The notes under the pieces were generated by a model. It worked only from the letters and a program-made list of their open reading frames with translations. It was not told the DNA's origin and ran no database searches. A program made the position numbers and the translations under genes. Below are positions 1 to 64,000 of a DNA stretch of 64,000 bases, one piece after another; within the stretch, counting starts at the first letter, position 1; the number at the start of each line of letters is the position of its first letter. The stretch is from Flectonema sp. DT1601 (lineage: Eukaryota), in contig OZ025790.1 in the NCBI GenBank assembly GCA_964019425.1, positions 558,001 through 622,000 of the forward strand, given 5' to 3'.

Positions 1-496
1 AGTTCTTTTTTTTTTTTTTTTTTTTTTTGCTTTCCTTTTCCTTTCCTGTTCCTTTTCATTTTCCTTTTTTTTTTTTTTTGTTTCTCATTTGCGAGCGTTG
101 TTTGCCTTTGGAAAAAAGAAAAACCATTCCCGATTCCCTGCATGTTCTCACGGCCCGTTTTTTTTATTTTTTTTATTGTTGTTTGTGGGTTTCTTTTTTT
201 TTGTCAATTTTTTTTCTAGTCCTGAAACATGGCAGGGGCTCACGTGAGGGGCACGCTTTTGTTTCTTTAAACAAAAAACCAATATCGGTAGTACTTGTGT
301 TTCTTTTTGTTTTTGTCTTTTTTTTTGCACAACAAATGTCAGTAGCTTCGCTGTTGGAGGCAAAAAAAAACTAACAATTTTTTGGCGTATAATTTTACTT
401 CTCTAAGGTGACGACGTAGAGAAAAGTAATTATCACCGACATCAATAAAGAATTTCCGGTAAGTAAGTTTTTCCACAGAATGCACTATTTATTTCA

Positions 497-527
<31 letters not shown>

Positions 528-2087
528 TTTTTTTTTTTTTTATTTGGTTAAAAAATTAGTGTCATTTAGGTAAAATTTTTGTTTGTGTTGAAAAGTGTCG
601 GACTTTTCCCAACTCAGACGGCTAAGTTGCTAGACCCGCTTTGTTACTGAGAAGCATAATTCTTGTTTCAGAGCCCATTGAGCTGACTGGTGGTGCGCTT
701 TTCTGCTTTCCGCCGACGCGCCTCAAGTAGCTCTGAGTCTTGTTCCCTGAGCTCTGTTATTGAAGTTGGTGGTCTCCACCCGTTTTTTTTATAAAAAAAC
801 AAAAAAAAAAACGAACGTCTCCTAGAAAAAAAATACAAGTTTATTATGTCTGATTGTAGACTGATTGCACGAGGAGTTCAGGTTAACGTATTCTGGGGGT
901 TTCCCTATCTTTTTTCCCCCCTCCCTTTCGTTTTTTTTTTGCTACTGCATTATAATAAACATTGTTGAAGAAGGGAAACAAAAAAAAAAAAGAAAAAAAG
1001 TGGAAACCCATCCATGATAGTTATCTGACATCCGGATTTTCAACAACAGAGAGGAGGTGGAAGATGTGATGTGATGAAGAGGGTCTTCCTTCTTCCTTTT
1101 TATTGCTTGATTTGTGTGCTAAAAGCTTTCTTTAAAAATTTCCCGTTTTTTAAAACTGTCCTCTTGCCTGCGTGTATCTTGCCTATAAGATGAAGTTAGC
1201 ACCACATTATAAATTGATGTCTCTGTGGTAGTATACAATAACCGTTGTGGAAACATTTGGCTTTTTTCCCTTTCCCCGTTTCTTTTTTTCTTTTTGTCTC
1301 CCATTCCACTTCCCTTTATTTTTTTTTTTTTTGTTTTGAGCAAATCTTATCGGCAATGAAGTTGGTAACGGAGATAAGTGTTTAAAACAGCTACCACGCG
1401 ACAGCAGGACTGGTATTTAGTTGGCCGCACGTCGGTCGACATTCAGTCATCCTTAGTAACGTAGTGTCTTGGTGGGGAGACTACTGAGGAGTAGTGTCAG
1501 AAGTGTTTCCCCCCTGCTGGTCACAACGCACAGTGTTATTCTTACGTTATCACTACTACGGAATCAGAAACTGAATTTTTTTTTTGAGTGAAGAGTCGTT
1601 AAGAAAATAAAACGAATAGTCAGCTGGCGGAAAGATTTTAGCCAGCCAACGATAACAACAACAATAAAAAAAAAAAAAAAACGAAAATAGTATTGGAATT
1701 GTTTAAAATTGAAGAACAAAAACAAAAAAAAAAAGGATGGAAAAAAAAAAAAAAAAAAAAAAAAATTATATATCGGGTCATAAGTTTTTTTTGCGACCAA
1801 ATTCTGAAAAAAACTTTTGACTGATATATTGAGATTCGAGAACACAATCCTTGTTTCCAGCCTCACATCCCGCCCCCCAAAAAAAAAAAACGAATGTGAT
1901 GTGAGAGAGCTTCACAGATATGATACCTACGTGTGGGTAATCTGATCCAGTGAATGTCTTTAGCGAGTTAATTATTTCTTTTTTTTTTTCTATTTACTAG
2001 CAGCGAATGGTTCGGTGAACTCACTTTACGGAATCCAAATGAGTAATACGATCCTTTTTATGTTCACACAGCGCCCACAGTTTAAAT

Positions 2088-3493
2088 ATGGATCTTTGTG
2101 AGCTGACTGCTGTCTCTCCGGTTGATGGTCGCTACCGTCGATCAACTAAAACTCTCGCTGACTACTTCTCTGAGTATGGACTTATTAAGTACAGAGTTCA
2201 TGTTGAGATTGAGTACTTCATCTTCTTGATGGCAACCATTCCACATGGAAAGGGAATTACTGATGAACACATCAAAGGTTTGAGACAACTTGTTACAGAC
2301 TTCAATGTTGAGAGTGCCACGAAGATCAAAGCAACTGAAAAGGTAACCAACCACGACATAAAGGCTGTCGAATATTATATTAAAGAAAGTTTTGACAAGT
2401 TGGGATTAGGAGAATATAAAGAATGGGTTCACTTTGCTCTGACTAGTCAGGACATCAACAACACTGCTGCTCCTTTATTGTTGAAGGATGCTATTGAAAA
2501 ATCGTACATTCCAGGTATTCAGGCTTTCGTAACAACTTTGTCAGAGTCTTTGGCCCAGTGGGATGTACCTATGCTTGCTCGTACCCACGGACAACCTGCT
2601 TCACCAACAAACATGGCAAAGGAAATGAAAGTATTCGTTGAGCGTATCAACAATCAACTGAAGCTCTTAAAGCAGATCCCTCACAGCTGTAAATTCGGTG
2701 GTGCCACTGGAAACATGAATGCTCATTTGGTCTCCTTCCCAGACCAGGACTGGAGAGCCTTCGCCAACACTTTCTGCAGTGAAAAGCTTAACTTAGAAAG
2801 ACAACAATACACTACTCAGATTGAACACTATGACAACATGGGTGCTATCTTCGATGCTATTAAAAGAATTAACACCATCCTTATAGACTTCTCTCGTGAT
2901 ATCTGGTCGTACGTCTCACTTGACTACTTCAAACAGAAGATTATCGCTGGAGAAATTGGAAGCTCTGCGATGCCTCATAAAGTGAACCCGATTGACTTTG
3001 AGAATGCTGAGGGAAATCTTGGAATGGCAAATGCAATTTTTGAGCATTTGACGAGCAAACTTCCGATTTCAAGATTACAACGTGATCTTACTGATAGTAC
3101 TGTGTTGAGAAACATTGGAGTACCTCTTGGTCATACTATGATTGCTTTCTCTTCTCTCGGTAGAGGTCTTGGAAAACTTATCTTGAATGCTGACGCTATC
3201 CACGCTGACCTTGAGAAAAACTGGGCAGTCGTAGCCGAAGCTATTCAAAACGTCCTCAGAAGGGAATCCTTCCCAAAACCATACGAAGCCCTCAAAGAGC
3301 TAACCAGAAAGAATGAACGCGTCACTGAAGATTCTATCAAGCAATTTATCGCAACTTTGGATGTTTCGGATGCTGTTAAGGGAGAGCTTCTAAAGGTTTG
3401 TTTTGTATCTTTTTATTTGAATCTGACACGGACGTGAAATTAGTTAATAAATACCAACAGATCACCCCTTTCAACTACATTGGTTACAAATAA
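2088..3493 (+). CDS. purB: Adenylosuccinate lyase; exons 2088-3395 and 3461-3493 (65-nt GT-AG intron)
   Basis: Motifs SPVDGRY, TNHDIKAVEY, LARTHGQPASPT and the lyase signature GSSAMPHKVNPIDFENAEGN. Removing intron 3396-3460 (GTTTG...AACAG) restores the conserved C-terminus ITPFNYIGYK*. Confidence 0.96.
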
Positions 3494-3877
3494 ATAGGAG
3501 GACCTGAAATAATATGCACTTGATAAGATAAGAATGAAAGAGTAAATTTATTATTATTATTATTATTTTTTTTTTTTTTTGGTTTAAGAGGACTTTGCGT
3601 TCCTTAGAACAGGTTTTTTATTTTTTCATTTATTTTTTTTTGTTTTATTGAAATCAACAAACGATAGTTCTCAGGAACTTTTTCTTTTTTTCGGCTCTTT
3701 CCGGATCACGATGTTATTTTCTTTTAAAAAAGGTAAACAAGAACAAAAATCTTCATTGACGTTTTTTTTTATTTTATTTTTAATTGCAATCTGTATCACT
3801 GTCGCAGTCGGTCTTTGCTGTACATTATCTCCGCTGAACTCATAAAGTTCGGACTAAAATAAGGAGAAAAAAATAAG

Positions 3878-3908
<31 letters not shown>

Positions 3909-4121
3909 GGGAGATGCTTTTTTTTTTTCTTTCCGAAAATTGGCTGCCATGTTATATACCTTCGTTTATAATTCATTCCACAGGACGTAGATTGCAGACA
4001 GATTCTTAATAATGAAAAGAGAGTGTTGCTGTTGTCTTATGTGAATGTTATTTATACTAAAGAAAAAGACCTCACTTTTTGTCCTCAACAGAAGAAGCCA
4101 GAACCCAGCTGGTCTTCTAAT

Positions 4122-7046
4122 ATGGCGGTAGGTACCCCAGCTGGGGATGACGAAGTCCGGAGGTATTCATTTTCATCTGTGACACCATTACCACCTCTGG
4201 GATCTGCATCACCTCGCCTTGAAGGGAGAGGAAGGGCACGATGTGGATACGCTGCGAGGGATGTTGGATTCTATACTGGTTCACTAACTAAAGATGATAT
4301 GCAAAAGGATGTCTCAAAGGAAGAGATCCGCGCTGCTGGTCGAGAACGTTCTCGATCACGAAAAGGAAGCATGTTTCAGTTCCCAGGATGTAGAAGAAGA
4401 GAATCATTTATGTTGGATCCGTTTGAGAATTTTTGCAACCGAAGAAGACGAAGCTCAGTCTTTACAAACTATACTCAACAACGGAGGAGATCATCAGGAA
4501 CGAAAAGACAATCAATAGCTCCTTCTCAAGATCTCAATGGACCTTTATTATTCGCACCCAACCCTGTTGATTACGACCTCCCACCATCACACACAGAATT
4601 AGAAATGTCAACTGACTGTGACTCAAGAAGGAATGTAACACCTGAATTAGAATCCATTTGGTCCCTAATTGATGTTCATGATAAAGGTTATTTAAACTTT
4701 GAAGAGGTCGAATACCTACTCGACGACTTAGGAGTTGAAATGGATGATTGGAAGGAAACAGAATTCCTACACAGAGTAGATGCTGACCAAGACGGTAGGG
4801 TTACTCTGAATGAGTTTTCAGAAGTCTATCTCGAGTTTAGAGCAGCAGGTAAGTTTACAAAATGGTGGTCGATTATTCACTTAGCAGTATCAGTAGCTGT
4901 AAAGAATGGAGCACTTGACACCAACACGGTAGTCAGAGCATGGCAGCGATACGATATTAATGGTGATGAGTGTCTCGATATCACGGAGTTATCAAAAATG
5001 CTTCATGAGTTAGGCCTCCCAGCAACTGAAGATCGCGTGAGAGAGTTCATGAATGAAATGGACTTTGATAATAGCGGTTATATTGAATTCGATGAATTTG
5101 TGTTCTTGTTCTCTCCAAGCGCCTACTGGCAAGACGAAAACAAAGCTGCTGAGAGTCGTCTAACCGGAATATTAGCTGAAGTTAGAAGCACCACGGCCAC
5201 CGCTAACTACAAGGCATCGAGTCAATTTCGAACAGAAACACAATTATATGTCGACTTAGCGAATAAAAGACTCGCTATGTACTCTAGGTACTACAGTATT
5301 CTATTGTTCTTGTATGCTCAGCTGAACATATTGATACCAACTTTTTTAGTTTTTATTGAACCTGTGTCTTTTGATGATTATAGTGAACAGTGGTGGTCAG
5401 TGGTATTACTCTGCAGTGATGTTATATATATTTGGTACATGATTGCGAAGTTATCCCTTCCAAGGCTTGATGATCTCGGGGTTCAAATTACAGAGCCTGA
5501 GCAGGTTCGAAAATTGTATTTCCGAAAAGATTTTCCTCTGGATATTTTTATAATTTTTCCTTTTGAGTTATTGGCTGGGATTTGGGCACCCGCAGCATTT
5601 CTTCATCCAGTTTTTCGATTGAACAAGTTGCTGTTGCTTTCGAAGATTAATCATTTATTCTCTCAATGTTTTAGTGAGTACCTTGGTCCAATCTGGTGGA
5701 GGATTGCTAATGCTATCTACTGGTGGGGAATGCTAGCTCATGGAGTTGCTTGTCTCTTCTTTGTTGTAGCAAGAGAAGCTGGTGATGAAGACACCAGAGT
5801 GATGTTAACAGTAGCTGGTTACAGTCAGTTAAGTCACGCTACTCAATATCTTCAAGCATATTCATATGCTGTGAATACCATGGCTGGTTTGAGTAGAGGA
5901 ACCTTTCCAAGAGGAGATCTCCAACACGCATTCGCATTACTAACAGTCTTATTAGGTGTTTGGGTTTATGCTTTAATGCTTGCTGTTGTGAGTATGGCTT
6001 TGAGTGCTAAAACACAAAGTGGTAGATTCGTTCAATACCTCGATTACGTCAAAGATGTTCTCCAAGGTGAGATTCAAGCTCGAAGACTGCCTCCATCATT
6101 TGCTGATGAAGCCTTAGCATATCACAGACATGTGTTTGCTACTACAGGTTGTATTAATTTAAACGATAATATCCTTGAAGATGTACCAACACAGTTGGGA
6201 GTCGCATTGTCTCTTGTTGGTGGCAGTAACACTATTGGATCTGTTCCTATATTCGCTGGAGCATCACCTGACTTCATCTATTCTCTTCAACAATGTCTAA
6301 CCGTAACAATCGTACCACCTGGTTATGATATTATTAAAGAAGGAGAAGTTGGTCACGTCATGTACTTCATAACTCAGGGAACATGTGACATTCTATCCGG
6401 CAACGTTCCAGTTCATGAAATCTCAACTGGGTCGTTCTTCGGTGAAATCTCACTATTAGCAAGTTGTCCTCGGACTGCTACGATCCGAAGTAAATCGTTT
6501 TGTAATTTATTAGTTTTAAGTCAAGATGATTTCTATGCCGTGATGTCAGTATTCCCTGAGACGATGGAACTAATTGAGATTAGAGCAAAAGATCGAATAC
6601 GAGATATGATGTTATTAGAAAAAGAGAATCAACGACAAACATTTGGTGACAAACTTGGAAGATCAGCAATCACAGCTGTTAAAGTTACTAATGGTTGTAG
6701 TGGTAGTGGTGGAGGTGGTGGTGACAGTATTTGTTGTAAAATAGATGAAGATCCAACATTTGACTCAAAATCATCAGAAGATGAAAGAAGTGGACAAGAC
6801 CCTGAAAAGTCTAACGAACTAGAATGGATCGCAAGTAGAACTCCAGCTGCAGAAGAACTCGAATTCTCATCTAAAGAATCGGTTAACGGAAGCCCTTCAA
6901 ATCCTCTTCGTTCTCGTCGAAGTAAACGAAAAACTCCAACCACTGAACGAATCCTTCCTTCTTCTCTTAGAAACTCTTGTTCTCGTAAAACTACTTCAAC
7001 TAATGTGACGATCCCTCTGAGTCCTTCTAGCCATCAGCTTTCATAA
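4122..7046 (+). CDS. Cyclic-nucleotide-binding-domain ion channel (CNG/HCN/KCNH-like) with four N-terminal EF-hands
   Basis: EF loops DVHDKGYLNFEE, DADQDGRVTLNE, DINGDECLDITE, DFDNSGYIEFDE; about six hydrophobic segments; C-linker and CNBD (IIKEGEVGHVMYFITQG...FFGEISLL...PRTATIRS). The first ATG (4122) follows a CAACAG acceptor; the ORF track start at 4023 is a GTG. Confidence 0.9.
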   Translation: MAVGTPAGDDEVRRYSFSSVTPLPPLGSASPRLEGRGRARCGYAARDVGFYTGSLTKDDMQKDVSKEEIRAAGRERSRSRKGSMFQFPGCRRRESFMLDPFENFCNRRRRSSVFTNYTQQRRRSSGTKRQSIAPSQDLNGPLLFAPNPVDYDLPPSHTELEMSTDCDSRRNVTPELESIWSLIDVHDKGYLNFEEVEYLLDDLGVEMDDWKETEFLHRVDADQDGRVTLNEFSEVYLEFRAAGKFTKWWSIIHLAVSVAVKNGALDTNTVVRAWQRYDINGDECLDITELSKMLHELGLPATEDRVREFMNEMDFDNSGYIEFDEFVFLFSPSAYWQDENKAAESRLTGILAEVRSTTATANYKASSQFRTETQLYVDLANKRLAMYSRYYSILLFLYAQLNILIPTFLVFIEPVSFDDYSEQWWSVVLLCSDVIYIWYMIAKLSLPRLDDLGVQITEPEQVRKLYFRKDFPLDIFIIFPFELLAGIWAPAAFLHPVFRLNKLLLLSKINHLFSQCFSEYLGPIWWRIANAIYWWGMLAHGVACLFFVVAREAGDEDTRVMLTVAGYSQLSHATQYLQAYSYAVNTMAGLSRGTFPRGDLQHAFALLTVLLGVWVYALMLAVVSMALSAKTQSGRFVQYLDYVKDVLQGEIQARRLPPSFADEALAYHRHVFATTGCINLNDNILEDVPTQLGVALSLVGGSNTIGSVPIFAGASPDFIYSLQQCLTVTIVPPGYDIIKEGEVGHVMYFITQGTCDILSGNVPVHEISTGSFFGEISLLASCPRTATIRSKSFCNLLVLSQDDFYAVMSVFPETMELIEIRAKDRIRDMMLLEKENQRQTFGDKLGRSAITAVKVTNGCSGSGGGGGDSICCKIDEDPTFDSKSSEDERSGQDPEKSNELEWIASRTPAAEELEFSSKESVNGSPSNPLRSRRSKRKTPTTERILPSSLRNSCSRKTTSTNVTIPLSPSSHQLS

Positions 7047-10000
7047 CAAACATGATAAACAGTAAAACACTTCTCTCAAACCTTCTTCTCTGACCTTCAG
7101 ATAGCGTAAGAAGATTGAAGAGAGTTGAATTACTGTTTTCAACTCAATCCGACTACTAGCCACCCCTCATCTGATTACATGTAAAGACTGCCACCAGATA
7201 TATAGTCGAACGACATCAGAGGGAAGAATAATTATGTCTGCAAATAGAACAACACAAGTAATTAACAATTTTTGCTGCTCAAGGGTGCTTAATTAATATC
7301 TTTTTTTAAAGGAGTCACGAAAGTGATTTTTTTATTTATTTATTATTTTTAATTTTTTTTTAAAACTTATCCTTGCTGCTGTTCCAGTGAGCGATTGCAC
7401 GGTGGTGTTTGCAACCGTAGACTAGATATTCTAAGAAGGGTGTCGTTTTTTATTAGAAGTCCCTCATCTTATCGCAAGCAATTTGCGAGGAGAAACGCGA
7501 CCATATGGTTTTTCCGAAAGAGGAATTTTTATTTGTTTTTTTTTACACAAACCCTGGCTGCTTATTTTTTTTTGTATTTTCTTGTATTAGGTGATCAACC
7601 AAGCACTCAAACTGTGATCAGTTATGTGAAAATACCTTTCACTACCCCTCCACATGGTCTTCTGTCTTGCTGTATGCCCATCACTATTTATTTATCAATC
7701 AAAGAAAAAAAAAAAAAAAAAAAAACTTTTGCTTTCTCTCTAACAAATATATCAACTGAAGTGTTTCTGCTCACCGGTCACCTTATCAACCAAATTTGTG
7801 ACTTAATTTTATGTTGTCGCTTCTTGGCTGTTCATCTAATTTTCAAAATTCAGTTTTCGTTCGTTTTCTTTTTTGACGAAATGATTAAATTATTTGTACT
7901 GCTGTCGTGACGTTTTGTCAACTGCTTCAAGTCATTTCTGATGGTGTTGTGTGTGTTGCAAACACTACCAAAAAAAAAGGGGAAAAAAAAAAAACAATTT
8001 CTCCGAAAAGCAAAAAAAAATAGAACGTCAATACCTTTTCGTGGTATTAATTTTTATTATTTCAATTTGTTTACCTCGCGTACGTGTCTACCTGAAATCC
8101 CACGAAATTTTATTGAAACAAACTGCTGCCCCCTTCCGTGAAATCCAACTTAGCTTCAGTTTTTTATTTTTACTCCATCGTTGGATTGCACATCGCTACT
8201 ATTGGTAGCTGTATGTGGCGTGAACTGTCTTTGTGGATGTTAACTTTTAACTGCAATATTGTTAAAACGTTATCAGTCAGCTGGGACTTCTGTACGAGCG
8301 CCCGGTTAAACAGATCGTTTTTTTCTCTTTTATTGCCTCCTTGCGCTCTTTTTATATTTCTTCTGAAATCTATTACTTCAGTAGACAGGTAAAATACAAA
8401 CCTTTTTATTTAGTAGTTTGTTTTTGATGACTCATGTTTGCTTCTGTACTTGCGTGTCTTTTCATCGTAATTTTGGTTACGTCGTGTCTGTTTATCCTGT
8501 TAGGAAGGCATGGTACTTTCTTTTTTAAGCTTCGGGCAGCTTTTTACTTAACTTACGTAGCCCCCTGGTGTCTGAATTTCAGCTTTTCAGGAATACGGCA
8601 TAATATACGAAAAAAGTTCACAATTATTGTCGCAGTCTGCCGACCCGACCAGTCTGAAGGTCAGCTGGGACCCATGGCGTTCTACTATTGTGAATTAATC
8701 TTGTTCGTTTAGCGTTGTCAGATTTCATAGATTTTCACTACAAGATCTGCTTTTGTTGTTGTTTGGAAAGACATAATTCATCCAGTTAGCCTTGCTTATC
8801 ACGAGTATATATTGCAGTAGTTTTTTTTTCTCCAAAACCTCCTTAAGGAGGATAGTTTATTTTATTTTATTTTATTTTTGATTTTTAATAGCTGTGGACC
8901 AGCACGTCAATACTCTGCTGGTTCAAGTTGTAGACTTAAAGGATGTGATAATTTACTCAACATTCCTTTTTCTTTTTCTTACAATCTCCCAGAGCAGCTG
9001 AGATCTAAATCTAAACTTTGTCGCTTTGGTTCGATTTCTTACAGATTGGTATAGTGTTCGTGCAGCCCAAATATTGTGGAATACCTTTTCTTTTTTTAAA
9101 AGCGCCCCTTACGATAATGTTTGGGACGGTTAGATGGTTTCCCAGTAGTTTACGAAAAAAAAAAAAAAAAAAAATTCTCCCTCCTCGGGGTACAACAACT
9201 TTCTTTTTTCTTTTTTTTTCTTTCTTTTAATTTCAGACAGGTATTCTCGATTGGCTGTTAAAAATTTTTTTTTTTTTCTTTTCTTCTACAATCCAATACT
9301 TAAATTTGGTGGGGAAGTTTTTCTTGTCTATTCTTTCTCTTCCGATTTTTTTTTTTTAAAAAAGATTTTTATCCCTCAATCGGGTTATTTCAGATGCAAT
9401 TAACTTTGCGGAGTTATTTACTTTTTATATTAATTTCTTTTTTTTTTATTTTAAAGCTAGATTTTGCCCCCTCCCTATAGAACGACAATACGGAAAAGGA
9501 GACATGTATGCAGATAAGTTAGAAACATTGATTATAATGTAGAGCAAGTACGTCAATTGCAGAGTGTTAGCCTGTATTAGCATCTTAGTCACTTGTGTCA
9601 TGAGTTTTTTAATTTATTATTGAGTTCTGATACAATACAGAGATTTATATTCGTATGAACCTAATCAAACAGTCTTCCCCTCCCTATCCCACGCATTCAT
9701 AATTTTCTTTTTTTTTATTATCGGAAGTGGATGTCGTCTTCTTAGATCTGCTTTCTTTATTTTTATGCTTTACAATATTGAAATGTCTTTTGTTATTATT
9801 TCTTATTTTTAGTACATAAATATGATGTACTTCTATATGTATGTTTAGTTTTTTTGTTTTTTTTTTCCAGGGGGGTCGGAGCATTCGGGTTCTCGTTTCC
9901 GTTGTTTGCGTCTCTCGGATTTTTATTTTCAACTTTCTTATTGTAGAGATAATGTTTTATTATCCTCTTGTCTATGGTACTTGAAACTTTAGACATTTGG

Positions 10001-13000
10001 GGGAAGAAAGTATCTCTGTGGTTCAATTCCCCTTCCCGTTCACTTTTTTCTTGACGATGAGAAAAAAAAAAGGTGCAGTTTTAGTTGCGCTGTCATTGTC
10101 TTCACTTTTAGGAATCTGAATTTTTTTTACCTCTGTTACCTTTGTCTGTTTTTTTTTTTTTTTTTTTTTTTTTTTTCCACTTTTTTGTTTTTGAAGCCTC
10201 TTCGCACTGTTTCGTTAATCGATTTCTTTCTTTCGTTCTTTTTTTTTTTTTTTTTTTTTTTCTTTTTTTTTTTTAAAAAAAAATAATCCCTTCTTATCGT
10301 AAATATTCTGTTATAGAATGGTACCCGTGATGTTCTTCAGATTATTTGACTTCTCTGACTTCGAGAAAAAAAAATATAATAAAATAAATATAGTATCGAC
10401 TCGTTTCTTTCCCGTAACTGAATAGAGATTCCAAATTGTTGAATTTTTAGTAAGTTGCATCTTTCAGGTTCGTATGTTTTCTCTATTTCTCCAACAACCG
10501 TTAGTACGGTGTAGGCCTTGTAGTCATCTGTAATTTATTGTTACCAGTCTTCTTATGATGTTTCTGGGGGGGAAAAAAAATAATAATAGCTTAAAAGGTA
10601 TTCGTTCACTGCATTTTAACTGGGATAAAAAAGTTCCCCCTCAAAAAAAAAATGTTTTAATTTTTTACAAAACTTACGTAGAGCTCAAGGCATTCTCGCT
10701 ATTCAGTAGGGCATTTCTCTTTCCCACTGGTTTACAGGTACAGAATTGTGCCTGTCGTTGTTGTTGTTGTTGTTTCTATGATTATTTGTTATTCTGTATA
10801 CCTCTTAATCTTTGGAGGAAATGGGTTCATTTCTTTTAGTTGTACCCAAATATACTTATACTATTTGTTCTTTTTTTTTCTTCTTCTTTTTCAGTTCAAA
10901 CAAACTAACAAACCTTTTTTTTTTTTTTTTTTTTTCAAAAGCGAAACGTATGTTAACATTATGAGAAATTAGTTACTTTTTCTAAGGGTAAAAAAAAAGA
11001 GTCTTTCACTGGAGTTTTCTGTGCCCTTCTGTGTGGGGGAGTTGTTTGGTCTTAAACAACCTTTGGAAAACGGCTACAGACTGACCTCTGGAATACTCCT
11101 AGAGAGCACCAATGTTTGATTATAAATTAATAACTCATAAATTATTTGTTTATTCGATAACTTTATATCAGTTGTTTAGATATCATTGCGTTGCGTTACT
11201 TTATAAATATTGTCATCGCGAATTGAAGTAGAATCTAATCACGGATTTTGTGTGTCTCTCCCGTCGGTGAACTTTTCTCCACTTAACTTATAAATAATTA
11301 GTGATATAACTTCAGGAAAGCAACAAGTAGGTTGAGATGGGTTATCTGCTGTGTGTGTTTTTTTTTTTTTTTTTTTTTTTTTGTTACCAGTGGCTTTTAT
11401 TTCCTTTGCCCCTGCTGATTCTTTCCTTTCGGTACTTTTGATATGGAGTACTAGTTGCTTGTGGTCTTTTGAGTCATCTTGATGTTGTTTGGGTTTTGTT
11501 TTTTAAAATACTAACCAAATGCTTTGGGGACAGTTCCAGAAAAACAGTTCTATTGCTTCAGGAATGTTTACCTTTCAGAAGTTTAAAAAAATTTGGGATT
11601 TATTTCCCTTTTTTTTGCTTTACTGAAGGTTTTCGCTTTTATGCATCGGCGTCGGCTGATATTGGAATTATAAACTGGTAGGTGATAGTGGTTCAGTTAT
11701 TCGACTTTGCTTCCCTTGATAAGTACATCAGTTGCGAACAAAAGTATTTTGCAAAGTGACTGATGAGTTGATTACTGCTTTTATGATCAAACATTCGATT
11801 CTTTCCCTCACAGTTCGTGCTTTCTTAAATAGGCATCTTGGTTTTTTCTGTTTTTTTCTTTTTTTGTTTTGTTGTTGTTGTTTTATTATTGTTTAATTTA
11901 AAGAGACTTGTTGTGTTGACGCTTTCTCATCATATGCTCGCGGTTTTTTATGATGAAAAAAAAAGGAGGGGGGAAAAAAAATGATCTACTGTGTCAACAA
12001 AAAATATGAGCTCAGGTAAACGGCAGGGAGCTTTATTAGGATTAAAAAAAAAAATTATACTAAAACAGTATAAATGTGTCCCCGTTTTTCCACTCATTTT
12101 TTCTTGCTTGTATTTCTTTTTTTTATTCTTTCTTGTTTATTTTTTGTATCTTTTTATATCTCTCTTCTTTTTTTTATGTGATTATGATTATTTTTTTTAT
12201 TTTTTTTTTTTTGTTCAAAGCAAGTATGGATAGCCTAGCTTAGGTTTTTTCTTTCGAATTGTTTTGTGTACTTTAAATGATCTTGTGGGGAAAAAAAAAA
12301 AAAAAAAAAAAAAAAAGTGGTCTTTATAATATTATATTTTGCTCCGACGCAGTCCTTTTGAAGGTATATTTCCCTTGTAGGCAAACTTACTCAGAAAGAT
12401 GACGTTTTGAGTTAAGTTTTTTTTTTTTTTTTTTTTAAATCTTCATCGATTCCAGTTTTGGTTTGGTTTATTTCTTCCTTTGAATTGGCACCTTCCACTA
12501 GGTCGAGCTGCCGGCGTCGAACGGAAAAACAGTTTTGAGTGAGTTTTGTTATTCAGACGAGCGGCAGTAGTTATCAGTTCGCAGCTCTCCCTCAATCCCA
12601 ATACTCAATGGCATTACTTACGAGCATTGACAAGTTCACATTTTAGCATGGATTCTGTTTTGTATTTAAGTAGTAGACGAGATAGATGGTTGTTGTTTTA
12701 TTTTTATGATTCTCTTGATACACTTGGATATTTTTTTTTTTTTTTTTTCCAGCCAGCAAACTGTCTACTTGCTAACTACAGAATGTTCACGTCCTGTTTT
12801 TGTGTGAATCGCTACCAACCGTAGCGATACTTTCCCGCTTGTCTTTGCATACCACTTGCATCATTTCTTACAAATACTGTTTTTAGAGGCGTTATAGACA
12901 GTATCCCTCTATAGGAAGCTTTTCCAAAATTCTTTTAGGTGGTTTTAAGCCTTTTTTTTTTCCCCTTTTTTTTTCATCCTCTCTTCTTATTACCCGTTGT

Positions 13001-14350
13001 CTTGCCGGTCTTCTTTTATCTATTTTCTGCTTTGAGTAATTGCTTGAAGTGGTGATTGATTGGTATGATAGGAAAAAAAATTCAAGTAACCAGTTTTTTT
13101 GCCCCAACAAGGATGCTATACAGGTTTAAAAAAGGAGAAAAAAAAAAAAAAAAAAAGAATAAAAAAAAAAAAAAAATGACAATAGGGTTTTGACAAGTTG
13201 AAGATATTTATATTATTTTATCTCGTCGAAACTTTTCATTTTGATTTTGTTCTCTAACCCCCATGGAAAAGATATTTTTTCTTTTTTTTTGAATTTTTTT
13301 TTTTTTCCCGCTGATGGCAGTTTGTTGTATTTTCCCAAGCATGACCATCTTTTCTGTATACCCCCAACAGGGCGATAGGTTGCACTGAACTGCCCTTCAT
13401 GAGATGCCCGATATATAGTTCTTTTTTAATTCAGGTTTTTGTGTTCCTCATCCCACAACCCTTCCTATATTCATGTAATTGTACGACAGTAATCGTGCGA
13501 CAGGATCTCTTGTTTAGATTACACATGTATATAGGGTCATTTCATCATCGTATTCTTCTTTTTCTTCTTCTTCTACTGGTTTGAGTATTGACTGAACGAA
13601 GTTTCTATCAGAGACAGAAGGTAGAGTCTTTTTCCACTTGAGTTCAGTGATGAATTCGTTTTGTGAATCTCTTTCTGAACACTGATGAACTCTTTCATCG
13701 AAAACAGAATAGTGTAATTTTGGATACTCTGGTCTTGAGCAGTAATCAACTTTTAAAAAAAAAAAAAAAAAAAAAAATTGATAAGCCGACAATCAGCATA
13801 ATTCTTCCTGTGATTCTCACTCACTGGGTGAGTAGTATCACTTGCGAGACTGATGTTTATGCTTGCATGATTATTTTATTTTTTTGGAAAAAAAAAAAAA
13901 GTTTTTATTGAGTTGTGTTTTTCATTAATAAAAACTACTTTGCTGGAATACTTAAAAGCAATCAGTACTCAGGCTATTATATTCCTCTCCCAGTGATGTA
14001 GAGGAGCTGTAAGGGCTGCATGTTTAACACACTAAACAGAGTACGATTGTTAGTAACTGGCATTTCAAGTTGAGGAAGGAAAACAACTCGTTCTCTTGTT
14101 ATTCTTTTGTTTGGCATTTATAGTAAGGATGACTTATCGGAGATTTCTTTGTTAGGACTACAGACATCAGACGTTTCTATTTCTGTATTCGGTTCTCGTT
14201 AATCTCCTTTTTTTAAGTTCTCTTTCCTCATAAAGTGATGTGTGGCTGTCGGTACTGTCTTGTTGCTTTGGAGAGAGACGGCGTTTTCCGTTTCTTTTGC
14301 ACTCTTTAATGTAGTCAAGAATAAGACTTTAAACAATGCTAACTGTTTCC

Positions 14351-14382
<32 letters not shown>

Positions 14383-14418
14383 GTTATTTTCCTTGGTCAG
14401 TAAGCACTCCTGAAAGGC

Positions 14419-14465
14419 ATTTTATTTTATTTTATTTTATTTTATTTTATTTTATTTTATTTTAT
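14419..14465. repeat. (TTTTA)n microsatellite
   Basis: Tandem TTTTA units read directly from the sequence. Confidence 0.9.
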
Positions 14466-15305
14466 GATTCTTTATTATGGTATTTTAGCTGCCCCAGTAG
14501 TCTCCGACACTGTTTACTTTCGGTTTTGGTAGTCGTTTATACTTCAGGTAAGTCAACGTCTCTTCCTGCTGGTGAGTGACTGACGTTCCTTGGAACTCGA
14601 CTGCTCTGACGAACAAACAAAAAACTAACAGGGTGCGTGCTCTCTATGTAAAGCTGCTTTTTAGCAAATCTTTTCTTACATAACCACAGCAAGCAACCAA
14701 TTTTATAGGCTCAGGCAACGTGAGTACGGATTCTTAGGCGTGGGTATGGCGAATTCATTTTTTTTTCTTCTTTTTTTTTACAATCTCCAGACGAATTTTT
14801 CGCTTTCACACACAAACAAAGAGCCTAAGGTGAAATACGATCACGGCCCACTACTATTATTTTTATTTCCCCCCTTAAAATTACTTTTTCTCTGTTTGTT
14901 ATTTTGTGGATAGTTTTTCATGTGATGAACACTCAACAGGGTAGTAACAACTTCCTTCAAGCCTTCGATTGGAAAGTTCCTCACAACAAAGAGATCAAAA
15001 AATAACCAACAGAGTGAAGTAAACGACACCAGCAAAAAAAAAAAAAAAAAAAAAAAAACCAAAATAATAATTTTATTTTTTCTTAAAATTATTACAACAA
15101 TCGATTACTTTGTTAGTTTTTTAAAAGAATTTTGCAAACTTATATCTATTCATTCACTTCATAGGGTTACAAATATATATGCGAATCGTACGGTGGTCTT
15201 CGTTGCTTAACAGACGTTCAGGACTCTCGTCTTCACCCGTTATAATTTATTTTATATTAATTTAAGTAAAAGGGGACACTAACACAAAACAAAACAAAAC
15301 AAGCA

Positions 15306-16568
15306 ATGAAACTTGCTGTGAATACTGCTAAGCTTCTCCGCAACGTCCCTCTCCCTGATGAAATCGTAACTGTACATGATGCTGCAGTTGTTGTTGACCT
15401 TGGATCTGGAAGCATAAAAGTTGGATTCAGTGGAGACGACGCCCCACGTCAAACCGTTCCATGCATCGAAGGAAAAGTTGTAAAAGGAGAGAAAAAGGGA
15501 ATTAATAAGGACATGAAGGATACCTACGTATGTTCTGAAGCATACAAACAACGGGAAAAACTTCAATTATCGAGCCCAATCATAAAAGGACTAGTACAGG
15601 AATGGGGTGACCCTCTAGGAGTAAAAGATCGCAACGAGGGTTCCATTGAGAGAATATTTAATCATATTTATGATGATTTGTTGAAAACTAATATCCAAGA
15701 TCCAAATCAACCCCTTTTATTATCAGAACCTGTTCTTACTGACCTGACATCTGCTAAGGAAAACAGAGAAAAGATAACTGAAATACTATTCGAATCTCTC
15801 GGAATTCCATCTCTCTATATATCACAAGCACCAGTTCTGTCATTATACAGTTCTGGAAGGACTACGGGGATGGTAATTGAAATGGGATATGGTACTTGTC
15901 ACACTGCTCCAATATTCGAGGGATTTCCACTTTTCCATTCCATTTTACAACTCGATTTCGGTGGAGTAGAGTTGACTGATTTAGTCATTAAGATGCTGGG
16001 AGATCAGGGAACAAGATTCCCAAAATGCCATGAAAGGTTTATCGGTTCTTACATCAAAGAAACCCTTTGTCAGATAGCAGAAGATCGAGAGAGTTATGAA
16101 CAAGTAGTCGCTGATAAAGAAGATGAAAAATCATTAGTTCTACCAGACGGTGTGAAGGTTCGATTAGACTCAAGAAGATGGGATGTCGCGGAATCTTTAT
16201 TTAATCCATCTCTACTTTCTGGTCAAGAAGATCAACGAGGAATTCATCACCTCGCTTTGGAATCTGTTCGTAAATGTGATACGGATATTGCTCCGTCGTT
16301 GTTTCAAAATGTTATCCTCTCGGGAGGAACTTCGATGACTTCTGGTTTACCTGATCGACTCGAAACAGAAATGCTTGAACTGACTCCAACAGAAAAAGTT
16401 AAAGTCCACGCCTCAACTGAACGATCGCAGGCAACTTGGATTGGAGGATCTATCCTCGCCTCACTACCAACATTCCAAGATCTTTGGGTTACTAAAGCTG
16501 ACTATGATGAATATGGACAACAACATCCAGGACAGAAACGTCACATCATACATCGAAATTGTTTTTAA
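15306..16568 (+). CDS. Divergent actin-related (actin-like) protein
   Basis: VVVDLGSGSIKVGFSGDDAP, LSLYSSGRTTG, PIFEG, VILSGGTSM, WIGGSILASL.TF..WVTK..YDE.G and HRNCF are actin-fold signatures, with insertions that are not typical of conventional actin. Confidence 0.93.
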   Translation: MKLAVNTAKLLRNVPLPDEIVTVHDAAVVVDLGSGSIKVGFSGDDAPRQTVPCIEGKVVKGEKKGINKDMKDTYVCSEAYKQREKLQLSSPIIKGLVQEWGDPLGVKDRNEGSIERIFNHIYDDLLKTNIQDPNQPLLLSEPVLTDLTSAKENREKITEILFESLGIPSLYISQAPVLSLYSSGRTTGMVIEMGYGTCHTAPIFEGFPLFHSILQLDFGGVELTDLVIKMLGDQGTRFPKCHERFIGSYIKETLCQIAEDRESYEQVVADKEDEKSLVLPDGVKVRLDSRRWDVAESLFNPSLLSGQEDQRGIHHLALESVRKCDTDIAPSLFQNVILSGGTSMTSGLPDRLETEMLELTPTEKVKVHASTERSQATWIGGSILASLPTFQDLWVTKADYDEYGQQHPGQKRHIIHRNCF

Positions 16569-16814
16569 TTTTGTTGAGACGTCGTTTCTAACGATTTTTA
16601 ATTTTTTAAAATTTTTTTTTTAAATGTTTCTTAAACTAATAACAAAATCTCCCACTTTCGACCCTCCGCACACTATGTGAATAGTTTATTATGTTAGGGT
16701 TTTTTTTTTTGGCAAAGTAGGTTTGGTAAACTGAAAAAAAAAAACCAAACCTTTTTTTTTTCAAAAGAGAAAAAAAAAAAAAAAAAACATGGAAACAGTA
16801 TTTATAAGGAAATA

Positions 16815-19209
16815 ATGTCCTCAGCTTTTCTTTGGATTACGGTAGTGATCTTGAGTCTGGTTGCGGAGGTGTTACCACAGACAGCTCCGGGAATAGTATT
16901 TCCCATACTAGATGCTGAATTGGGTGATCACCCTCAGATATATAGGAGTATTTGTATGATTGGTTATCTGTGGCAATACGAACAAACATTAAATGAATCG
17001 CGAATTGGAATAAAGTTTAGCTACTGTGGTGTGCCTGCAAGTGTTGATGTATTCCTCCCAACTGAATCATCGTCACCCAACCTCGTTAGAGGTATTATTG
17101 AAAACACTCTTATTGTAATGTGGGGATCACTAACTAACAATACTATTCATATTAATCAATACGATCGTTTTGCTGAAAATATCAACCCCTCTGTTGACCT
17201 TCAGGTGAATACGACTGATCTACGAAGTCCTCAAATGCTTGTAGTCGGTAGTCGGTACTACGTACTAACTTGGCAAGACGGTGAAGATTATGTTTTAAAA
17301 GGACAACTTATCAACGAAAACTTCCAACTAATCGGGGAAGAGTTCCTCATCAGCTCAACGCAACCGACGAAGAGGATGCCAGCGGAGGTGACACCGATGC
17401 CGATCGGTTTTGTCAGCACCTGGCAGCAGTTGCGGAATGGGAGTACTTCTGATTATGAGATTCTAGCAAGTCTTCACTTTGAAGATGGGAGTAGGAATGG
17501 TGAAATCTTTCGAGTCAGTCCAGATGATAACAGAAATTACACTTCTCCTCAAGTTGCGGTGTTTGTTAATATCGAAAGTATCGTATTCATTTGGAAAGTA
17601 ATGAATGATGACAACTACAGCACTTTATACGGAACTCTCTATGACACGTCTACTGGTGTTCTCCGAAACTTTCGCGTCTCAGGTACGGCAATGAACTCTG
17701 ATCATCGCGTGACTGTCTGTCAAAGGCTAAGTATGATTTACGTTGTTTGGGTAGAGAAAATAACCAACACTACGGACTCTGTTTTATTATTTAATGAATT
17801 CAGAAATGATGGTTTTAGTCCCGACTCACCACAAATGATTTCTATGAATTGGTCAACTACCGTACCTGGACATCCGAGTGTGGCTGAAAAAGATTTTGGG
17901 TTTCAAGTAGTTTGGTCAGAGACGTTCAAGAATGGTTCAAGAGCGGGGATATATTCAGAACTATACACACCACCAGAAGGAAGGCTTCCTGTCGTTCCTT
18001 CAAATAGAACGAGTCCTCCTGCGGGAATTCCAACAACAGAAATCCCAACATCGATACCAACAGAAAGTTCAAAGAAGTCATTTAGTGTTATTTCCGTGAT
18101 ATTATTTTCTTCTTTATGTCTGTTTGTCGTCGGAGTACTATTTGGGGTCTACCGCAGATGTCGCGGGAAGAGTTCTAAACTACCAACAGATGAACTAGCG
18201 ATCCAACTAAGTACATTACCACCTGAAGCTTCTGAAACACTTACAGAAACAGCATTACAACCCATTCATGAAATCGACTGGTCTTCTCTCTATGATTTCA
18301 AGGTAGTGGGTAAGGGAGCATTCGGCATCGTTAGGACAGCCTGGAGTAATGTGACTAGAGAACAGGTATGGTCAACCTTTATTATTATTGTGTACTTCAT
18401 CTCTAAAACAGTAATAAAAATAATACAAACAGATTGCCATCAAAGAGTCACACACTGATGGAGAAGATCTCGTTGAAGAAGTTCGCGTACTCTGCTCACT
18501 CCGACAGAAGAACATTTTGAATTACTACGGATGGGCAAGACATGAAGGAACCTTATACATGATTACTGAGTACTGTTCAGGTGGTTCTCTACTTCAATTC
18601 AAATGGAAAGATCGAATGACTCAATCGTTAGCAGTCACAGACATTGCAAGAGCTCTGTCTTACTTAGAGACATTAGGATTAGTACACATGGATGTTTCAG
18701 CAAGGAATGTATTAGCTATGAGTGATGGTATGTTAAAACTTAGTGATATGGGTCTTCTTACTAACAGAGGAGGGAAGACTAAATCAAAGCTTCCAATACA
18801 GTGGTGCTCTCCCACTACACTGAAAACAAAACGAGCTTACACATCCCAAGACATTTGGTCCTATGGATGTCTACTTTACGAAGTGTTGTCAGGACATGCT
18901 CCGTTTTATTTAGAAGCTCGTGATGGGCTTAAGAATGTCGCCAGGAAGATTGTCAACTGTGGACTCCCTTCAGCTCCAAGTGATTTAAATCGAGTAGAGC
19001 AATTGATTTGGGATACTGTTGTGGTTCGATGTTGGGACACAACCTCGTCACAGATATCATTCAGAGATATTTTACTTACGATGGAAAAGCTGCATTCGCA
19101 ATCAATCGAAATGGATTCTGTGTCACCTTACTTTCCAGGTATTGAATACGAGACGGTGGATGTTTATGTTAATAATGACTTTGATTGTGAGCCTCGTCTT
19201 CTGTCTTAG
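16815..19209 (+). CDS. Single-pass receptor kinase (tyrosine-kinase/TKL-like); exons 16815-18365 and 18433-19209
   Basis: Signal peptide, about 400-aa N-glycosylation-rich ectodomain, TM (VISVILFSSLCLFVVGVLFGVY) followed by RRCR, and GKGAFG. Splicing intron 18366-18432 yields IAIK, then HMDVSARN, DMG, LPIQW and DIWSYG. Confidence 0.9.
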
Positions 19210-19594
19210 CGATCTTACCCTCATTCGCAAAGTGAATTACTTTCCTTGCGAGATGCTCACGGACTCAACAGTCTACTTTTATTTAATTTGATGTTGATCA
19301 AAAGCAACCATCTACTCTTATTACTGTCGATATATTGACGTCTGGGACAACACGTCTTTGAGACTGTCTATGTCGACTAACCTACTGATGTTTACAATGT
19401 CACGAAGCGATGAACTCTTTAATTGTTTAGTCAAAGCGAAAATATTTTACTTTTTCAGACAGGTAGCATTACACAACTGTGATTGAAGCGTGATAAGACT
19501 CTCTATTTAATTACATTAGTTCAAAGTGTGATGTCTTTTATTATTATCGCAGGTCAGCTGAACATATCAACTGAACTGAACAAAAAATATAATT

Positions 19595-20810
19595 ATGTTG
19601 GTGAGCAGGTTGGTTACACTGGTAGCAGTGCTGTCGATGGTAAATGCCCAAACACCAACACCTTCACCAGGTGAGGACTCGTCGAACTTAAAATCTGTGA
19701 TCTTATTTATTGTGTTGTGTGTTCTCGTTGTTGGAGTTTTTTTAGTAATCTGTAGAAAGTGTCGAAAGAGAATAAGAAAAAAACCTCCTCAAGAGCTTGC
19801 TGTTCAATTGAAAGTTGAGAGCCCAGATCCTTCCTCTGAAATTACACTCCCAGAAATAGCACTGCAGCCGATGCATGAAATCGCATGGACCTCCCTTTCT
19901 AATTTCAGAGTAGTTGGCAGGGGTGCCTTCGGTATCGTTAAGACTGCCTGGAGTAGTGTGACTAGAGAACAGGTATGGTTACCTTTCTTGTGTGGTATTC
20001 AATGTGTCATCGCAGTAATAAAAATAATACAAACAGATTGCCATCAAAGAGTCACACGCTGATGGAGAAGATCTCGTTGAAGAAGTTCGCGTACTCTGCT
20101 CACTCCGACAGAAGAACATTTTGAATTACTACGGATGGGCAAGACATGAAGGAACCTTATACATGATTACTGAGTACTGTTCAGGTGGTTCTCTACTTCA
20201 ATTCAAATGGAAAGATCGAATGACTCAATCGTTAGCAGTCACAGACATTGCAAGAGCTCTGTCTTACTTAGAGACATTAGGATTAGTACACATGGATGTT
20301 TCAGCAAGGAATGTATTAGCTATGAGTGATGGTATGTTAAAACTTAGTGATATGGGTCTTCTTACTAACAGAGGAGGGAAGACTAAATCAAAGCTTCCAA
20401 TACAGTGGTGCTCTCCCACTACACTGAAAACAAAACGAGCGTACACATCTCAAGACATTTGGTCCTATGGATGTCTACTTTACGAAGTGTTGTCAGGACA
20501 TGCTCCGTTTTATTTAGAAGCTCGTGGTGGTCTTAATAAGGTAGCCTTCAAGATTATGAATTGTGACATGCCTTCAGCTCCAAGTGATTTAAATCAAGTA
20601 GAGCAAATGATTTGGGATACTGTTGTGGTTCGATGTTGGGACACAACCTCATCACAGATATCATTCAACAGTATATTAATAACAATGGAAAAGCTACAAA
20701 GACTTTCCACTACGGTAGTTTCTGTTTCCCCTTATGAGTTTCCAGGTATTGCTTATGAGACTTTAGACGTTAGTGAGCTATTCAGAAATGATAGTAATCC
20801 TGTCGACTGA
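19595..20810 (+). CDS. Paralogous receptor kinase with a very short ectodomain; exons 19595-19972 and 20037-20810
   Basis: Signal peptide, about 15-aa ectodomain, TM and GRGAFG. It has the same intron position (19973-20036) and a kinase core nearly identical to the upstream gene. Confidence 0.88.
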
Positions 20811-21827
20811 TTGCTGTGAAGGGGAATTCCATTTTGTCGTTCTTTTTTTTTTTTGTTATTTTGGGAAAATCAATCCCAAACACGAAAAAAAAAAAAAAAA
20901 AAAAAAAAAAAGAATTGTTTTCTTTTCTTACTTTTGTTTCGTTATATTTGTTCAGACTGGTTGGAAAAACCGTCGTTTCGTCTTTGTCGTCATTTCGTTT
21001 CTTGTTTATGTTTTCGGATTCTGTGAAACCCTTCCAAAGTGCGTACAAACCGTTCGAGCAGCTGAAAACATTTTTTATGTGTCGTTTTAGGTAAACTAAA
21101 ATATATCCACTTCCCTTTGATCTCTCCAGTGAGATGAAGGAAATCGTCAATAAGTTTCGATACTTTTCTCAATTCACTAACTTTTTTTTTTTTTTTTTTT
21201 GCACCTAAGAAATAGTCAGGGAGGAAACTTCAGATTTACTCATTATGTTCAAATGTTTATCTATTTATTTTGTTCCGTCAATATTACTCTCTCGATCAAC
21301 AGAATGTAAGGCTTAATCTGAATGAGTTTTTTTCCCTCCTCCTTTATAAAACGCTAAGTTAAGCAATCACGTATCATTATGTTAATCCGATACAAAACTG
21401 TTGTATTTTACGAACTCAAACATCAAATTTCCCCAACAATTTATAGCAAACAATAATCGTCAGTTGAATTCACCCTGACGGAATTAGTCGAGAATTTGAT
21501 CATAAAAACACACCTACTTGAGTTTGTTTCGTAGTTTTGTGTCGCTGTAGATCACTCGGCCGAAAGTATGCTCCATGTCAAAAAACTGATAAAAATAATT
21601 TTTTTTTTATTTTCGATGACTAGATATATCTATCACCGCAGTATTGGGAATCCCAGAAGAGTCATCTACTTAATTCTGCAAGAAACCAAACTTGTTCTTT
21701 TTTTAAATTTTTTTTTGTGTGTTTTTTCTGCTAACTAACATACGTTGAATATTAACTTATAATTTTGGTGGAAACGTCAATTTGTTCTTTCCACCCAACA
21801 ACACCAACAACAAACTCCGTTGACGAA

Positions 21828-21865
<38 letters not shown>

Positions 21866-22036
21866 TTTCGCAGTTCAGTTCTATCACTAAACTCAATGAA
21901 TTCATTCATGAATACAACTCTTTTATATTATTATTATATTTATTATTATTATAATAATTATTCGATGGTTCTGATGTGGGAAAACTTTTTATTATGTTTC
22001 TATTTCCTCTCACCCCAATAACAGAAACCACTCCCG

Positions 22037-22687
22037 ATGGAGGGCTACCCAGCCGAGGTTGTTATCGAACAGATGGGTGTGTTGGTTGGATATTTAGAAG
22101 CAGCGATGGAAGATGAAGGAAGAAATTCTCAACTTGGAAATAGTGACATCATCAATCACATTAGAATGATATTAAAGGAACGGGCGAAATGCGAAACCGA
22201 AACGACAATCGGAGAAGTTGTTGCTGACGTGTCATTTCCATCAGCTTATGACGTCCGTCCGATACCATCTCCTGTTCAACAAGTTCTTAGTAATGAATTA
22301 GTTGGTGATCAAAATCACTTTATTCTAGACAGTGATTCATCTGTTGCAGTTGATAACCAACAACAAACTGAAAGACCTGCACTCGCATGTAGTTCAGGTC
22401 ATCTTCTTCATATCGTTAGAGTTGGTAAGTCTTCAGGTTGTACTGGATTCGCATCTCACAAATGTGATGTTTGTGGAACTGCTGGTCTAACTCATTCGAT
22501 TTATCGCTGTGAGTTGTGTGATTTCGATCGTTGTATTCGATGCGAACCAACACAATCAGTTTCAGCATCTTTAGAATTAGACAGCGCTGCGAGTAGTTTT
22601 GACGTTTCTTTTATAAACAACAACACGACAACAGCAACAGCAACAGCAACAAGTATTATCAACCACCCTGCTTATGATGACTTGTAG
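22037..22687 (+). CDS. Hypothetical protein with a Cys-rich (ZZ/DC1-like) zinc-binding module
   Basis: 216-aa ORF downstream of an AACAG acceptor; CSSGHLL...CDVC...YRCELCDFDRCIRC. Confidence 0.7.
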   Translation: MEGYPAEVVIEQMGVLVGYLEAAMEDEGRNSQLGNSDIINHIRMILKERAKCETETTIGEVVADVSFPSAYDVRPIPSPVQQVLSNELVGDQNHFILDSDSSVAVDNQQQTERPALACSSGHLLHIVRVGKSSGCTGFASHKCDVCGTAGLTHSIYRCELCDFDRCIRCEPTQSVSASLELDSAASSFDVSFINNNTTTATATATSIINHPAYDDL

Positions 22688-22913
22688 TTTTGTTTTTCAA
22701 TATTCTGTTTTTGTTTCGTTTTGTTGTATTTTTCTTAACTGCTAGCACTAGAGTTCACTGCTACTGACTTGTAACGTGTAAATCCTTTTGTTCTGAATTG
22801 TTATTTATTGATCACTTTCTCTATTAGATTGTACAAGAAATCCAACAAAATATGTTTTCAAAATTCGGTGAGATGACCTTTTTTTTAAAGTAGAATGGTT
22901 TTTTTTCTTAATA

Positions 22914-24675
22914 CCGTAATTATAAATATCATGGTGTATAAAAAGTCTCCAAATCAGCAAAAAATGGCCAAATCCACCATCTTTATTATATCCAAAGTTT
23001 TTTTAGTACAATCATTCACAGAAAACACTTAGCAAAATTCGGATTCCAGAAAAAAAAAAAACTTTTTTTTTTGACCTTTTTCTTTTGACTTTGGTACTAA
23101 ATTATCGACATTTTGAACTGGTTAAAGTTCTACAGGCTAGTCTTGTGTACCAACCTGGTGGGGGATTGATAACTAATGTTGAAGTTGCTTCCAGATACAT
23201 ATCAGGACAACATATCCACAAATAACGTTGTTGGTAGCTGGTTGCACACCAGTCTTAATGAATGATGTCAAAATTCCTAAAAGCAGCAAGTAGTAGTCTA
23301 GACGAGGCCAACTACAACTAAGGAGTTCTTCTCCAATCGTTGTAATACACCGAGGTATGAGGTGCGGTATTAAGAAACATGAACTCATGTTCACAACTAC
23401 AGACTTCAGGAGCTCGGGTGGATTTGCAGGATTGACAATACCTGCTTTTATAAAACCAGCCATGATAGTATTTTTCGTAATACTATCAAGGGCTGTCACT
23501 ATCCACCCAATTTGCGACTTCGTTTTTGTGAGCTCCTTCATCCATTTTGACATGGGTTCGGATTCAGGAGCTCCCTTTGGACCCTTCCCTTTCGCAGCGA
23601 GCTTTAAAGTTTCTATCAGCTTTTTGCTTTGATTTTTTCAACTTTTCCTCCCGCTTGCGCATCTGCTCTGTCATCCACTCACCAAGAAAGCTTGATGCTT
23701 CTTTGAAGTTGGCCATGACAGTTAGATCCAGCGGCCGGAGATGAGAAGTCCATCCGCCTTGCACCACCATAACCGTGATATTGGCTTCTTCAAATCGACG
23801 AAGGACTTCTTCAGTTATCTGCCCCCTAAACTGGGCATATACTGCGAGGCCAGGGTGATCCGATTGGAGTGTTTTTTAGTTAGTTTAGATCCGATTGGAG
23901 CGTTTCTTAATAAAGTATGGGATTATTGCCCAGAAACCTTGACCGAGCTGATAGGAGTTCTGCTTCAGGCGCTACTTTCGCAGTGGTTCCAAGACGGTAA
24001 CCAACCCTTCCGTTCCAGGAACTTGTAGGTCCATGTTGCTTGTAGGGAACCGGAATCCACGCGTTCCGGCGTATCACTTGTGCTTGAAACCAGAGAAGAG
24101 AAGCAAACACAGAGCCACCATAGGCACGGATATTCTCAATTAAATCGAGCACCCGCTTCCTCATCAGTGGTTAAGATGGTTGGTCTCCCAGATTTCACCT
24201 GCCCTTCTAGTGGTTCTCCCTTTGTCTTCCTCTTTTGTTCTTCAACCAAGAGCTTCATTGCCCTGCCTGCACTGTTGATCTCTTCTTATGGTCCGTGTTG
24301 AAGTATGCAATCGCCCTTGACACATTGGTGGCAGAGTTCACCATCTCACCAACGTTAAGCAACTCCCCCCTTGACCACTTCTCATAGCAGCGAGACGTTG
24401 GTGCTCTTTTACCCGCTCCTCTTTCTTTATCAAACCCAGCTCCACCTTGCTTACCGACGTCTTCAGGGGTTCAAAAGGATCCCGTTTTTTCAAAAAATTC
24501 CGCATAGTGTGAAAAATTTCATCCCCAAAAACTACCATTTTACAGTCAAAATGTGTACTTTCATACTTTTTTATAAAAATCCACCAAGTTTTTTTTCCGA
24601 GAATCCACCATCTTTTTTATATCCAAAGTTGTTATACTCCAAATTTTTTATACACCGTGATATTTATAATTACAG
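22914..24675 (-). mobile_element. Decayed pogo-like (Tc1/mariner superfamily) DNA transposon with about 31-bp TIRs and TA target duplication
   Basis: The left end TA|CCGTAATTATAAATATCATGGTGTATAAAAA matches the reverse complement of the right end (TA|CTGTAATTATAAATATCACGGTGTATAAAAA) with 2 mismatches. Fragmented - strand ORFs contain GGWTSHLRPLDLTVMANFK (DDE_1 'T..LQPLD' motif) and WIVTALDSITKNTIMAGFIKAGI. Confidence 0.9.
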
Positions 24676-24716
24676 TAATTTATTTATAACCACAGACATA
24701 GAGCAGTTGGGGTTAA

Positions 24717-25166
24717 ATGTCGTACCTGCCCCTACTTGAGGCAGCTGTGACTGGGGCGTTGGCTGCTGATGCCGACTCACAAGAACATCACCAACTTGTG
24801 AGAGATGAGAAGAGATGGGCTCACAGGGTGAAAATTATCAACCAAGAGATGGTTGAGGATGCTTTGCGTAGAGAGAATTTAACGAAAGCTTACGGAACGT
24901 TGCAGAGAGCTGAAGCTAATCATACTCGTGTGATGAATGATATTGCGAGAGGAACAGCTGTTCTTCCACAGACTCAGTCGGGTAAGGTACTCGTCACGGT
25001 TGATAACAAACATGCCAGCATTAGGAGAATACCATATCGAGTTATAAATACTCCTCCTCGTCATCATCATCATCACCATAACGTGACCACAAGTACGACA
25101 GGACATTCTTATGCAACACATCATCTCGTTAGTAAACATCATCAGCATCACCATCATGTTCTATGA
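24717..25166 (+). CDS. Hypothetical protein with His-rich C-terminus
   Basis: 149-aa ATG-initiated ORF after a CACAG acceptor, with coding-like composition; no recognised domain. Confidence 0.6.
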   Translation: MSYLPLLEAAVTGALAADADSQEHHQLVRDEKRWAHRVKIINQEMVEDALRRENLTKAYGTLQRAEANHTRVMNDIARGTAVLPQTQSGKVLVTVDNKHASIRRIPYRVINTPPRHHHHHHNVTTSTTGHSYATHHLVSKHHQHHHHVL

Positions 25167-25706
25167 GTAGCAGTGACTGTCTGTGTGGTTCTTTTAAACA
25201 TATACATCGGCCGACAGTTGCGAAGACGCATCAAGCCACTCTATCGAATGGGCAGAAATAATATTTCATTTATTGGATATGAAAGTTAGGGTTTCCATCA
25301 CCCTTTTACAATACTATTTAAGTAGTATATCTCAGTTCATGTTTTGGTAAGTTACCTACTCTCCAGTCTGAAAAATTACACTTTTGGATGAAGTCAGTCA
25401 CCATTCGTTGCTGAATTACAACAGCAGCTATGTTTTTATTTTTATTACAAAAAAAGGTTCGGATTGAGCTTAACAAAGAAAAAAAAAATACACCTGTTCC
25501 GTCCTTCGCTACGTTCGATGCGCCTGTTGTTGGAATTGTTTCTGAATAGATATTATTTTTATGTTTATTCTTCTTCTTTTCCTTGACACATTACTATGAG
25601 AAGATAAATGCGATTATTAACATACAGGTACAGCTATCACTGTGTTGGATAAATATTTATAACATGCAATCATTTCACAGATTACAACAACAAAACACTA
25701 ACAAAG

Positions 25707-27364
25707 ATGCCGCCCAAGACACGAACAAAATCGCCTGGTGGGAAGAAAGCAACGACTGGAGTAAAGCCCAGCGTGAAGCCTTCAATGGGAAAGAAAACTG
25801 CTGCAAAGCCATCGAAAAAAAGTATTGAAACACCAAAAGAGTTAACAGAAGAGACAGCTGTTGTGATATTTCAAAGGTTTGGAAGAGGATTCCTCTCAAG
25901 AATGAACACAAAGGGAAGTTATATTAAGAAGGGTGAGGAAGTGTTAAACAAACTCGAAGAGGAATGGGAAATGAAAGAATTGGAATACGACAGCAAGAGA
26001 CGTGAAGAAGAAAAAAAGATAAAAAGTGAAAGGAAATCAAAAGACCAACTGCAAGCAGAGCTTCAAGAACAGTTATTCACAGCAGCGTTTGACGGAGAAA
26101 TTGAAGACCTGCTGAAGTCTATTTCTAACAAGGCTGATGTTCATAAACAAGACGCTCACGACAACTACGCAGTCGGTGAAGCCGCCGTCAATGGTCAGGC
26201 AGAGATCATTAAGATTCTTGTTCAAGATCACGACGCTGATCCAAACTGCAAAGGAGCCTACGGCCGGACACCAATCTGGAGGGCAGCTTACAATTCTCAC
26301 AAGGACGCTATTTCAACTCTTCTCAAATTGGGAGCAGACCCTCGCGTTGAAGCCCAATCTGAATCAGCGTATGACCTCGTCTCTGGAGAAGCAAAACAAA
26401 TTCTATCTGACTGGGACGTATCAATAACCGATAGCCTACTCGCTAATCTAAGTAACATAAAACAACAGCGAGAAGAAGAGCGACTTGCCAAGGCTAAGGA
26501 AATCGCCGTGACGCTTGAGAGTGACGCGGAGGATGCGAAATCAAAGTTTGTAATATTTCAATATTTTTACTTTAATACTTTCTGTTGATCAATCAATACC
26601 ACCACAACAGGTATGATAGTATTCAGCGACAACTCTGTCACTCTAAACAAGAACTTGAAAGAAGGATTTACGAGTATGACTGTGTGTGTCATGATCCCGA
26701 CAAGGGTGACGAACTTCGTAATATCGGACTGGATTTAGTTCACAGAGCAGAGGCTGAAGTTGAACGATTAAAACAAGAAAGCAACAATCGGGAACACCAA
26801 TACCTAAATAGTAAATCCAGATTGATTCAACATTCCCAACAGGAGTTGAGTTTAGAAGAACCAGGTCACCCAACGAAATTAAAACACATCGTCGAAACAG
26901 TTTTATGTGATGCTGGTGGATTATATAAAGAATCCCCAAAGTGGCCATTAATAATTGACTACAGTGGTAGGTCTTCTGTCTTCTTACAATATCGAGACAC
27001 TAACTACATCAATACAATGCATCCTCATGTAATGGAATCAAACTATCTTCGTAGAGCTTTAATTGGTTCTCTTCGTTATGGAAAGGCTCTTGTGTTAGAC
27101 TTGAATAATGTTCCGATGCTTGACAATACCGTTCAGGCTTTTGAGAGGGTTGAGAAGGGACTTTGGGAGAAGATCATAACGAAGGAGATATTCAAGTCGT
27201 ACAGGTCGTTGATATCTCCTGACGATGGGAGGGAGTACGAAGAGAGAAACTGGTCTCCTTCTCTAATGGAAGACTTCGTAACAGTCATGTTGACCTCTTC
27301 TCGTGTCATAGAGCAACCGTTACTCGATACCTTCTTCGCTTTTCGTGTGGAAACTGACTTCTAA
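25707..27364 (+). CDS. IQ-motif and ankyrin-repeat protein (IQANK1-like); exons 25707-26545 and 26611-27364
   Basis: IQ-like IFQRFGRGFLSR; ankyrin repeats (AAFDGE, AAVNGQ, GRTPIWRAAYN); coiled coil; C-terminal WPLIIDYSG...FLQYRDTNY domain. Intron 26546-26610 joins the two ORFs in frame. Confidence 0.85.
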
Positions 27365-27567
27365 CAGCGCGACCTCATAAACTGTTAATCATTCTCCTCA
27401 TTTCCACTTTTTCGTTTATTTCAGTTACACGTTGTAACGTATTGCCTGTTATCACTTTACTTCGTGCAGTGTTTCTACACTCGTACTAAAGTCATCCTTT
27501 CTTTATTGTACACTTTACTTACGTTCCGAATGAATCGCTTGTTTCGTTTCTGTGATAAGGGAGGTCA

Positions 27568-27619
<52 letters not shown>
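27568..27619. repeat. (ATT)n microsatellite
   Basis: Tandem ATT units read directly from the sequence. Confidence 0.9.
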
Positions 27620-28350
27620 GATTTACAGCTCATGACACAACACACCTGCGAACGTTAGAAATGAATAAATTATTAACCTCCGGGGAGGAAGTGTTCTTTT
27701 TATTAACATATGAACTAACTCCCTGCGTAGTCCTCAATAATTCAATTTATTACTTATTGTTAACTCACCTCTCAGGCTAATAGATCGCCAACCATGTCTC
27801 ATTCAGAAGGATTGCCGTTAGAGTCACTGGGTAAGCTGCTCTCAGTAATTGCAATTATAACTATTATATTTATGTTACTCTGGAAGAAGTTCTGGACTCC
27901 ATACCATCAGTGGAAAGATAATTTAGATACCGGAGCTCCATTACCGAAGAGGTTTTTTAGATAGTTTTTTTTTTTCTGACCAAAAAAAAGAAAAGTGGAG
28001 AACAGAATTCTACTGACGAGAGACGTTGTAACTAATATTAAACCTTACAACTAACTACCTGACATTCATACGGCCAGTTGGCGTATTTCGCCCATGATTT
28101 GTTTAATTTCTCTCACTTTTATTAACTTCATCGGAGTGGGGGGAGTGTGTGTACAAAATTGTTTGAAGTCCATAAATGGAATCGATTGCTTGCAGAGCAT
28201 AAGGTTTAGTTCTTTATCCGTTATGTAGCTTAGTCATTCCCCCTTCGTCCTCTACTAACAGATTTATTACAATAGAGTTAGGCAAGGAAACTATTACACG
28301 AATCATACAGAGTACTCATAACAAACAGCTAACAGTCAAACAATAACAAC

Positions 28351-29309
28351 ATGGACGATGACATACCTGATGAGGATATAGTAATAATTCCTGTTAAGGA
28401 TGTCAGCGGGAAACAATTAGAAGTCTGCTGCAATAGAAAGGGGACTGTCGGGGAGTTAAAGACCTGCATCCATGAACAACATGAAGTGGAAGAGGTAAGA
28501 CAAAAAGTAATATTCAGAGGAAGGGTTTTGTTGGATTATTTAAAACTTGATGAGCAGGGAATTAGTGAAGACGCTGGAGTCCATTTAGTAATAAGCAGAG
28601 AGCGACCAGCACCACCAACTATCGTGAGACCACAACCACAACAGCCACTCATGAATGATGCAATGAGACAGGCTGCAGAACCATTCTTTCAAAGTATGCT
28701 TGATAACCCAGAAATGGTAAGATCTATGCTACTCGCAACTCAACCAGGAATGCAACGTGCCATAGATAACAACCCAGAGCTGGCTCATGCTCTTTCAGAT
28801 CCATCGACCCTCCGCCAAGCAATTGAAGTAATGAGAAACCCGACGCTATTCGCTGACATGTCTCGTAATGTAGACTTCCAATTGACTCAAGTTATGAACA
28901 TTCCTGAGGGTGCTCGAAGAGTAGAGAGTCTTATGAATGATCTGAATTCTATTGAACCGGAATTCCCAACAACTCAAACATCACACATCCCTGCTGCTCC
29001 TGCTACAGGACCACTTCCTAACCCATGGGCGGTATCTCAACCTCAGCAACCTCAACATCCTCAACAGCAGCAGCAACAACAACAACCTAATTCAGTCACA
29101 GAGGCGGTATGTCTTTTGTAAGTTATTTTTCCTTTTTTTTTTCTTCCTCCCGGTTCGTCATCAAGAAAACATTTAAAAAAAAAAAAAAACAGCTGTCATT
29201 TATGAATGCTGTTGGCCTCAACGACAGAGAAGAGAATTTATCAGCCCTCAGAGATAGCAACGGAGATGTGGATGCGGCGATTAGAAATATTTTTGATAAA
29301 CGACAGTAA
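28351..29309 (+). CDS. Ubiquilin/Dsk2-like UBL-STI1-UBA protein; exons 28351-29106 and 29193-29309
   Basis: UBL (TVGELK..I...QKVIFRGRVL.D), STI1 (NPEMVRSM, NNPELAHAL.DP, MRNP) and PLPNPW. After intron 29107-29192 comes a UBA domain (MNAVGLNDREENLSALRDSNGDVDAAI). Confidence 0.92.
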
Positions 29310-29788
29310 TAAAAATACGAAGAACAGAAAGATGTAATTATCTGATTTAAACAATCAGATCAACCTGACCACTCGCGTGATGTCTTCAATAATCGGGTGA
29401 CTTGTGTTTCACCCGTTGAGGTTAACAATAATTAAACCAACCATTTAGAACCGTAAGCAATGTCGGCTCTCCACTTTGTCTCAAGGACTTCAAGCAAACA
29501 CCCAAAAGATGTTGTTGCTGTGGAGGGTATTAAATAGTTTGCTTTGGAAATAAGAAAGAAGAGAACCCCAAACTTAACATTCGTATTCAGATTGTTAATG
29601 ACTAAAGCAAACATACAAGCGGCGTCAGAAGAGGAACAAAATAATAATAATAATAATAATAATAATGACACCAACGACCCACTTTCTCTAGCTACTGAAG
29701 TGAATGGGGATACTGTGGCTGACGGCTTTGATTATTTGAGAGGAAAAAAAAACAAATGATTAATATTTACTCTCGAAATATAAAAAAT

Positions 29789-29833
<45 letters not shown>

Positions 29834-30210
29834 CTTTTTAATTATTGTTTCATAAAATTCACACCAGAGAAAACCTTTCATTTTAGTTATCTGAAACATG
29901 CGAGCAACGACTATTTGTGTCGAGGGTGTCATGCTTACTTTTTATTATTTTAAAAAAAAAAAAAAAAAATGAAACAAACAAACAAGAATAATATTCGTCT
30001 CCTATTGGTAGCTAGTTCCGCCACGTGAGTCTGTTGTTTTTGTAGTCGTAATCTCGCTATTTCTTATTTCAGGTTATGAAGTTACTGATGTGTTGACCTC
30101 GTCTATCCTCGTCCGTATTAGTTGTTTTTATTTATTAAAACTTTACTGTATTATTCTTTGACTAGATCGGAGAAAGGTTCTAGCGAAATTCCAAAAAGTA
30201 AAGTCAGCCA

Positions 30211-30699
30211 ATGAACAGAATAACTCATCGCTTAGTTAATTATAAAATAAATAATTTTACTAAAGAAAGTCAACTCAGAAGAATGAGCGAGTCATCGTCA
30301 ACACCACCACCTGTGCAATACGTCGTAGTCAGGGAAGACTTAGCGAAGAAGATGGAATGGAGCGCTGGATCAGTAATCGCTCAGGCATGTCATTGCTCAG
30401 TAGCTGCTCTTTGGGAACACAAAGAAGAACCTCTCACAGCGGGATACCTTAGTAGTCAAAACATTGATAGCATGCATAAGGTAATTTTGAAATGTAAAAA
30501 TGAAAATGAGCTTCTCAAACTCGAGGCACAGCTCAAACAAGCGAATGTTCCTCATCGTCTTTGGATGGAGAAACCTGAAAACATCCCAACAGCTTTAGCA
30601 ACAGCAGCAGTAATTAAATCTGACGTATCGCAGTTCTTCAGAAAGGCTCAACTGTATCGTGAGATGTCCGTACTGAAGAAGGAGGAACCGAAATCCTGA
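30211..30699 (+). CDS. PTRHD1: Peptidyl-tRNA hydrolase PTH2-family protein, PTRHD1-like (true start may be the second Met)
   Basis: VQYVVVREDL, WSAGSVIAQACH, MHKVILK and LWMEKPENIPTALAT. Confidence 0.85.
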   Translation: MNRITHRLVNYKINNFTKESQLRRMSESSSTPPPVQYVVVREDLAKKMEWSAGSVIAQACHCSVAALWEHKEEPLTAGYLSSQNIDSMHKVILKCKNENELLKLEAQLKQANVPHRLWMEKPENIPTALATAAVIKSDVSQFFRKAQLYREMSVLKKEEPKS

Positions 30700-30953
30700 G
30701 GCAGACGAGTACGGAGTGCGAACAGTTTTTTGATGTTCTAATCGAGATATCGATTTCGAAGTGGTCATTCAAAAGTTAAGTAGAGAAAGTTAATCAAATC
30801 GCATTCACTTCTTTACTTCTTTCTTATCGAAATATTATAATCTGTGAGAGTTGGCATACCTGTTTGTGAAGATACTTTTTAATTATTATTATTCATCTTT
30901 TCAGAACCTCTCCCTGGAATCACTTCCTCCTCCTCCTCCTCACACAATAACAG

Positions 30954-32702
30954 ATGAGTGAGATAGTACTAATTCAGGGAAGATGGAAAGATAAAGTTGG
31001 TAACAGTTGGACTGTGAGGAATCATACTGCGGAAGCTGTCCTATTAGACTCTGGACAGGTACAGAACCATGCGATTGGTGAATCAGAAAACGGAAGAGCG
31101 CAACTGATCGATGCAGTAATTCTGTTTGTGAAAGGAGGACAGGTCGGCTGGAGTGATGGAGACATATGGACATCTTGCGATCCATCAATGCACCCTGGGT
31201 TTACAGAAGAAAAGAATGTTTCACCTGAAAGGAGAAGGCCTGTACCCTATCACCAGATTACTGATTCAGGCCCTCGGTTGCCATTATTTACCAACGGAAG
31301 ATTAAGTTCTCCATCGAAGAAGAGTCACCGTTACGAAGACCCAAACGGTAGAATTAGTCCAGGAAGGTCACCTCGACTATCAAGGAATTCACATCAATCG
31401 TCTAGAAAAGATACAAAACAAGCAAGTTATCATCAGCGAGAGATACGAAAACCGAGACAGCAATCAGCACCTTCACAACAGCGATACGAGTCAACGCGAT
31501 TACAGCAACTTCAATCAACAGATCGGACCCAACGTCAGTGGGAAAGTCAATCATCAGCATCTCAGCGTCAGTCAGAACCTCCATCAGTTGATCGACGTAG
31601 ACCCCAACCAGAACCTCCATCAGACCGACGTAAACCCCAACCAGTTGATTATCAATCTGAATCGCAATCTGTAAACCGATCCCAACGTCGGGAACTATCA
31701 CCACCACCTCGATCAGAAAGCCGAACACGAGACAAGCCAGAACACAAGCTAATGGAATCCCGCAGCTTTGCTGGGTCTCCAATACCTCAACCAGTTATTG
31801 TAGACGTTGCTGTCTCTCCTATTCGTGAAGATCGACCGATTTTGAAAGATTCTGCTTCCACTACTACTCAGATACAAACTTTTCATGAATCTCAACAAAC
31901 TAGTAGAGGGCCATCACCTGCATCAAGGGCTTGTTCTCCAATTAGTTATACTCCACAACTATTTGAGACTAGAAATATTATTATCTCTCCTCATGAAAGA
32001 GAGAAGTCACCACCACCACCACGACCACCACCACAACCACCTTCTCCACCTTTACTGTTTGCAACAACAAGCAGCTCTCAACTGTTCAGACCTGAGGTGG
32101 AAGTGGAAGTGATGGTGTCTCCTGAGCCCCCAAATCAGTTGTCGCGGGCAAATGAGATGATGTTGTTGAAAGATTTAGAAGAGAAAGAAAATCTGATCTC
32201 TTCATTAAAGACAAGACTTGATGCTCAAAGTGTTCTAATAAAAACTCTTCAGGAAGAGAAGGCAATCGCACTCAGACAAGCAGCAGCTCTGCGAAATGCT
32301 ACAGCTTCAGTTCGAACAACAACACCAACAGTGAGGGTTAGACACAGTCCGGAGCCGCCGTTACAAAGAATACCTCCAGTTCACAGGATTGCTCCGATTC
32401 CGATAAGCGTTCCGGCCCCGTTGACCTCACCACCTGTTGCTGTTCATTCTGCTTTGGAGAATATCCTGCGATCGCCTTTTCCAGAGCATCCTCCTATTTT
32501 GATCCCCGAGCCTCTTCCCGCTGTTATCACAACAACAGTGCTACACCCTTCTCCAACTCTTCTTCACACTTCAGCTACACCAACTCCGGCATCTGCTCGT
32601 TCTATATCTCCGCCTCGTCGTCTGAAGTCAGAATCTTTCAACTACCTCACAATGTCAATGTCTCCGACAGGTGGTGCGAGGCACTCACCTCTCAGAATGT
32701 GA
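30954..32702 (+). CDS. Hypothetical Pro/Ser/Arg-rich disordered protein with a short N-terminal beta domain and a coiled coil
   Basis: 582-aa open frame; N-terminal GRWKD...WSDGDIW motif; many SP sites. Confidence 0.75.
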   Translation: MSEIVLIQGRWKDKVGNSWTVRNHTAEAVLLDSGQVQNHAIGESENGRAQLIDAVILFVKGGQVGWSDGDIWTSCDPSMHPGFTEEKNVSPERRRPVPYHQITDSGPRLPLFTNGRLSSPSKKSHRYEDPNGRISPGRSPRLSRNSHQSSRKDTKQASYHQREIRKPRQQSAPSQQRYESTRLQQLQSTDRTQRQWESQSSASQRQSEPPSVDRRRPQPEPPSDRRKPQPVDYQSESQSVNRSQRRELSPPPRSESRTRDKPEHKLMESRSFAGSPIPQPVIVDVAVSPIREDRPILKDSASTTTQIQTFHESQQTSRGPSPASRACSPISYTPQLFETRNIIISPHEREKSPPPPRPPPQPPSPPLLFATTSSSQLFRPEVEVEVMVSPEPPNQLSRANEMMLLKDLEEKENLISSLKTRLDAQSVLIKTLQEEKAIALRQAAALRNATASVRTTTPTVRVRHSPEPPLQRIPPVHRIAPIPISVPAPLTSPPVAVHSALENILRSPFPEHPPILIPEPLPAVITTTVLHPSPTLLHTSATPTPASARSISPPRRLKSESFNYLTMSMSPTGGARHSPLRM

Positions 32703-32867
32703 GTGGCTTTAAAGTAGAATTGAAAATAAAAAAGGAAACAATAACTTGCAACAACTATAAGTGATATTATTATGGGAGGTCAGTTAAGACCCCGCTAGAA
32801 GTTATTTATGTTCAGATCGGTGTGAGTAATCGTTGGCTGTTAGCTTCTAAAATAGTGTTGATAGCGC

Positions 32868-33430
32868 AACTTTTTTTTTATATTTTTTCTTTAAATCATT
32901 CCACAGAGAATCTACTGGGAGAGTTCTCAGCTTAAGTTAATTTAAATCTTTTTTTTTTGCAAATCATAACCAGAACTCAGCTGTTTCTGACATGAACCTT
33001 ATCGGTTTAATAATTGATTTTTTTCCCCCAAAATATATAAAAAAAACTTTAGAAGTAGAAATCAGACTCTTCTCATTGTATTTTAGTCAGTAGTCATTCA
33101 TACTTGTAGTTGTTTGTTACATTTAATAACTTTCTTTTTTTTAATTTTTTTTTCTTTGAATCATTCCACATGGGAGAGTCTCAGCAATTTAATTTAATCT
33201 TTTTTTGCAAATCATTTTTAAATTGGTAGGACAATCATAGCCAGTACTCAGCTGTTTCTGAAACAATCGGTTTAATAATTGATATTTCTTTTCCCCAAAA
33301 ATATATAGGTTTTTTTTAGTTTTTATAAAAAAAAACTTTAGAAGTAGAAATCAGCTATCTTCTCATTGTATTTTAATGAAATGTCGGTAGTGTCATTCAT
33401 ACTTGTAGTTGTTTGTAACATTTGATAACT
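32868..33430. repeat. Imperfect tandem duplication of a 260-300 bp non-coding unit
   Basis: AATCATTCCACA, CTCAGCTGTTTCTGA, ATCGGTTTAATAATTGAT, AACTTTAGAAGTAGAAATCAG and TCATTCATACTTGTAGTTGTTTGT each occur twice in the same order. Confidence 0.9.
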
Positions 33431-33649
33431 TTTTTTTTTTTGCATGTATCTGTATTCTTTATTTTCGTTATTTGTGTTGACTTTCCCTCTCTTTTTTTCC
33501 GTTATATTAGATGTACCCCTTCCACAGAAATCCTATTCTGTTCTGGAGATAAAAAAAAATTAAAATTAAAAATTACCAGCATACGATGAAAACTTATTGA
33601 TATTATTATTCAGGTGGGGTGTTTGGGTTCCACCCCCTCTCTGTAAAAA

Positions 33650-36600
33650 ATGTTAAAGATTCAGTTAGCGTCTAAAAATGTATTGAAAGCGGTTCGAGCA
33701 AAAGATGCGGATTGGGGTCGTCAGATACTTGTTAGTGAAGCTGAGTGGAAACAGATAGGAGATATAATGATCGAAAGCAGAGATTCAAGTGCAGGTGGAG
33801 TGAACATTGACGATAATATTGTAGTTGGTATTACTAAATCACTTGAACAGTGTGATCAACTTGGAGTACTTTCATCACTCACACGAATCTTGGAGATCCT
33901 AACAGAGTTGTATCCGGATAATATTTATAGCATACCCGTAATCTCTGATGTAACTCTTGCTGTACTCAGAAAGGATAATAAACTATTGAGACGGGCGGGC
34001 CTGTCGTGGTACGCCATCGCCTTGAGAGCACATCAAAAAGCACAACTGAAATCAGCGTACGACTACTGTCTTCAAAATGACGGAGAGTTGCTACACAAGT
34101 TACTCGGTAGCGCCAGTCCAGCAGCAGTCGCGGCAGTCATTTTCAGCTCCTCTCAAGATTGGAAAACGTTCCTTCACATTAAAGATTCTGAAGAAGAAGT
34201 AACTTCTGTTATTGAAGCGCTGCCTAGTTGGAAATCTATCGCAGATGCTCTTCCGAAAACCCAAACAAAAGACGCCACTTCGAGCGGTCGTTCAAAAATG
34301 AACACCCTCTTCACTAAACTATCAGAAAGTAAAGAATCGATAACTCATTGTCATCTGTTGTTGGAAGCTTATCAAAAGTCTTACTCAAAGAAGGTATCGG
34401 ACGACAGAGTAGTCGGGTCAGAGTACAGTCGAGAACTGATGAAATTATTTTTGTTGTTGGCAATCACAATTCTCAGCTGTAAGAAAAGTGACTCCAATAT
34501 CAAAGCTGAGGCACTATTAAAAGCAATATCTGCTGTGAAGGAAAGTTATCACTCTCAGACTGATGTGCTGTACCATCACGGGTTTGGGTTTCGAATTCTG
34601 ACGCACGTTGCTCAGGAACTTCTTTCTATTTGCAACGATCAAAATAGTCACCTAGTTCTCCAATGCTCTCTACTACTTCACTCAATGTATCACAAGATAA
34701 CTGAACCATTCCACACTGAGTTACTTACACTTGCGTTAGTACCTCCAGTTGGATCAAAGAACACCAACAGAGAAGGCTTCGCTCAGATGTTAGTGACAGC
34801 TGTTTTAGATTCGTACACACAAATGCAGTCACTCGATCAGGTGGTGGAAGCTCTTTGTAAAAATGAATCACTTTTTAAAGAAAGTGAACCACCAAAGTGG
34901 TTTACTGATGTGATGCACGCGTACTTACCAAAGATGCTAGATGCTATGCCTACAGCAAAAGTTATTTTAGAATACGTGTGTAAGTATGGTTCAAATGAAG
35001 GTGCCGTAAAAACCAGATGCGTTCCAACACTTTCAAAAGTAGCATCCGGTCTTCCAATTAATGAAACCAGCGCTGTTTCTTCAGCAATGTGGATTGATAC
35101 GTTGGTATCATTCGCTTATTCGATTTTAGTGGAAATGTTTGGAAGTATTAAAAACAACACCACCTTGGGATCTGCTCTTCATTTGTATTGGGTAGCTCAG
35201 CAGGTTCTCGATTCTGCGGCAGGTTATTTCTTCACTACCGACATATTTAAATGGTCAGAAAAATCAACTGCAGCCTTTACTCTTGCTGCTAAGTTACCTC
35301 ACAAAGATGAATCAAATTCTTCAGTTCCTGACCTGCCTCTGGTATTCTTCCCTGGTTGTGCGACGGTCTATTCCATACCAGAAATATTAAACTTTGCTGG
35401 TGAGAATCCGACCAAATCAGTCGAAGCAGTGATGATAAGATTAATACACCAGCGAGTAATGCGTATCATTCAGCACTATGAGATTTTAAAGTGTAGTAGT
35501 GGAGCCATTACTGGAGATAAGGAAACTGAAAAATCACTTTCAAGAATGAAAAAGCAAATCAAAAGACTAACAGGAGTAATGTTAAACATGTGGTGCTCAT
35601 TATTAAAATCAGCTGAAAGGGAAGATGTCGATGTTATAATTAATGTGAATGAGATTCCAACTTGTCAGAATGCTGCCTGTTCAGTGACCGTTGTACTCGC
35701 TCCTGATTTGAGTAGATTTTCGGAATATGGAGAAGCTGCTATTCTCTCAGTCATAATGAAGTATTTGATGAGTATTTCTTCCATCCCTTCAGCAACTGTT
35801 AAGACACCAGCTCCTGGTCAGAATGCTGAAGAAACGATGTGGAGATGTCGATCGTTATTTAGCTGCTTTGATAAAGTTATATCAAATCCCAATCAGGGAA
35901 CTCCTCGCTCTGCTGCTGCTCACATCATCACAAACAGCAACGACGCTTTCGAGTCTGCGAAGCTGACAAACGCGATCATTGTCGCCGCCACAGACCTTCT
36001 AACTTCTACAAACCCAACACACGTCACTGCTGCTACAGCCTGGGTACTCCGTATCCCACTTGATGTACTTCCAGTTGTCGTATGTATTTTATTTCCGAAA
36101 AGTGAATCAAGAACTCACAAAAAAAAACTCTTCTTTTTAATTATATTTACAAAAACAGGACACAACGAAGTTTCTCCCCGCTATCGCTGATGCCGAGTCG
36201 AAGGAAAAGAAGATTCGAATTAAAGCAGTATGTCTTCATTCTCTTTTTATATGAAAGTGAGTTACTCGGAAGGAACCTTCTTCTAATTTTATTACGTTCT
36301 CGAAAATATAATTCGAAAAAACAACAAACAGATTCTGCGTTCAGTTCTCTCTCACATTTGTCGCAGAAGCCCTGGTTGGTGTTCCGAGTACGGAGGGGAA
36401 TTGAAAAGACTTCTCGCAGACTGTACTGGTGGAGGTGATAAGGAAATCGTCCTTTCAGTTCCAACAACGAGGCTTGCGATGGAAGTGATGAGCTGCGGGG
36501 AGCGAACTGAAGAACTTTGTTTAGAAATAGCGAACAACCCGCAGGTCGGAAAACTAACAGTTTCCAAACAGCTAATCCCTGCAGTGATCTTACAGAAGTT

Positions 36601-37927
36601 AAGTCCGGGTGAGCAACCGTACACGTTGGCAGCAGAGGTCATCGACATTCGAAAGAAGATGAAGAAACGAGGCAGGAAATCGGAAGCTACGAATGAGAAT
36701 TACGATCTCATTGGACGTCATATTATTATCAACAAGAAGTCTAGCAACTTAGAAATTGGAGTCAAGTTACTCCTGTTACGTAAAGAGCAGGTCATTTGTT
36801 CAGACCTCTCTCAGGAAGCCCTTCAGATCATTTTAAAAAGATTCGAAGAAACTTCTGCGCCAACAGAAAGTTTAATTTGGTTGACAGCAATCAGTTTAGA
36901 TACGGTACTTCCTTCATTAGCAGGGAGTGGTAGTAAGTCACACGAGAAAATAGCAGGAGAGTTCTTAACTTCTGTAATTCGAAAAATAATGAGAACTACA
37001 GAGGCACAACTCCAGTGGAACCCAAGACAGAACAACTCATCAGCGACGTTACTGTCATTAGTACTTCCTAGAATTAGTCTTCTCACTAAAACAAGAGGAC
37101 CGGTATTGACATCGATCTTCACAGAGTGTCAGGATGTGATATCTGAAAAAGTTTCTGGGGTATCAATTTCAGGTGTTTGTTCCGTTCTAAGTTCCCTCCT
37201 CATAACTTGCTCTACCGAATGTATGAGCGACTTGAAGAGTCTTCACGGAGTATTAGTAGCCGCTTTAGTTAAGTTCCATTGCTGTCTTCTTTCATCAAAA
37301 CAAAATGATATTCAGAAATGTCCGAGTCTCGGATCGTTGGTTGCAGTGATTTGTTTAGTTGAGAAGGTTGCGTTACCTGCTTCAGCGATGCCAATCATAT
37401 TGGCACTACCAGCAGCCATCCTCCGCGATACGACACAGGGGGAGGACTTCACACTGCGATTTGCAGTTGCTGACAACATCCTCAGGAACCTGCTGCTTCA
37501 CAGAGCTGGCGCTATTTCAGGTCATTGGGGTGAGTACGTTCACGCTGTTGGTGATCTCATCGACGCTTTCTTGAAATCTGAGAATGCTTCACCACAACTC
37601 GACACAGAGGGGATCTGTAGTATTGTTCGTCTTTTAGAACTCTTGGCGGGCGCTAAAAAGAGAGTTGGGATACCTGACTCAGTTCGTGAGATTATCGGAT
37701 TTCACGGAACCACATTAATTCATCGATTCTTAAATAGTGTTATCACGTATTCAGATTCTTCTAATGCTAACAATAGAGATCTGGCTCGTGGATTCAGCAG
37801 CGCAATGTCACTTTGCGGAAAGCGAACCTTCTCTACTGTTTATGCGAACATGCCTCAGTCTTATCGAATTGTTGCATCTTCGTTCCACATGCAGTGGCAG
37901 GCAAGTAGATTCCAGGGTAAGACGTAA
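33650..37927 (+). CDS. Large alpha-helical protein, probably nucleolar pre-ribosomal URB2/Npa2-like; exons 33650-36079, 36159-36227, 36332-37927
   Basis: Two GTATG...AACAG introns join three segments in frame. The protein is predominantly helical and its C-terminus (...WQASRFQGKT*) resembles the Urb2 C-terminal domain ending. The family call is tentative. Confidence 0.6.
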
Positions 37928-38368
37928 GGCACATGCTTTTCTTACTGCAGTGACAGATATTTGTTTTGTTATGAAGTTCGTGTCTGGAATTCCACCTTCA
38001 ATTATATCTGCTGGTCATCAAGAAGAACTAACTTAGAGTTGGTTGATTTCGTATTCATTTTGAAGAAGCCGTCTGGCTACAGCAGAGATTAGTTTTTTTT
38101 TTTTTTAAGAAATTTGGAAGGATAGAATAACAATCAATTTGTTTGGTACGACTTTTACGACATAATCATCAAAAAAAAGAAAAAAAAAACAAGAAAGAAT
38201 AAATAAAAGAGGGCATCACCTCATCACTTTATATGTTTTGGATCAATAGCGCTCAGTATGTGTGAAGAAGATTCTTTCCCTTCCCTTTTATTAAATTTAA
38301 TTATTTCAGTACACTTAATGATAATAATGATTGCTGACTGCAAGTTTCGATAAAAGAGAAGGGACGTG

Positions 38369-41300
38369 ATGGAAATTCCGTCCCTTCCGGTTCGTTTGAT
38401 TGGCTGTTCAGGTAGTGGAGGACACGCAGGACATGGAAGGAAACCAAATGGAAAAGAACGAAGAGAGCTTAGGGATAATAATTACTACCAGCCATACTCT
38501 AGTTCAAGACCAGGGAGTGCATTGTGTTCTATCAAGTCGAATGGAAAGATAGGATCATCACAAAGACCGAGATCTGCAGCTTCTACTCACACATCAAAAC
38601 AATTAATGAAAACATTTAAAAGTGTCGCAGCATATGAAGAAATGTTAACTCAGAGAATGCAGGCAGAACTATTCAAACGCCAAACTCGCTGGAGCTCCGA
38701 ACGAGAAGTCTTCAATCGAATTCAAAGCGAAGAGGAATACGTCAGACGTGCTAAAGTTGACAAACGACTTCGCATCAGAAGAGAAATCGTAACTCTAAAA
38801 CATCAAATTATTTTCGAAAGGGAACAACATGAAGACGCCGAATGGCACGAACGAAGTAACATAGATTCCTCCTGTTCATTTACACTAAAAGAGATATTAT
38901 TACAATGCAAGGGAGGCGCTCGTAAGATTTCTGTAAAAGAAACAATGGTAGCGCACCAAATGCAGCAATCGTTCGAAAGGCTGGAGATCTCTGTAGAGGA
39001 GCTATCTTCACGTGAGGTATCATCAAGAAGGACTTTAATAAGAATAAACTTACTGGAATTAACACAAGTAGGTGAAGCGGAACGAGCAGTTACTATGGCA
39101 CTGCAGAGAGAGGCAGAAATCGCCCGTCGATTCCGCGCTGAGCGCGAACATCAAATGAACCGCCTCCTGAATGGAGAGACGTCTGAAAGGGAAAGTGCTA
39201 CTTCTGGTGAGATATGGGAATTCATTCAAATTGAAAAGGAACACGCAGCCTGGCAAGAAGCTATGCGACTCGAAGAAGAGCGCAGACGAGAGTCTTTCAG
39301 ACAGATGCTTCAGGAGCAGGACGCAGTTTTTACTAAAGAGAGATTGTCTATGGTCACTCTGGAGTCTCAGAAGCGACCCGACATCAGAGTGCAAGAGGCG
39401 GAGGAAAGGTTAGACTTATCTCGTGCAGAGGTTGAATCAAAACAACAAACCTTATTGAGTGAAGAAGAGAGAAGGACTCGAGAAACAGCAGCACTCCGTG
39501 AGCAACAAGAAGCAGAGCGTCAGCCGATTATCAGATCAGAAACTGATGACAGAATGACACTTGTTGATGAGGTTTATGGAGGACTACAAAGTCTGTGGTC
39601 AAAGTACCAAAAAGGTTCATTAGAAATAATGAAACCAATTACACTCCGATCTCGATCCTTCTCTCCGTTTTTAGACGGCAATGACGATGTCCGTATTGCC
39701 GCTGGCGCCGTCTTTGAGATGAAGAGGAAGTTCAATCCTTACATTTCTTCAAAGTTGGTGAAGCTGACGATTGACGTCGGAATTGTCGACGGGTACTGTG
39801 AAGGTGATAATTTGATGATTCTCGCCAATTCAAGCATTATTAGAACAACAGGGTACTCATTAATTAGAATAGTCGGAGGGACATTTACTGCTATCCGTCA
39901 GATTGCATTCATTAAGGGAAGATCTTCAACAGCTGGACCATTTCCTGATCCCATTTCAATTGAAGAGGGTTGTGTCCCTTTTACTCACACAGACGGATCT
40001 TTAGATTCTGAAAATAACCGCTGGTTGAGAATTGAACTTAACTTTCCAAAGGACAGAGATCCCTTCAAAGACACCGAGTGGCTACTTCGTCAGATTAGAT
40101 TTAAGAAGCCTCGTAAAGAGTGGAATCCACAAGTAGAAGACGCTACCAAAAGAACCATAGTAATTAGAGTAGTCGCTGCCTTAACTCCAAATGCAGCTGA
40201 CATCAGCAGAGGTAAACGGTTGGTTTCTTGTACTGTTGCTCACGAGATCTCAATTGAACCACTGCCTCCGATATTCTTTTTGAATACCACCAGTAGACAT
40301 ATTCGTTACGAACTTAGTAAGGAGCGAGTTCGAGAAGGTAAACGTACTGCAATGAAAGTAATGCCAACCCTGTTATCATATCACCCTGAGAGGAGTGCTT
40401 CTCATGGTATTCTGACAGTAGAAATAACAGAACCAGATGTTGAAGGAGATCAATTACTTCTCAGAGGTCATGATTTAGATATTAAACATATTCAAGGAAG
40501 ACACAGAAGGACAATAATTCAAAAACAAGGACAGGAGTTGGCCGAATTCATAGTCGGCACACTCGATCCGAATTCAGAGCAACGCTGCTCTTTCATAAAA
40601 TTAAAATTCGCTCCTGAGGTGAGTCAGTGGAAAGTTGGAGAAGTAATACGCTCGTTGCGTTACTCTTCTCAGGCACAACAACCGCATCGTCTTCGGAGGA
40701 GGATAAAAGTTCAGTTTACGGAAGCAGTTCCACCCTGGTGTTCTGCTACAGCTGTTTGTTTTATTAATTTACAGTATCCCGAAGATATTGGTCCTTGTTA
40801 TATTCATCTTTCTCAAGGGATTTCTCACTGTATAGTTTGGAGGGCTTCAGCCTCCCAAAGTGACACCCCTTATTCAAAATACGTTGAACCTGTTATAACA
40901 CCAATAGCCCCTGAGGGAGTGATTCAGAACCAGCATTCTTTAGGGTGTCCAGAAGTAGGAGCGACGCTGTTCAAGGGTGGGACATTAAGTTTTCGTATCG
41001 AGCAGGGCGTTCAGAGTGGTGACACACTTTTACTTCAGCCAAAGGCGGGAGTCATCGCAACTGAAGTAATTGAAAGTAATTCTTCTCAACAAACAGTCTC
41101 TGTGAGGGGAAGAACTATCGCGAGAATGGTAAGTGAAGTTGGTGGTGCTCACGGCAGTGGAACTTACGAAGGTGCTACGAGTGTCGCTTGGCTTCGAATT
41201 GAATTCACTCAACAGGTAGCAGAGATTGAGATCTGTTCCATAGTTCAGTCGATTTGTTTCACAAATAATGGACCTACTCACGCCGGAGTCAGATGGATAA

Positions 41301-44300
41301 CTGCAACTTTCGTAGCTTGCGACCCGCTAATGCCGTCTGCTCCCACTGCCAAGTCTAGAGTGGGTGTGCGGGTGTGCCTTCCGATAATGACGACACCTTC
41401 CAGATTCTGTTCTCAAAAATACATAGAGAATGAGGGAAGGCGTCGGTTTGGGCAGTTCGAGCTACCAGAACCTGTCTTTAAAGATGATGACATTATTGCT
41501 GTGTTTGACGGTGGTAGTGTGACTGTTGAGATTATGGAAGGCATTGATCCAGAAGATTGCCTCGGTCTCTGTGAAACGATGGGAAAAGACTACGAAATTA
41601 TACCTCTCAAACAAGAAGGTCTCAATACAGTTGTGTTACAAGGAGCTAATAAACACTTTGCTATTTATACTCCGCATCAAGTTGGCACTGCTGGATTTTC
41701 CATTCGGTTGGGCAGGGCTGCTGATCGCCGCAAAACTGTTGACACGTCTCTGAAGAAGGCTCACGCTTGTAGAGTTCGAAAGAAAGAACTCCTCCTCCTG
41801 CTTCGCAATATTTTCTTCTGCAACGAGAGTGATGACCCGACCACATTAAAAAAGGTCCTCCGAACTACGGTGACCGACTCTTTTGGAGCCTCATCTCAAG
41901 TAATTGTTGAACTAAGCATTCAACCAATTAATGATAAAACACAAGTTGTTCTTCCCACGACCAAATTGGCATACAGACAGGGATCGCGGAAAGACTATCG
42001 CGGATTTCAACTTTGTGCTGGTTGTGAACTTGTTGATCCGGATACGGCAGAATTGAGAGAGGGATTCATGTCAGTGGAGTTATTTGGTGGGGGAGGGAAG
42101 AATGACCGACTTGGCATCATGACTCCAGAACAACAACAGCAACTGAACGAATCGAATGACACTCAGAGTGCGATTGTTGAGTTGCTTCCGACCGATTCAA
42201 ATTCCAGTGAAGTTTTGATTGGCGGGCACTCTGTTGGATCTGTTGAATTCAAAGGTGGGCAGCGAGGAGCAGGTTCGCTCCACTTCTCAATCGCACTCGA
42301 ATCAAAATGGCCGGGTTGGGATAAACTTCCCAACACCCTAACCGCTCATTCAAGCAGTTGGTCACCTTCAAAAGATGGATCTCGAACACCTAAACATCGA
42401 ATAAGTAGCGTCTCTTCTCAAAGTGGTGGCCGCAGGTTCAGCCTCAGTGATAGCCCCAGAAGAAACCCATTAATGATTGTGACCAAAGAAGCGATTGGTG
42501 TTTGGGGACCACCAAAGCTCATTAAAATACTACCGAGGCAATCATCAGATCACATGGAAGCACCAGTCAATAAAAATGCGAGGAGAGCATCTCGCATGAG
42601 ATCTCAGTCAAGAGGCAAGAGGGGTTCCATATCGGCAGAAGCCCCGCCTGTCAAGTACGGATTACCATTGGAAGCTGCGTCTTGTCTTCTGAGGACAGTT
42701 ATCTATTGCAATACTTCTTCGGGAACTCTTTTAAAGAGTGGTCCGCGTACTTATTTACTTAAGGTGAATGCGGGCGACGACGTCGGTGATACGAAGGTCA
42801 AAATAACTGTTGATGCGTCTCCTCCATTGGTGAGCATTCCGGCGGCAATTCCTGCAGTTTTTAAGTATCTCGAAGGCAGTGATTTCCAGTCGGTTTGCAG
42901 CAAAGTTGTTATTGGATTGTCTCCCAAAATCGCCTTTAGAAGGGGATGGTTGTCTCTGTCATTTGTCGGAGGGTTTATTGCTGACGAAGATCAGCTTTCC
43001 TTTCAAGATCCTTCTGGTGAGTATTACATTACTTGGGCGAAAGACAAACCAGGGCAGGGACAGATCTTTGTGGATTCGCGACTTGAAAAGAGAGTTTTAA
43101 CATCTGGGAATCAAAATTCGTACTTACTTGGCAGCATAACAGAGACTGTGCAGGAGATCACAGTGCAATTTGAGAATAATTGTGTTACCACTGGCAAGCA
43201 TGTTTCTCATTTGTTAAAATGTCTATGCTATCGAAATGTCTCATTGACACCAACATCGTGGGTCACTCGAAGGATGGATTTACAAGTTTTATGGGGAAGT
43301 CCAGACCTCCCTCTGGAGAAGTCTGGAAAAGTAGAAATAGATTCACCAAACTACGATCATTGCTCTCTCTCTCTCGGTATCGAAGTAGAACCTTTTGACA
43401 ATCCGACGGAGGTTATTCTTCCAATAACGCAGTTGCATTTTACTGCTGGTGTTACAGGGTATGAGCCTGTGCCATTATTTATCGCCCCTGGTGCTGAAGC
43501 ACGGGATCCGGACACTCCAATATTCCTCCCGTCATCAGAAGTTAGTGTTGAGGTACTCGGAGGGTCACGAAATGATGTTTTGGATCTCTCACCTACTCCA
43601 CCTCACTCGGAAATTGACAACATGAACATCACAAATGGCGCTGTTGTGTTGTCTCAATCTCGTGTAGCAACTATTCGGAGAGTTGTACATCAGCCATTCA
43701 AACTTTGGCTCGATCTTCACAACTGTCCTGTCGAAGCTATTGCACCAATGCTTCGTAGGCTCGTTTACCGTCATTTGGGCGCCCCGAAGCGCATCTTCAA
43801 AAAGAACATACAAATCTCTGTAAAGACCGCTTCTGGGTCATATGAGCAATCCATCCCCACAAGAGTTAAGATGTTTGTAAATGTCATTCCTTCACCAATT
43901 GAATATATGTCGCAACCGGTGCTAGTGCAAAGAGGAAAGCTTCCATTGATTTTGCTTCCGTCCAGTACAAAAGTAAACAGCATTTCTGGAGTGGAATTTA
44001 AATTTGAAGTTATTCGATTAAGTGCGACCACTCGACGATCGAACCACATCACTGCAACTACTTCGGGAGAGGAGGCTGCAGTTCCGAGAGCCTTTTGGCT
44101 TCCTTTTGAGAGTTTGGAGTGGCTTCCTAGTCTGCGGGCACCAATCCAGTCGGACTGCTTAAGGTTAGGGCAACTTCCACCTGAGTACACCGTTAAAGTC
44201 GTAGCTACTGAGGGATCGGATAAAAATGGTCCACCTACTGCTGTCGAAATATTTGTTAAGGAGGGCAAACTTGGAACCGTAAGTACCCCTCGCAAAGATA

Positions 44301-44632
44301 TGTATCGGCTCAATGGCGATCGGTACACAGTTTCTCATGAGCTGACCTTGTCGCTGTCATCCCGCACGGTTTTGTCAGGTCGGACTGTTATTCCTGTCCT
44401 ACGAGCAATAGCCTACAGCTGTGACGGCTGTTTTGTTGACAAAGCCACACGCGATGCCCAAAAAAATACAAAACGAAGGGCCTCCGTCTCGTTCGATGAT
44501 GTGGATGTACCATCGCCTGAGGGATCTCCAGAAGTAATAGTCAGAATGACTACTAAAATCCCAGTTCCTAAACCACAACAATTTTTAGTTCTTGTAGACC
44601 ATAAAATTGTAAGACCCCACCCTGATACTTAA
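38369..44632 (+). CDS. About 2087-aa protein: N-terminal coiled coil plus about 8 cadherin-like/adhesin-type beta repeats
   Basis: Uninterrupted ORF with an E/R/Q-rich N-terminal region; repeated (G/E/N)D.L.(L/I) ... LR.(I/L).(Y/F).N motifs; INDK, FDNP and DPDT motifs. Confidence 0.85.
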   Translation: MEIPSLPVRLIGCSGSGGHAGHGRKPNGKERRELRDNNYYQPYSSSRPGSALCSIKSNGKIGSSQRPRSAASTHTSKQLMKTFKSVAAYEEMLTQRMQAELFKRQTRWSSEREVFNRIQSEEEYVRRAKVDKRLRIRREIVTLKHQIIFEREQHEDAEWHERSNIDSSCSFTLKEILLQCKGGARKISVKETMVAHQMQQSFERLEISVEELSSREVSSRRTLIRINLLELTQVGEAERAVTMALQREAEIARRFRAEREHQMNRLLNGETSERESATSGEIWEFIQIEKEHAAWQEAMRLEEERRRESFRQMLQEQDAVFTKERLSMVTLESQKRPDIRVQEAEERLDLSRAEVESKQQTLLSEEERRTRETAALREQQEAERQPIIRSETDDRMTLVDEVYGGLQSLWSKYQKGSLEIMKPITLRSRSFSPFLDGNDDVRIAAGAVFEMKRKFNPYISSKLVKLTIDVGIVDGYCEGDNLMILANSSIIRTTGYSLIRIVGGTFTAIRQIAFIKGRSSTAGPFPDPISIEEGCVPFTHTDGSLDSENNRWLRIELNFPKDRDPFKDTEWLLRQIRFKKPRKEWNPQVEDATKRTIVIRVVAALTPNAADISRGKRLVSCTVAHEISIEPLPPIFFLNTTSRHIRYELSKERVREGKRTAMKVMPTLLSYHPERSASHGILTVEITEPDVEGDQLLLRGHDLDIKHIQGRHRRTIIQKQGQELAEFIVGTLDPNSEQRCSFIKLKFAPEVSQWKVGEVIRSLRYSSQAQQPHRLRRRIKVQFTEAVPPWCSATAVCFINLQYPEDIGPCYIHLSQGISHCIVWRASASQSDTPYSKYVEPVITPIAPEGVIQNQHSLGCPEVGATLFKGGTLSFRIEQGVQSGDTLLLQPKAGVIATEVIESNSSQQTVSVRGRTIARMVSEVGGAHGSGTYEGATSVAWLRIEFTQQVAEIEICSIVQSICFTNNGPTHAGVRWITATFVACDPLMPSAPTAKSRVGVRVCLPIMTTPSRFCSQKYIENEGRRRFGQFELPEPVFKDDDIIAVFDGGSVTVEIMEGIDPEDCLGLCETMGKDYEIIPLKQEGLNTVVLQGANKHFAIYTPHQVGTAGFSIRLGRAADRRKTVDTSLKKAHACRVRKKELLLLLRNIFFCNESDDPTTLKKVLRTTVTDSFGASSQVIVELSIQPINDKTQVVLPTTKLAYRQGSRKDYRGFQLCAGCELVDPDTAELREGFMSVELFGGGGKNDRLGIMTPEQQQQLNESNDTQSAIVELLPTDSNSSEVLIGGHSVGSVEFKGGQRGAGSLHFSIALESKWPGWDKLPNTLTAHSSSWSPSKDGSRTPKHRISSVSSQSGGRRFSLSDSPRRNPLMIVTKEAIGVWGPPKLIKILPRQSSDHMEAPVNKNARRASRMRSQSRGKRGSISAEAPPVKYGLPLEAASCLLRTVIYCNTSSGTLLKSGPRTYLLKVNAGDDVGDTKVKITVDASPPLVSIPAAIPAVFKYLEGSDFQSVCSKVVIGLSPKIAFRRGWLSLSFVGGFIADEDQLSFQDPSGEYYITWAKDKPGQGQIFVDSRLEKRVLTSGNQNSYLLGSITETVQEITVQFENNCVTTGKHVSHLLKCLCYRNVSLTPTSWVTRRMDLQVLWGSPDLPLEKSGKVEIDSPNYDHCSLSLGIEVEPFDNPTEVILPITQLHFTAGVTGYEPVPLFIAPGAEARDPDTPIFLPSSEVSVEVLGGSRNDVLDLSPTPPHSEIDNMNITNGAVVLSQSRVATIRRVVHQPFKLWLDLHNCPVEAIAPMLRRLVYRHLGAPKRIFKKNIQISVKTASGSYEQSIPTRVKMFVNVIPSPIEYMSQPVLVQRGKLPLILLPSSTKVNSISGVEFKFEVIRLSATTRRSNHITATTSGEEAAVPRAFWLPFESLEWLPSLRAPIQSDCLRLGQLPPEYTVKVVATEGSDKNGPPTAVEIFVKEGKLGTVSTPRKDMYRLNGDRYTVSHELTLSLSSRTVLSGRTVIPVLRAIAYSCDGCFVDKATRDAQKNTKRRASVSFDDVDVPSPEGSPEVIVRMTTKIPVPKPQQFLVLVDHKIVRPHPDT

Positions 44633-44939
44633 TCTTGAATTGGCACCTTAATATTTTTAACCACATTTACATTATTTAGTAAAGGCTTTTCAGCCAAATC
44701 ATTTAGGAGATACAAGTTTGTTTTTTAATTATTGCCTTAACAGGATAATGACTACACAAGAACAAGACGCGCAAACACCTACGTCGGTGTCGTGAAAGGG
44801 GGACCCTCAAAAGTATTTGCTCTGCGAAGATCCAAGAAGTGCCAAGAACGACGAAGAACTGACGGAGGTTCAAGAACTCGATGCGAAGCAGAGGTGCAAG
44901 CTGAAATAAAACGGTCTCTTAAGAAAAACAGTTTAAAAT

Positions 44940-45021
44940 CGCAGTCGGCAGGATTTGAACCTGCGCGGGCAGAGCCCAATGGATTTCTAGTCCAACCCCG
45001 TAACCGCTTGGGTACGACTGC
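44940..45021 (-). tRNA. tRNA-Ser (anticodon AGA)
   Basis: Reverse complement GCAGTCG TACCCAAGCGGTTACGGGG TTGGA-CT-AGA-AA-TCCAT TGGGCTCTGCCCGC GCAGG-TTCAAAT-CCTGC CGACTGC G: acceptor stem, long variable arm and T-loop, followed by a TTTT terminator. Confidence 0.95.
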
Positions 45022-45054
45022 TCATAACCGCATAAACTTATTTTAAAAAGCATA

Positions 45055-45109
45055 AACGATTCTAAAGCTACTTTCTGTACTTTATTGACATACACAACAC
45101 AAAATGGCT
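45055..45109 (+). other. Genomic copy of a trans-spliced mRNA 5' end: spliced leader (45055-45087) + 5' UTR + ATG
   Basis: AACGATTCTAAAGCTACTTTCTGTACTTTATTG closely matches the euglenozoan/diplonemid SL exon (ending TTTCTGTACTTTATTG). It is followed by ACATACACAACACAAA-ATG rather than the GT donor of an SL RNA gene. Confidence 0.85.
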
Positions 45110-46961
45110 GACCCGGACTACACGGATTTGCCTATGCGGTTGGACGAAAAGTTCACAAGACGAATACCGTGCGGTATCTGGGTGTACATTACGACGAGAA
45201 GTTAACCTTTAAGTCGCAAATTCAAAAGATGATGACAGCTGCTTCCAAGGGTCTAGGCTTGTTGGTTAGACTCACTAGGATAGGCTGCAGAAAGAGGACA
45301 CTCATTAGTATACTAGTGACGGTGGTGTTAGCAAGGGTGCTTTATGGTGTTGAAAGCTTTGCTTGGATGTTACCAAAAGAGTGCTTCGAACAACTGGAAT
45401 TACTGGTAAACAGGGCAGTGAGGCTGGTAACTGGATGTCTGCGGAGCACCAAACTACAGAGACTATACAAAGAAGCCGACACGCCAAGACTGAAGGAACA
45501 CATCCAGTATAAGATGTGTAGAACTTACGAACGTTTCAAATTAAGTCCGTTCTTACCGACTCGCAAGCTGACGAGAACAGGGAGTTCAGAATTATTTCAA
45601 AAATCAAAATGGGGATGGAATGTCTGGATAGACTATGTCTCTGGTGTCCCTGGCCTTGACAATTACCGGAGCATTACCAACCTGGAAGTGAACCCAGAAC
45701 ACTACACTCTCCCTCCATGGAAAAGTACTAGTGCGATGAGATTCACATATTCAAGTAACAAGGAAGAGGCTGAACAGCGAGAAGCTGAACTACCAACTCA
45801 CGAGATGAAAGTCTACACTGACGGGTCGATAAGACACAAATCCGAGACTTACATGACAGACTCGGCTGCCGCTGTGGTCATAGTAAAAGAAAGCAAGATG
45901 CGTCTACTTGGATATAAAATACCAGTAGCGGGTTCCTCTTATAGGACCGAGCAGATTGCAGTAAAACTGGCGTTGGAAAATTTAGTTCAGGTGGCGGAGG
46001 ATGAACATGAATCTCTAACAACAACGACGCACCTGTTGACTGATTCGATGTCAGTCATGCAGGCATTGGAACAAGGGCCATATAAACAAAGGTCCCCAAT
46101 GAACAAAAAGATCTGGAAGTTGGCAATGAAACTGGAGAAGAAGGGAATCCAAGTCAACATGCAGTATGTACCGGCACACAGAAACGTGCGGTACAACGAA
46201 GTAGCGGACCAACTGGCGAAATTCGCTGCAGGCCTGAAGGAAGATCCACCTCACGAAGATGTTATTATTAAACAACTGCCCACTCAACTTGACATGGGAA
46301 CATTGATGACGTTTCACAAGCGGAGAAAACGGGAGAACTGGATCGGACCGGGAGAGGTAAGACACCCTCCGTACATCGAAGCTCTAACACGACCAGAGGA
46401 AGTACTGATGTCACGCTTTAGAGTGGGACATTGCAGAACTCTGATAATCAAAGGACTGAACGAGCTGTGCTTTTTCTGTAAACTTGGAAAGGCGACACAT
46501 CATGTATTATTTATATGCGAACATTGGTGTATAGAAACCTTGAGAGAAAAATACATCAGTCACATGATGAATGACAAGGGAGAGGAAGCATGCCAACTGG
46601 AGGACTGCTACTTACCTGCGAATCAACAGCAGATGACTGGTTTTGTCACAACCTTAGACAGACTGGCACAACTATTAGGACGGTAGTATTATTAAAACAT
46701 CGACATTTCGAATATCAACATTGAAGGCATCATTGCAACACATCTGAAGTCGTCCAAGTGGACAATTTATTCTGTAGTATTAGTTTTAAGTTATCAAAAC
46801 AAAGAAAGGAGATACGAAGCCTACGGGATTCCCACCCAACCCCCAAAACAAAGAAAGTAAGAAAGAAAGAAAGAAAAAGAACAACCGCGCCTAACAGCGC
46901 AATCAGCATCACAGACTCACGGGTCGTGATGCACTCAAAAAAAAAAAAAAAAAAAAAAAAA
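45110..46961 (+). mobile_element. 5'-truncated non-LTR retrotransposon, family A (RNase H-containing, Ingi/I-like), copy 1
   Basis: Intact ORF 45169-46686: RT C-terminus (RYLGVHYD), RNase H (VYTDGS, TEQIAV, LTDSMS, VPAH...NEVADQLA) and Cys/His motif (CFFC...HVLFIC). A 3' hairpin GCATCAC...GTGATGC precedes a 25-nt poly(A) at 46937-46961. Confidence 0.93.
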
Positions 46962-49900
46962 CTGGAAAGTATCTGATGGAATCGTTGTTATTGCTGAAAC
47001 CACCGTGAGGGCTTAACTGAAGCTGAATATAAAGGCGTATCTGATTTCGACACACAAAATTGTGATGTAAAAGCATCGTTTCAAAGAATTTTAACATCTA
47101 TAAATTACAGTGAAAAAATATTAGGGCTCTATCGTCCCGACATAAGTACACAAAAAATCAACGATAAACTTCCTGAATTTAAAACCTTCTCGATTCTTCT
47201 CAAGATAGAAGAACCAAATCTAAGACTATTTTTAAGTGCCTCCGGAAGAGGAGGGCTGTTTTTCAGACTAAGGAAAGACCACCCCATGAACCAGATCTTA
47301 AGTGTGATCTGGCTGGGGAGAATGGACCTAAAAACGTCCATATTAGCGCAGGAAAGTGTAAAGAGCACTTATGGAATAGCCCTGTGTAGGGGAAATTATG
47401 GAGTACGGGTAGAGAACGCCTGTAGGGAACAGGTACGAAAAAGTATTGGGGTGAAGTCCCTAGGATACTTCTCGGTAGAGGGTATTCCCAAGGGAGTCCC
47501 AGTGGACAAGATAATTGCGAACTTCGCAACAAAAGATATTGTGGTGAAGCCGATCAAAGTAATTGATGGCAAGTGGGTCCTCAAAATAGAGGATGACTTT
47601 CTGGGAGGAGAGAATAGAATGGTGTTGGAATGGCCAGACCATGGGGTGAAGCTTGCATGCTCCCGAACCGAAAGGCCGAAACCAAAGCTGATAACCCATA
47701 CAGCTGAAGGTGCACCACAGGCAAAGCCTGAATCAGACAAACAAGAAAAAGTGCAACAAAGTGGTATGGAGAGTAAACTTGACAAATTATTGTCGATGAA
47801 TGAGACGTATTTCAATAAAATAGAGAACATTGAAAAAAATGTCGAAATAAGCAACGTTCGTGTTGCGAAAATAGAAAATAATGTTGCAAATCAAAACAAA
47901 AACTTTGAGGCAATCCAAAAACGTTTCATGCAAATTGAAACAAAACTAGAAATACTAATGCCAGGATTAGGGCAGACAGAGATCAGTGGATCTGATGTGG
48001 ACATGTCAAACGGTGAATATGATTGGCATGCAGACCATACTCATAAAAACAACAACCCGTCCCCTCCAATAGACACCAACGTTGAGAAAAGCATAAATGT
48101 GATTAATGACAACTTGCTGGTTCAACGTGGTAATGTCCATCCCAACCCGGAACCAAATAATGAAAGAAACTATACAGACCTTAAAATAATATCAGTAAAC
48201 ACGAGGTCGATGACAACATCAATTGAACTTCTACGTCTCCTTGTTATTAACTATGAACCTGACGTGCTATTAATACAAGAGACATTTTTAACGAAAAATA
48301 AGAAAACACCCGTAATTGAAGATTATAACCCATATAGGAAAGATAGGACACTTCCAACACAAGTAGGTAAACCTATAAGAGGAGGAGGTCTACTAACCTA
48401 TGTTCATGATAAATATAAATTTAAAGAAATCGCGATCACACAAAGTGATTGTGACTTGAAATATCAGCTGTTGAAATACAATGTGATGAACCTCTAATTG
48501 CCTATAACATATATCGTCCACCCCTGCAATATAAAGATACTAGGTGCCCGAATCTTAGCCTAGATTGCATTGACTTGAAAAATAATATGAAAAATGATGT
48601 TGTCATAATGGGAGACTTTAATACACATAACCATATGTGGGAAGAGAATTCCATTGACGACATCAACGGAGAAATCGTATCTGAGTGGATTAGTGAAAAC
48701 AATCTTGTGTGTTGGAATGAGCCATCAATTCCAACAAGGTTGGAATCAAGGACCTCTCCGGACATAACCCTAACGAATACAAATATGAGAATAAAATCCT
48801 GGTCTACCCTTGGAACAGTTAACTCTGATCACTCACCAATGATGATTGTAATACAAAACTCGTGCAAAAATGCTGACTACCAAAAAGTGAAAAAATGTGG
48901 TTTCAACTGGGCCGAAGCTGATTGGACAAACTTCAGTGATGACCTTGAATTAGTCTCTGAGAGAATCCAAAATATTAAAATCAATGAAAAGAAAGCAAAA
49001 GTCTTTAAGAATGAAATATTAAAAGCAAAAAGTAAACACGTACCTAGAATCTATGTGCGTAGGCGAAAAGCGAAGAAGTGGTGGAACTCCGAACTAATGA
49101 AACAGCTTCGTCAATTTGAAGCTAAACAAAAAGAAATTACAGATGACAGCGACCTGAATGATGAAAATATAGCACTACTAAAGAAATTGAATGAAGAGAT
49201 ATGTGAAAAAGTAAAAGAATGTAGGGAACAACAAATTGAAAAAAGAGTGAAAGAATGTGTTACGGAAGATAGATCTCCGAACAAAGATGGCATTTTAAAG
49301 TACATGGATGATGTGAGAAAACTTGACGGGCGGTGTGAAAGGGTAGAAATACCATTTATACACGACCCAAATATGGAAAAAATAATCGACGATAAGGAAA
49401 AAGCTGATTTCTTTACTGATTTCTTCTCAACTATAGTAGGGAAAGATATAAATGAAAAGTACAGACATAACTTCAACATGAATATTAAAGATGACATAGT
49501 TCCGTTCACTTTCTCTGAGGTGATGACACAATTGGGAAAACTACATAGTACCAAATCTTCACCTGACGGAATGAATGCGATCCTGTTGCAAAATCTAAAA
49601 CCCAAAATGCAAAAAACATTAGTTGATATCCTAAATAACTCTTGGTTGAACATGGTAGTACCTAATGACTGGAAACAGGCTTATTGGGTACCGATTGCAA
49701 AGCCCGGAAAAGACCCCCACAATCCAGCATCTCAGAATGATAGCGCTCACCCCTGCGATCGCTAAACTTATCGAAAAATTAATAAAGAACAGGCTTGTAT
49801 ATCACTTAGAAAAACATAACAATGGTGTTAAAAACCTGAGTCATAATCAAGCTGCTTATCGTAAAACGAGATCGTGTAGGGAACAGGTTCTGTACCTAAT

Positions 49901-52727
49901 CGATATACTCAAAGAGAATAGAATAAGAGGGAAAACTTCGGCGGTTGTCTTTATGGATATAAAGAAAGCTTTTGATTCTGTCAACCACCACAAGTTACAA
50001 GAAAGAATGAGAAAGATGTCGATACCTGAAAACTATATTAGGTGGGTCGAAAGCTTTCTGCACAAAAGGACAGCTGCGACTATAATTAACAGCAGGGTAA
50101 GCAAGTACATTAAGCTCACAAATGGAGTCCCGCAGGGAACTGTCCTTGCGAGTATATTATTTGTACTCTACATTGATGAAATAACCGAAATTATAGAGAA
50201 CAAAGCAAACATGTCACTCTATGCAGATGATATTGCATTTGTAGTATCTGACGAAAATTGTGCTGGTAGGCTGTCAAAAAGAGTTCAAACTGTATTTACG
50301 AAAGCGGAAGAACACTTAAACAACATTAATCTTGAGTTGGCGAGAGATAAAACAAAAATAATGATTGTTGACTCGAGTACCTCACGGAAAAAGAAATGCC
50401 AATATAAAATTAAATTTAAAGATAAGACGTGCCTAACAGAAACTGATTCTGAGAGGTTCTTAGGTGTCCAGATTGATAATGATCTATCGTTTTCTGATCA
50501 TGTATCTCAAATATGTAAAAGTGTGAACAAGAAACTTCGCTTCCTAAAAATGCTGGCTGATAAAAGATGGGGTTGTACTAAAAATATAATCAGACTAGTC
50601 TACTTAATATACATCATACCTGTATTTACCTATGCTATCGAGAGTTTGTACAGCACCATTGTACGAAACAGAAAACTAATGCGAAAACTGAATACTCTTC
50701 ATATGAAAGCAGCTCAAATCATAACTGGTGCTGACTACGGAACAAAATTTGAGAAGGTCTTGGAAGAATCCTGCGTAGCGGATCTGAACAGCTACTATCT
50801 TGTTGAAACAGCAAGATGGGCTGCAAAGATCGAACGACTGCGTGCCTCTCCTTGTACCAAAAGATTGATGGAAAAACGAAAAATAAGATATAAACATATG
50901 CAAACATTGTGTTTTGCAATCAAAACGTATAGTGATATTGGTCTCACAGACCTACCAGTAGAACTTTATCCTCCAACTTACTTTCCTCTTTGGAAGGATT
51001 TTGATAAAATAGAAATGAACGAAAATATTGGTGCGAGAAAATGCGAAAACACGAATAGAAATCAAGATATCTGTAAAGAACTTATCAGAAAATTAGAAGA
51101 AAAATATGAAAACAACATACTTGCGACAATATATACTGACGGCTCTGTAAGTGAAGGAGTTGGAGGTGCATCATTTGTAATAAATTTTGAAGAGAAATTC
51201 CTGGAAGGTAAATTCCCGGCAGGAAAAATATGCTCCTCTTTTAGATCGGAGTTATTTGCAATATACCACGCTCTCAATACTTTACTGAAAGTAATAAAGA
51301 AAAAACCAAATAGGGAGTTGGAAGACAAGGCAATTCTAGTTCTCTCAGACTCACAGAGTGCCTTATCTGAACTAAAAAGAGGTCATTGCTACCAACGGGC
51401 TGAGCTAGGTCTTAAATGCTGGATTATCCTGGGAATACTGTGTGAACAGGGTTTGAAAGTTAATATATCTCATATTTTCTCACATTGTGGAATCGAAGGG
51501 AATGAAAGGGCAGATGCTCTTGCTGCTGAAGCAGTACATATGGAACAAGACAAAGTCAAAGTCGATTACAAAACTGTAACGACGAAAATGAAATTCTTAC
51601 ATACAAAAGTTAAAATAGGAAAGAAAGAATCATTTCCTCCGAAATTCAATAGGGAAATGGAAATATTGATCTCTCAAATAAGGATGGGAAAGGCATGCTT
51701 TACCACAAAGCAAACTGGTAATAGATATAGAAATGGATTGTGTCAATGCTGTGAAGTCGAAGACACAGTACAACACTTTGTATGTGAATGCCCTGCATTC
51801 TATAAGGAAAGAAAAACAAACTTCGAATCTCTTATACTATCGGAACAAGAGTTAGAAGGACACGTGAATGAATTCGATGGTATGAAAATACTGTTGAAAT
51901 ATATATGTGAAGTGGGAAAAGGGCTTATCCAAAGGGTGAGGCTCATAAGAAAATAAAGAAACGATGCTTTTGCCCCACTCTTTTGTGAAGGTAGATGCCT
52001 TGTGGTGCCGAAGGAAAGCAGACAGGGGAACAGATGATGAAGAGGATTCTGATGTATGAAGAAGGTGATTCTGATGTCATTTAAAAGATGAAGATTATGT
52101 AGTTACGAAAATGATGAGGATACTGCAGTAAGTTAAATGAACAGAAGAGGTCATCCTACTCCTTGAGAACAAGAAGGGTTCATTGAGAAGCCTGTCATTT
52201 TGCTGTTTAATTATGCTGATAATAACAATTATGCTGATAACATTTATTACGTAACTCTTGCTTAACATTAGACAAATCTAACTAAGTCTTTTGTTCATCT
52301 TGCTCTTCTTAACTTCCATTATGCGAAAAACTTCTTAAGCAAGAGGGAAAGCTGATTGCTGGAAGGAGGGCTGACAGTTTTAAGATGTGGAGAACACTTA
52401 TTTAGATGAAGACGTAAAGTAAATTAGATGTACTCACATGAGGATTATAAACATGTCAACAACTCAAAGAAAAAGGGTTAATCGTGTAACCCGTCAAACC
52501 ATGCTGTTGTAACTATTATGCTGATTAATTTTATTTTTACGTAACTCTTGCTGCACATTAGACTAAACTAGCTCAGTCTTCTGTTTCTCTATTGTATTCC
52601 TTTCTATTTATGAACGAACCTTTTGGGGTCAACTTACCCCGCTCATAAACAGGATATCAAGTGAACAGAGAATTAACCTTCTCTGTATCACAACAAATCC
52701 AGTATCAAAAAAAAAAAAAAAAAAAAA
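46962..52727 (+). mobile_element. Near full-length non-LTR retrotransposon, family B (ORF1-APE-RT-RNase H-Cys/His), copy 2, with at least two frameshifts
   Basis: APE (IISVNTRS, LIQET, MGDFNTH, SDHSP); RT (DIKKAFDSV, GVPQG, YADD, FLGV); RNase H (YTDGS, SDSQS, SHCGIEGNERADALA); CQCC...H...EC. A 3' hairpin (ACAGAGAA/TTCTCTGT) precedes a 21-nt poly(A) at 52707-52727. Confidence 0.95.
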
Positions 52728-55700
52728 TAACCGGAAGAACCTTTATTTATTAAAGGGACCACACAAAATGCCTTCACGCGGCGGTCTCGGAAGGCCCCAG
52801 CTGTTGCATTATTAAGAAACTCCGGAATAGGAAATGCTTATTTCCGGATCAAACCAGTGGCGGGACAGACACCCACTCAGTACACTACAGTGTGGCTGGA
52901 CCGCAAGACAACGAACGAAGAGGCAGTTGGCATACTTAAACCCAACATGACCTCTGCCATGGACTCACCATCATACATGGCAAGATTGGATTGAGGGTGG
53001 TTTACACGAAGGATGTTGACAAGGTGGGAAAGGGTGCTGGCAAATATGCATCCGCAGTGTTTGGCGAAGGGCTCCACCGTCTCAGTGGAGCACCTTACAG
53101 CTGGGGCAACAGACTCCGGAACATCCTATTGGAGATAGGACTGAAGTCGAAGTTTATAAGGATGGATAGAGGTGACTTTATCATCGCACTGGACAAGAAA
53201 CCAGAATCAAGGTTTGTACAGTGTGGTGATATTGTCATCCTCATTGAAAAGTTAGAAACAGAAGTGAAGGCGAAGGAAACAGCGAAACCCGTTGTAGTTA
53301 AGTACCGTGAGGCTAGAACATCGTACGCAGCAGCGGTCAAGAGGTCACTCCCGACAACGAAGAAACCAACGGCCGAAGTACAGGTTGTAGAAAACAACGT
53401 CAACAGCCTGAGAGAGAAAACGAACGAGACTATCGAACGTCTCCAGAAAGAAGTGAAGGACATGCAAGCTCGACTTGATGAAGGCATGGCACAGATAACC
53501 GGGATTGTAGAAACCCTGGTGCAAACTACGAAAAAGAACGAAGCAGCCAACAACAACATGGCGACAGCCATCACTTCGCTAATAGAAGCTGTCAAGAGGA
53601 TTGAGAACAATGGTATGAACAAGATTACTACAAGTGCGACCAACAGGAACAACACTGGCCAATCATGATTGTGATTTGGTCAAATAACATTCGCTCAGTT
53701 CTGAAACCAGAAAATTACTTTCGATTGAACTGGGCACTGAAAGAAGAAAAGCCTGAAGTAGTACTACTGCAGGAAACGTGGTTATCAAAAGAAAAACACT
53801 TCGCTATTGAAGGATATTCAATCCACAGGAGAGACAGCACCATCAAGTCAGGTCATCGAGGACTCGTCACTCTGGTCAGAAATGATTTAAATAAGTTAAT
53901 ATTAAAACACCCCGACATCTCACATGACCAAACTGAGATATTAACAGTAGTACTTCAATCTAATCCGCCATTGACAATTCACAATGTCTACCACTCGCCT
54001 GAAATCAAGGCAACAACATGGAAGTTCAAAACAGAGCCCGGCACATTGATTGCGGGTGACATTAATGGACACCATTCAACTTGGTCAATGGTAATACAAA
54101 CACCACTGGTAACAGCTTCTACAATTGGTCACTAGAAGCAACAATTCGAGTACTAAATAAACCTCAACAACAGAATTAAGAATGTGCAGAAACTTGCTAA
54201 TAGGATCAACAACGAGATTCTGAGAGCAGCGAGTAGGGCCATCCCAGGCTACAACAAAGAAGTCAAGTAGTACCTTCGCTGTGAGGGGTTCAGAATTGGA
54301 AGATTTAATGGCAGAGACTGACCCTGATAAGGCAGACTCAGAAGCAATTGAAAGAGGTATCAACATGATCAAACAGAAGACCATTGAGTGCGACATGACT
54401 GGAATGGACTACCGATGGGCCTTTAGAAAAGTTAAACAACTGGAAGGTAGAATGATGGACCATTCAATTACTAAGATTGTCGACGGTGAGAAGGAATTAA
54501 CTGACCTGCGGGAGGTGGCAGATGTCTTCACCAAAACGTACGCAGACCAATTCAAATTCGAAGACGGTGAACCAACCTTACAAGGAATACCTGATGACAA
54601 CTCGGTGGAATTTGGAATGCCTGAACTGGAACGACAAATTTCAAAAACAAAGGAGAAGAAGGCACCTGACCACATCTGGACCTGACCACATCTGGAACTC
54701 GATGTTAAAACAACTTCCATACCAGCCTCACTGCCCTGCTTACCAGTAATTCCAGTTGTTCGAAGCACTCTTTTGGTAGCATCCAAGCAAAGCTCTCAAC
54801 ACCATAAATCACCCTTGCTAACACCAGTATACTGATGAGTGTCCTCCTTCTGCAGCCTATCCTGGTGAGTCTAACCAACAAGCCTAGACCCTTGGAAGCA
54901 GCTGTCATCATCTTTTGTATTTGCGACTTAAAGGTTAACTTCTCGTCATAATGTACACCCAGGTACCGCACGGTATTCGTCTTGTGAACTTTTCGTCCAA
55001 CCGCATAGGCAAATCCGTGTAATCCAGGTCCCACTCTTTCCAGCATCTTATCTATTTCTGCCTTGTTGTGGGCTTTCTTCAGTTGTGAGTGGCACTTGGC
55101 CTCACGTGAAGCCAGGGTTCTTATTGATTTTGATGTGTGAGTCAAGTGCCCACCTTTCAAATATTTTGACGCGTTGTTAACCAAAAAAAAAAAAAAAGAC
55201 AGTCGGTTCACCAAATCAAAGTTTATGAAGATAGAGAATAACTGGGGTCCCAGCACGCTTCCTTGTGGTACTCCTACTCGAATGTTCCGGAATGCTCCCT
55301 TCACTCCATTCACCCTTGTTGAAATCTTCCTGCTAGTCAAGTAGTTTTGAACCCACGTAGATATTTCGTATTTTGGACATCTTATTCAGAAGAGTTACCG
55401 GAAGGGTTGAACTGCATCGAAGGCTTTTGTAGGTCGAAGGTGATTAATATCGCTTCTTCTCCCATTGCCTTGGCTCTTTTGAGTCTGTCTGTAACTATAC
55501 TGAGATTTTAAATGGAATCCCGTCCTCGTTTGTAGGCTGCTTGCCTCGGATTCATTCTGTCTTTCAACAGATGGTGCATCCGTTCTACGACCATTCTTTC
55601 AAAGAGCTTCGAGATGGTCGAGGTCGAAGGTCGAGGTTAGTGCTATCGGTCTGTACGATAAGACTTGTTTCTTGTCTTTATCAGGTTTCAGTATGGGTAT

Positions 55701-57953
55701 TACCATTCCACTTTTCCAGCACCTGGGTACTGCTGTTGCCATGGGGGGTTGAATAGTCTTAGTAGTTGCTCGAGGCTGGTAACTGGATGTCTGCGGAGCA
55801 CCAAACTACAGGGACCTTACAAAGAAGCCGGCACGCTAAGGCTGAAGGAACACATCCAGTATAATGTGTAGAACTTATGAACGTTTTAAATTGAGTCCGT
55901 CCCTACCGACTCGCAAGCTGACGGGAACAGGGGGTTCAGAATTATTTCAAAAATCGAAATGGGGATGGAATGTCTGGATAGACTATGTCTCTGGCCTTGA
56001 CAATTACCGGGGCATTACCAACCTGGAAGTGAACCCAGAACACTACACTGTCCCTCCATGGGAAAGTACTAATGCGATGAAATTCACATATTCAAGCAAC
56101 AAGGAAGAGGCTGAACAGCGAGAAACTGAACTACCAGCTCACGAGACTTACATGACAGACTCGGCTGCCGCTGTGGTCATGGTTAACGGAAGCAAGATGC
56201 GTCTACTTGGGTATAAAATACCAGTAGCCTCTTATAGGGCCGAGCAGATTGCAGTAAAACTGGCGTTGGGAAATTTAGTTCAGGTGGCAGGGGATGAACA
56301 TGAATCCCTAACAGCAACGACGCACCTGTTGACTGATTCGATGTCAGTCATGCAGGCATTGGGGCAAGGGCCATATAAACAAAGGTCCCCAAAGTTGGCA
56401 ATGAAACTGGGGAAGAAGGGAATCCAAGTCCCGGCACACAGAAACGTGCGGTACAACGAAGTAGCGGACCAACTGGCGAAATTCGCTGCAGGCCTGAAGG
56501 AAGATCCACCTCACGAAGATGTTATTATTAAACAACTGCCCACTCAACTTGACATGGGAACATTGATGACGTTCCACAAGCAGGGAAAACGGGAGAACTG
56601 GATCGGATATCAACATTGAAGGTCAAACCCACGAGGGTGACCCAATGAGCGGGGGCGACCGTAAACGCCATTTTTCCGGGAAGGGAGCTGGGGGAAAGAG
56701 GGGATATTGAATGGAGGGAAAACCACGCGATGTGTGGGGGCCTGTTCCGGAAGGCAAAAAGCGGATCGGAAGACCGCCGAAAAAATCACTTGCCGAACCT
56801 AGGGAAACCTGGAACTCGAGAATCAGTGCACTCTGCGTCATACCGAAAAGTACACCTGGGCAATTACATTTCATCCTAAATAGCTACCTCGTTACCGCCA
56901 TGCAGGCTACCGTCTTACGAAACGATAGGAAACCTTGCTACCACGTAGGTACGCTTGCAAGCTGACTTCGCATCGTATTTCTTTCAATTCCCGATTACTG
57001 AAAGAATTAGGCCATTGTTCTCCTTTCGAGTAGGCAAGAAGATCTACCGGATGACACGTCCCCTGAAGAAGCCCTTGCTGACCTTTATTTGTATTAACAG
57101 CCCGGGTTAATTGTTTTCCCCATAACTTGTGAATTTCAATAGGTAGGTTATTTCTCTGTCACAAGCCTGTTTGCATCAAGCGGCGCTCTCTAGACTAACG
57201 TCACTTCTTTGGAAGCAAGGCAAACCTTCATAGAGCTCTCTTGGAGAAGTTTGGGCCAACAAACCTGTAAACCTGCAAAGTCGGATCGAGTCAATGAAGT
57301 GGTACGAACCTTTGGGGAATGGGCATTACATTCATGTGAAGCCGAACGGAACAAGCAGCCCTGTGTACTCGTACTAGCATACTTTTCAATTTGTTGTGGC
57401 CACAGCAGAACTTGTGAAAGACAACAGTAAAAAAGAAGGAAGACTATGCTGTCACTCACTTTTACGTGGTGCCGCCACATAGAATAAAGACAAAGCTGCC
57501 GAACAAACCAACAACAATAAAAACACTAAAGATGGATGCTCAGCGCTTCCCCCCAACTAAAGAAAGTTCACAATCGAGGGGGGATAGATAAGATGCTGGA
57601 AACAGTGAGTGGGGCCAGGACACCGCACTTGCAACTGGACGTAAAGTACATAAGATGAAAGTTGCAAGGTACTGGGGCACGTCTCAAAATTCCATTTAGG
57701 TAATTTGCCACCGAAACTGAGCACCTGGTGCCGGTGTCCCGTCGAATCGAAACGGCCCGGTACAACCTCTACGCAGAAGTAATCTGCACCACAGTGTAGA
57801 TTCTTCTAAGTGATCTCAGGCTTTAAGTCATCAAAACAAAGATACGAAGCCTAGGGTCCCCACCCCCAAAACAAAGAAAGTAAGAAAGAAAGAAAAAGAA
57901 CAACCGCCTAACAGCGCAATCAGCTCACAGGTCGTGGTGCACAAAAAAAAAAA
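52728..57953 (+). mobile_element. Decayed full-length family A non-LTR retrotransposon, copy 3 (internal inversion and insertion)
   Basis: ORF1 remnant (52991-53668) overlaps the APE start via ATGA. APE motifs (WSNNIRS, LLQETW, AGDINGH); the RT core is inverted (GVPQGSVLGP on the - strand); 55772-56606 is homologous to copy 1; the 3' UTR and 11-nt poly(A) (57831-57953) match copy 1. Confidence 0.9.
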
Positions 57954-58641
57954 GCTCTCGCTATTGCAACTGACACCAGGGCGCAGATGAGGGTTCTTTA
58001 GGCAATCCCGGCCAAGGCATCCATATCCTTGAAGGCAGTGAGGGCCTACTCCCAGAGAAGGCTGCACAGCTTGTGCGGTTTTAGATGGGGATTTTGAAAA
58101 TAACTTACCGGAAAACGGAAGCACTGCCGGTCTCGAAGGCCTGTGGATGCTGGTTGGCTGCACTGACTGCCATCATGCTGATGGTGGGCAGTTTAGATTC
58201 CAGTTGCTTAACTGGATGATCAAGACCTGCACATACCCAATGTTGTATGGGCTTGATCACCAGCCCTGGGGGTAATTCCCATTACTGGGAGGTACCTTGT
58301 GCATTCAAAGGGCAGTGTTGCTGAAGTGGGCAAGGGACTTAGGCATGCAGGTTTGCCAGGATGTAACTCGTCCATTTTTGTTTCAAGCAGGCGCAGTGCA
58401 GATCTTGCCATGCGAACGGGCATCGAGGAGTAATTGAAAGCAAAACAGAAAGTAGTTCCAAGGCTGAACAGGCAACCCTGAAGTTGATTAGGGTTTGGAA
58501 AAGCAACCTCTGCCTTGGGCCCAGATGTGTAATTACGAGGGGCTTTCAGTGATTCTAAATTTGATCTGGATGAGCTGCGAGGTGGTTGCGGCACAGCTGA
58601 ACCCCCTCGATACTAGAAGAACAGCAGATGGTTAGAAAATT

Positions 58642-59784
58642 GGGGGGAATTCCCCGTTTGCGGGGAATTCCCCGTTGCCTACATAAAAAAAAGTTTTTTC
58701 TCCGTTGCCTGTCACCTTAACTTTTTTCCCCCGTCGCCACCCAAAAAGTTTTTTCGCTGCAACTCTTTTTTTTTTTCGCTTTTGTCTGCTAAACCTCCTT
58801 CCAGTGGGGCAGCAGGCAAGGGTGACACTTGTCAGGAGTGCACTCTCGCTAGGGAAGACATGTCCCAGAGTTGGTGTCGGAACACCGGCACGTTTATGGT
58901 TGGGAGGTGTATGTTTCCAGGCATTTGGTGGTAGGTAGGTAGGTGTTGAGTAGTTATTATCTGGAAACGTAGAGTAAAAAAACAAACAAACTATCAAGGG
59001 GACCTAGAACAGCAAGAAAAAAATGAGAATCCCTAAAAACCACCAAAATTTATTTTCAGCCACAAAGTTTCCATGAACACCCGCTCACCTTAAGCGCAAA
59101 CGGATGTTGAGAACGTTTGTACGGTGTTCGTCTGGCTTGACGAGATGAGCAAAGACAAGTACTCACGGAAAGGTTGGGTTGTTCGTCAGGTCTTGATAGT
59201 GTTCTCAGCCTCTGGAAGTTTTACTACGAGTGCATGCAAAGAACGGTATGTGTGCAGGGCTGGGTCACCTTACAGAGAACTGTTGTCCTCTTACACGTCA
59301 TTCCAACCGAATTTCAAAGTCAAGACACCTGCGAGTTACAGACAGCCTGGTCGCAAGCGACACTCCTGTTTCTGACCGGGTTATCAGGGTATCTAACTCA
59401 TGCAAGCATGAGAGCTTTTTTAAGGCTACCTTAAATTATCAAGAGCGCAGTACTGCCTGAAGGGTTCCCGCGTGTCAAGATGCATTTGCATGTACTGAGC
59501 AGAAGTTCCAAAAGGAAGATTACTTTTATCATTTCCCAAGTCATCACATCCTTAACCGTTTGTGTTATTAGCTTTCAATCAATCCATCAGATGAGTGTAT
59601 GGTATCTAACTAACCAGGTCGACAGGTGCACAAAAAAAAAAAAAAGAAAAAAAAAAGGGAAAAAGGTCAGGTGACACACAACAGCGAAAAAAAAAAAGAA
59701 AAAAAAACACAACGGAGAAAAATTCTTTTAGGTGGACTACAACGGAGAAAAATAAAGTTTTGGGGTAGCAACGGAAAATTTTCC
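58642..59784. mobile_element. Non-autonomous Mutator-like (MULE) element with a 9-bp TSD
   Basis: TAGAAAATT is duplicated at 58633-58641 and 59785-59793. The G-starting imperfect TIRs (GGGGAATTCCCCGTTGCCTAC vs reverse complement GGAAAATTTTCCGTTGCTAC) carry repeated TTTTTCTCCGTTG subterminal motifs. Confidence 0.82.
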
Positions 59785-61478
59785 TAGAAAATTAGACTCA
59801 TTTGCACCTTCAATTTACCAGCCCGCAAAGGGGATTGAACCGCATAACAATGCAGATGAACTGGTGAAAAGATGTTAAGACCAAGCCGGTGCCAACGACT
59901 ATGGACTTCTTCGCACATAAGTCAAGGATGAGGGAAGCCAACAGAAAACTGCCTGGCAAGATTATGGGGGGTTCTGCAAGGGCAAAACCACTGATCAAAC
60001 GGGTGATGCCCAGGCAATATCTCGAAGCTACGGTCGTTCTTTCAGTTTCTTTAGTTCAATTTCCTCATGAGTGTCATAGCTTCAATTTTGCTCTCTTTTG
60101 CTTTAATCTCTTGCACGTCTCGTCCAAGACCCCCATCTTTCTCGGAAGGAAACAAACAAGAAATAAAGAAGGAATAAGCGTTGTCATACGCAGCACGAAA
60201 CTGTTTGTTCTATTTGTCCCCTTTGTATTTTACTAAACCTCAGCAGTGTGTAGTCTCAAATCATGTTGTACGAATCTATATTACAATTAACTTTAAGTGA
60301 CTATTTTCACAAATAACTATTACCTATCACAGCGACAGAGGGAAGGGGGCCTGACTAAATTTTCTTTTCCTTCCTCTTGCTATTTTTCTTTTTTACTTTT
60401 TTTTTTTAAATTTTTATCACAAAAAGGAATAACAACATTCATTTATTCAACTCAACTGAGACATGCCGTTATGAAAACAATATCTTACTGTACGCTTAAA
60501 TATCACATTGTGAAGAAGCAACACACAACTAAGCAACTCTTTAACATCACCAGAGGCGCTGAAGTTCTAAATGTAACTACACTTAAACAGATCGAAAATC
60601 GTAAGCTGCTTCAGAATTCTTCCAAATTCCAAAAAAAAAAAAAAAAAATAATAATAATAATCGCAGAGGCGTCCAAATGTTACATTTATTCATTCAAAAT
60701 GATATTAAAAAGCGTCCCTGTCTCAGTGTTGTTCTTCACTCAATATTATCAAAAAAATAAAACCAACAAACCGAAGTTAAAACGCATGCAAGTTTCGGGC
60801 TCGTGCATCATTTTCTGCCTCAATGACTTTCTTCCGTGTTCTAAATGTGCAACACAACGACGAGGCGAAGACGAGTTGATGTGCACCATAAGAACCCAAA
60901 AGAAAATCACATCCGACAGAATTAAAATAATGGGCTCACCAAGAAACTTGCATACATTTTGCTTCAATAATTGGCTAATATTTATTTATTTTATTGTTTT
61001 TTTTTTCTCTTTTCTTTTTTTTCGTCAGTTTGGGTACAAAGTCTCGCACAGTTCAGTTTGCAAAAAAATACCTAAAAAGTCCTTAAGTAATAAGATCACT
61101 GCTGTTGAATTGAAAATAAAAAAAATAAATTAAATGTTGAAACTTGCAACTCGCTACCGAGATTTTTTTTGTTTTGCGGAAAAAAAAAAAAAAAGTTCCC
61201 CAATTGATATTACTTGTTTAAGGGTGAAGAAGGCCTAAGTGTTATCGACGGGTAATTTGATACTTTAGTTTTACTTGAAAAGTTGGGAGTATTGAGCTGG
61301 TGGTTACTTGAAGAAACCAATCCAATTATATTTAATATTTACAAAAGATAAACAAACGTCAGGTAGCCGTGTAATGTATTGCAATTGACGGCTGTTTTGT
61401 ATTTTAGTTACAAAGACCACAGTGTGCAGTTAGTTGATTTCTCTTGTACAACAAAAACATACGCAACCACTCGCTCTC

Positions 61479-63087
61479 TTATCCAACAGTGAGAGACACA
61501 CCACCTCCTGATCCTCCAGAAGGAGGAGCTGTTTTTATTATTTTTTTTTTGGTCAAGTTAGTGTTTCGAAGCAAGGAACAAAGGAAACATACCTCCTTCA
61601 CGATTACCCCTTGCGGGACTACCACCACCCAAGCCACCTCCTAGGGTGCTTGGGGAGCTTGAAACTTGCTGGCGTGGGGGTCCAGTTCTCTTATCATCAA
61701 TAAACTTTCCTTCGATACCTTTCGATTTTACAATCGATTCTAATGACTCGTAGGCTTGTCTGGTTGTGTCTGACATGTCGAGAGGGTTTCCTTTTAACGC
61801 AATTCTCTTGATCGCATTCAACTTACCCATAGCAGCTGGTAGAGCGCTAATCTTATTATCAACAAGGAACAAGTGGTTTAAAGGATCCTTTTTGTTTTCT
61901 AGACGATCGATATCATCCGGAATGCTTGTGATTTGATTTCCATTGAGTTCTAACACAATCAAGAAAGGTAAGTCCAAGAAGCAATCAGGAATACAGGTCA
62001 GCTGGTTATTTGGAATTTGAATCTTCTTTATCGAAGATAAAAGCGGCCAACCATTAAGGATTGAGGAGTCTGTCAGTTTGTTCTTCCCGGCAGCGAATGT
62101 GTGCAGACTTTGTTGGTCAAATAATGACTCGTGTAATGTGGTCATTTGATTCTCACTCAAGTTGACTTCCTCTAAATATTTGTGAACTCCAAGAACTGGC
62201 ATCTCCGACAACTGATTTCCGTTTAGTTGTAATTCGCGGAGGCTCGTAAGCGGGGCGAGCGATGGAAGACGAATTATTCTGTTCCAGAATAACGCAAGTC
62301 TTCTCAGCTTTTGCAACTCTGTGAACGCATCTGGTTTTATTGCCATGATCTTATTAGATGACATGTTCAATTCCGTCAGATTCTTCAAAGTTCCGATACT
62401 CGCCGGAGGTTTCAAGATCGAGTTGTTATAGAAGTTGAGATACGTTAGGTTCTCACATTTCGAAATTTCATCAGAAAGTTCTCCAACAAAGCTGCACTTG
62501 TAGGCATCGATCTTTTCCAGATTCTTGAGACTGGCACCAAATCCTTCTGGAAGTTCCTTAAACTTTGGGTTGTCAGAAATATTTAAGTATTTCAGATTCT
62601 GTAGCTGCATTATATCTTCAAGTCCTCCAATTTGATTGTCCTCAACACTCAGAGCAGTGACGGCTGACTGATTCTTAAGGTTGTGAGGGAGTTCCACGAG
62701 ATTCTTTTTGCCGATATCAAATTTTGTGACACCGTTTGCGAGAGCGCTATCAATAGCCCCAGGGAGATCACCGTGTTCTTCATTGATTTCCTCTAATCCT
62801 TCTGCTGGGTCATCTAATTCAGGCAACTCAGCTGGCAAGTCGTCTGCAGCTGCAGCTGCAGTTTCCGCTTGAACCGGAGGAGTGTCTTTGTCCTGCGCTG
62901 CTGGTTTTTCCCCAGATCCACCAGGCACCCCTCCATACTTCGACTCGTCAAGAGTCCCCAAGAATGACCTCAGCTCCGCTACTGGATTGGTTGGCCGCTT
63001 AGCCAGCAGATGTAACATCATGTCGTTGATTAACGCTGGAACATTACTTTCCTTTAGGAACGCTGCACTTTCGTCCAGATCAGTCAT
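61479..63087 (-). CDS. Leucine-rich-repeat protein with an N-terminal RIIa/Dpy-30-like docking domain; exons 63087-61593 and 61528-61479
   Basis: FLKESNVPALINDMMLHLLAKRPTNPVAELRSFL (D/D-like) and about 14 LxxLxLxxN repeats. A GTATG...AACAG intron (61592-61529) gives an in-frame Gly-rich tail ending LTVG*. Confidence 0.88.
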
Positions 63088-64000
63088 TTTTGTGGTGCTT
63101 GACAATAATAAAGTTAGACTTTCGCACAATAAATATAATCTCGTTCACCAACTTCATGACGACTCTCAACATCATCTGTGGAAGAAAAAAGAAAGAATTT
63201 CAGTTGTAAAAGTTGTTAATTAATAATCGCATCCAACGAATGAAACAACACGGGCTTCCTTTATTTCCGTTTTGAAATAAAGACACTGGACCTGTGACTG
63301 TTTCTAGGAAGGAGAAGGGGACACGACACGCAACACACTACTTGGGGTGGATTTTAAACACTAATATATATTTCCTCATTGGAGGTATTGATGAAAACGT
63401 TGCGCGTATAAACCGAATATTATTGAGTTCCGATATGAGATCTTCAAGTTCCTCTTTCGAAGTGTTTGTTCACTGGAGCGCATAGTAGGATATTCATCAC
63501 AAGAATTCTTACTCGAGTCAATGCCCAAGTTTGCTCTCAGACCTTCAAGACCTACGAGTACACGCGCACACAACAAAGTTTACAAAGTGTGCGAATATCA
63601 AATGGCTAACAAATTATTGCGTAAGATGTTCGTAATTCCTAAAGGCTAATCGCTGCGGGGCTGAATGGCAGCGACTCCCTTCCCTTTTTGTTGTTGAAAA
63701 AGGGAACAGATGAGAGAAAATGAGGTAGCGGTAGTTGTTGTAGCGAATCACCAGTTTTAGTATTTGAAGGCAATCTCACTACCCTGGGATCCACTCTGTG
63801 TTTGTTTTGTTAGTGTAACTGGCTATGTTAGGAAAAAAAGTAATAAATAAAAACAAACCTTTCTGGCACTCGCAAGTTCGTTCTTGTATTCCTGCAGTCT
63901 ATCTCTGGAAAGGGTTCTGTTTGACTTTGGGTCCGAGAAGTCGAAGTCCTGTGCTACCAATGCAGGTGGTTGGCAAGTGAGGGCTGAGTTGCGGTGGGCG

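Follow-up and report, generated by a model that had tools for sequence, protein, structure and literature searches.

A stack of three LINE copies borders the 5' end of the only tRNA gene in the analysed stretch of 64 kb (the window), and the best explanation of this arrangement is repeated insertion positioned by the tRNA gene, a reading that we hold for this one locus with roughly even confidence. The gene, tRNA-Ser(AGA), lies on the minus strand at 44940–45021 (ARAGORN; Rfam RF00005, 54.7 bits), with its 5' end at 45021 and a T-run terminator beyond 44940; ARAGORN and Rfam detected no second tRNA gene in the window. All LINE matches adjoin it (45110–57681) and none were found beyond this interval in the 64-kb window. 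As claimed by an earlier reading of the sequence alone, three poly(A)-tailed copies from two families follow each other in the order A, B, A nearly without spacers (0 bp between copies 1 and 2; 27 bp, 52728–52754, between copies 2 and 3), with runs A25, A21 and A11 ending at 46961, 52727 and 57953, respectively. The claim of a uniform orientation also holds: all three copies are on the plus strand, with their 5' ends towards the 5' end of the minus-strand tRNA gene. The block starts head-to-head 33 bp upstream of the tRNA gene (flank 45022–45054), i.e. within less than ~100 bp. This distance, likewise reported before, applies only when a spliced-leader piece starting at 45055 is counted, whereas the LINE homology itself begins at 45110, at a distance of 88 bp. 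To the left lies the last gene of a plus-strand array, a frame of 2092 codons (38354–44632, +), and to the right an LRR gene (61558–63144, −), which together make the tRNA/LINE block a convergent strand-switch region. Diplonemids are marine protists, and the diplonemid origin proposed for this DNA is supported by homologues of both families in Flectonema neradi and by spliced leaders that occur elsewhere as 39-nt exons followed by GT.

Copy 1 is a chimera, consisting of a spliced leader (SL) without its first four bases, a 22-nt leader and the 3' part of a family A element. Positions 45055–45087 (+) correspond to bases 5–39 of the SL exon with a 2-nt deletion, as revealed by comparison with the SL gene in two sequencing runs, where AACC precedes and GT follows the matching sequence and AG is inserted behind 45071 relative to the locus. 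At the locus the 3' end of the exon is complete and the next bases are not the GT of the SL RNA gene; judged from its sequence, an SL exon lacking this GT is the mark of a trans-spliced RNA. Since copy 1 starts with the SL minus four bases, it is likely a reverse transcript of such an RNA. The A/C-rich leader (45088–45109, +) carries an ATG at 45104 that is out of frame with the LINE, and resembles host 5' UTR and start contexts as well as, in part, the start of copy 3. The family A part (45110–46961, +) comprises thumb, RNase H, Cys/His finger, 3' UTR and A25, as assigned by Pfam RNase_H and by comparison with the intact family A protein P0186, to whose residues 781–1305 it is 99.2% identical (3 substitutions and one gap in 525 columns). 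Thus, of the 'intact ORF and A25' ascribed to this copy only the tail stands: its 524-codon stop-free frame covers just these residues and lacks the endonuclease and the RT core. In the likely template, the 3' part of A was joined to a short mRNA start; such a fusion may have arisen through a template switch, or by transcription of an A element inserted immediately downstream of a start codon.

The spliced-leader cap points to LINE machinery copying a trans-spliced RNA right to its 5' end. SL-tagged retrogenes of dinoflagellates, which are DNA copies of trans-spliced RNAs, also retain the 5' SL, but those are host genes, whereas the body here is the 3' part of a LINE (accessible text of PMC5585692 and PMC12014239). 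CRE, SLACS and CZAR are likewise euglenozoan LINEs adjoining spliced-leader sequence; they carry a restriction-like endonuclease and are inserted in SL RNA genes between bases 11 and 12 (accessible text of PMC5814959 and PMC12278014). An SL-gene-targeted element of this type was rejected on account of the APE endonuclease and of the whole SL exon end being joined to non-GT sequence. Scanning metagenome contigs for the SL motif yielded 135 matches at 122 loci, of which 90 were spliced at the ends of contigs, 36 preceded a GT and 9 were internal without GT; the full 39-mer was present in 15 matches. A second SL-LINE-tRNA case was not among them, a tRNA being found at 1 of the 122 loci and LINE homology at none. 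Contigs of two runs end at 45109–45112, possibly hinting at a multi-copy SL-capped form; we discounted this sign, shared break points being common there.

Copy 2 (46962–52727, +) belongs to family B and contains, in this order, an N-terminal region of ~400 aa, a 2A-like motif (~48114–48155, degenerate to NPEP), an APE endonuclease, RT, RNase H and a Cys/His finger. Two to three frameshifts had been attributed to it; comparison with intact copies, from which it differs by ~1%, located two, near 48455 and 49732, and the A21 tail was confirmed. Intact LINE ORFs are present on sister contigs. As proteins, families A and B are 24% identical. Copy 3 (52755–57953, +) is a near full-length, decayed family A element ending in A11, and its identity of 86–93% to copy 1 in matching parts places both in one family. 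The damage described for it earlier was fully recovered: 118 gap letters in the 8 records listed, an inversion (~54720–55771), whose joint 54719/55775 was found in contigs of two of the three runs, and in the 3' end an insertion of ~1.2 kb that lacks a tail. The 3' end also carries a deletion. At its 5' end (52755–52790, +) we detected the core of an HDV-like ribozyme with P1, P3, L3 and the GG of P1.1, which scored 19.7 bits with Rfam CPEB3, i.e. below the gathering score of 35. The core is incomplete, since the 3' strand of P2 and the catalytic loop were not found. It is the sole core of this kind on the plus strand of the window, with none at the 5' end of B, and probably marks the 5' end of family A. 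Six of the seven matches in the Rfam scan (43500–61500) were below threshold.

A search for exact repeats revealed the 7-bp direct repeat ATAACCG, whose left copy (45024–45030, +) lies 3–9 bp from the tRNA gene and whose right copy (52727–52733, +) is located directly behind the tail of copy 2, making it a candidate target-site duplication of copy 2. Among the four tail junctions tested it was the only exact repeat with at least 6 informative bases. A repeat of this kind arose in 415 of 200000 flank shuffles and at 355 of ~140000 random starts, corresponding to ~0.002 per junction, or, as the repeat was found post hoc, to a chance of ~0.01 over the four junctions; as long a match was seen at 1 of 107 other A-runs. 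If the repeat is read as the duplication of B, the ribozyme-like 5' end of copy 3 was therefore originally 30 bp from the tRNA gene, and under that reading the two family A distances agree, 30 bp for copy 3 and 33 bp for copy 1. Accordingly, the 27-bp spacer would in the best reading represent the original tRNA flank, and 45031–45054 the cut-off 5' tip of copy 2. For copies 1 and 3, the same search did not reveal any convincing duplication. Taking all 27 bp of the spacer as one long duplicated target was rejected, because about one quarter of the positions differ, as compared to ~1% between the flanking copies and intact ones.

The relative age of the copies was assessed by private amino-acid differences, which amounted to 7/374 in copy 1, 12/1247 in copy 2 and 21/409 in copy 3. 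Copy 3 is clearly the oldest. The proposal that decay rises with distance from the tRNA gene was thereby upheld for copy 3 versus the other two (p=2e-6 against copy 2), but not for copies 1 and 2, which are inseparable by divergence (p=0.17); B may therefore be the youngest, sitting in the tail of copy 1. Copy 1 is nearest to an intact copy and copy 2 is ~1% off, which agrees with the insertion order deduced below.

According to our preferred explanation, anchoring by the tRNA gene, each newcomer likely cuts in on the tRNA side and moves the older copy outwards. Family A (copy 3) would have inserted first, with a distance of 30 bp between its 5' end and the tRNA gene. Family B would have followed 3–9 bp from the tRNA gene, leaving the 7-bp duplication, and copy 1 would be the last arrival, brought by family A machinery to a point at 33 bp that lies 24 bp within the tip of B; the missing duplication of copy 1 is likely explained by a target-site deletion. 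By analogy with TRE5 of Dictyostelium, the tether would likely be the Pol III initiation complex (TFIIIB/TFIIIC), and the convergent strand-switch position probably allows the stack to persist. At this locus, the positional preference put forward by the sequence-only reading is supported by the geometry, and tRNA anchoring by the candidate duplication, whereas divergence does not tell copy 1 and copy 2 apart in age. In an RT tree built without named ingi, L1Tc, TRE, NLTR, I and R1 elements, none of which were among the matches listed, families A and B formed one group, whose weak support (SH-aLRT 82) would still fit a preference inherited by both. Against tRNA anchoring it has to be considered that A and B would require different distances (~30 versus <10 bp), that the family A 5' end at 52755 depends on a sub-threshold, incomplete ribozyme core, that the 5' tip assigned to B is provisional, and that the locus is of the strand-switch type, and retroposons of trypanosomatids accumulate in such regions in any case (accessible text of PMC5814959 and PMC4035085).

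The serious rival, which we rate as rather unlikely, is a Pol III-independent hot spot at a tolerant strand-switch region, i.e. either a sequence motif preferred by the endonucleases, as by those of L1Tc and ingi, that by coincidence lies upstream of this tRNA gene and is renewed with each insertion, or insertion of B into the poly(A) of copy 1 with an all-A duplication. L1Tc indeed occurs in tandem clusters with a conserved preceding pattern, about half of the copies lacking a target-site duplication (accessible text of PMC5814959), and the anatomy of both families is ingi-like (2A-like motif in B and its relatives, ribozyme core in A). Moreover, the 27-bp spacer resembles the 33-bp flank with a local score of 26, reached by 6 of 5000 random 33-mers, and this likeness could reflect an upstream motif of family A. 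However, its significance does not exceed that of the 7-bp anchor taken by itself, and the remainder may therefore be AT-rich chance; a motif also leaves unexplained why the repeat is placed 3–9 bp from the tRNA start. As for tail targeting, B is sandwiched between A25 and A21 without a single base separating it from the tail of copy 1, but none of the other A-runs bears a LINE, although the window contains 108 runs of at least 9 (both strands).

Passive accumulation, in which the tRNA gene merely marks a Pol II termination zone as the sole tolerant site where LINEs gather at random, appears improbable. The setting would suit it: plus-strand genes reach 44632 and the gene on the minus strand begins at 63144, convergence regions and tRNA genes are sites of Pol II termination in kinetoplastids (accessible text of PMC6597758), gene clusters of Diplonema papillatum are parted by TE-rich regions (accessible text of PMC10161547), and the block shows nesting and rearrangement in its distal part. 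However, random insertion should break older copies and use both strands, whereas we observed abutting 5' ends on one strand. Both later insertions fall at most 35 bp from an existing 5' end in the same orientation, for which the rough random chance is 3e-6, assuming 7.2 and 13 kb of tolerated target and random insertion into the block; from this geometry a random pile-up is unlikely. Even less probable is an origin of the junctions in metagenome mis-joining, or in recombination or deletions involving different LINE clusters, for although copies 1 and 3 lack target duplications, copy 3 carries an inversion, a deletion and a tail-less insertion, and no independent read or contig spans the junctions among the 24 of 68 records listed, both inner junctions coincide precisely with poly(A) ends, and the first falls exactly on SL base 5, as expected from retrotransposition. 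Base quality is adequate, since the nearby 2092-codon frame and the LINE ORFs on sister contigs are intact.

Among known systems, the locus resembles TRE5 (TRE5-A/B/C) of Dictyostelium, likewise an APE-type poly(A) LINE located some tens of bases upstream, with its 5' end towards that of the tRNA gene. TRE5 elements insert 44–54 bp upstream of tRNA genes in opposite orientation (accessible text of PMC5911963), one tRNA gene can be used by several elements, as proposed here (PMC5006619; accessible text of PMC5911963), and 5'-truncated TRE5-A copies with target-site deletions are on record (accessible text of PMC3159450). In contrast to TRE5, the distances are 30–33 bp for A and, as deduced, 3–9 bp for B, the host belongs to Euglenozoa, and both families carry RNase H, which sets them apart from the TRE5 family proper with its APE-RT-zinc finger ORF2; furthermore, TRE5 targeting is established genome-wide and experimentally, as opposed to one locus here. 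The domain order APE-RT-RNase H is shared with the dictyostelid elements NLTR-A and NLTR-B, which insert 2–6 and 39–64 bp upstream of tRNA genes, respectively, i.e. two related families with two distances (PMC5006619). These are from Amoebozoa, and the likeness is one of domains and positions. In that work, tRNA-upstream targeting is recognised by several copies at similar distance from different tRNA genes (PMC5006619).

The families also share APE, RT, RNase H and poly(A) tail with the euglenozoan ingi/L1Tc clade (with RIME, NARTc and SIDER), which has a 5' HDV-like ribozyme (Pr77-type) and a 2A-like DxExNPGP sequence before APE and occurs in tandem clusters and strand-switch regions; the accessible text of PMC5814959, PMC4035085 and PMC12278014 reports no tRNA anchoring for it. 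An NPGP-type 2A-like motif is found in a Flectonema relative of B and in family C, is degenerate in B and was not seen in A. In contrast to ingi/L1Tc, for which an endonuclease sequence preference and unspliced transcripts are described in accessible text, the elements here have a long N-terminal region before APE, and one copy bears the SL. The ESM Atlas returned generic APE-RT-RNase H clusters only.

Table 1 in the accessible text of PMC5911963 lists tRNA-upstream LINE targeting solely for social amoebae. The sequence-only reading had proposed targeting by RNase H LINEs in Euglenozoa as not known to be described. We found no euglenozoan precedent in the titles and abstracts searched, subscription papers being mostly beyond reach, nor a relevant passage in the text of the D. 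papillatum supplement, whose repeat sections possibly lie outside the searched text. However, dictyostelid RNase H LINEs already target tRNA upstream regions (PMC5006619), and therefore RNase H is not the new part; targeting here would add a lineage to a mechanism that is already known. It would represent a further independent origin in another eukaryotic supergroup, Euglenozoa, in a lineage with polycistronic transcription and tRNA genes doubling as Pol II terminators, and would show how ingi-type elements, guided largely by sequence, are able to change over to targeting guided by proteins. If instead the rival applies, the locus is one more tandem cluster of the ordinary kind, located at a strand switch. 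We tentatively propose, with less than even confidence, that ingi-like RNase H LINEs of diplonemids independently evolved Pol III-anchored docking with offsets of ~30 bp (A) and <10 bp (B), building age-ordered stacks at termination sites, and that SL-capped truncated derivatives are also mobilised, their 5' end being set by trans-splicing instead of a ribozyme. Such targeting could be put to the test in D. papillatum, which is genetically tractable, and LINEs with site selectivity attract interest as tools for safe-harbour insertion.

Searches for family A copies with flanks confirmed none of 54 pattern matches in metagenome contigs, of 5 in viral contigs and of 42 in prokaryote genomes; for family B, none of 2 in viral contigs was confirmed. 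In a small share of three sequencing runs, mostly family A was covered and the flanking host genes not at all, so that these runs yielded no empty allele. Few contigs were common to several families, which is uninformative on association. Finally, the earlier description of a three-copy stack is correct for the three copies, but the stack also comprises further pieces. The insertion in copy 3 contains a fragment of a further A-related family (57284–57681, +), detected by tblastn with 67% identity to P0187 and 45% to P0186. A possible fourth element, repeated DNA with an A-rich tail (59305–59656, +), was matched over 59305–59509 with 11 differences in a run without coverage of host genes, and its 3' end bears a weak likeness to that of family A.

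The tRNA-Ser(AGA) gene (44940–45021, minus strand; Rfam 54.7 bits) is the sole tRNA gene in the window. Upstream of it we found three LINE copies, all on the plus strand, at 45110–46961, 46962–52727 and 52755–57953, with tails of A25 (46961), A21 (52727) and A11 (57953), the tail lengths that the sequence-only reading had given. By Pfam, copy 2 carries endonuclease, RT and RNase H domains, copy 1 an RNase H domain, and copy 3 remnants of endonuclease and RT. The proposed order of two distinct families, A, B, A, was upheld: copies 1 and 3 share family A, and the intact protein of B (P0015, 1250 aa) shares 24% identity with that of A (P0186, 1305 aa). The near absence of spacers was likewise confirmed, as copy 2 starts at the base following the tail of copy 1 and ends 27 bp before the point where copy 3 is inferred to begin. 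The stack is real and unusually orderly. In addition to the three copies, the same strand holds a fragment of another A-related family (57284–57681). It also holds repeated DNA that ends in an A-rich stretch (59305–59656), for which no coding similarity was found.

No LINE matches were detected in the window outside this block when 13 LINE proteins served as queries. Plus-strand host genes extend as far as 44632, whereas the minus strand carries an LRR gene (61558–63144); therefore, the block sits in a convergent strand-switch region, on the basis of this one minus-strand gene and a switch from T-runs to A-runs. Of note, a 2092-codon open frame without Pfam match (38354–44632) directly precedes the tRNA gene, and a protein kinase segment occurs as a tandem duplicate (18231–19154 and 19835–20761, 89% identical).

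Under random insertion into the block, two end-abutting same-strand events have a rough chance of 3e-6. Therefore, some positional rule operates at the locus, and at this single locus the rule may be set by a DNA motif, by a poly(A) tail or by the complex on the tRNA gene. An exact-repeat search at the junctions revealed no convincing target duplication around copy 1 or copy 3, and one informative repeat at the tail junctions, ATAACCG (45024–45030 and 52727–52733). A match this long arose by chance in 415 of 200000 shuffles, at 355 of ~140000 random starts and at 1 of 107 other A-runs; across four junctions the chance is ~0.01. If ATAACCG is the target-site duplication of B, a consistent history would follow. 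Without B and copy 1, the ribozyme G of copy 3 would sit 30 bp from the tRNA gene. B would have cut in at 3–9 bp, its own 5' end starting with 45031–45054, and copy 1 would have come later, at 33 bp. The order would thus be copy 3, B, copy 1, with no insertion farther than 33 bp from the tRNA gene. Target-site deletions are reported to accompany truncated TRE5-A copies (PMC3159450), and by analogy such a deletion could account for copy 1. No further copies with flanks were found among metagenome contigs, viral contigs and prokaryote genomes.

Copy 1 had been taken to carry an intact ORF, which did not hold: it is a spliced-leader (SL) chimera, in which family A homology begins at 45110 and spans only P0186 residues 781–1305. 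The 55 bases ahead of 45110 consist of the SL and a 22-nt leader. Contigs of two of the three sequencing runs match 45055–45087, each with two extra bases; in one of them AACC precedes the SL match and GT follows, which identifies an SL RNA gene. The same 39-nt SL exon was present in 15 matches of a motif scan. Reverse transcriptases are known to halt at the cap's first four bases, which are methylated. Since the SL in the window lacks exactly bases 1–4 and no GT stands behind it, it probably derives from a trans-spliced RNA. An ATG at 45104 is in a different frame from the LINE. The sequence around it is similar to host starts and, in part, to the beginning of copy 3, both candidate sources of the 22 bases. 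None of the 122 SL-bearing loci from the metagenome motif scan showed LINE homology.

Decay had been proposed to rise with distance from the tRNA gene. We counted private differences, i.e. amino-acid differences from the majority of other copies (excluding, for copy 2, two proteins identical to the window and probably its own), and obtained 7/374 for copy 1, 12/1247 for copy 2 and 21/409 for copy 3. By this measure copy 3 is the oldest (p=2e-6 against copy 2, p=0.019 against copy 1), but copies 1 and 2 are not ordered (p=0.17), so that the proposed gradient stands for copy 3 only. The unbroken 1.6-kb frame of copy 1 versus two frameshifts in 5 kb of copy 2 is weak evidence of youth. Copy 1 differs from P0186 by 3 substitutions and one gap over 525 columns, and copy 2 by ~1% from P0135. 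At the DNA level, among the 24 of 68 run records listed, copy 1 showed 50 differences in 3856 positions with 9 gap letters, and copy 3 showed 72 in 3552 with 118 gap letters; the three runs have low depth and leave host genes uncovered. Among these records, copy 3 (52755–57953) decays mostly by short deletions (118 gap letters vs 72 substitutions), and a strong deletion bias may hold this genome compact.

Homologues in Flectonema neradi show 54% for family A and 56–60% for family B, which makes a diplonemid host likely, and close copies of both families lie on many long contigs. The P0186 cluster holds 91 member sequences, with sister families of 31 and 39, and family B holds 10, with a sister family of 22 and a third of 18; because fragments count as members, copy numbers do not follow from these figures. 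In an RT tree of 263 columns (44 of 78 aligned rows kept, 34 unnamed ones excluded; no ingi, L1Tc, TRE or NLTR reference), A formed one group (SH-aLRT 100) and B together with family C another (98); all three joined, though the support was weak (82) and the branch leading to A long. A FastTree tree of APE plus RT gave the same grouping. Judged by anatomy alone, A and B appear ingi-like: a 2A-like motif, degenerate in B, precedes the APE in B and relatives, and an HDV-like core, incomplete and below the Rfam threshold, marks the start of copy 3.

L1Tc/ingi elements form tandem clusters, insert according to the sequence preference of their endonuclease and accumulate at strand switches. They have the domain order in common with the families described here, and their ribozyme and 2A motif have candidate counterparts in the incomplete core of copy 3 and the 2A-like motif of B and relatives (PMC5814959, PMC4035085, PMC12278014). 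Transcription by kinetoplastid Pol II ends where gene arrays converge and at tRNA genes (PMC6597758). In D. papillatum, TE-rich regions separate the gene clusters; 211 tRNA genes are present, and the SL is 39 nt long (PMC10161547). TRE5 inserts 44–54 bp upstream of tRNA genes in the opposite orientation, its ORF1 protein binding TFIIIB (PMC5911963). NLTR-A and NLTR-B, which possess RNase H, insert 2–6 bp and 39–64 bp upstream (PMC5006619); B and A are inferred here to differ likewise, one inserting near the tRNA gene and the other farther away. Whether the stack works like TRE5 or NLTR, a class defined by a genome-wide criterion and assessed here at one locus, we regard as about evenly balanced. 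On structure, the elements themselves were excluded from being TRE5 or SLACS. A literature search, mostly at title and abstract level and perhaps not extending to the repeat sections of the D. papillatum supplement, found no euglenozoan LINE described as targeting tRNA genes.

Loci around SL motif matches on other contigs were also recorded. In L066 (1–1113), 8 clustered tRNA genes are immediately followed by an SL RNA gene, and another adjoins U4, U5 and SRP RNA genes in L013 (269–1445). In L075, a Pistol ribozyme (1366–1462; 49.6 bits, above the Rfam gathering score) immediately precedes a 5'-truncated SL and a 357-codon ORF. The complete 39-nt diplonemid-type SL exon, with no GT behind, occurs as DNA in AT-rich giant-virus-like contigs (L049:622–660, L053:4493–4531, L094 and L102), and one 237,777-bp viral contig carries the exon at four places (L123–L126, match at 3001–3026 of each locus). 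These viral exons stand ~16–18 bp behind AAAA(A/T)TGA, which we take to resemble a giant-virus early promoter, and a few tens of bases ahead of an ORF. This arrangement suggests that these giant viruses hard-wire the host spliced leader at gene starts.

Follow-up and report, generated by a model that had tools for sequence, protein, structure and literature searches.

Here we report that a 33-nt DNA copy of a spliced leader (SL) exon stands at the head of a LINE retrotransposon in the window, as we call the whole 64,000-nt stretch of DNA that was analysed. Together with the short 5' UTR and the three codons for Met-Ala-Asp (MAD) behind it, this copy very probably forms the 5' end of a full-length element, LINE2. 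The RNA of LINE2 itself was likely trans-spliced and copied back into DNA, and a second element, LINE1, is then likely to have interrupted the copy behind codon 3. The SL is identifiable and lacks its donor site, the first open reading frame (ORF1) of LINE2 continues on the far side of LINE1, the domains of LINE2 follow one another in order, and the elements end in poly(A) tails. A full-length, recently intact LINE that begins with an SL would indicate that spliced LINE RNA can template retrotransposition in this lineage. The features of the locus are as follows.

44940..45021, minus strand: tRNA-Ser(AGA) gene (ARAGORN; Rfam RF00005, 54.7 bits), head-to-head with the LINE stack
45052..45055, plus strand: candidate left target-site duplication of LINE2, 4 nt, repeated at 52727-52730 with its first A shared with the tail; weak
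45055..45087, plus strand: DNA copy of the SL exon, 33 nt, SL positions +5 to +39 (from +6 if 45055 belongs to the duplication), with AG at +22/+23 missing and no GT behind it
45088..45103, plus strand: 5' UTR of LINE2 ORF1, 16 nt, AC-rich, directly before the ORF1 start
45104..45112, plus strand: codons 1-3 (M-A-D) of LINE2 ORF1, of which 45110-45112 also fit LINE1 (microhomology)
45110..46961, plus strand: LINE1, 5'-truncated and of the other family, with the end of the RT region, RNase H, 3' UTR and poly(A) at 46937-46961; inside LINE2 after codon 3
46962..52727, plus strand: LINE2 body, with ORF1 from codon 4 (46963), APE endonuclease, RT, RNase H, C-terminal Cys/His motif, 3' UTR and poly(A) at 52707-52727
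52728..52797, plus strand: spacer of 70 nt outside the LINE1/LINE3 family, possibly a continuation of the target site
52798..57953, plus strand: LINE3, an older, rearranged copy of the LINE1 family with an inverted middle part and poly(A) at 57943-57953

Apart from a 2-nt AG deletion, the SL copy is identical to the exons of SL genes. The 39-nt SL exon of locus L005, an SL gene, agrees with the window over +5 to +39 save for AG at +22/+23, and the two have an exact 17-nt word in common; elsewhere the window shares no exact word longer than 10 nt with this exon, 30 mononucleotide shuffles gave no more than 13 nt, and the 3' 16-mer of the SL copy has a single exact occurrence in the window. Contigs from three of the four sequencing runs that were compared first (X1, X2 and X4) carry 4 extra bases at the 5' side, AG inserted behind 45071 and a GT donor behind 45087, and by this combination of SL exon and donor they are classed as SL RNA genes. 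The copy in the window terminates exactly at the exon end, where the SL gene contigs go on with GT and the window does not, and it differs from the real SL RNA genes (X1, X2, X4 and L005) in that +1 to +4 (or +5), AG at +22/+23 and the trailing GT are all missing. A preliminary description of this DNA, made from the letters alone, had laid out the region as an SL-like 33-mer, an AC-rich 5' UTR and ATG GCT GAC, and had read the 33-mer as a DNA trace of trans-splicing distinct from an SL gene. The layout is borne out, with the AC-rich stretch of 16 nt at 45088-45103 and ATG GCT GAC at 45104-45112, the missing donor site and the 17-nt word shared with L005 agree with an exon copy, and the window has neither GT, nor SL +1 to +4, nor the upstream sequence of an SL gene at this place. 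An Rfam scan of the window gave no SL match, the exact SL variant was not found in our literature search, and a search for its 5' end led only to a review table. One euglenozoan SL type used for comparison is presumably the Diplonema type. In the available part of the review that tabulates it, this type differs from the present exon at 2 positions (PMC3795323).

The preliminary description had also held that the SL identifies the host lineage, which stands for Euglenozoa and not for the species: in metagenomes the same SL exon heads SL genes with several different introns, so the exon does not fix the species. The adenylosuccinate lyase gene of the window, whose closest matches are at 75-77%, contains a 65-nt GT-AG intron (3396-3460), and kinetoplastid genomes have very few introns according to the accessible part of a recent preprint (bioRxiv 10.64898/2026.09.29.755400); a diplonemid therefore fits better than a kinetoplastid, and the host is likely a diplonemid. 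Essentially all mRNAs of D. papillatum are trans-spliced, as stated in the available text of its genome report (PMC10161547). The contigs of sequencing runs X1-X5, which are low-depth mixtures, hold the LINE1/LINE3 family and SL genes at low depth and contain neither the unique flank nor the LINE2 5' end. The SL gene and the LINE1 family of those runs are likely from one organism, and since sequences of the LINE1 family, mostly with 95-100% identity, occur in these runs, the SL gene found there likely belongs to the same species or a close one. Elsewhere in the window, a kinase exon region is tandemly duplicated at 18231-20761, with 89% identity over 931 nt.

The reading frame that begins with the MAD codons was traced by comparison of proteins, with one LINE2 copy read as DNA and the other copies compared as proteins. 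A search with LINE2 ORF1 gave 3 matches among 2773 candidates, the best of which, P0001, is 99% identical and starts MADWKVSDGIVVIAETTVRA. The codons from 46963, one base past the LINE1 tail, correspond to residues 4-20 of P0001 (17/17 identical), and the MAD frame left of LINE1 resumes right behind the LINE1 poly(A) as LINE2 ORF1. The ORF1 relatives fall into groups of 5, 8 and 1 members, the second main cluster being a sister of that of P0001 with 64% identity. Eight of the 13 members of the two main clusters begin with MADW; the others have MADW behind an 11-residue extension (1/13), a later start (3/13) or a different N-terminus (1/13). With MAD on the left of LINE1 and residues 4-20 of P0001 on the right of its tail, the 'MAD protein' is, by alignment, LINE2's own ORF1 and not a host gene.

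This result bears on both origins put forward in the preliminary description. Its favoured one, a template switch of the RT onto a trans-spliced host mRNA for a 'MAD...' protein, is not supported, because the MAD codons are the start of LINE2 ORF1, as in the MADW proteins (8/13), and make no switch onto a host mRNA necessary. Its alternative, that the element's own RNA is trans-spliced, is likely for the downstream LINE2 and does not hold for the truncated LINE joined at 45110, to which it had been applied. Two further candidates were set aside: calmodulin or another host MAD protein as donor was made unnecessary by the start of P0001, and an ORF split by a 3-nt duplication together with another frame was dropped when P0001 revealed the true frame. 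The UTR of 16 nt is at the short end of what is seen behind this leader, since among the cDNA-like SL matches of the metagenomes for which the distance to the first ATG was measured (n = 96) the median is 40 nt, and only 4 of the 96 have 16 nt or less.

The sequence from 45110 onward is internal LINE sequence, and the LINE frame that opens at 45112 is not that of the ATG, both as first described. LINE1 is homologous from 45110 onward to the inverted part of LINE3, where it aligns with 55030-54720 at 93.4% identity over 320 nt. A diverged third fragment near 57586 and the inverted copy share, by eye, sequence upstream of the point equivalent to 45110, so the break is in the copy at 45110. LINE1 and the ORF2 of LINE2 have about 24% protein identity, by which the two are assigned to different families. 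The insertion of LINE1 duplicated at most 2 nt of its target, and 45110-45112 fit both elements. Farther downstream, a contig of the LINE1 family from run X1 departs from the window sequence at 52798. Small deletions occur within the stack, with 3 nt missing from LINE1 at 46495 and 3 nt from LINE3 at 53610, and since they are common there the loss of AG from the SL copy needs no special cause. Joins of the same kind are seen in the relatives: in P0006 the odd N-terminus is a translation of LINE1-type 3' UTR and tail sequence (E 8e-8), and in P0012 the extension is made up of a lysine run and, before it, 3 residues that fit the LINE1 3' end (weak), which suggests from the proteins that LINE1-type tails adjoin LINE2-type 5' regions at other loci too, weakly so for P0012. 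An A15 run at 55183-55197 lies within the inverted segment of LINE3, at the place from which the RT catalytic motif is absent; it is possibly a further small insertion or a deletion join.

U6/L1-type chimeric retrocopies carry a short cellular RNA sequence 5' of LINE sequence. The present arrangement is unlike them, because its 5' part is the head of a LINE that resumes beyond the element abutting it, and the join at 45110 is that of a nested insertion. A caution follows for other genomes, namely that apparent SL-LINE 'chimeras' can be nested insertions.

The layout of LINE2, with ORF1, APE, RT, RNase H and a poly(A) tail, is that by which an APE-type LINE with RNase H is recognized, and its architecture is one that we take to be I-group-like. 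ORF1 leads directly into the APE-RT-RNase H ORF2, and an intact 1250-aa protein with these three domains shares 98% identity with it. Compared with its intact relatives, the window copy has three frameshifts (near 47013, 48455 and 49732), and on this comparison it is judged dead. More distant ORF2 relatives with 56-60% identity, P0017 and P0018, come from transcriptome assemblies, and this origin implies transcription of the LINE2 lineage in related species. At the place of the ORF1 stop of the P0001 cluster (about 48021-48030 in the window), the window copy and P0003 have a sense codon, so that ORF1 runs on into the APE domain there. Between ORF1 and the APE domain, at 48129-48155, lies a degenerate motif that we liken to 2A; P0018 has a better-looking 2A-like motif than the window copy. 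The predicted structure of LINE2 ORF1 (pLDDT 45.6) was too poor for use, and its matches of 0.82-0.85 in the ESM Atlas, one cluster of which has RRM_1, serve as leads only. When ORF1 was aligned to metagenome contigs, none of 104 pattern matches was confirmed, and ORF1 was likewise unmatched in 122 SL-bearing metagenome loci. Of 8 query proteins run against these 122 loci, matches were obtained for the ORF2 type only and in a single locus, L059.

LINE2 lies close to the tRNA-Ser gene, whose 5' end is 34-35 nt from the SL copy. Three plus-strand LINEs of two families direct their 5' ends toward the 5' end of this gene at distances of about 35, 90 and 102 nt, where the values of about 90 and 102 nt are those of the two LINE1-family insertions after subtraction of later insertions. 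For TRE5-A of Dictyostelium, the available part of PMC5391098 gives an insertion window of 23-181 bp from the tRNA gene. The stack described here resembles TRE5-A in that LINEs accumulate upstream of a tRNA gene with their 5' ends facing it and at distances inside the 23-181 bp window; it differs from the system as presented in that text in comprising one locus and two unrelated families (PMC5391098). Moreover, TREs are typically arranged in tandem without inserting into each other, according to the same text, whereas LINE1 lies within LINE2 here (PMC5391098). Like LINE stacks at other loci are hinted at by P0006 and P0012. As for the candidate duplication at the ends of LINE2, it was sought after the fact, and a flank match of at least 4 nt is found in 3% of 13,915 random flanks.

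From these data, the following course of events is proposed. A source LINE2 would have been transcribed, and the SL added to its RNA at an acceptor 16 nt before the ORF1 start, as to any mRNA of the cell. The LINE2 RT would then have copied this RNA from the poly(A) to SL +5/+6, short of the first four or five cap-proximal bases. On mature cap 4 RNA the RT would be expected to stop at +5. In trypanosomes cap 4 consists of four methylated nucleotides on a 39-nt SL, according to the available part of PMC4783070. The copy would have been inserted about 34 nt upstream of the tRNA-Ser gene and would later have received LINE1, whose 5' end was presumably joined at the 3-nt microhomology; small deletions, that of AG in the SL among them, and frameshifts would finally have killed it. 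We also consider, more tentatively, a broader possibility that we hold to be rather doubtful, namely that the LINE2 family has no internal promoter and uses trans-splicing as its normal route to a 5' end, so that its full-length copies would be SL-headed genome-wide and land just upstream of tRNA genes, with later arrivals stacking into their heads. If true, such family-wide trans-splicing would be the opposite of the self-promoting L1Tc/ingi elements, and each copy would mark an RT stop on the diplonemid cap.

A single capture of the SL long ago, after which the leader was inherited as a DNA part of the LINE2 5' end, with outside promoters and no new trans-splicing, is improbable although not without arguments. 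A spliced copy has no acceptor, and its daughters could only keep the SL or splice at an AG within it; also, the 2-nt deletion is absent from SL genes and cDNAs (0/135) and could be a family trait. The copy is otherwise identical to SL gene exons, however, tandem SL relics are absent, and other small private deletions are frequent in the stack, all of which argue against such inheritance. Less probable still is a template switch of the LINE2 or LINE1 RT onto an SL-capped host mRNA. In the form that invokes a host 'MAD' gene it is removed by the MAD codons being LINE2's own start. A weaker form, in which the SL and UTR alone come from the host and the switch takes place just before the ORF1 ATG, can appeal to the resemblance of the 16-nt UTR to AC-rich leaders of host genes in the window and to the fact that this UTR is known from one copy, but it requires the switch to fall only a few bases from the ORF1 ATG, without an evident reason.

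An assembly chimera, in which a cDNA contaminant or an SL array was joined to genomic repeats, is less probable again. No read or contig bridges the joins; in particular, no X1-X5 contig bridges the SL-UTR or UTR-LINE2 join or shows an empty site, the flank being uncovered in those runs. Such an artefact would nonetheless not place three codons and their exact continuation on either side of a 1.85-kb element that ends in poly(A), nor would it delete 2 nt from the SL, and joins of a LINE1 tail to LINE2 ORF1 similar to the present one are found at P0006 and P0012. The least probable explanation is insertion of a LINE at the exon end of an SL RNA gene, in the manner of SLACS/CZAR/CRE and NeSL, for although retrotransposons that target SL genes are known in Euglenozoa (available part of PMC3636483) and SLACS-like RTs are annotated in Diplonema papillatum (available part of PMC10161547), neither SL +1 to +4 nor the sequence upstream of the SL genes of X1, X2 and X4 is present in the window, a GT intron start follows none of the three poly(A) tails, and the LINE2 endonuclease is of the APE type before the RT and not restriction-like behind it.

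The SLACS/CZAR/CRE and NeSL elements have a single ORF and a restriction-like endonuclease and insert into SL genes, as the available parts of two sources describe them (PMC3636483, PMC4640811). LINE2 shares with them, as there described, the position of a non-LTR retrotransposon adjoining SL exon sequence, and it is distinguished by an ORF1 followed by APE-RT-RNase H and by an SL without the upstream sequence or the intron of the gene (PMC3636483, PMC4640811). SL-tagged retrocopies have been described in dinoflagellates, where DinoSL occurs in 'recycled' cDNAs, according to the available parts of PMC6050394 and PMC3942190. The LINE2 head resembles these SL-relict retrocopies in having the trans-spliced leader as DNA before a start codon, which marks it as a copy of mature RNA (PMC6050394, PMC3942190). 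It differs from the relicts, to the extent that the same texts cover them, because the copied RNA is that of an autonomous APE-type LINE and not of a host gene, the SL is the 39-nt leader of a euglenozoan, and there are no tandem relics here (PMC6050394, PMC3942190).

LINE2 may be a source of the RT activity behind SL-tagged retrocopies in Euglenozoa, a role for which it is plausible. Within that group, the L1Tc and ingi elements have the domain order APE, RT, RNase H. LINE2 resembles them as a euglenozoan LINE with APE, RT and RNase H and with a degenerate 2A-like motif before the APE domain. The RNAs of the trypanosomatid elements L1Tc, ingi and RIME are reported to be unspliced and to rely on the internal promoter Pr77, which is regarded as a general trait that preserves their full length, and the loss of everything upstream of the acceptor is the reason given for their staying unspliced, all according to the available part of PMC1874656. 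In comparison with L1Tc/ingi as portrayed there, LINE2 has a separate ORF1 and begins with an SL, and the copy in the window would represent the opposite of those unspliced elements (PMC1874656). Judged from the 5' layout, an SL that lies 16 nt before the ATG leaves no room for a Pr77-like 5' module in this copy, and the 7 Rfam matches (E up to 1) obtained for the window include no ribozyme family. The question raised is whether SL-headed copies are dead ends or go back into the cycle, and if so via which acceptor. No description of an SL-headed LINE in a diplonemid was found among the papers listed in our literature searches, the scope of which lay outside Repbase, subscription papers and the large supplement of PMC10161547.

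Further copies of the leader were collected by a scan of 25 of the 64 parts of a metagenome collection, which yielded 135 SL pattern matches in 122 analysed loci out of a reported 123. AG at +22/+23 is present in all 135. They were sorted into 25 flanked matches with GT, 75 contig ends, 26 concatemers, 4 full-length matches without GT and 5 partial matches without GT. Three flanked copies (L057, L075 and L077) begin at SL +6 and four others at +1, so that a stop at +6 would not be universal, or those four arose differently. L077 could be a variant SL gene, since it ends 2 nt past the match. Among the cDNA concatemers 19 of the 26 begin at +6, a value with a PCR primer as a possible cause and not counted as support.

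In L057, L075 and L059, a flanked SL copy without GT precedes a short UTR and an ORF for which Pfam gave no match; in L059 it lies about 800 nt behind an RT-RNase H LINE ORF. By this arrangement the three are candidate SL-headed retrocopies. L050 (19-4043) has a partial SL without GT, then an inverted repeat region and a 1187-codon frame with an RT domain, its SL being of another type and about 440 nt from the RT-domain ORF. The RT motifs of this frame look CRE/R2-like to us. L050 may be a second SL-headed retroelement, or it could be the remnant of a targeted SL gene.

A different setting is found in L049, L053, L094 and L102, where the full 39-nt SL from +1 stands without GT in AT-rich DNA, some 15-25 nt downstream of an A-rich motif common to these loci; L113 is alike but has GT behind. 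The GC content of the four loci is 28-31% upstream and 41-61% downstream of the SL, and the genes near it include those for a photolyase-related protein, an HNH nuclease and an ankyrin protein. This gene content suggests large DNA viruses of protists with a host SL in their DNA, or else SL-capped inserts; our literature search found nothing on a host SL in the DNA of large protist viruses. Finally, in L066 an SL RNA gene lies directly behind a cluster of eight tRNA genes.
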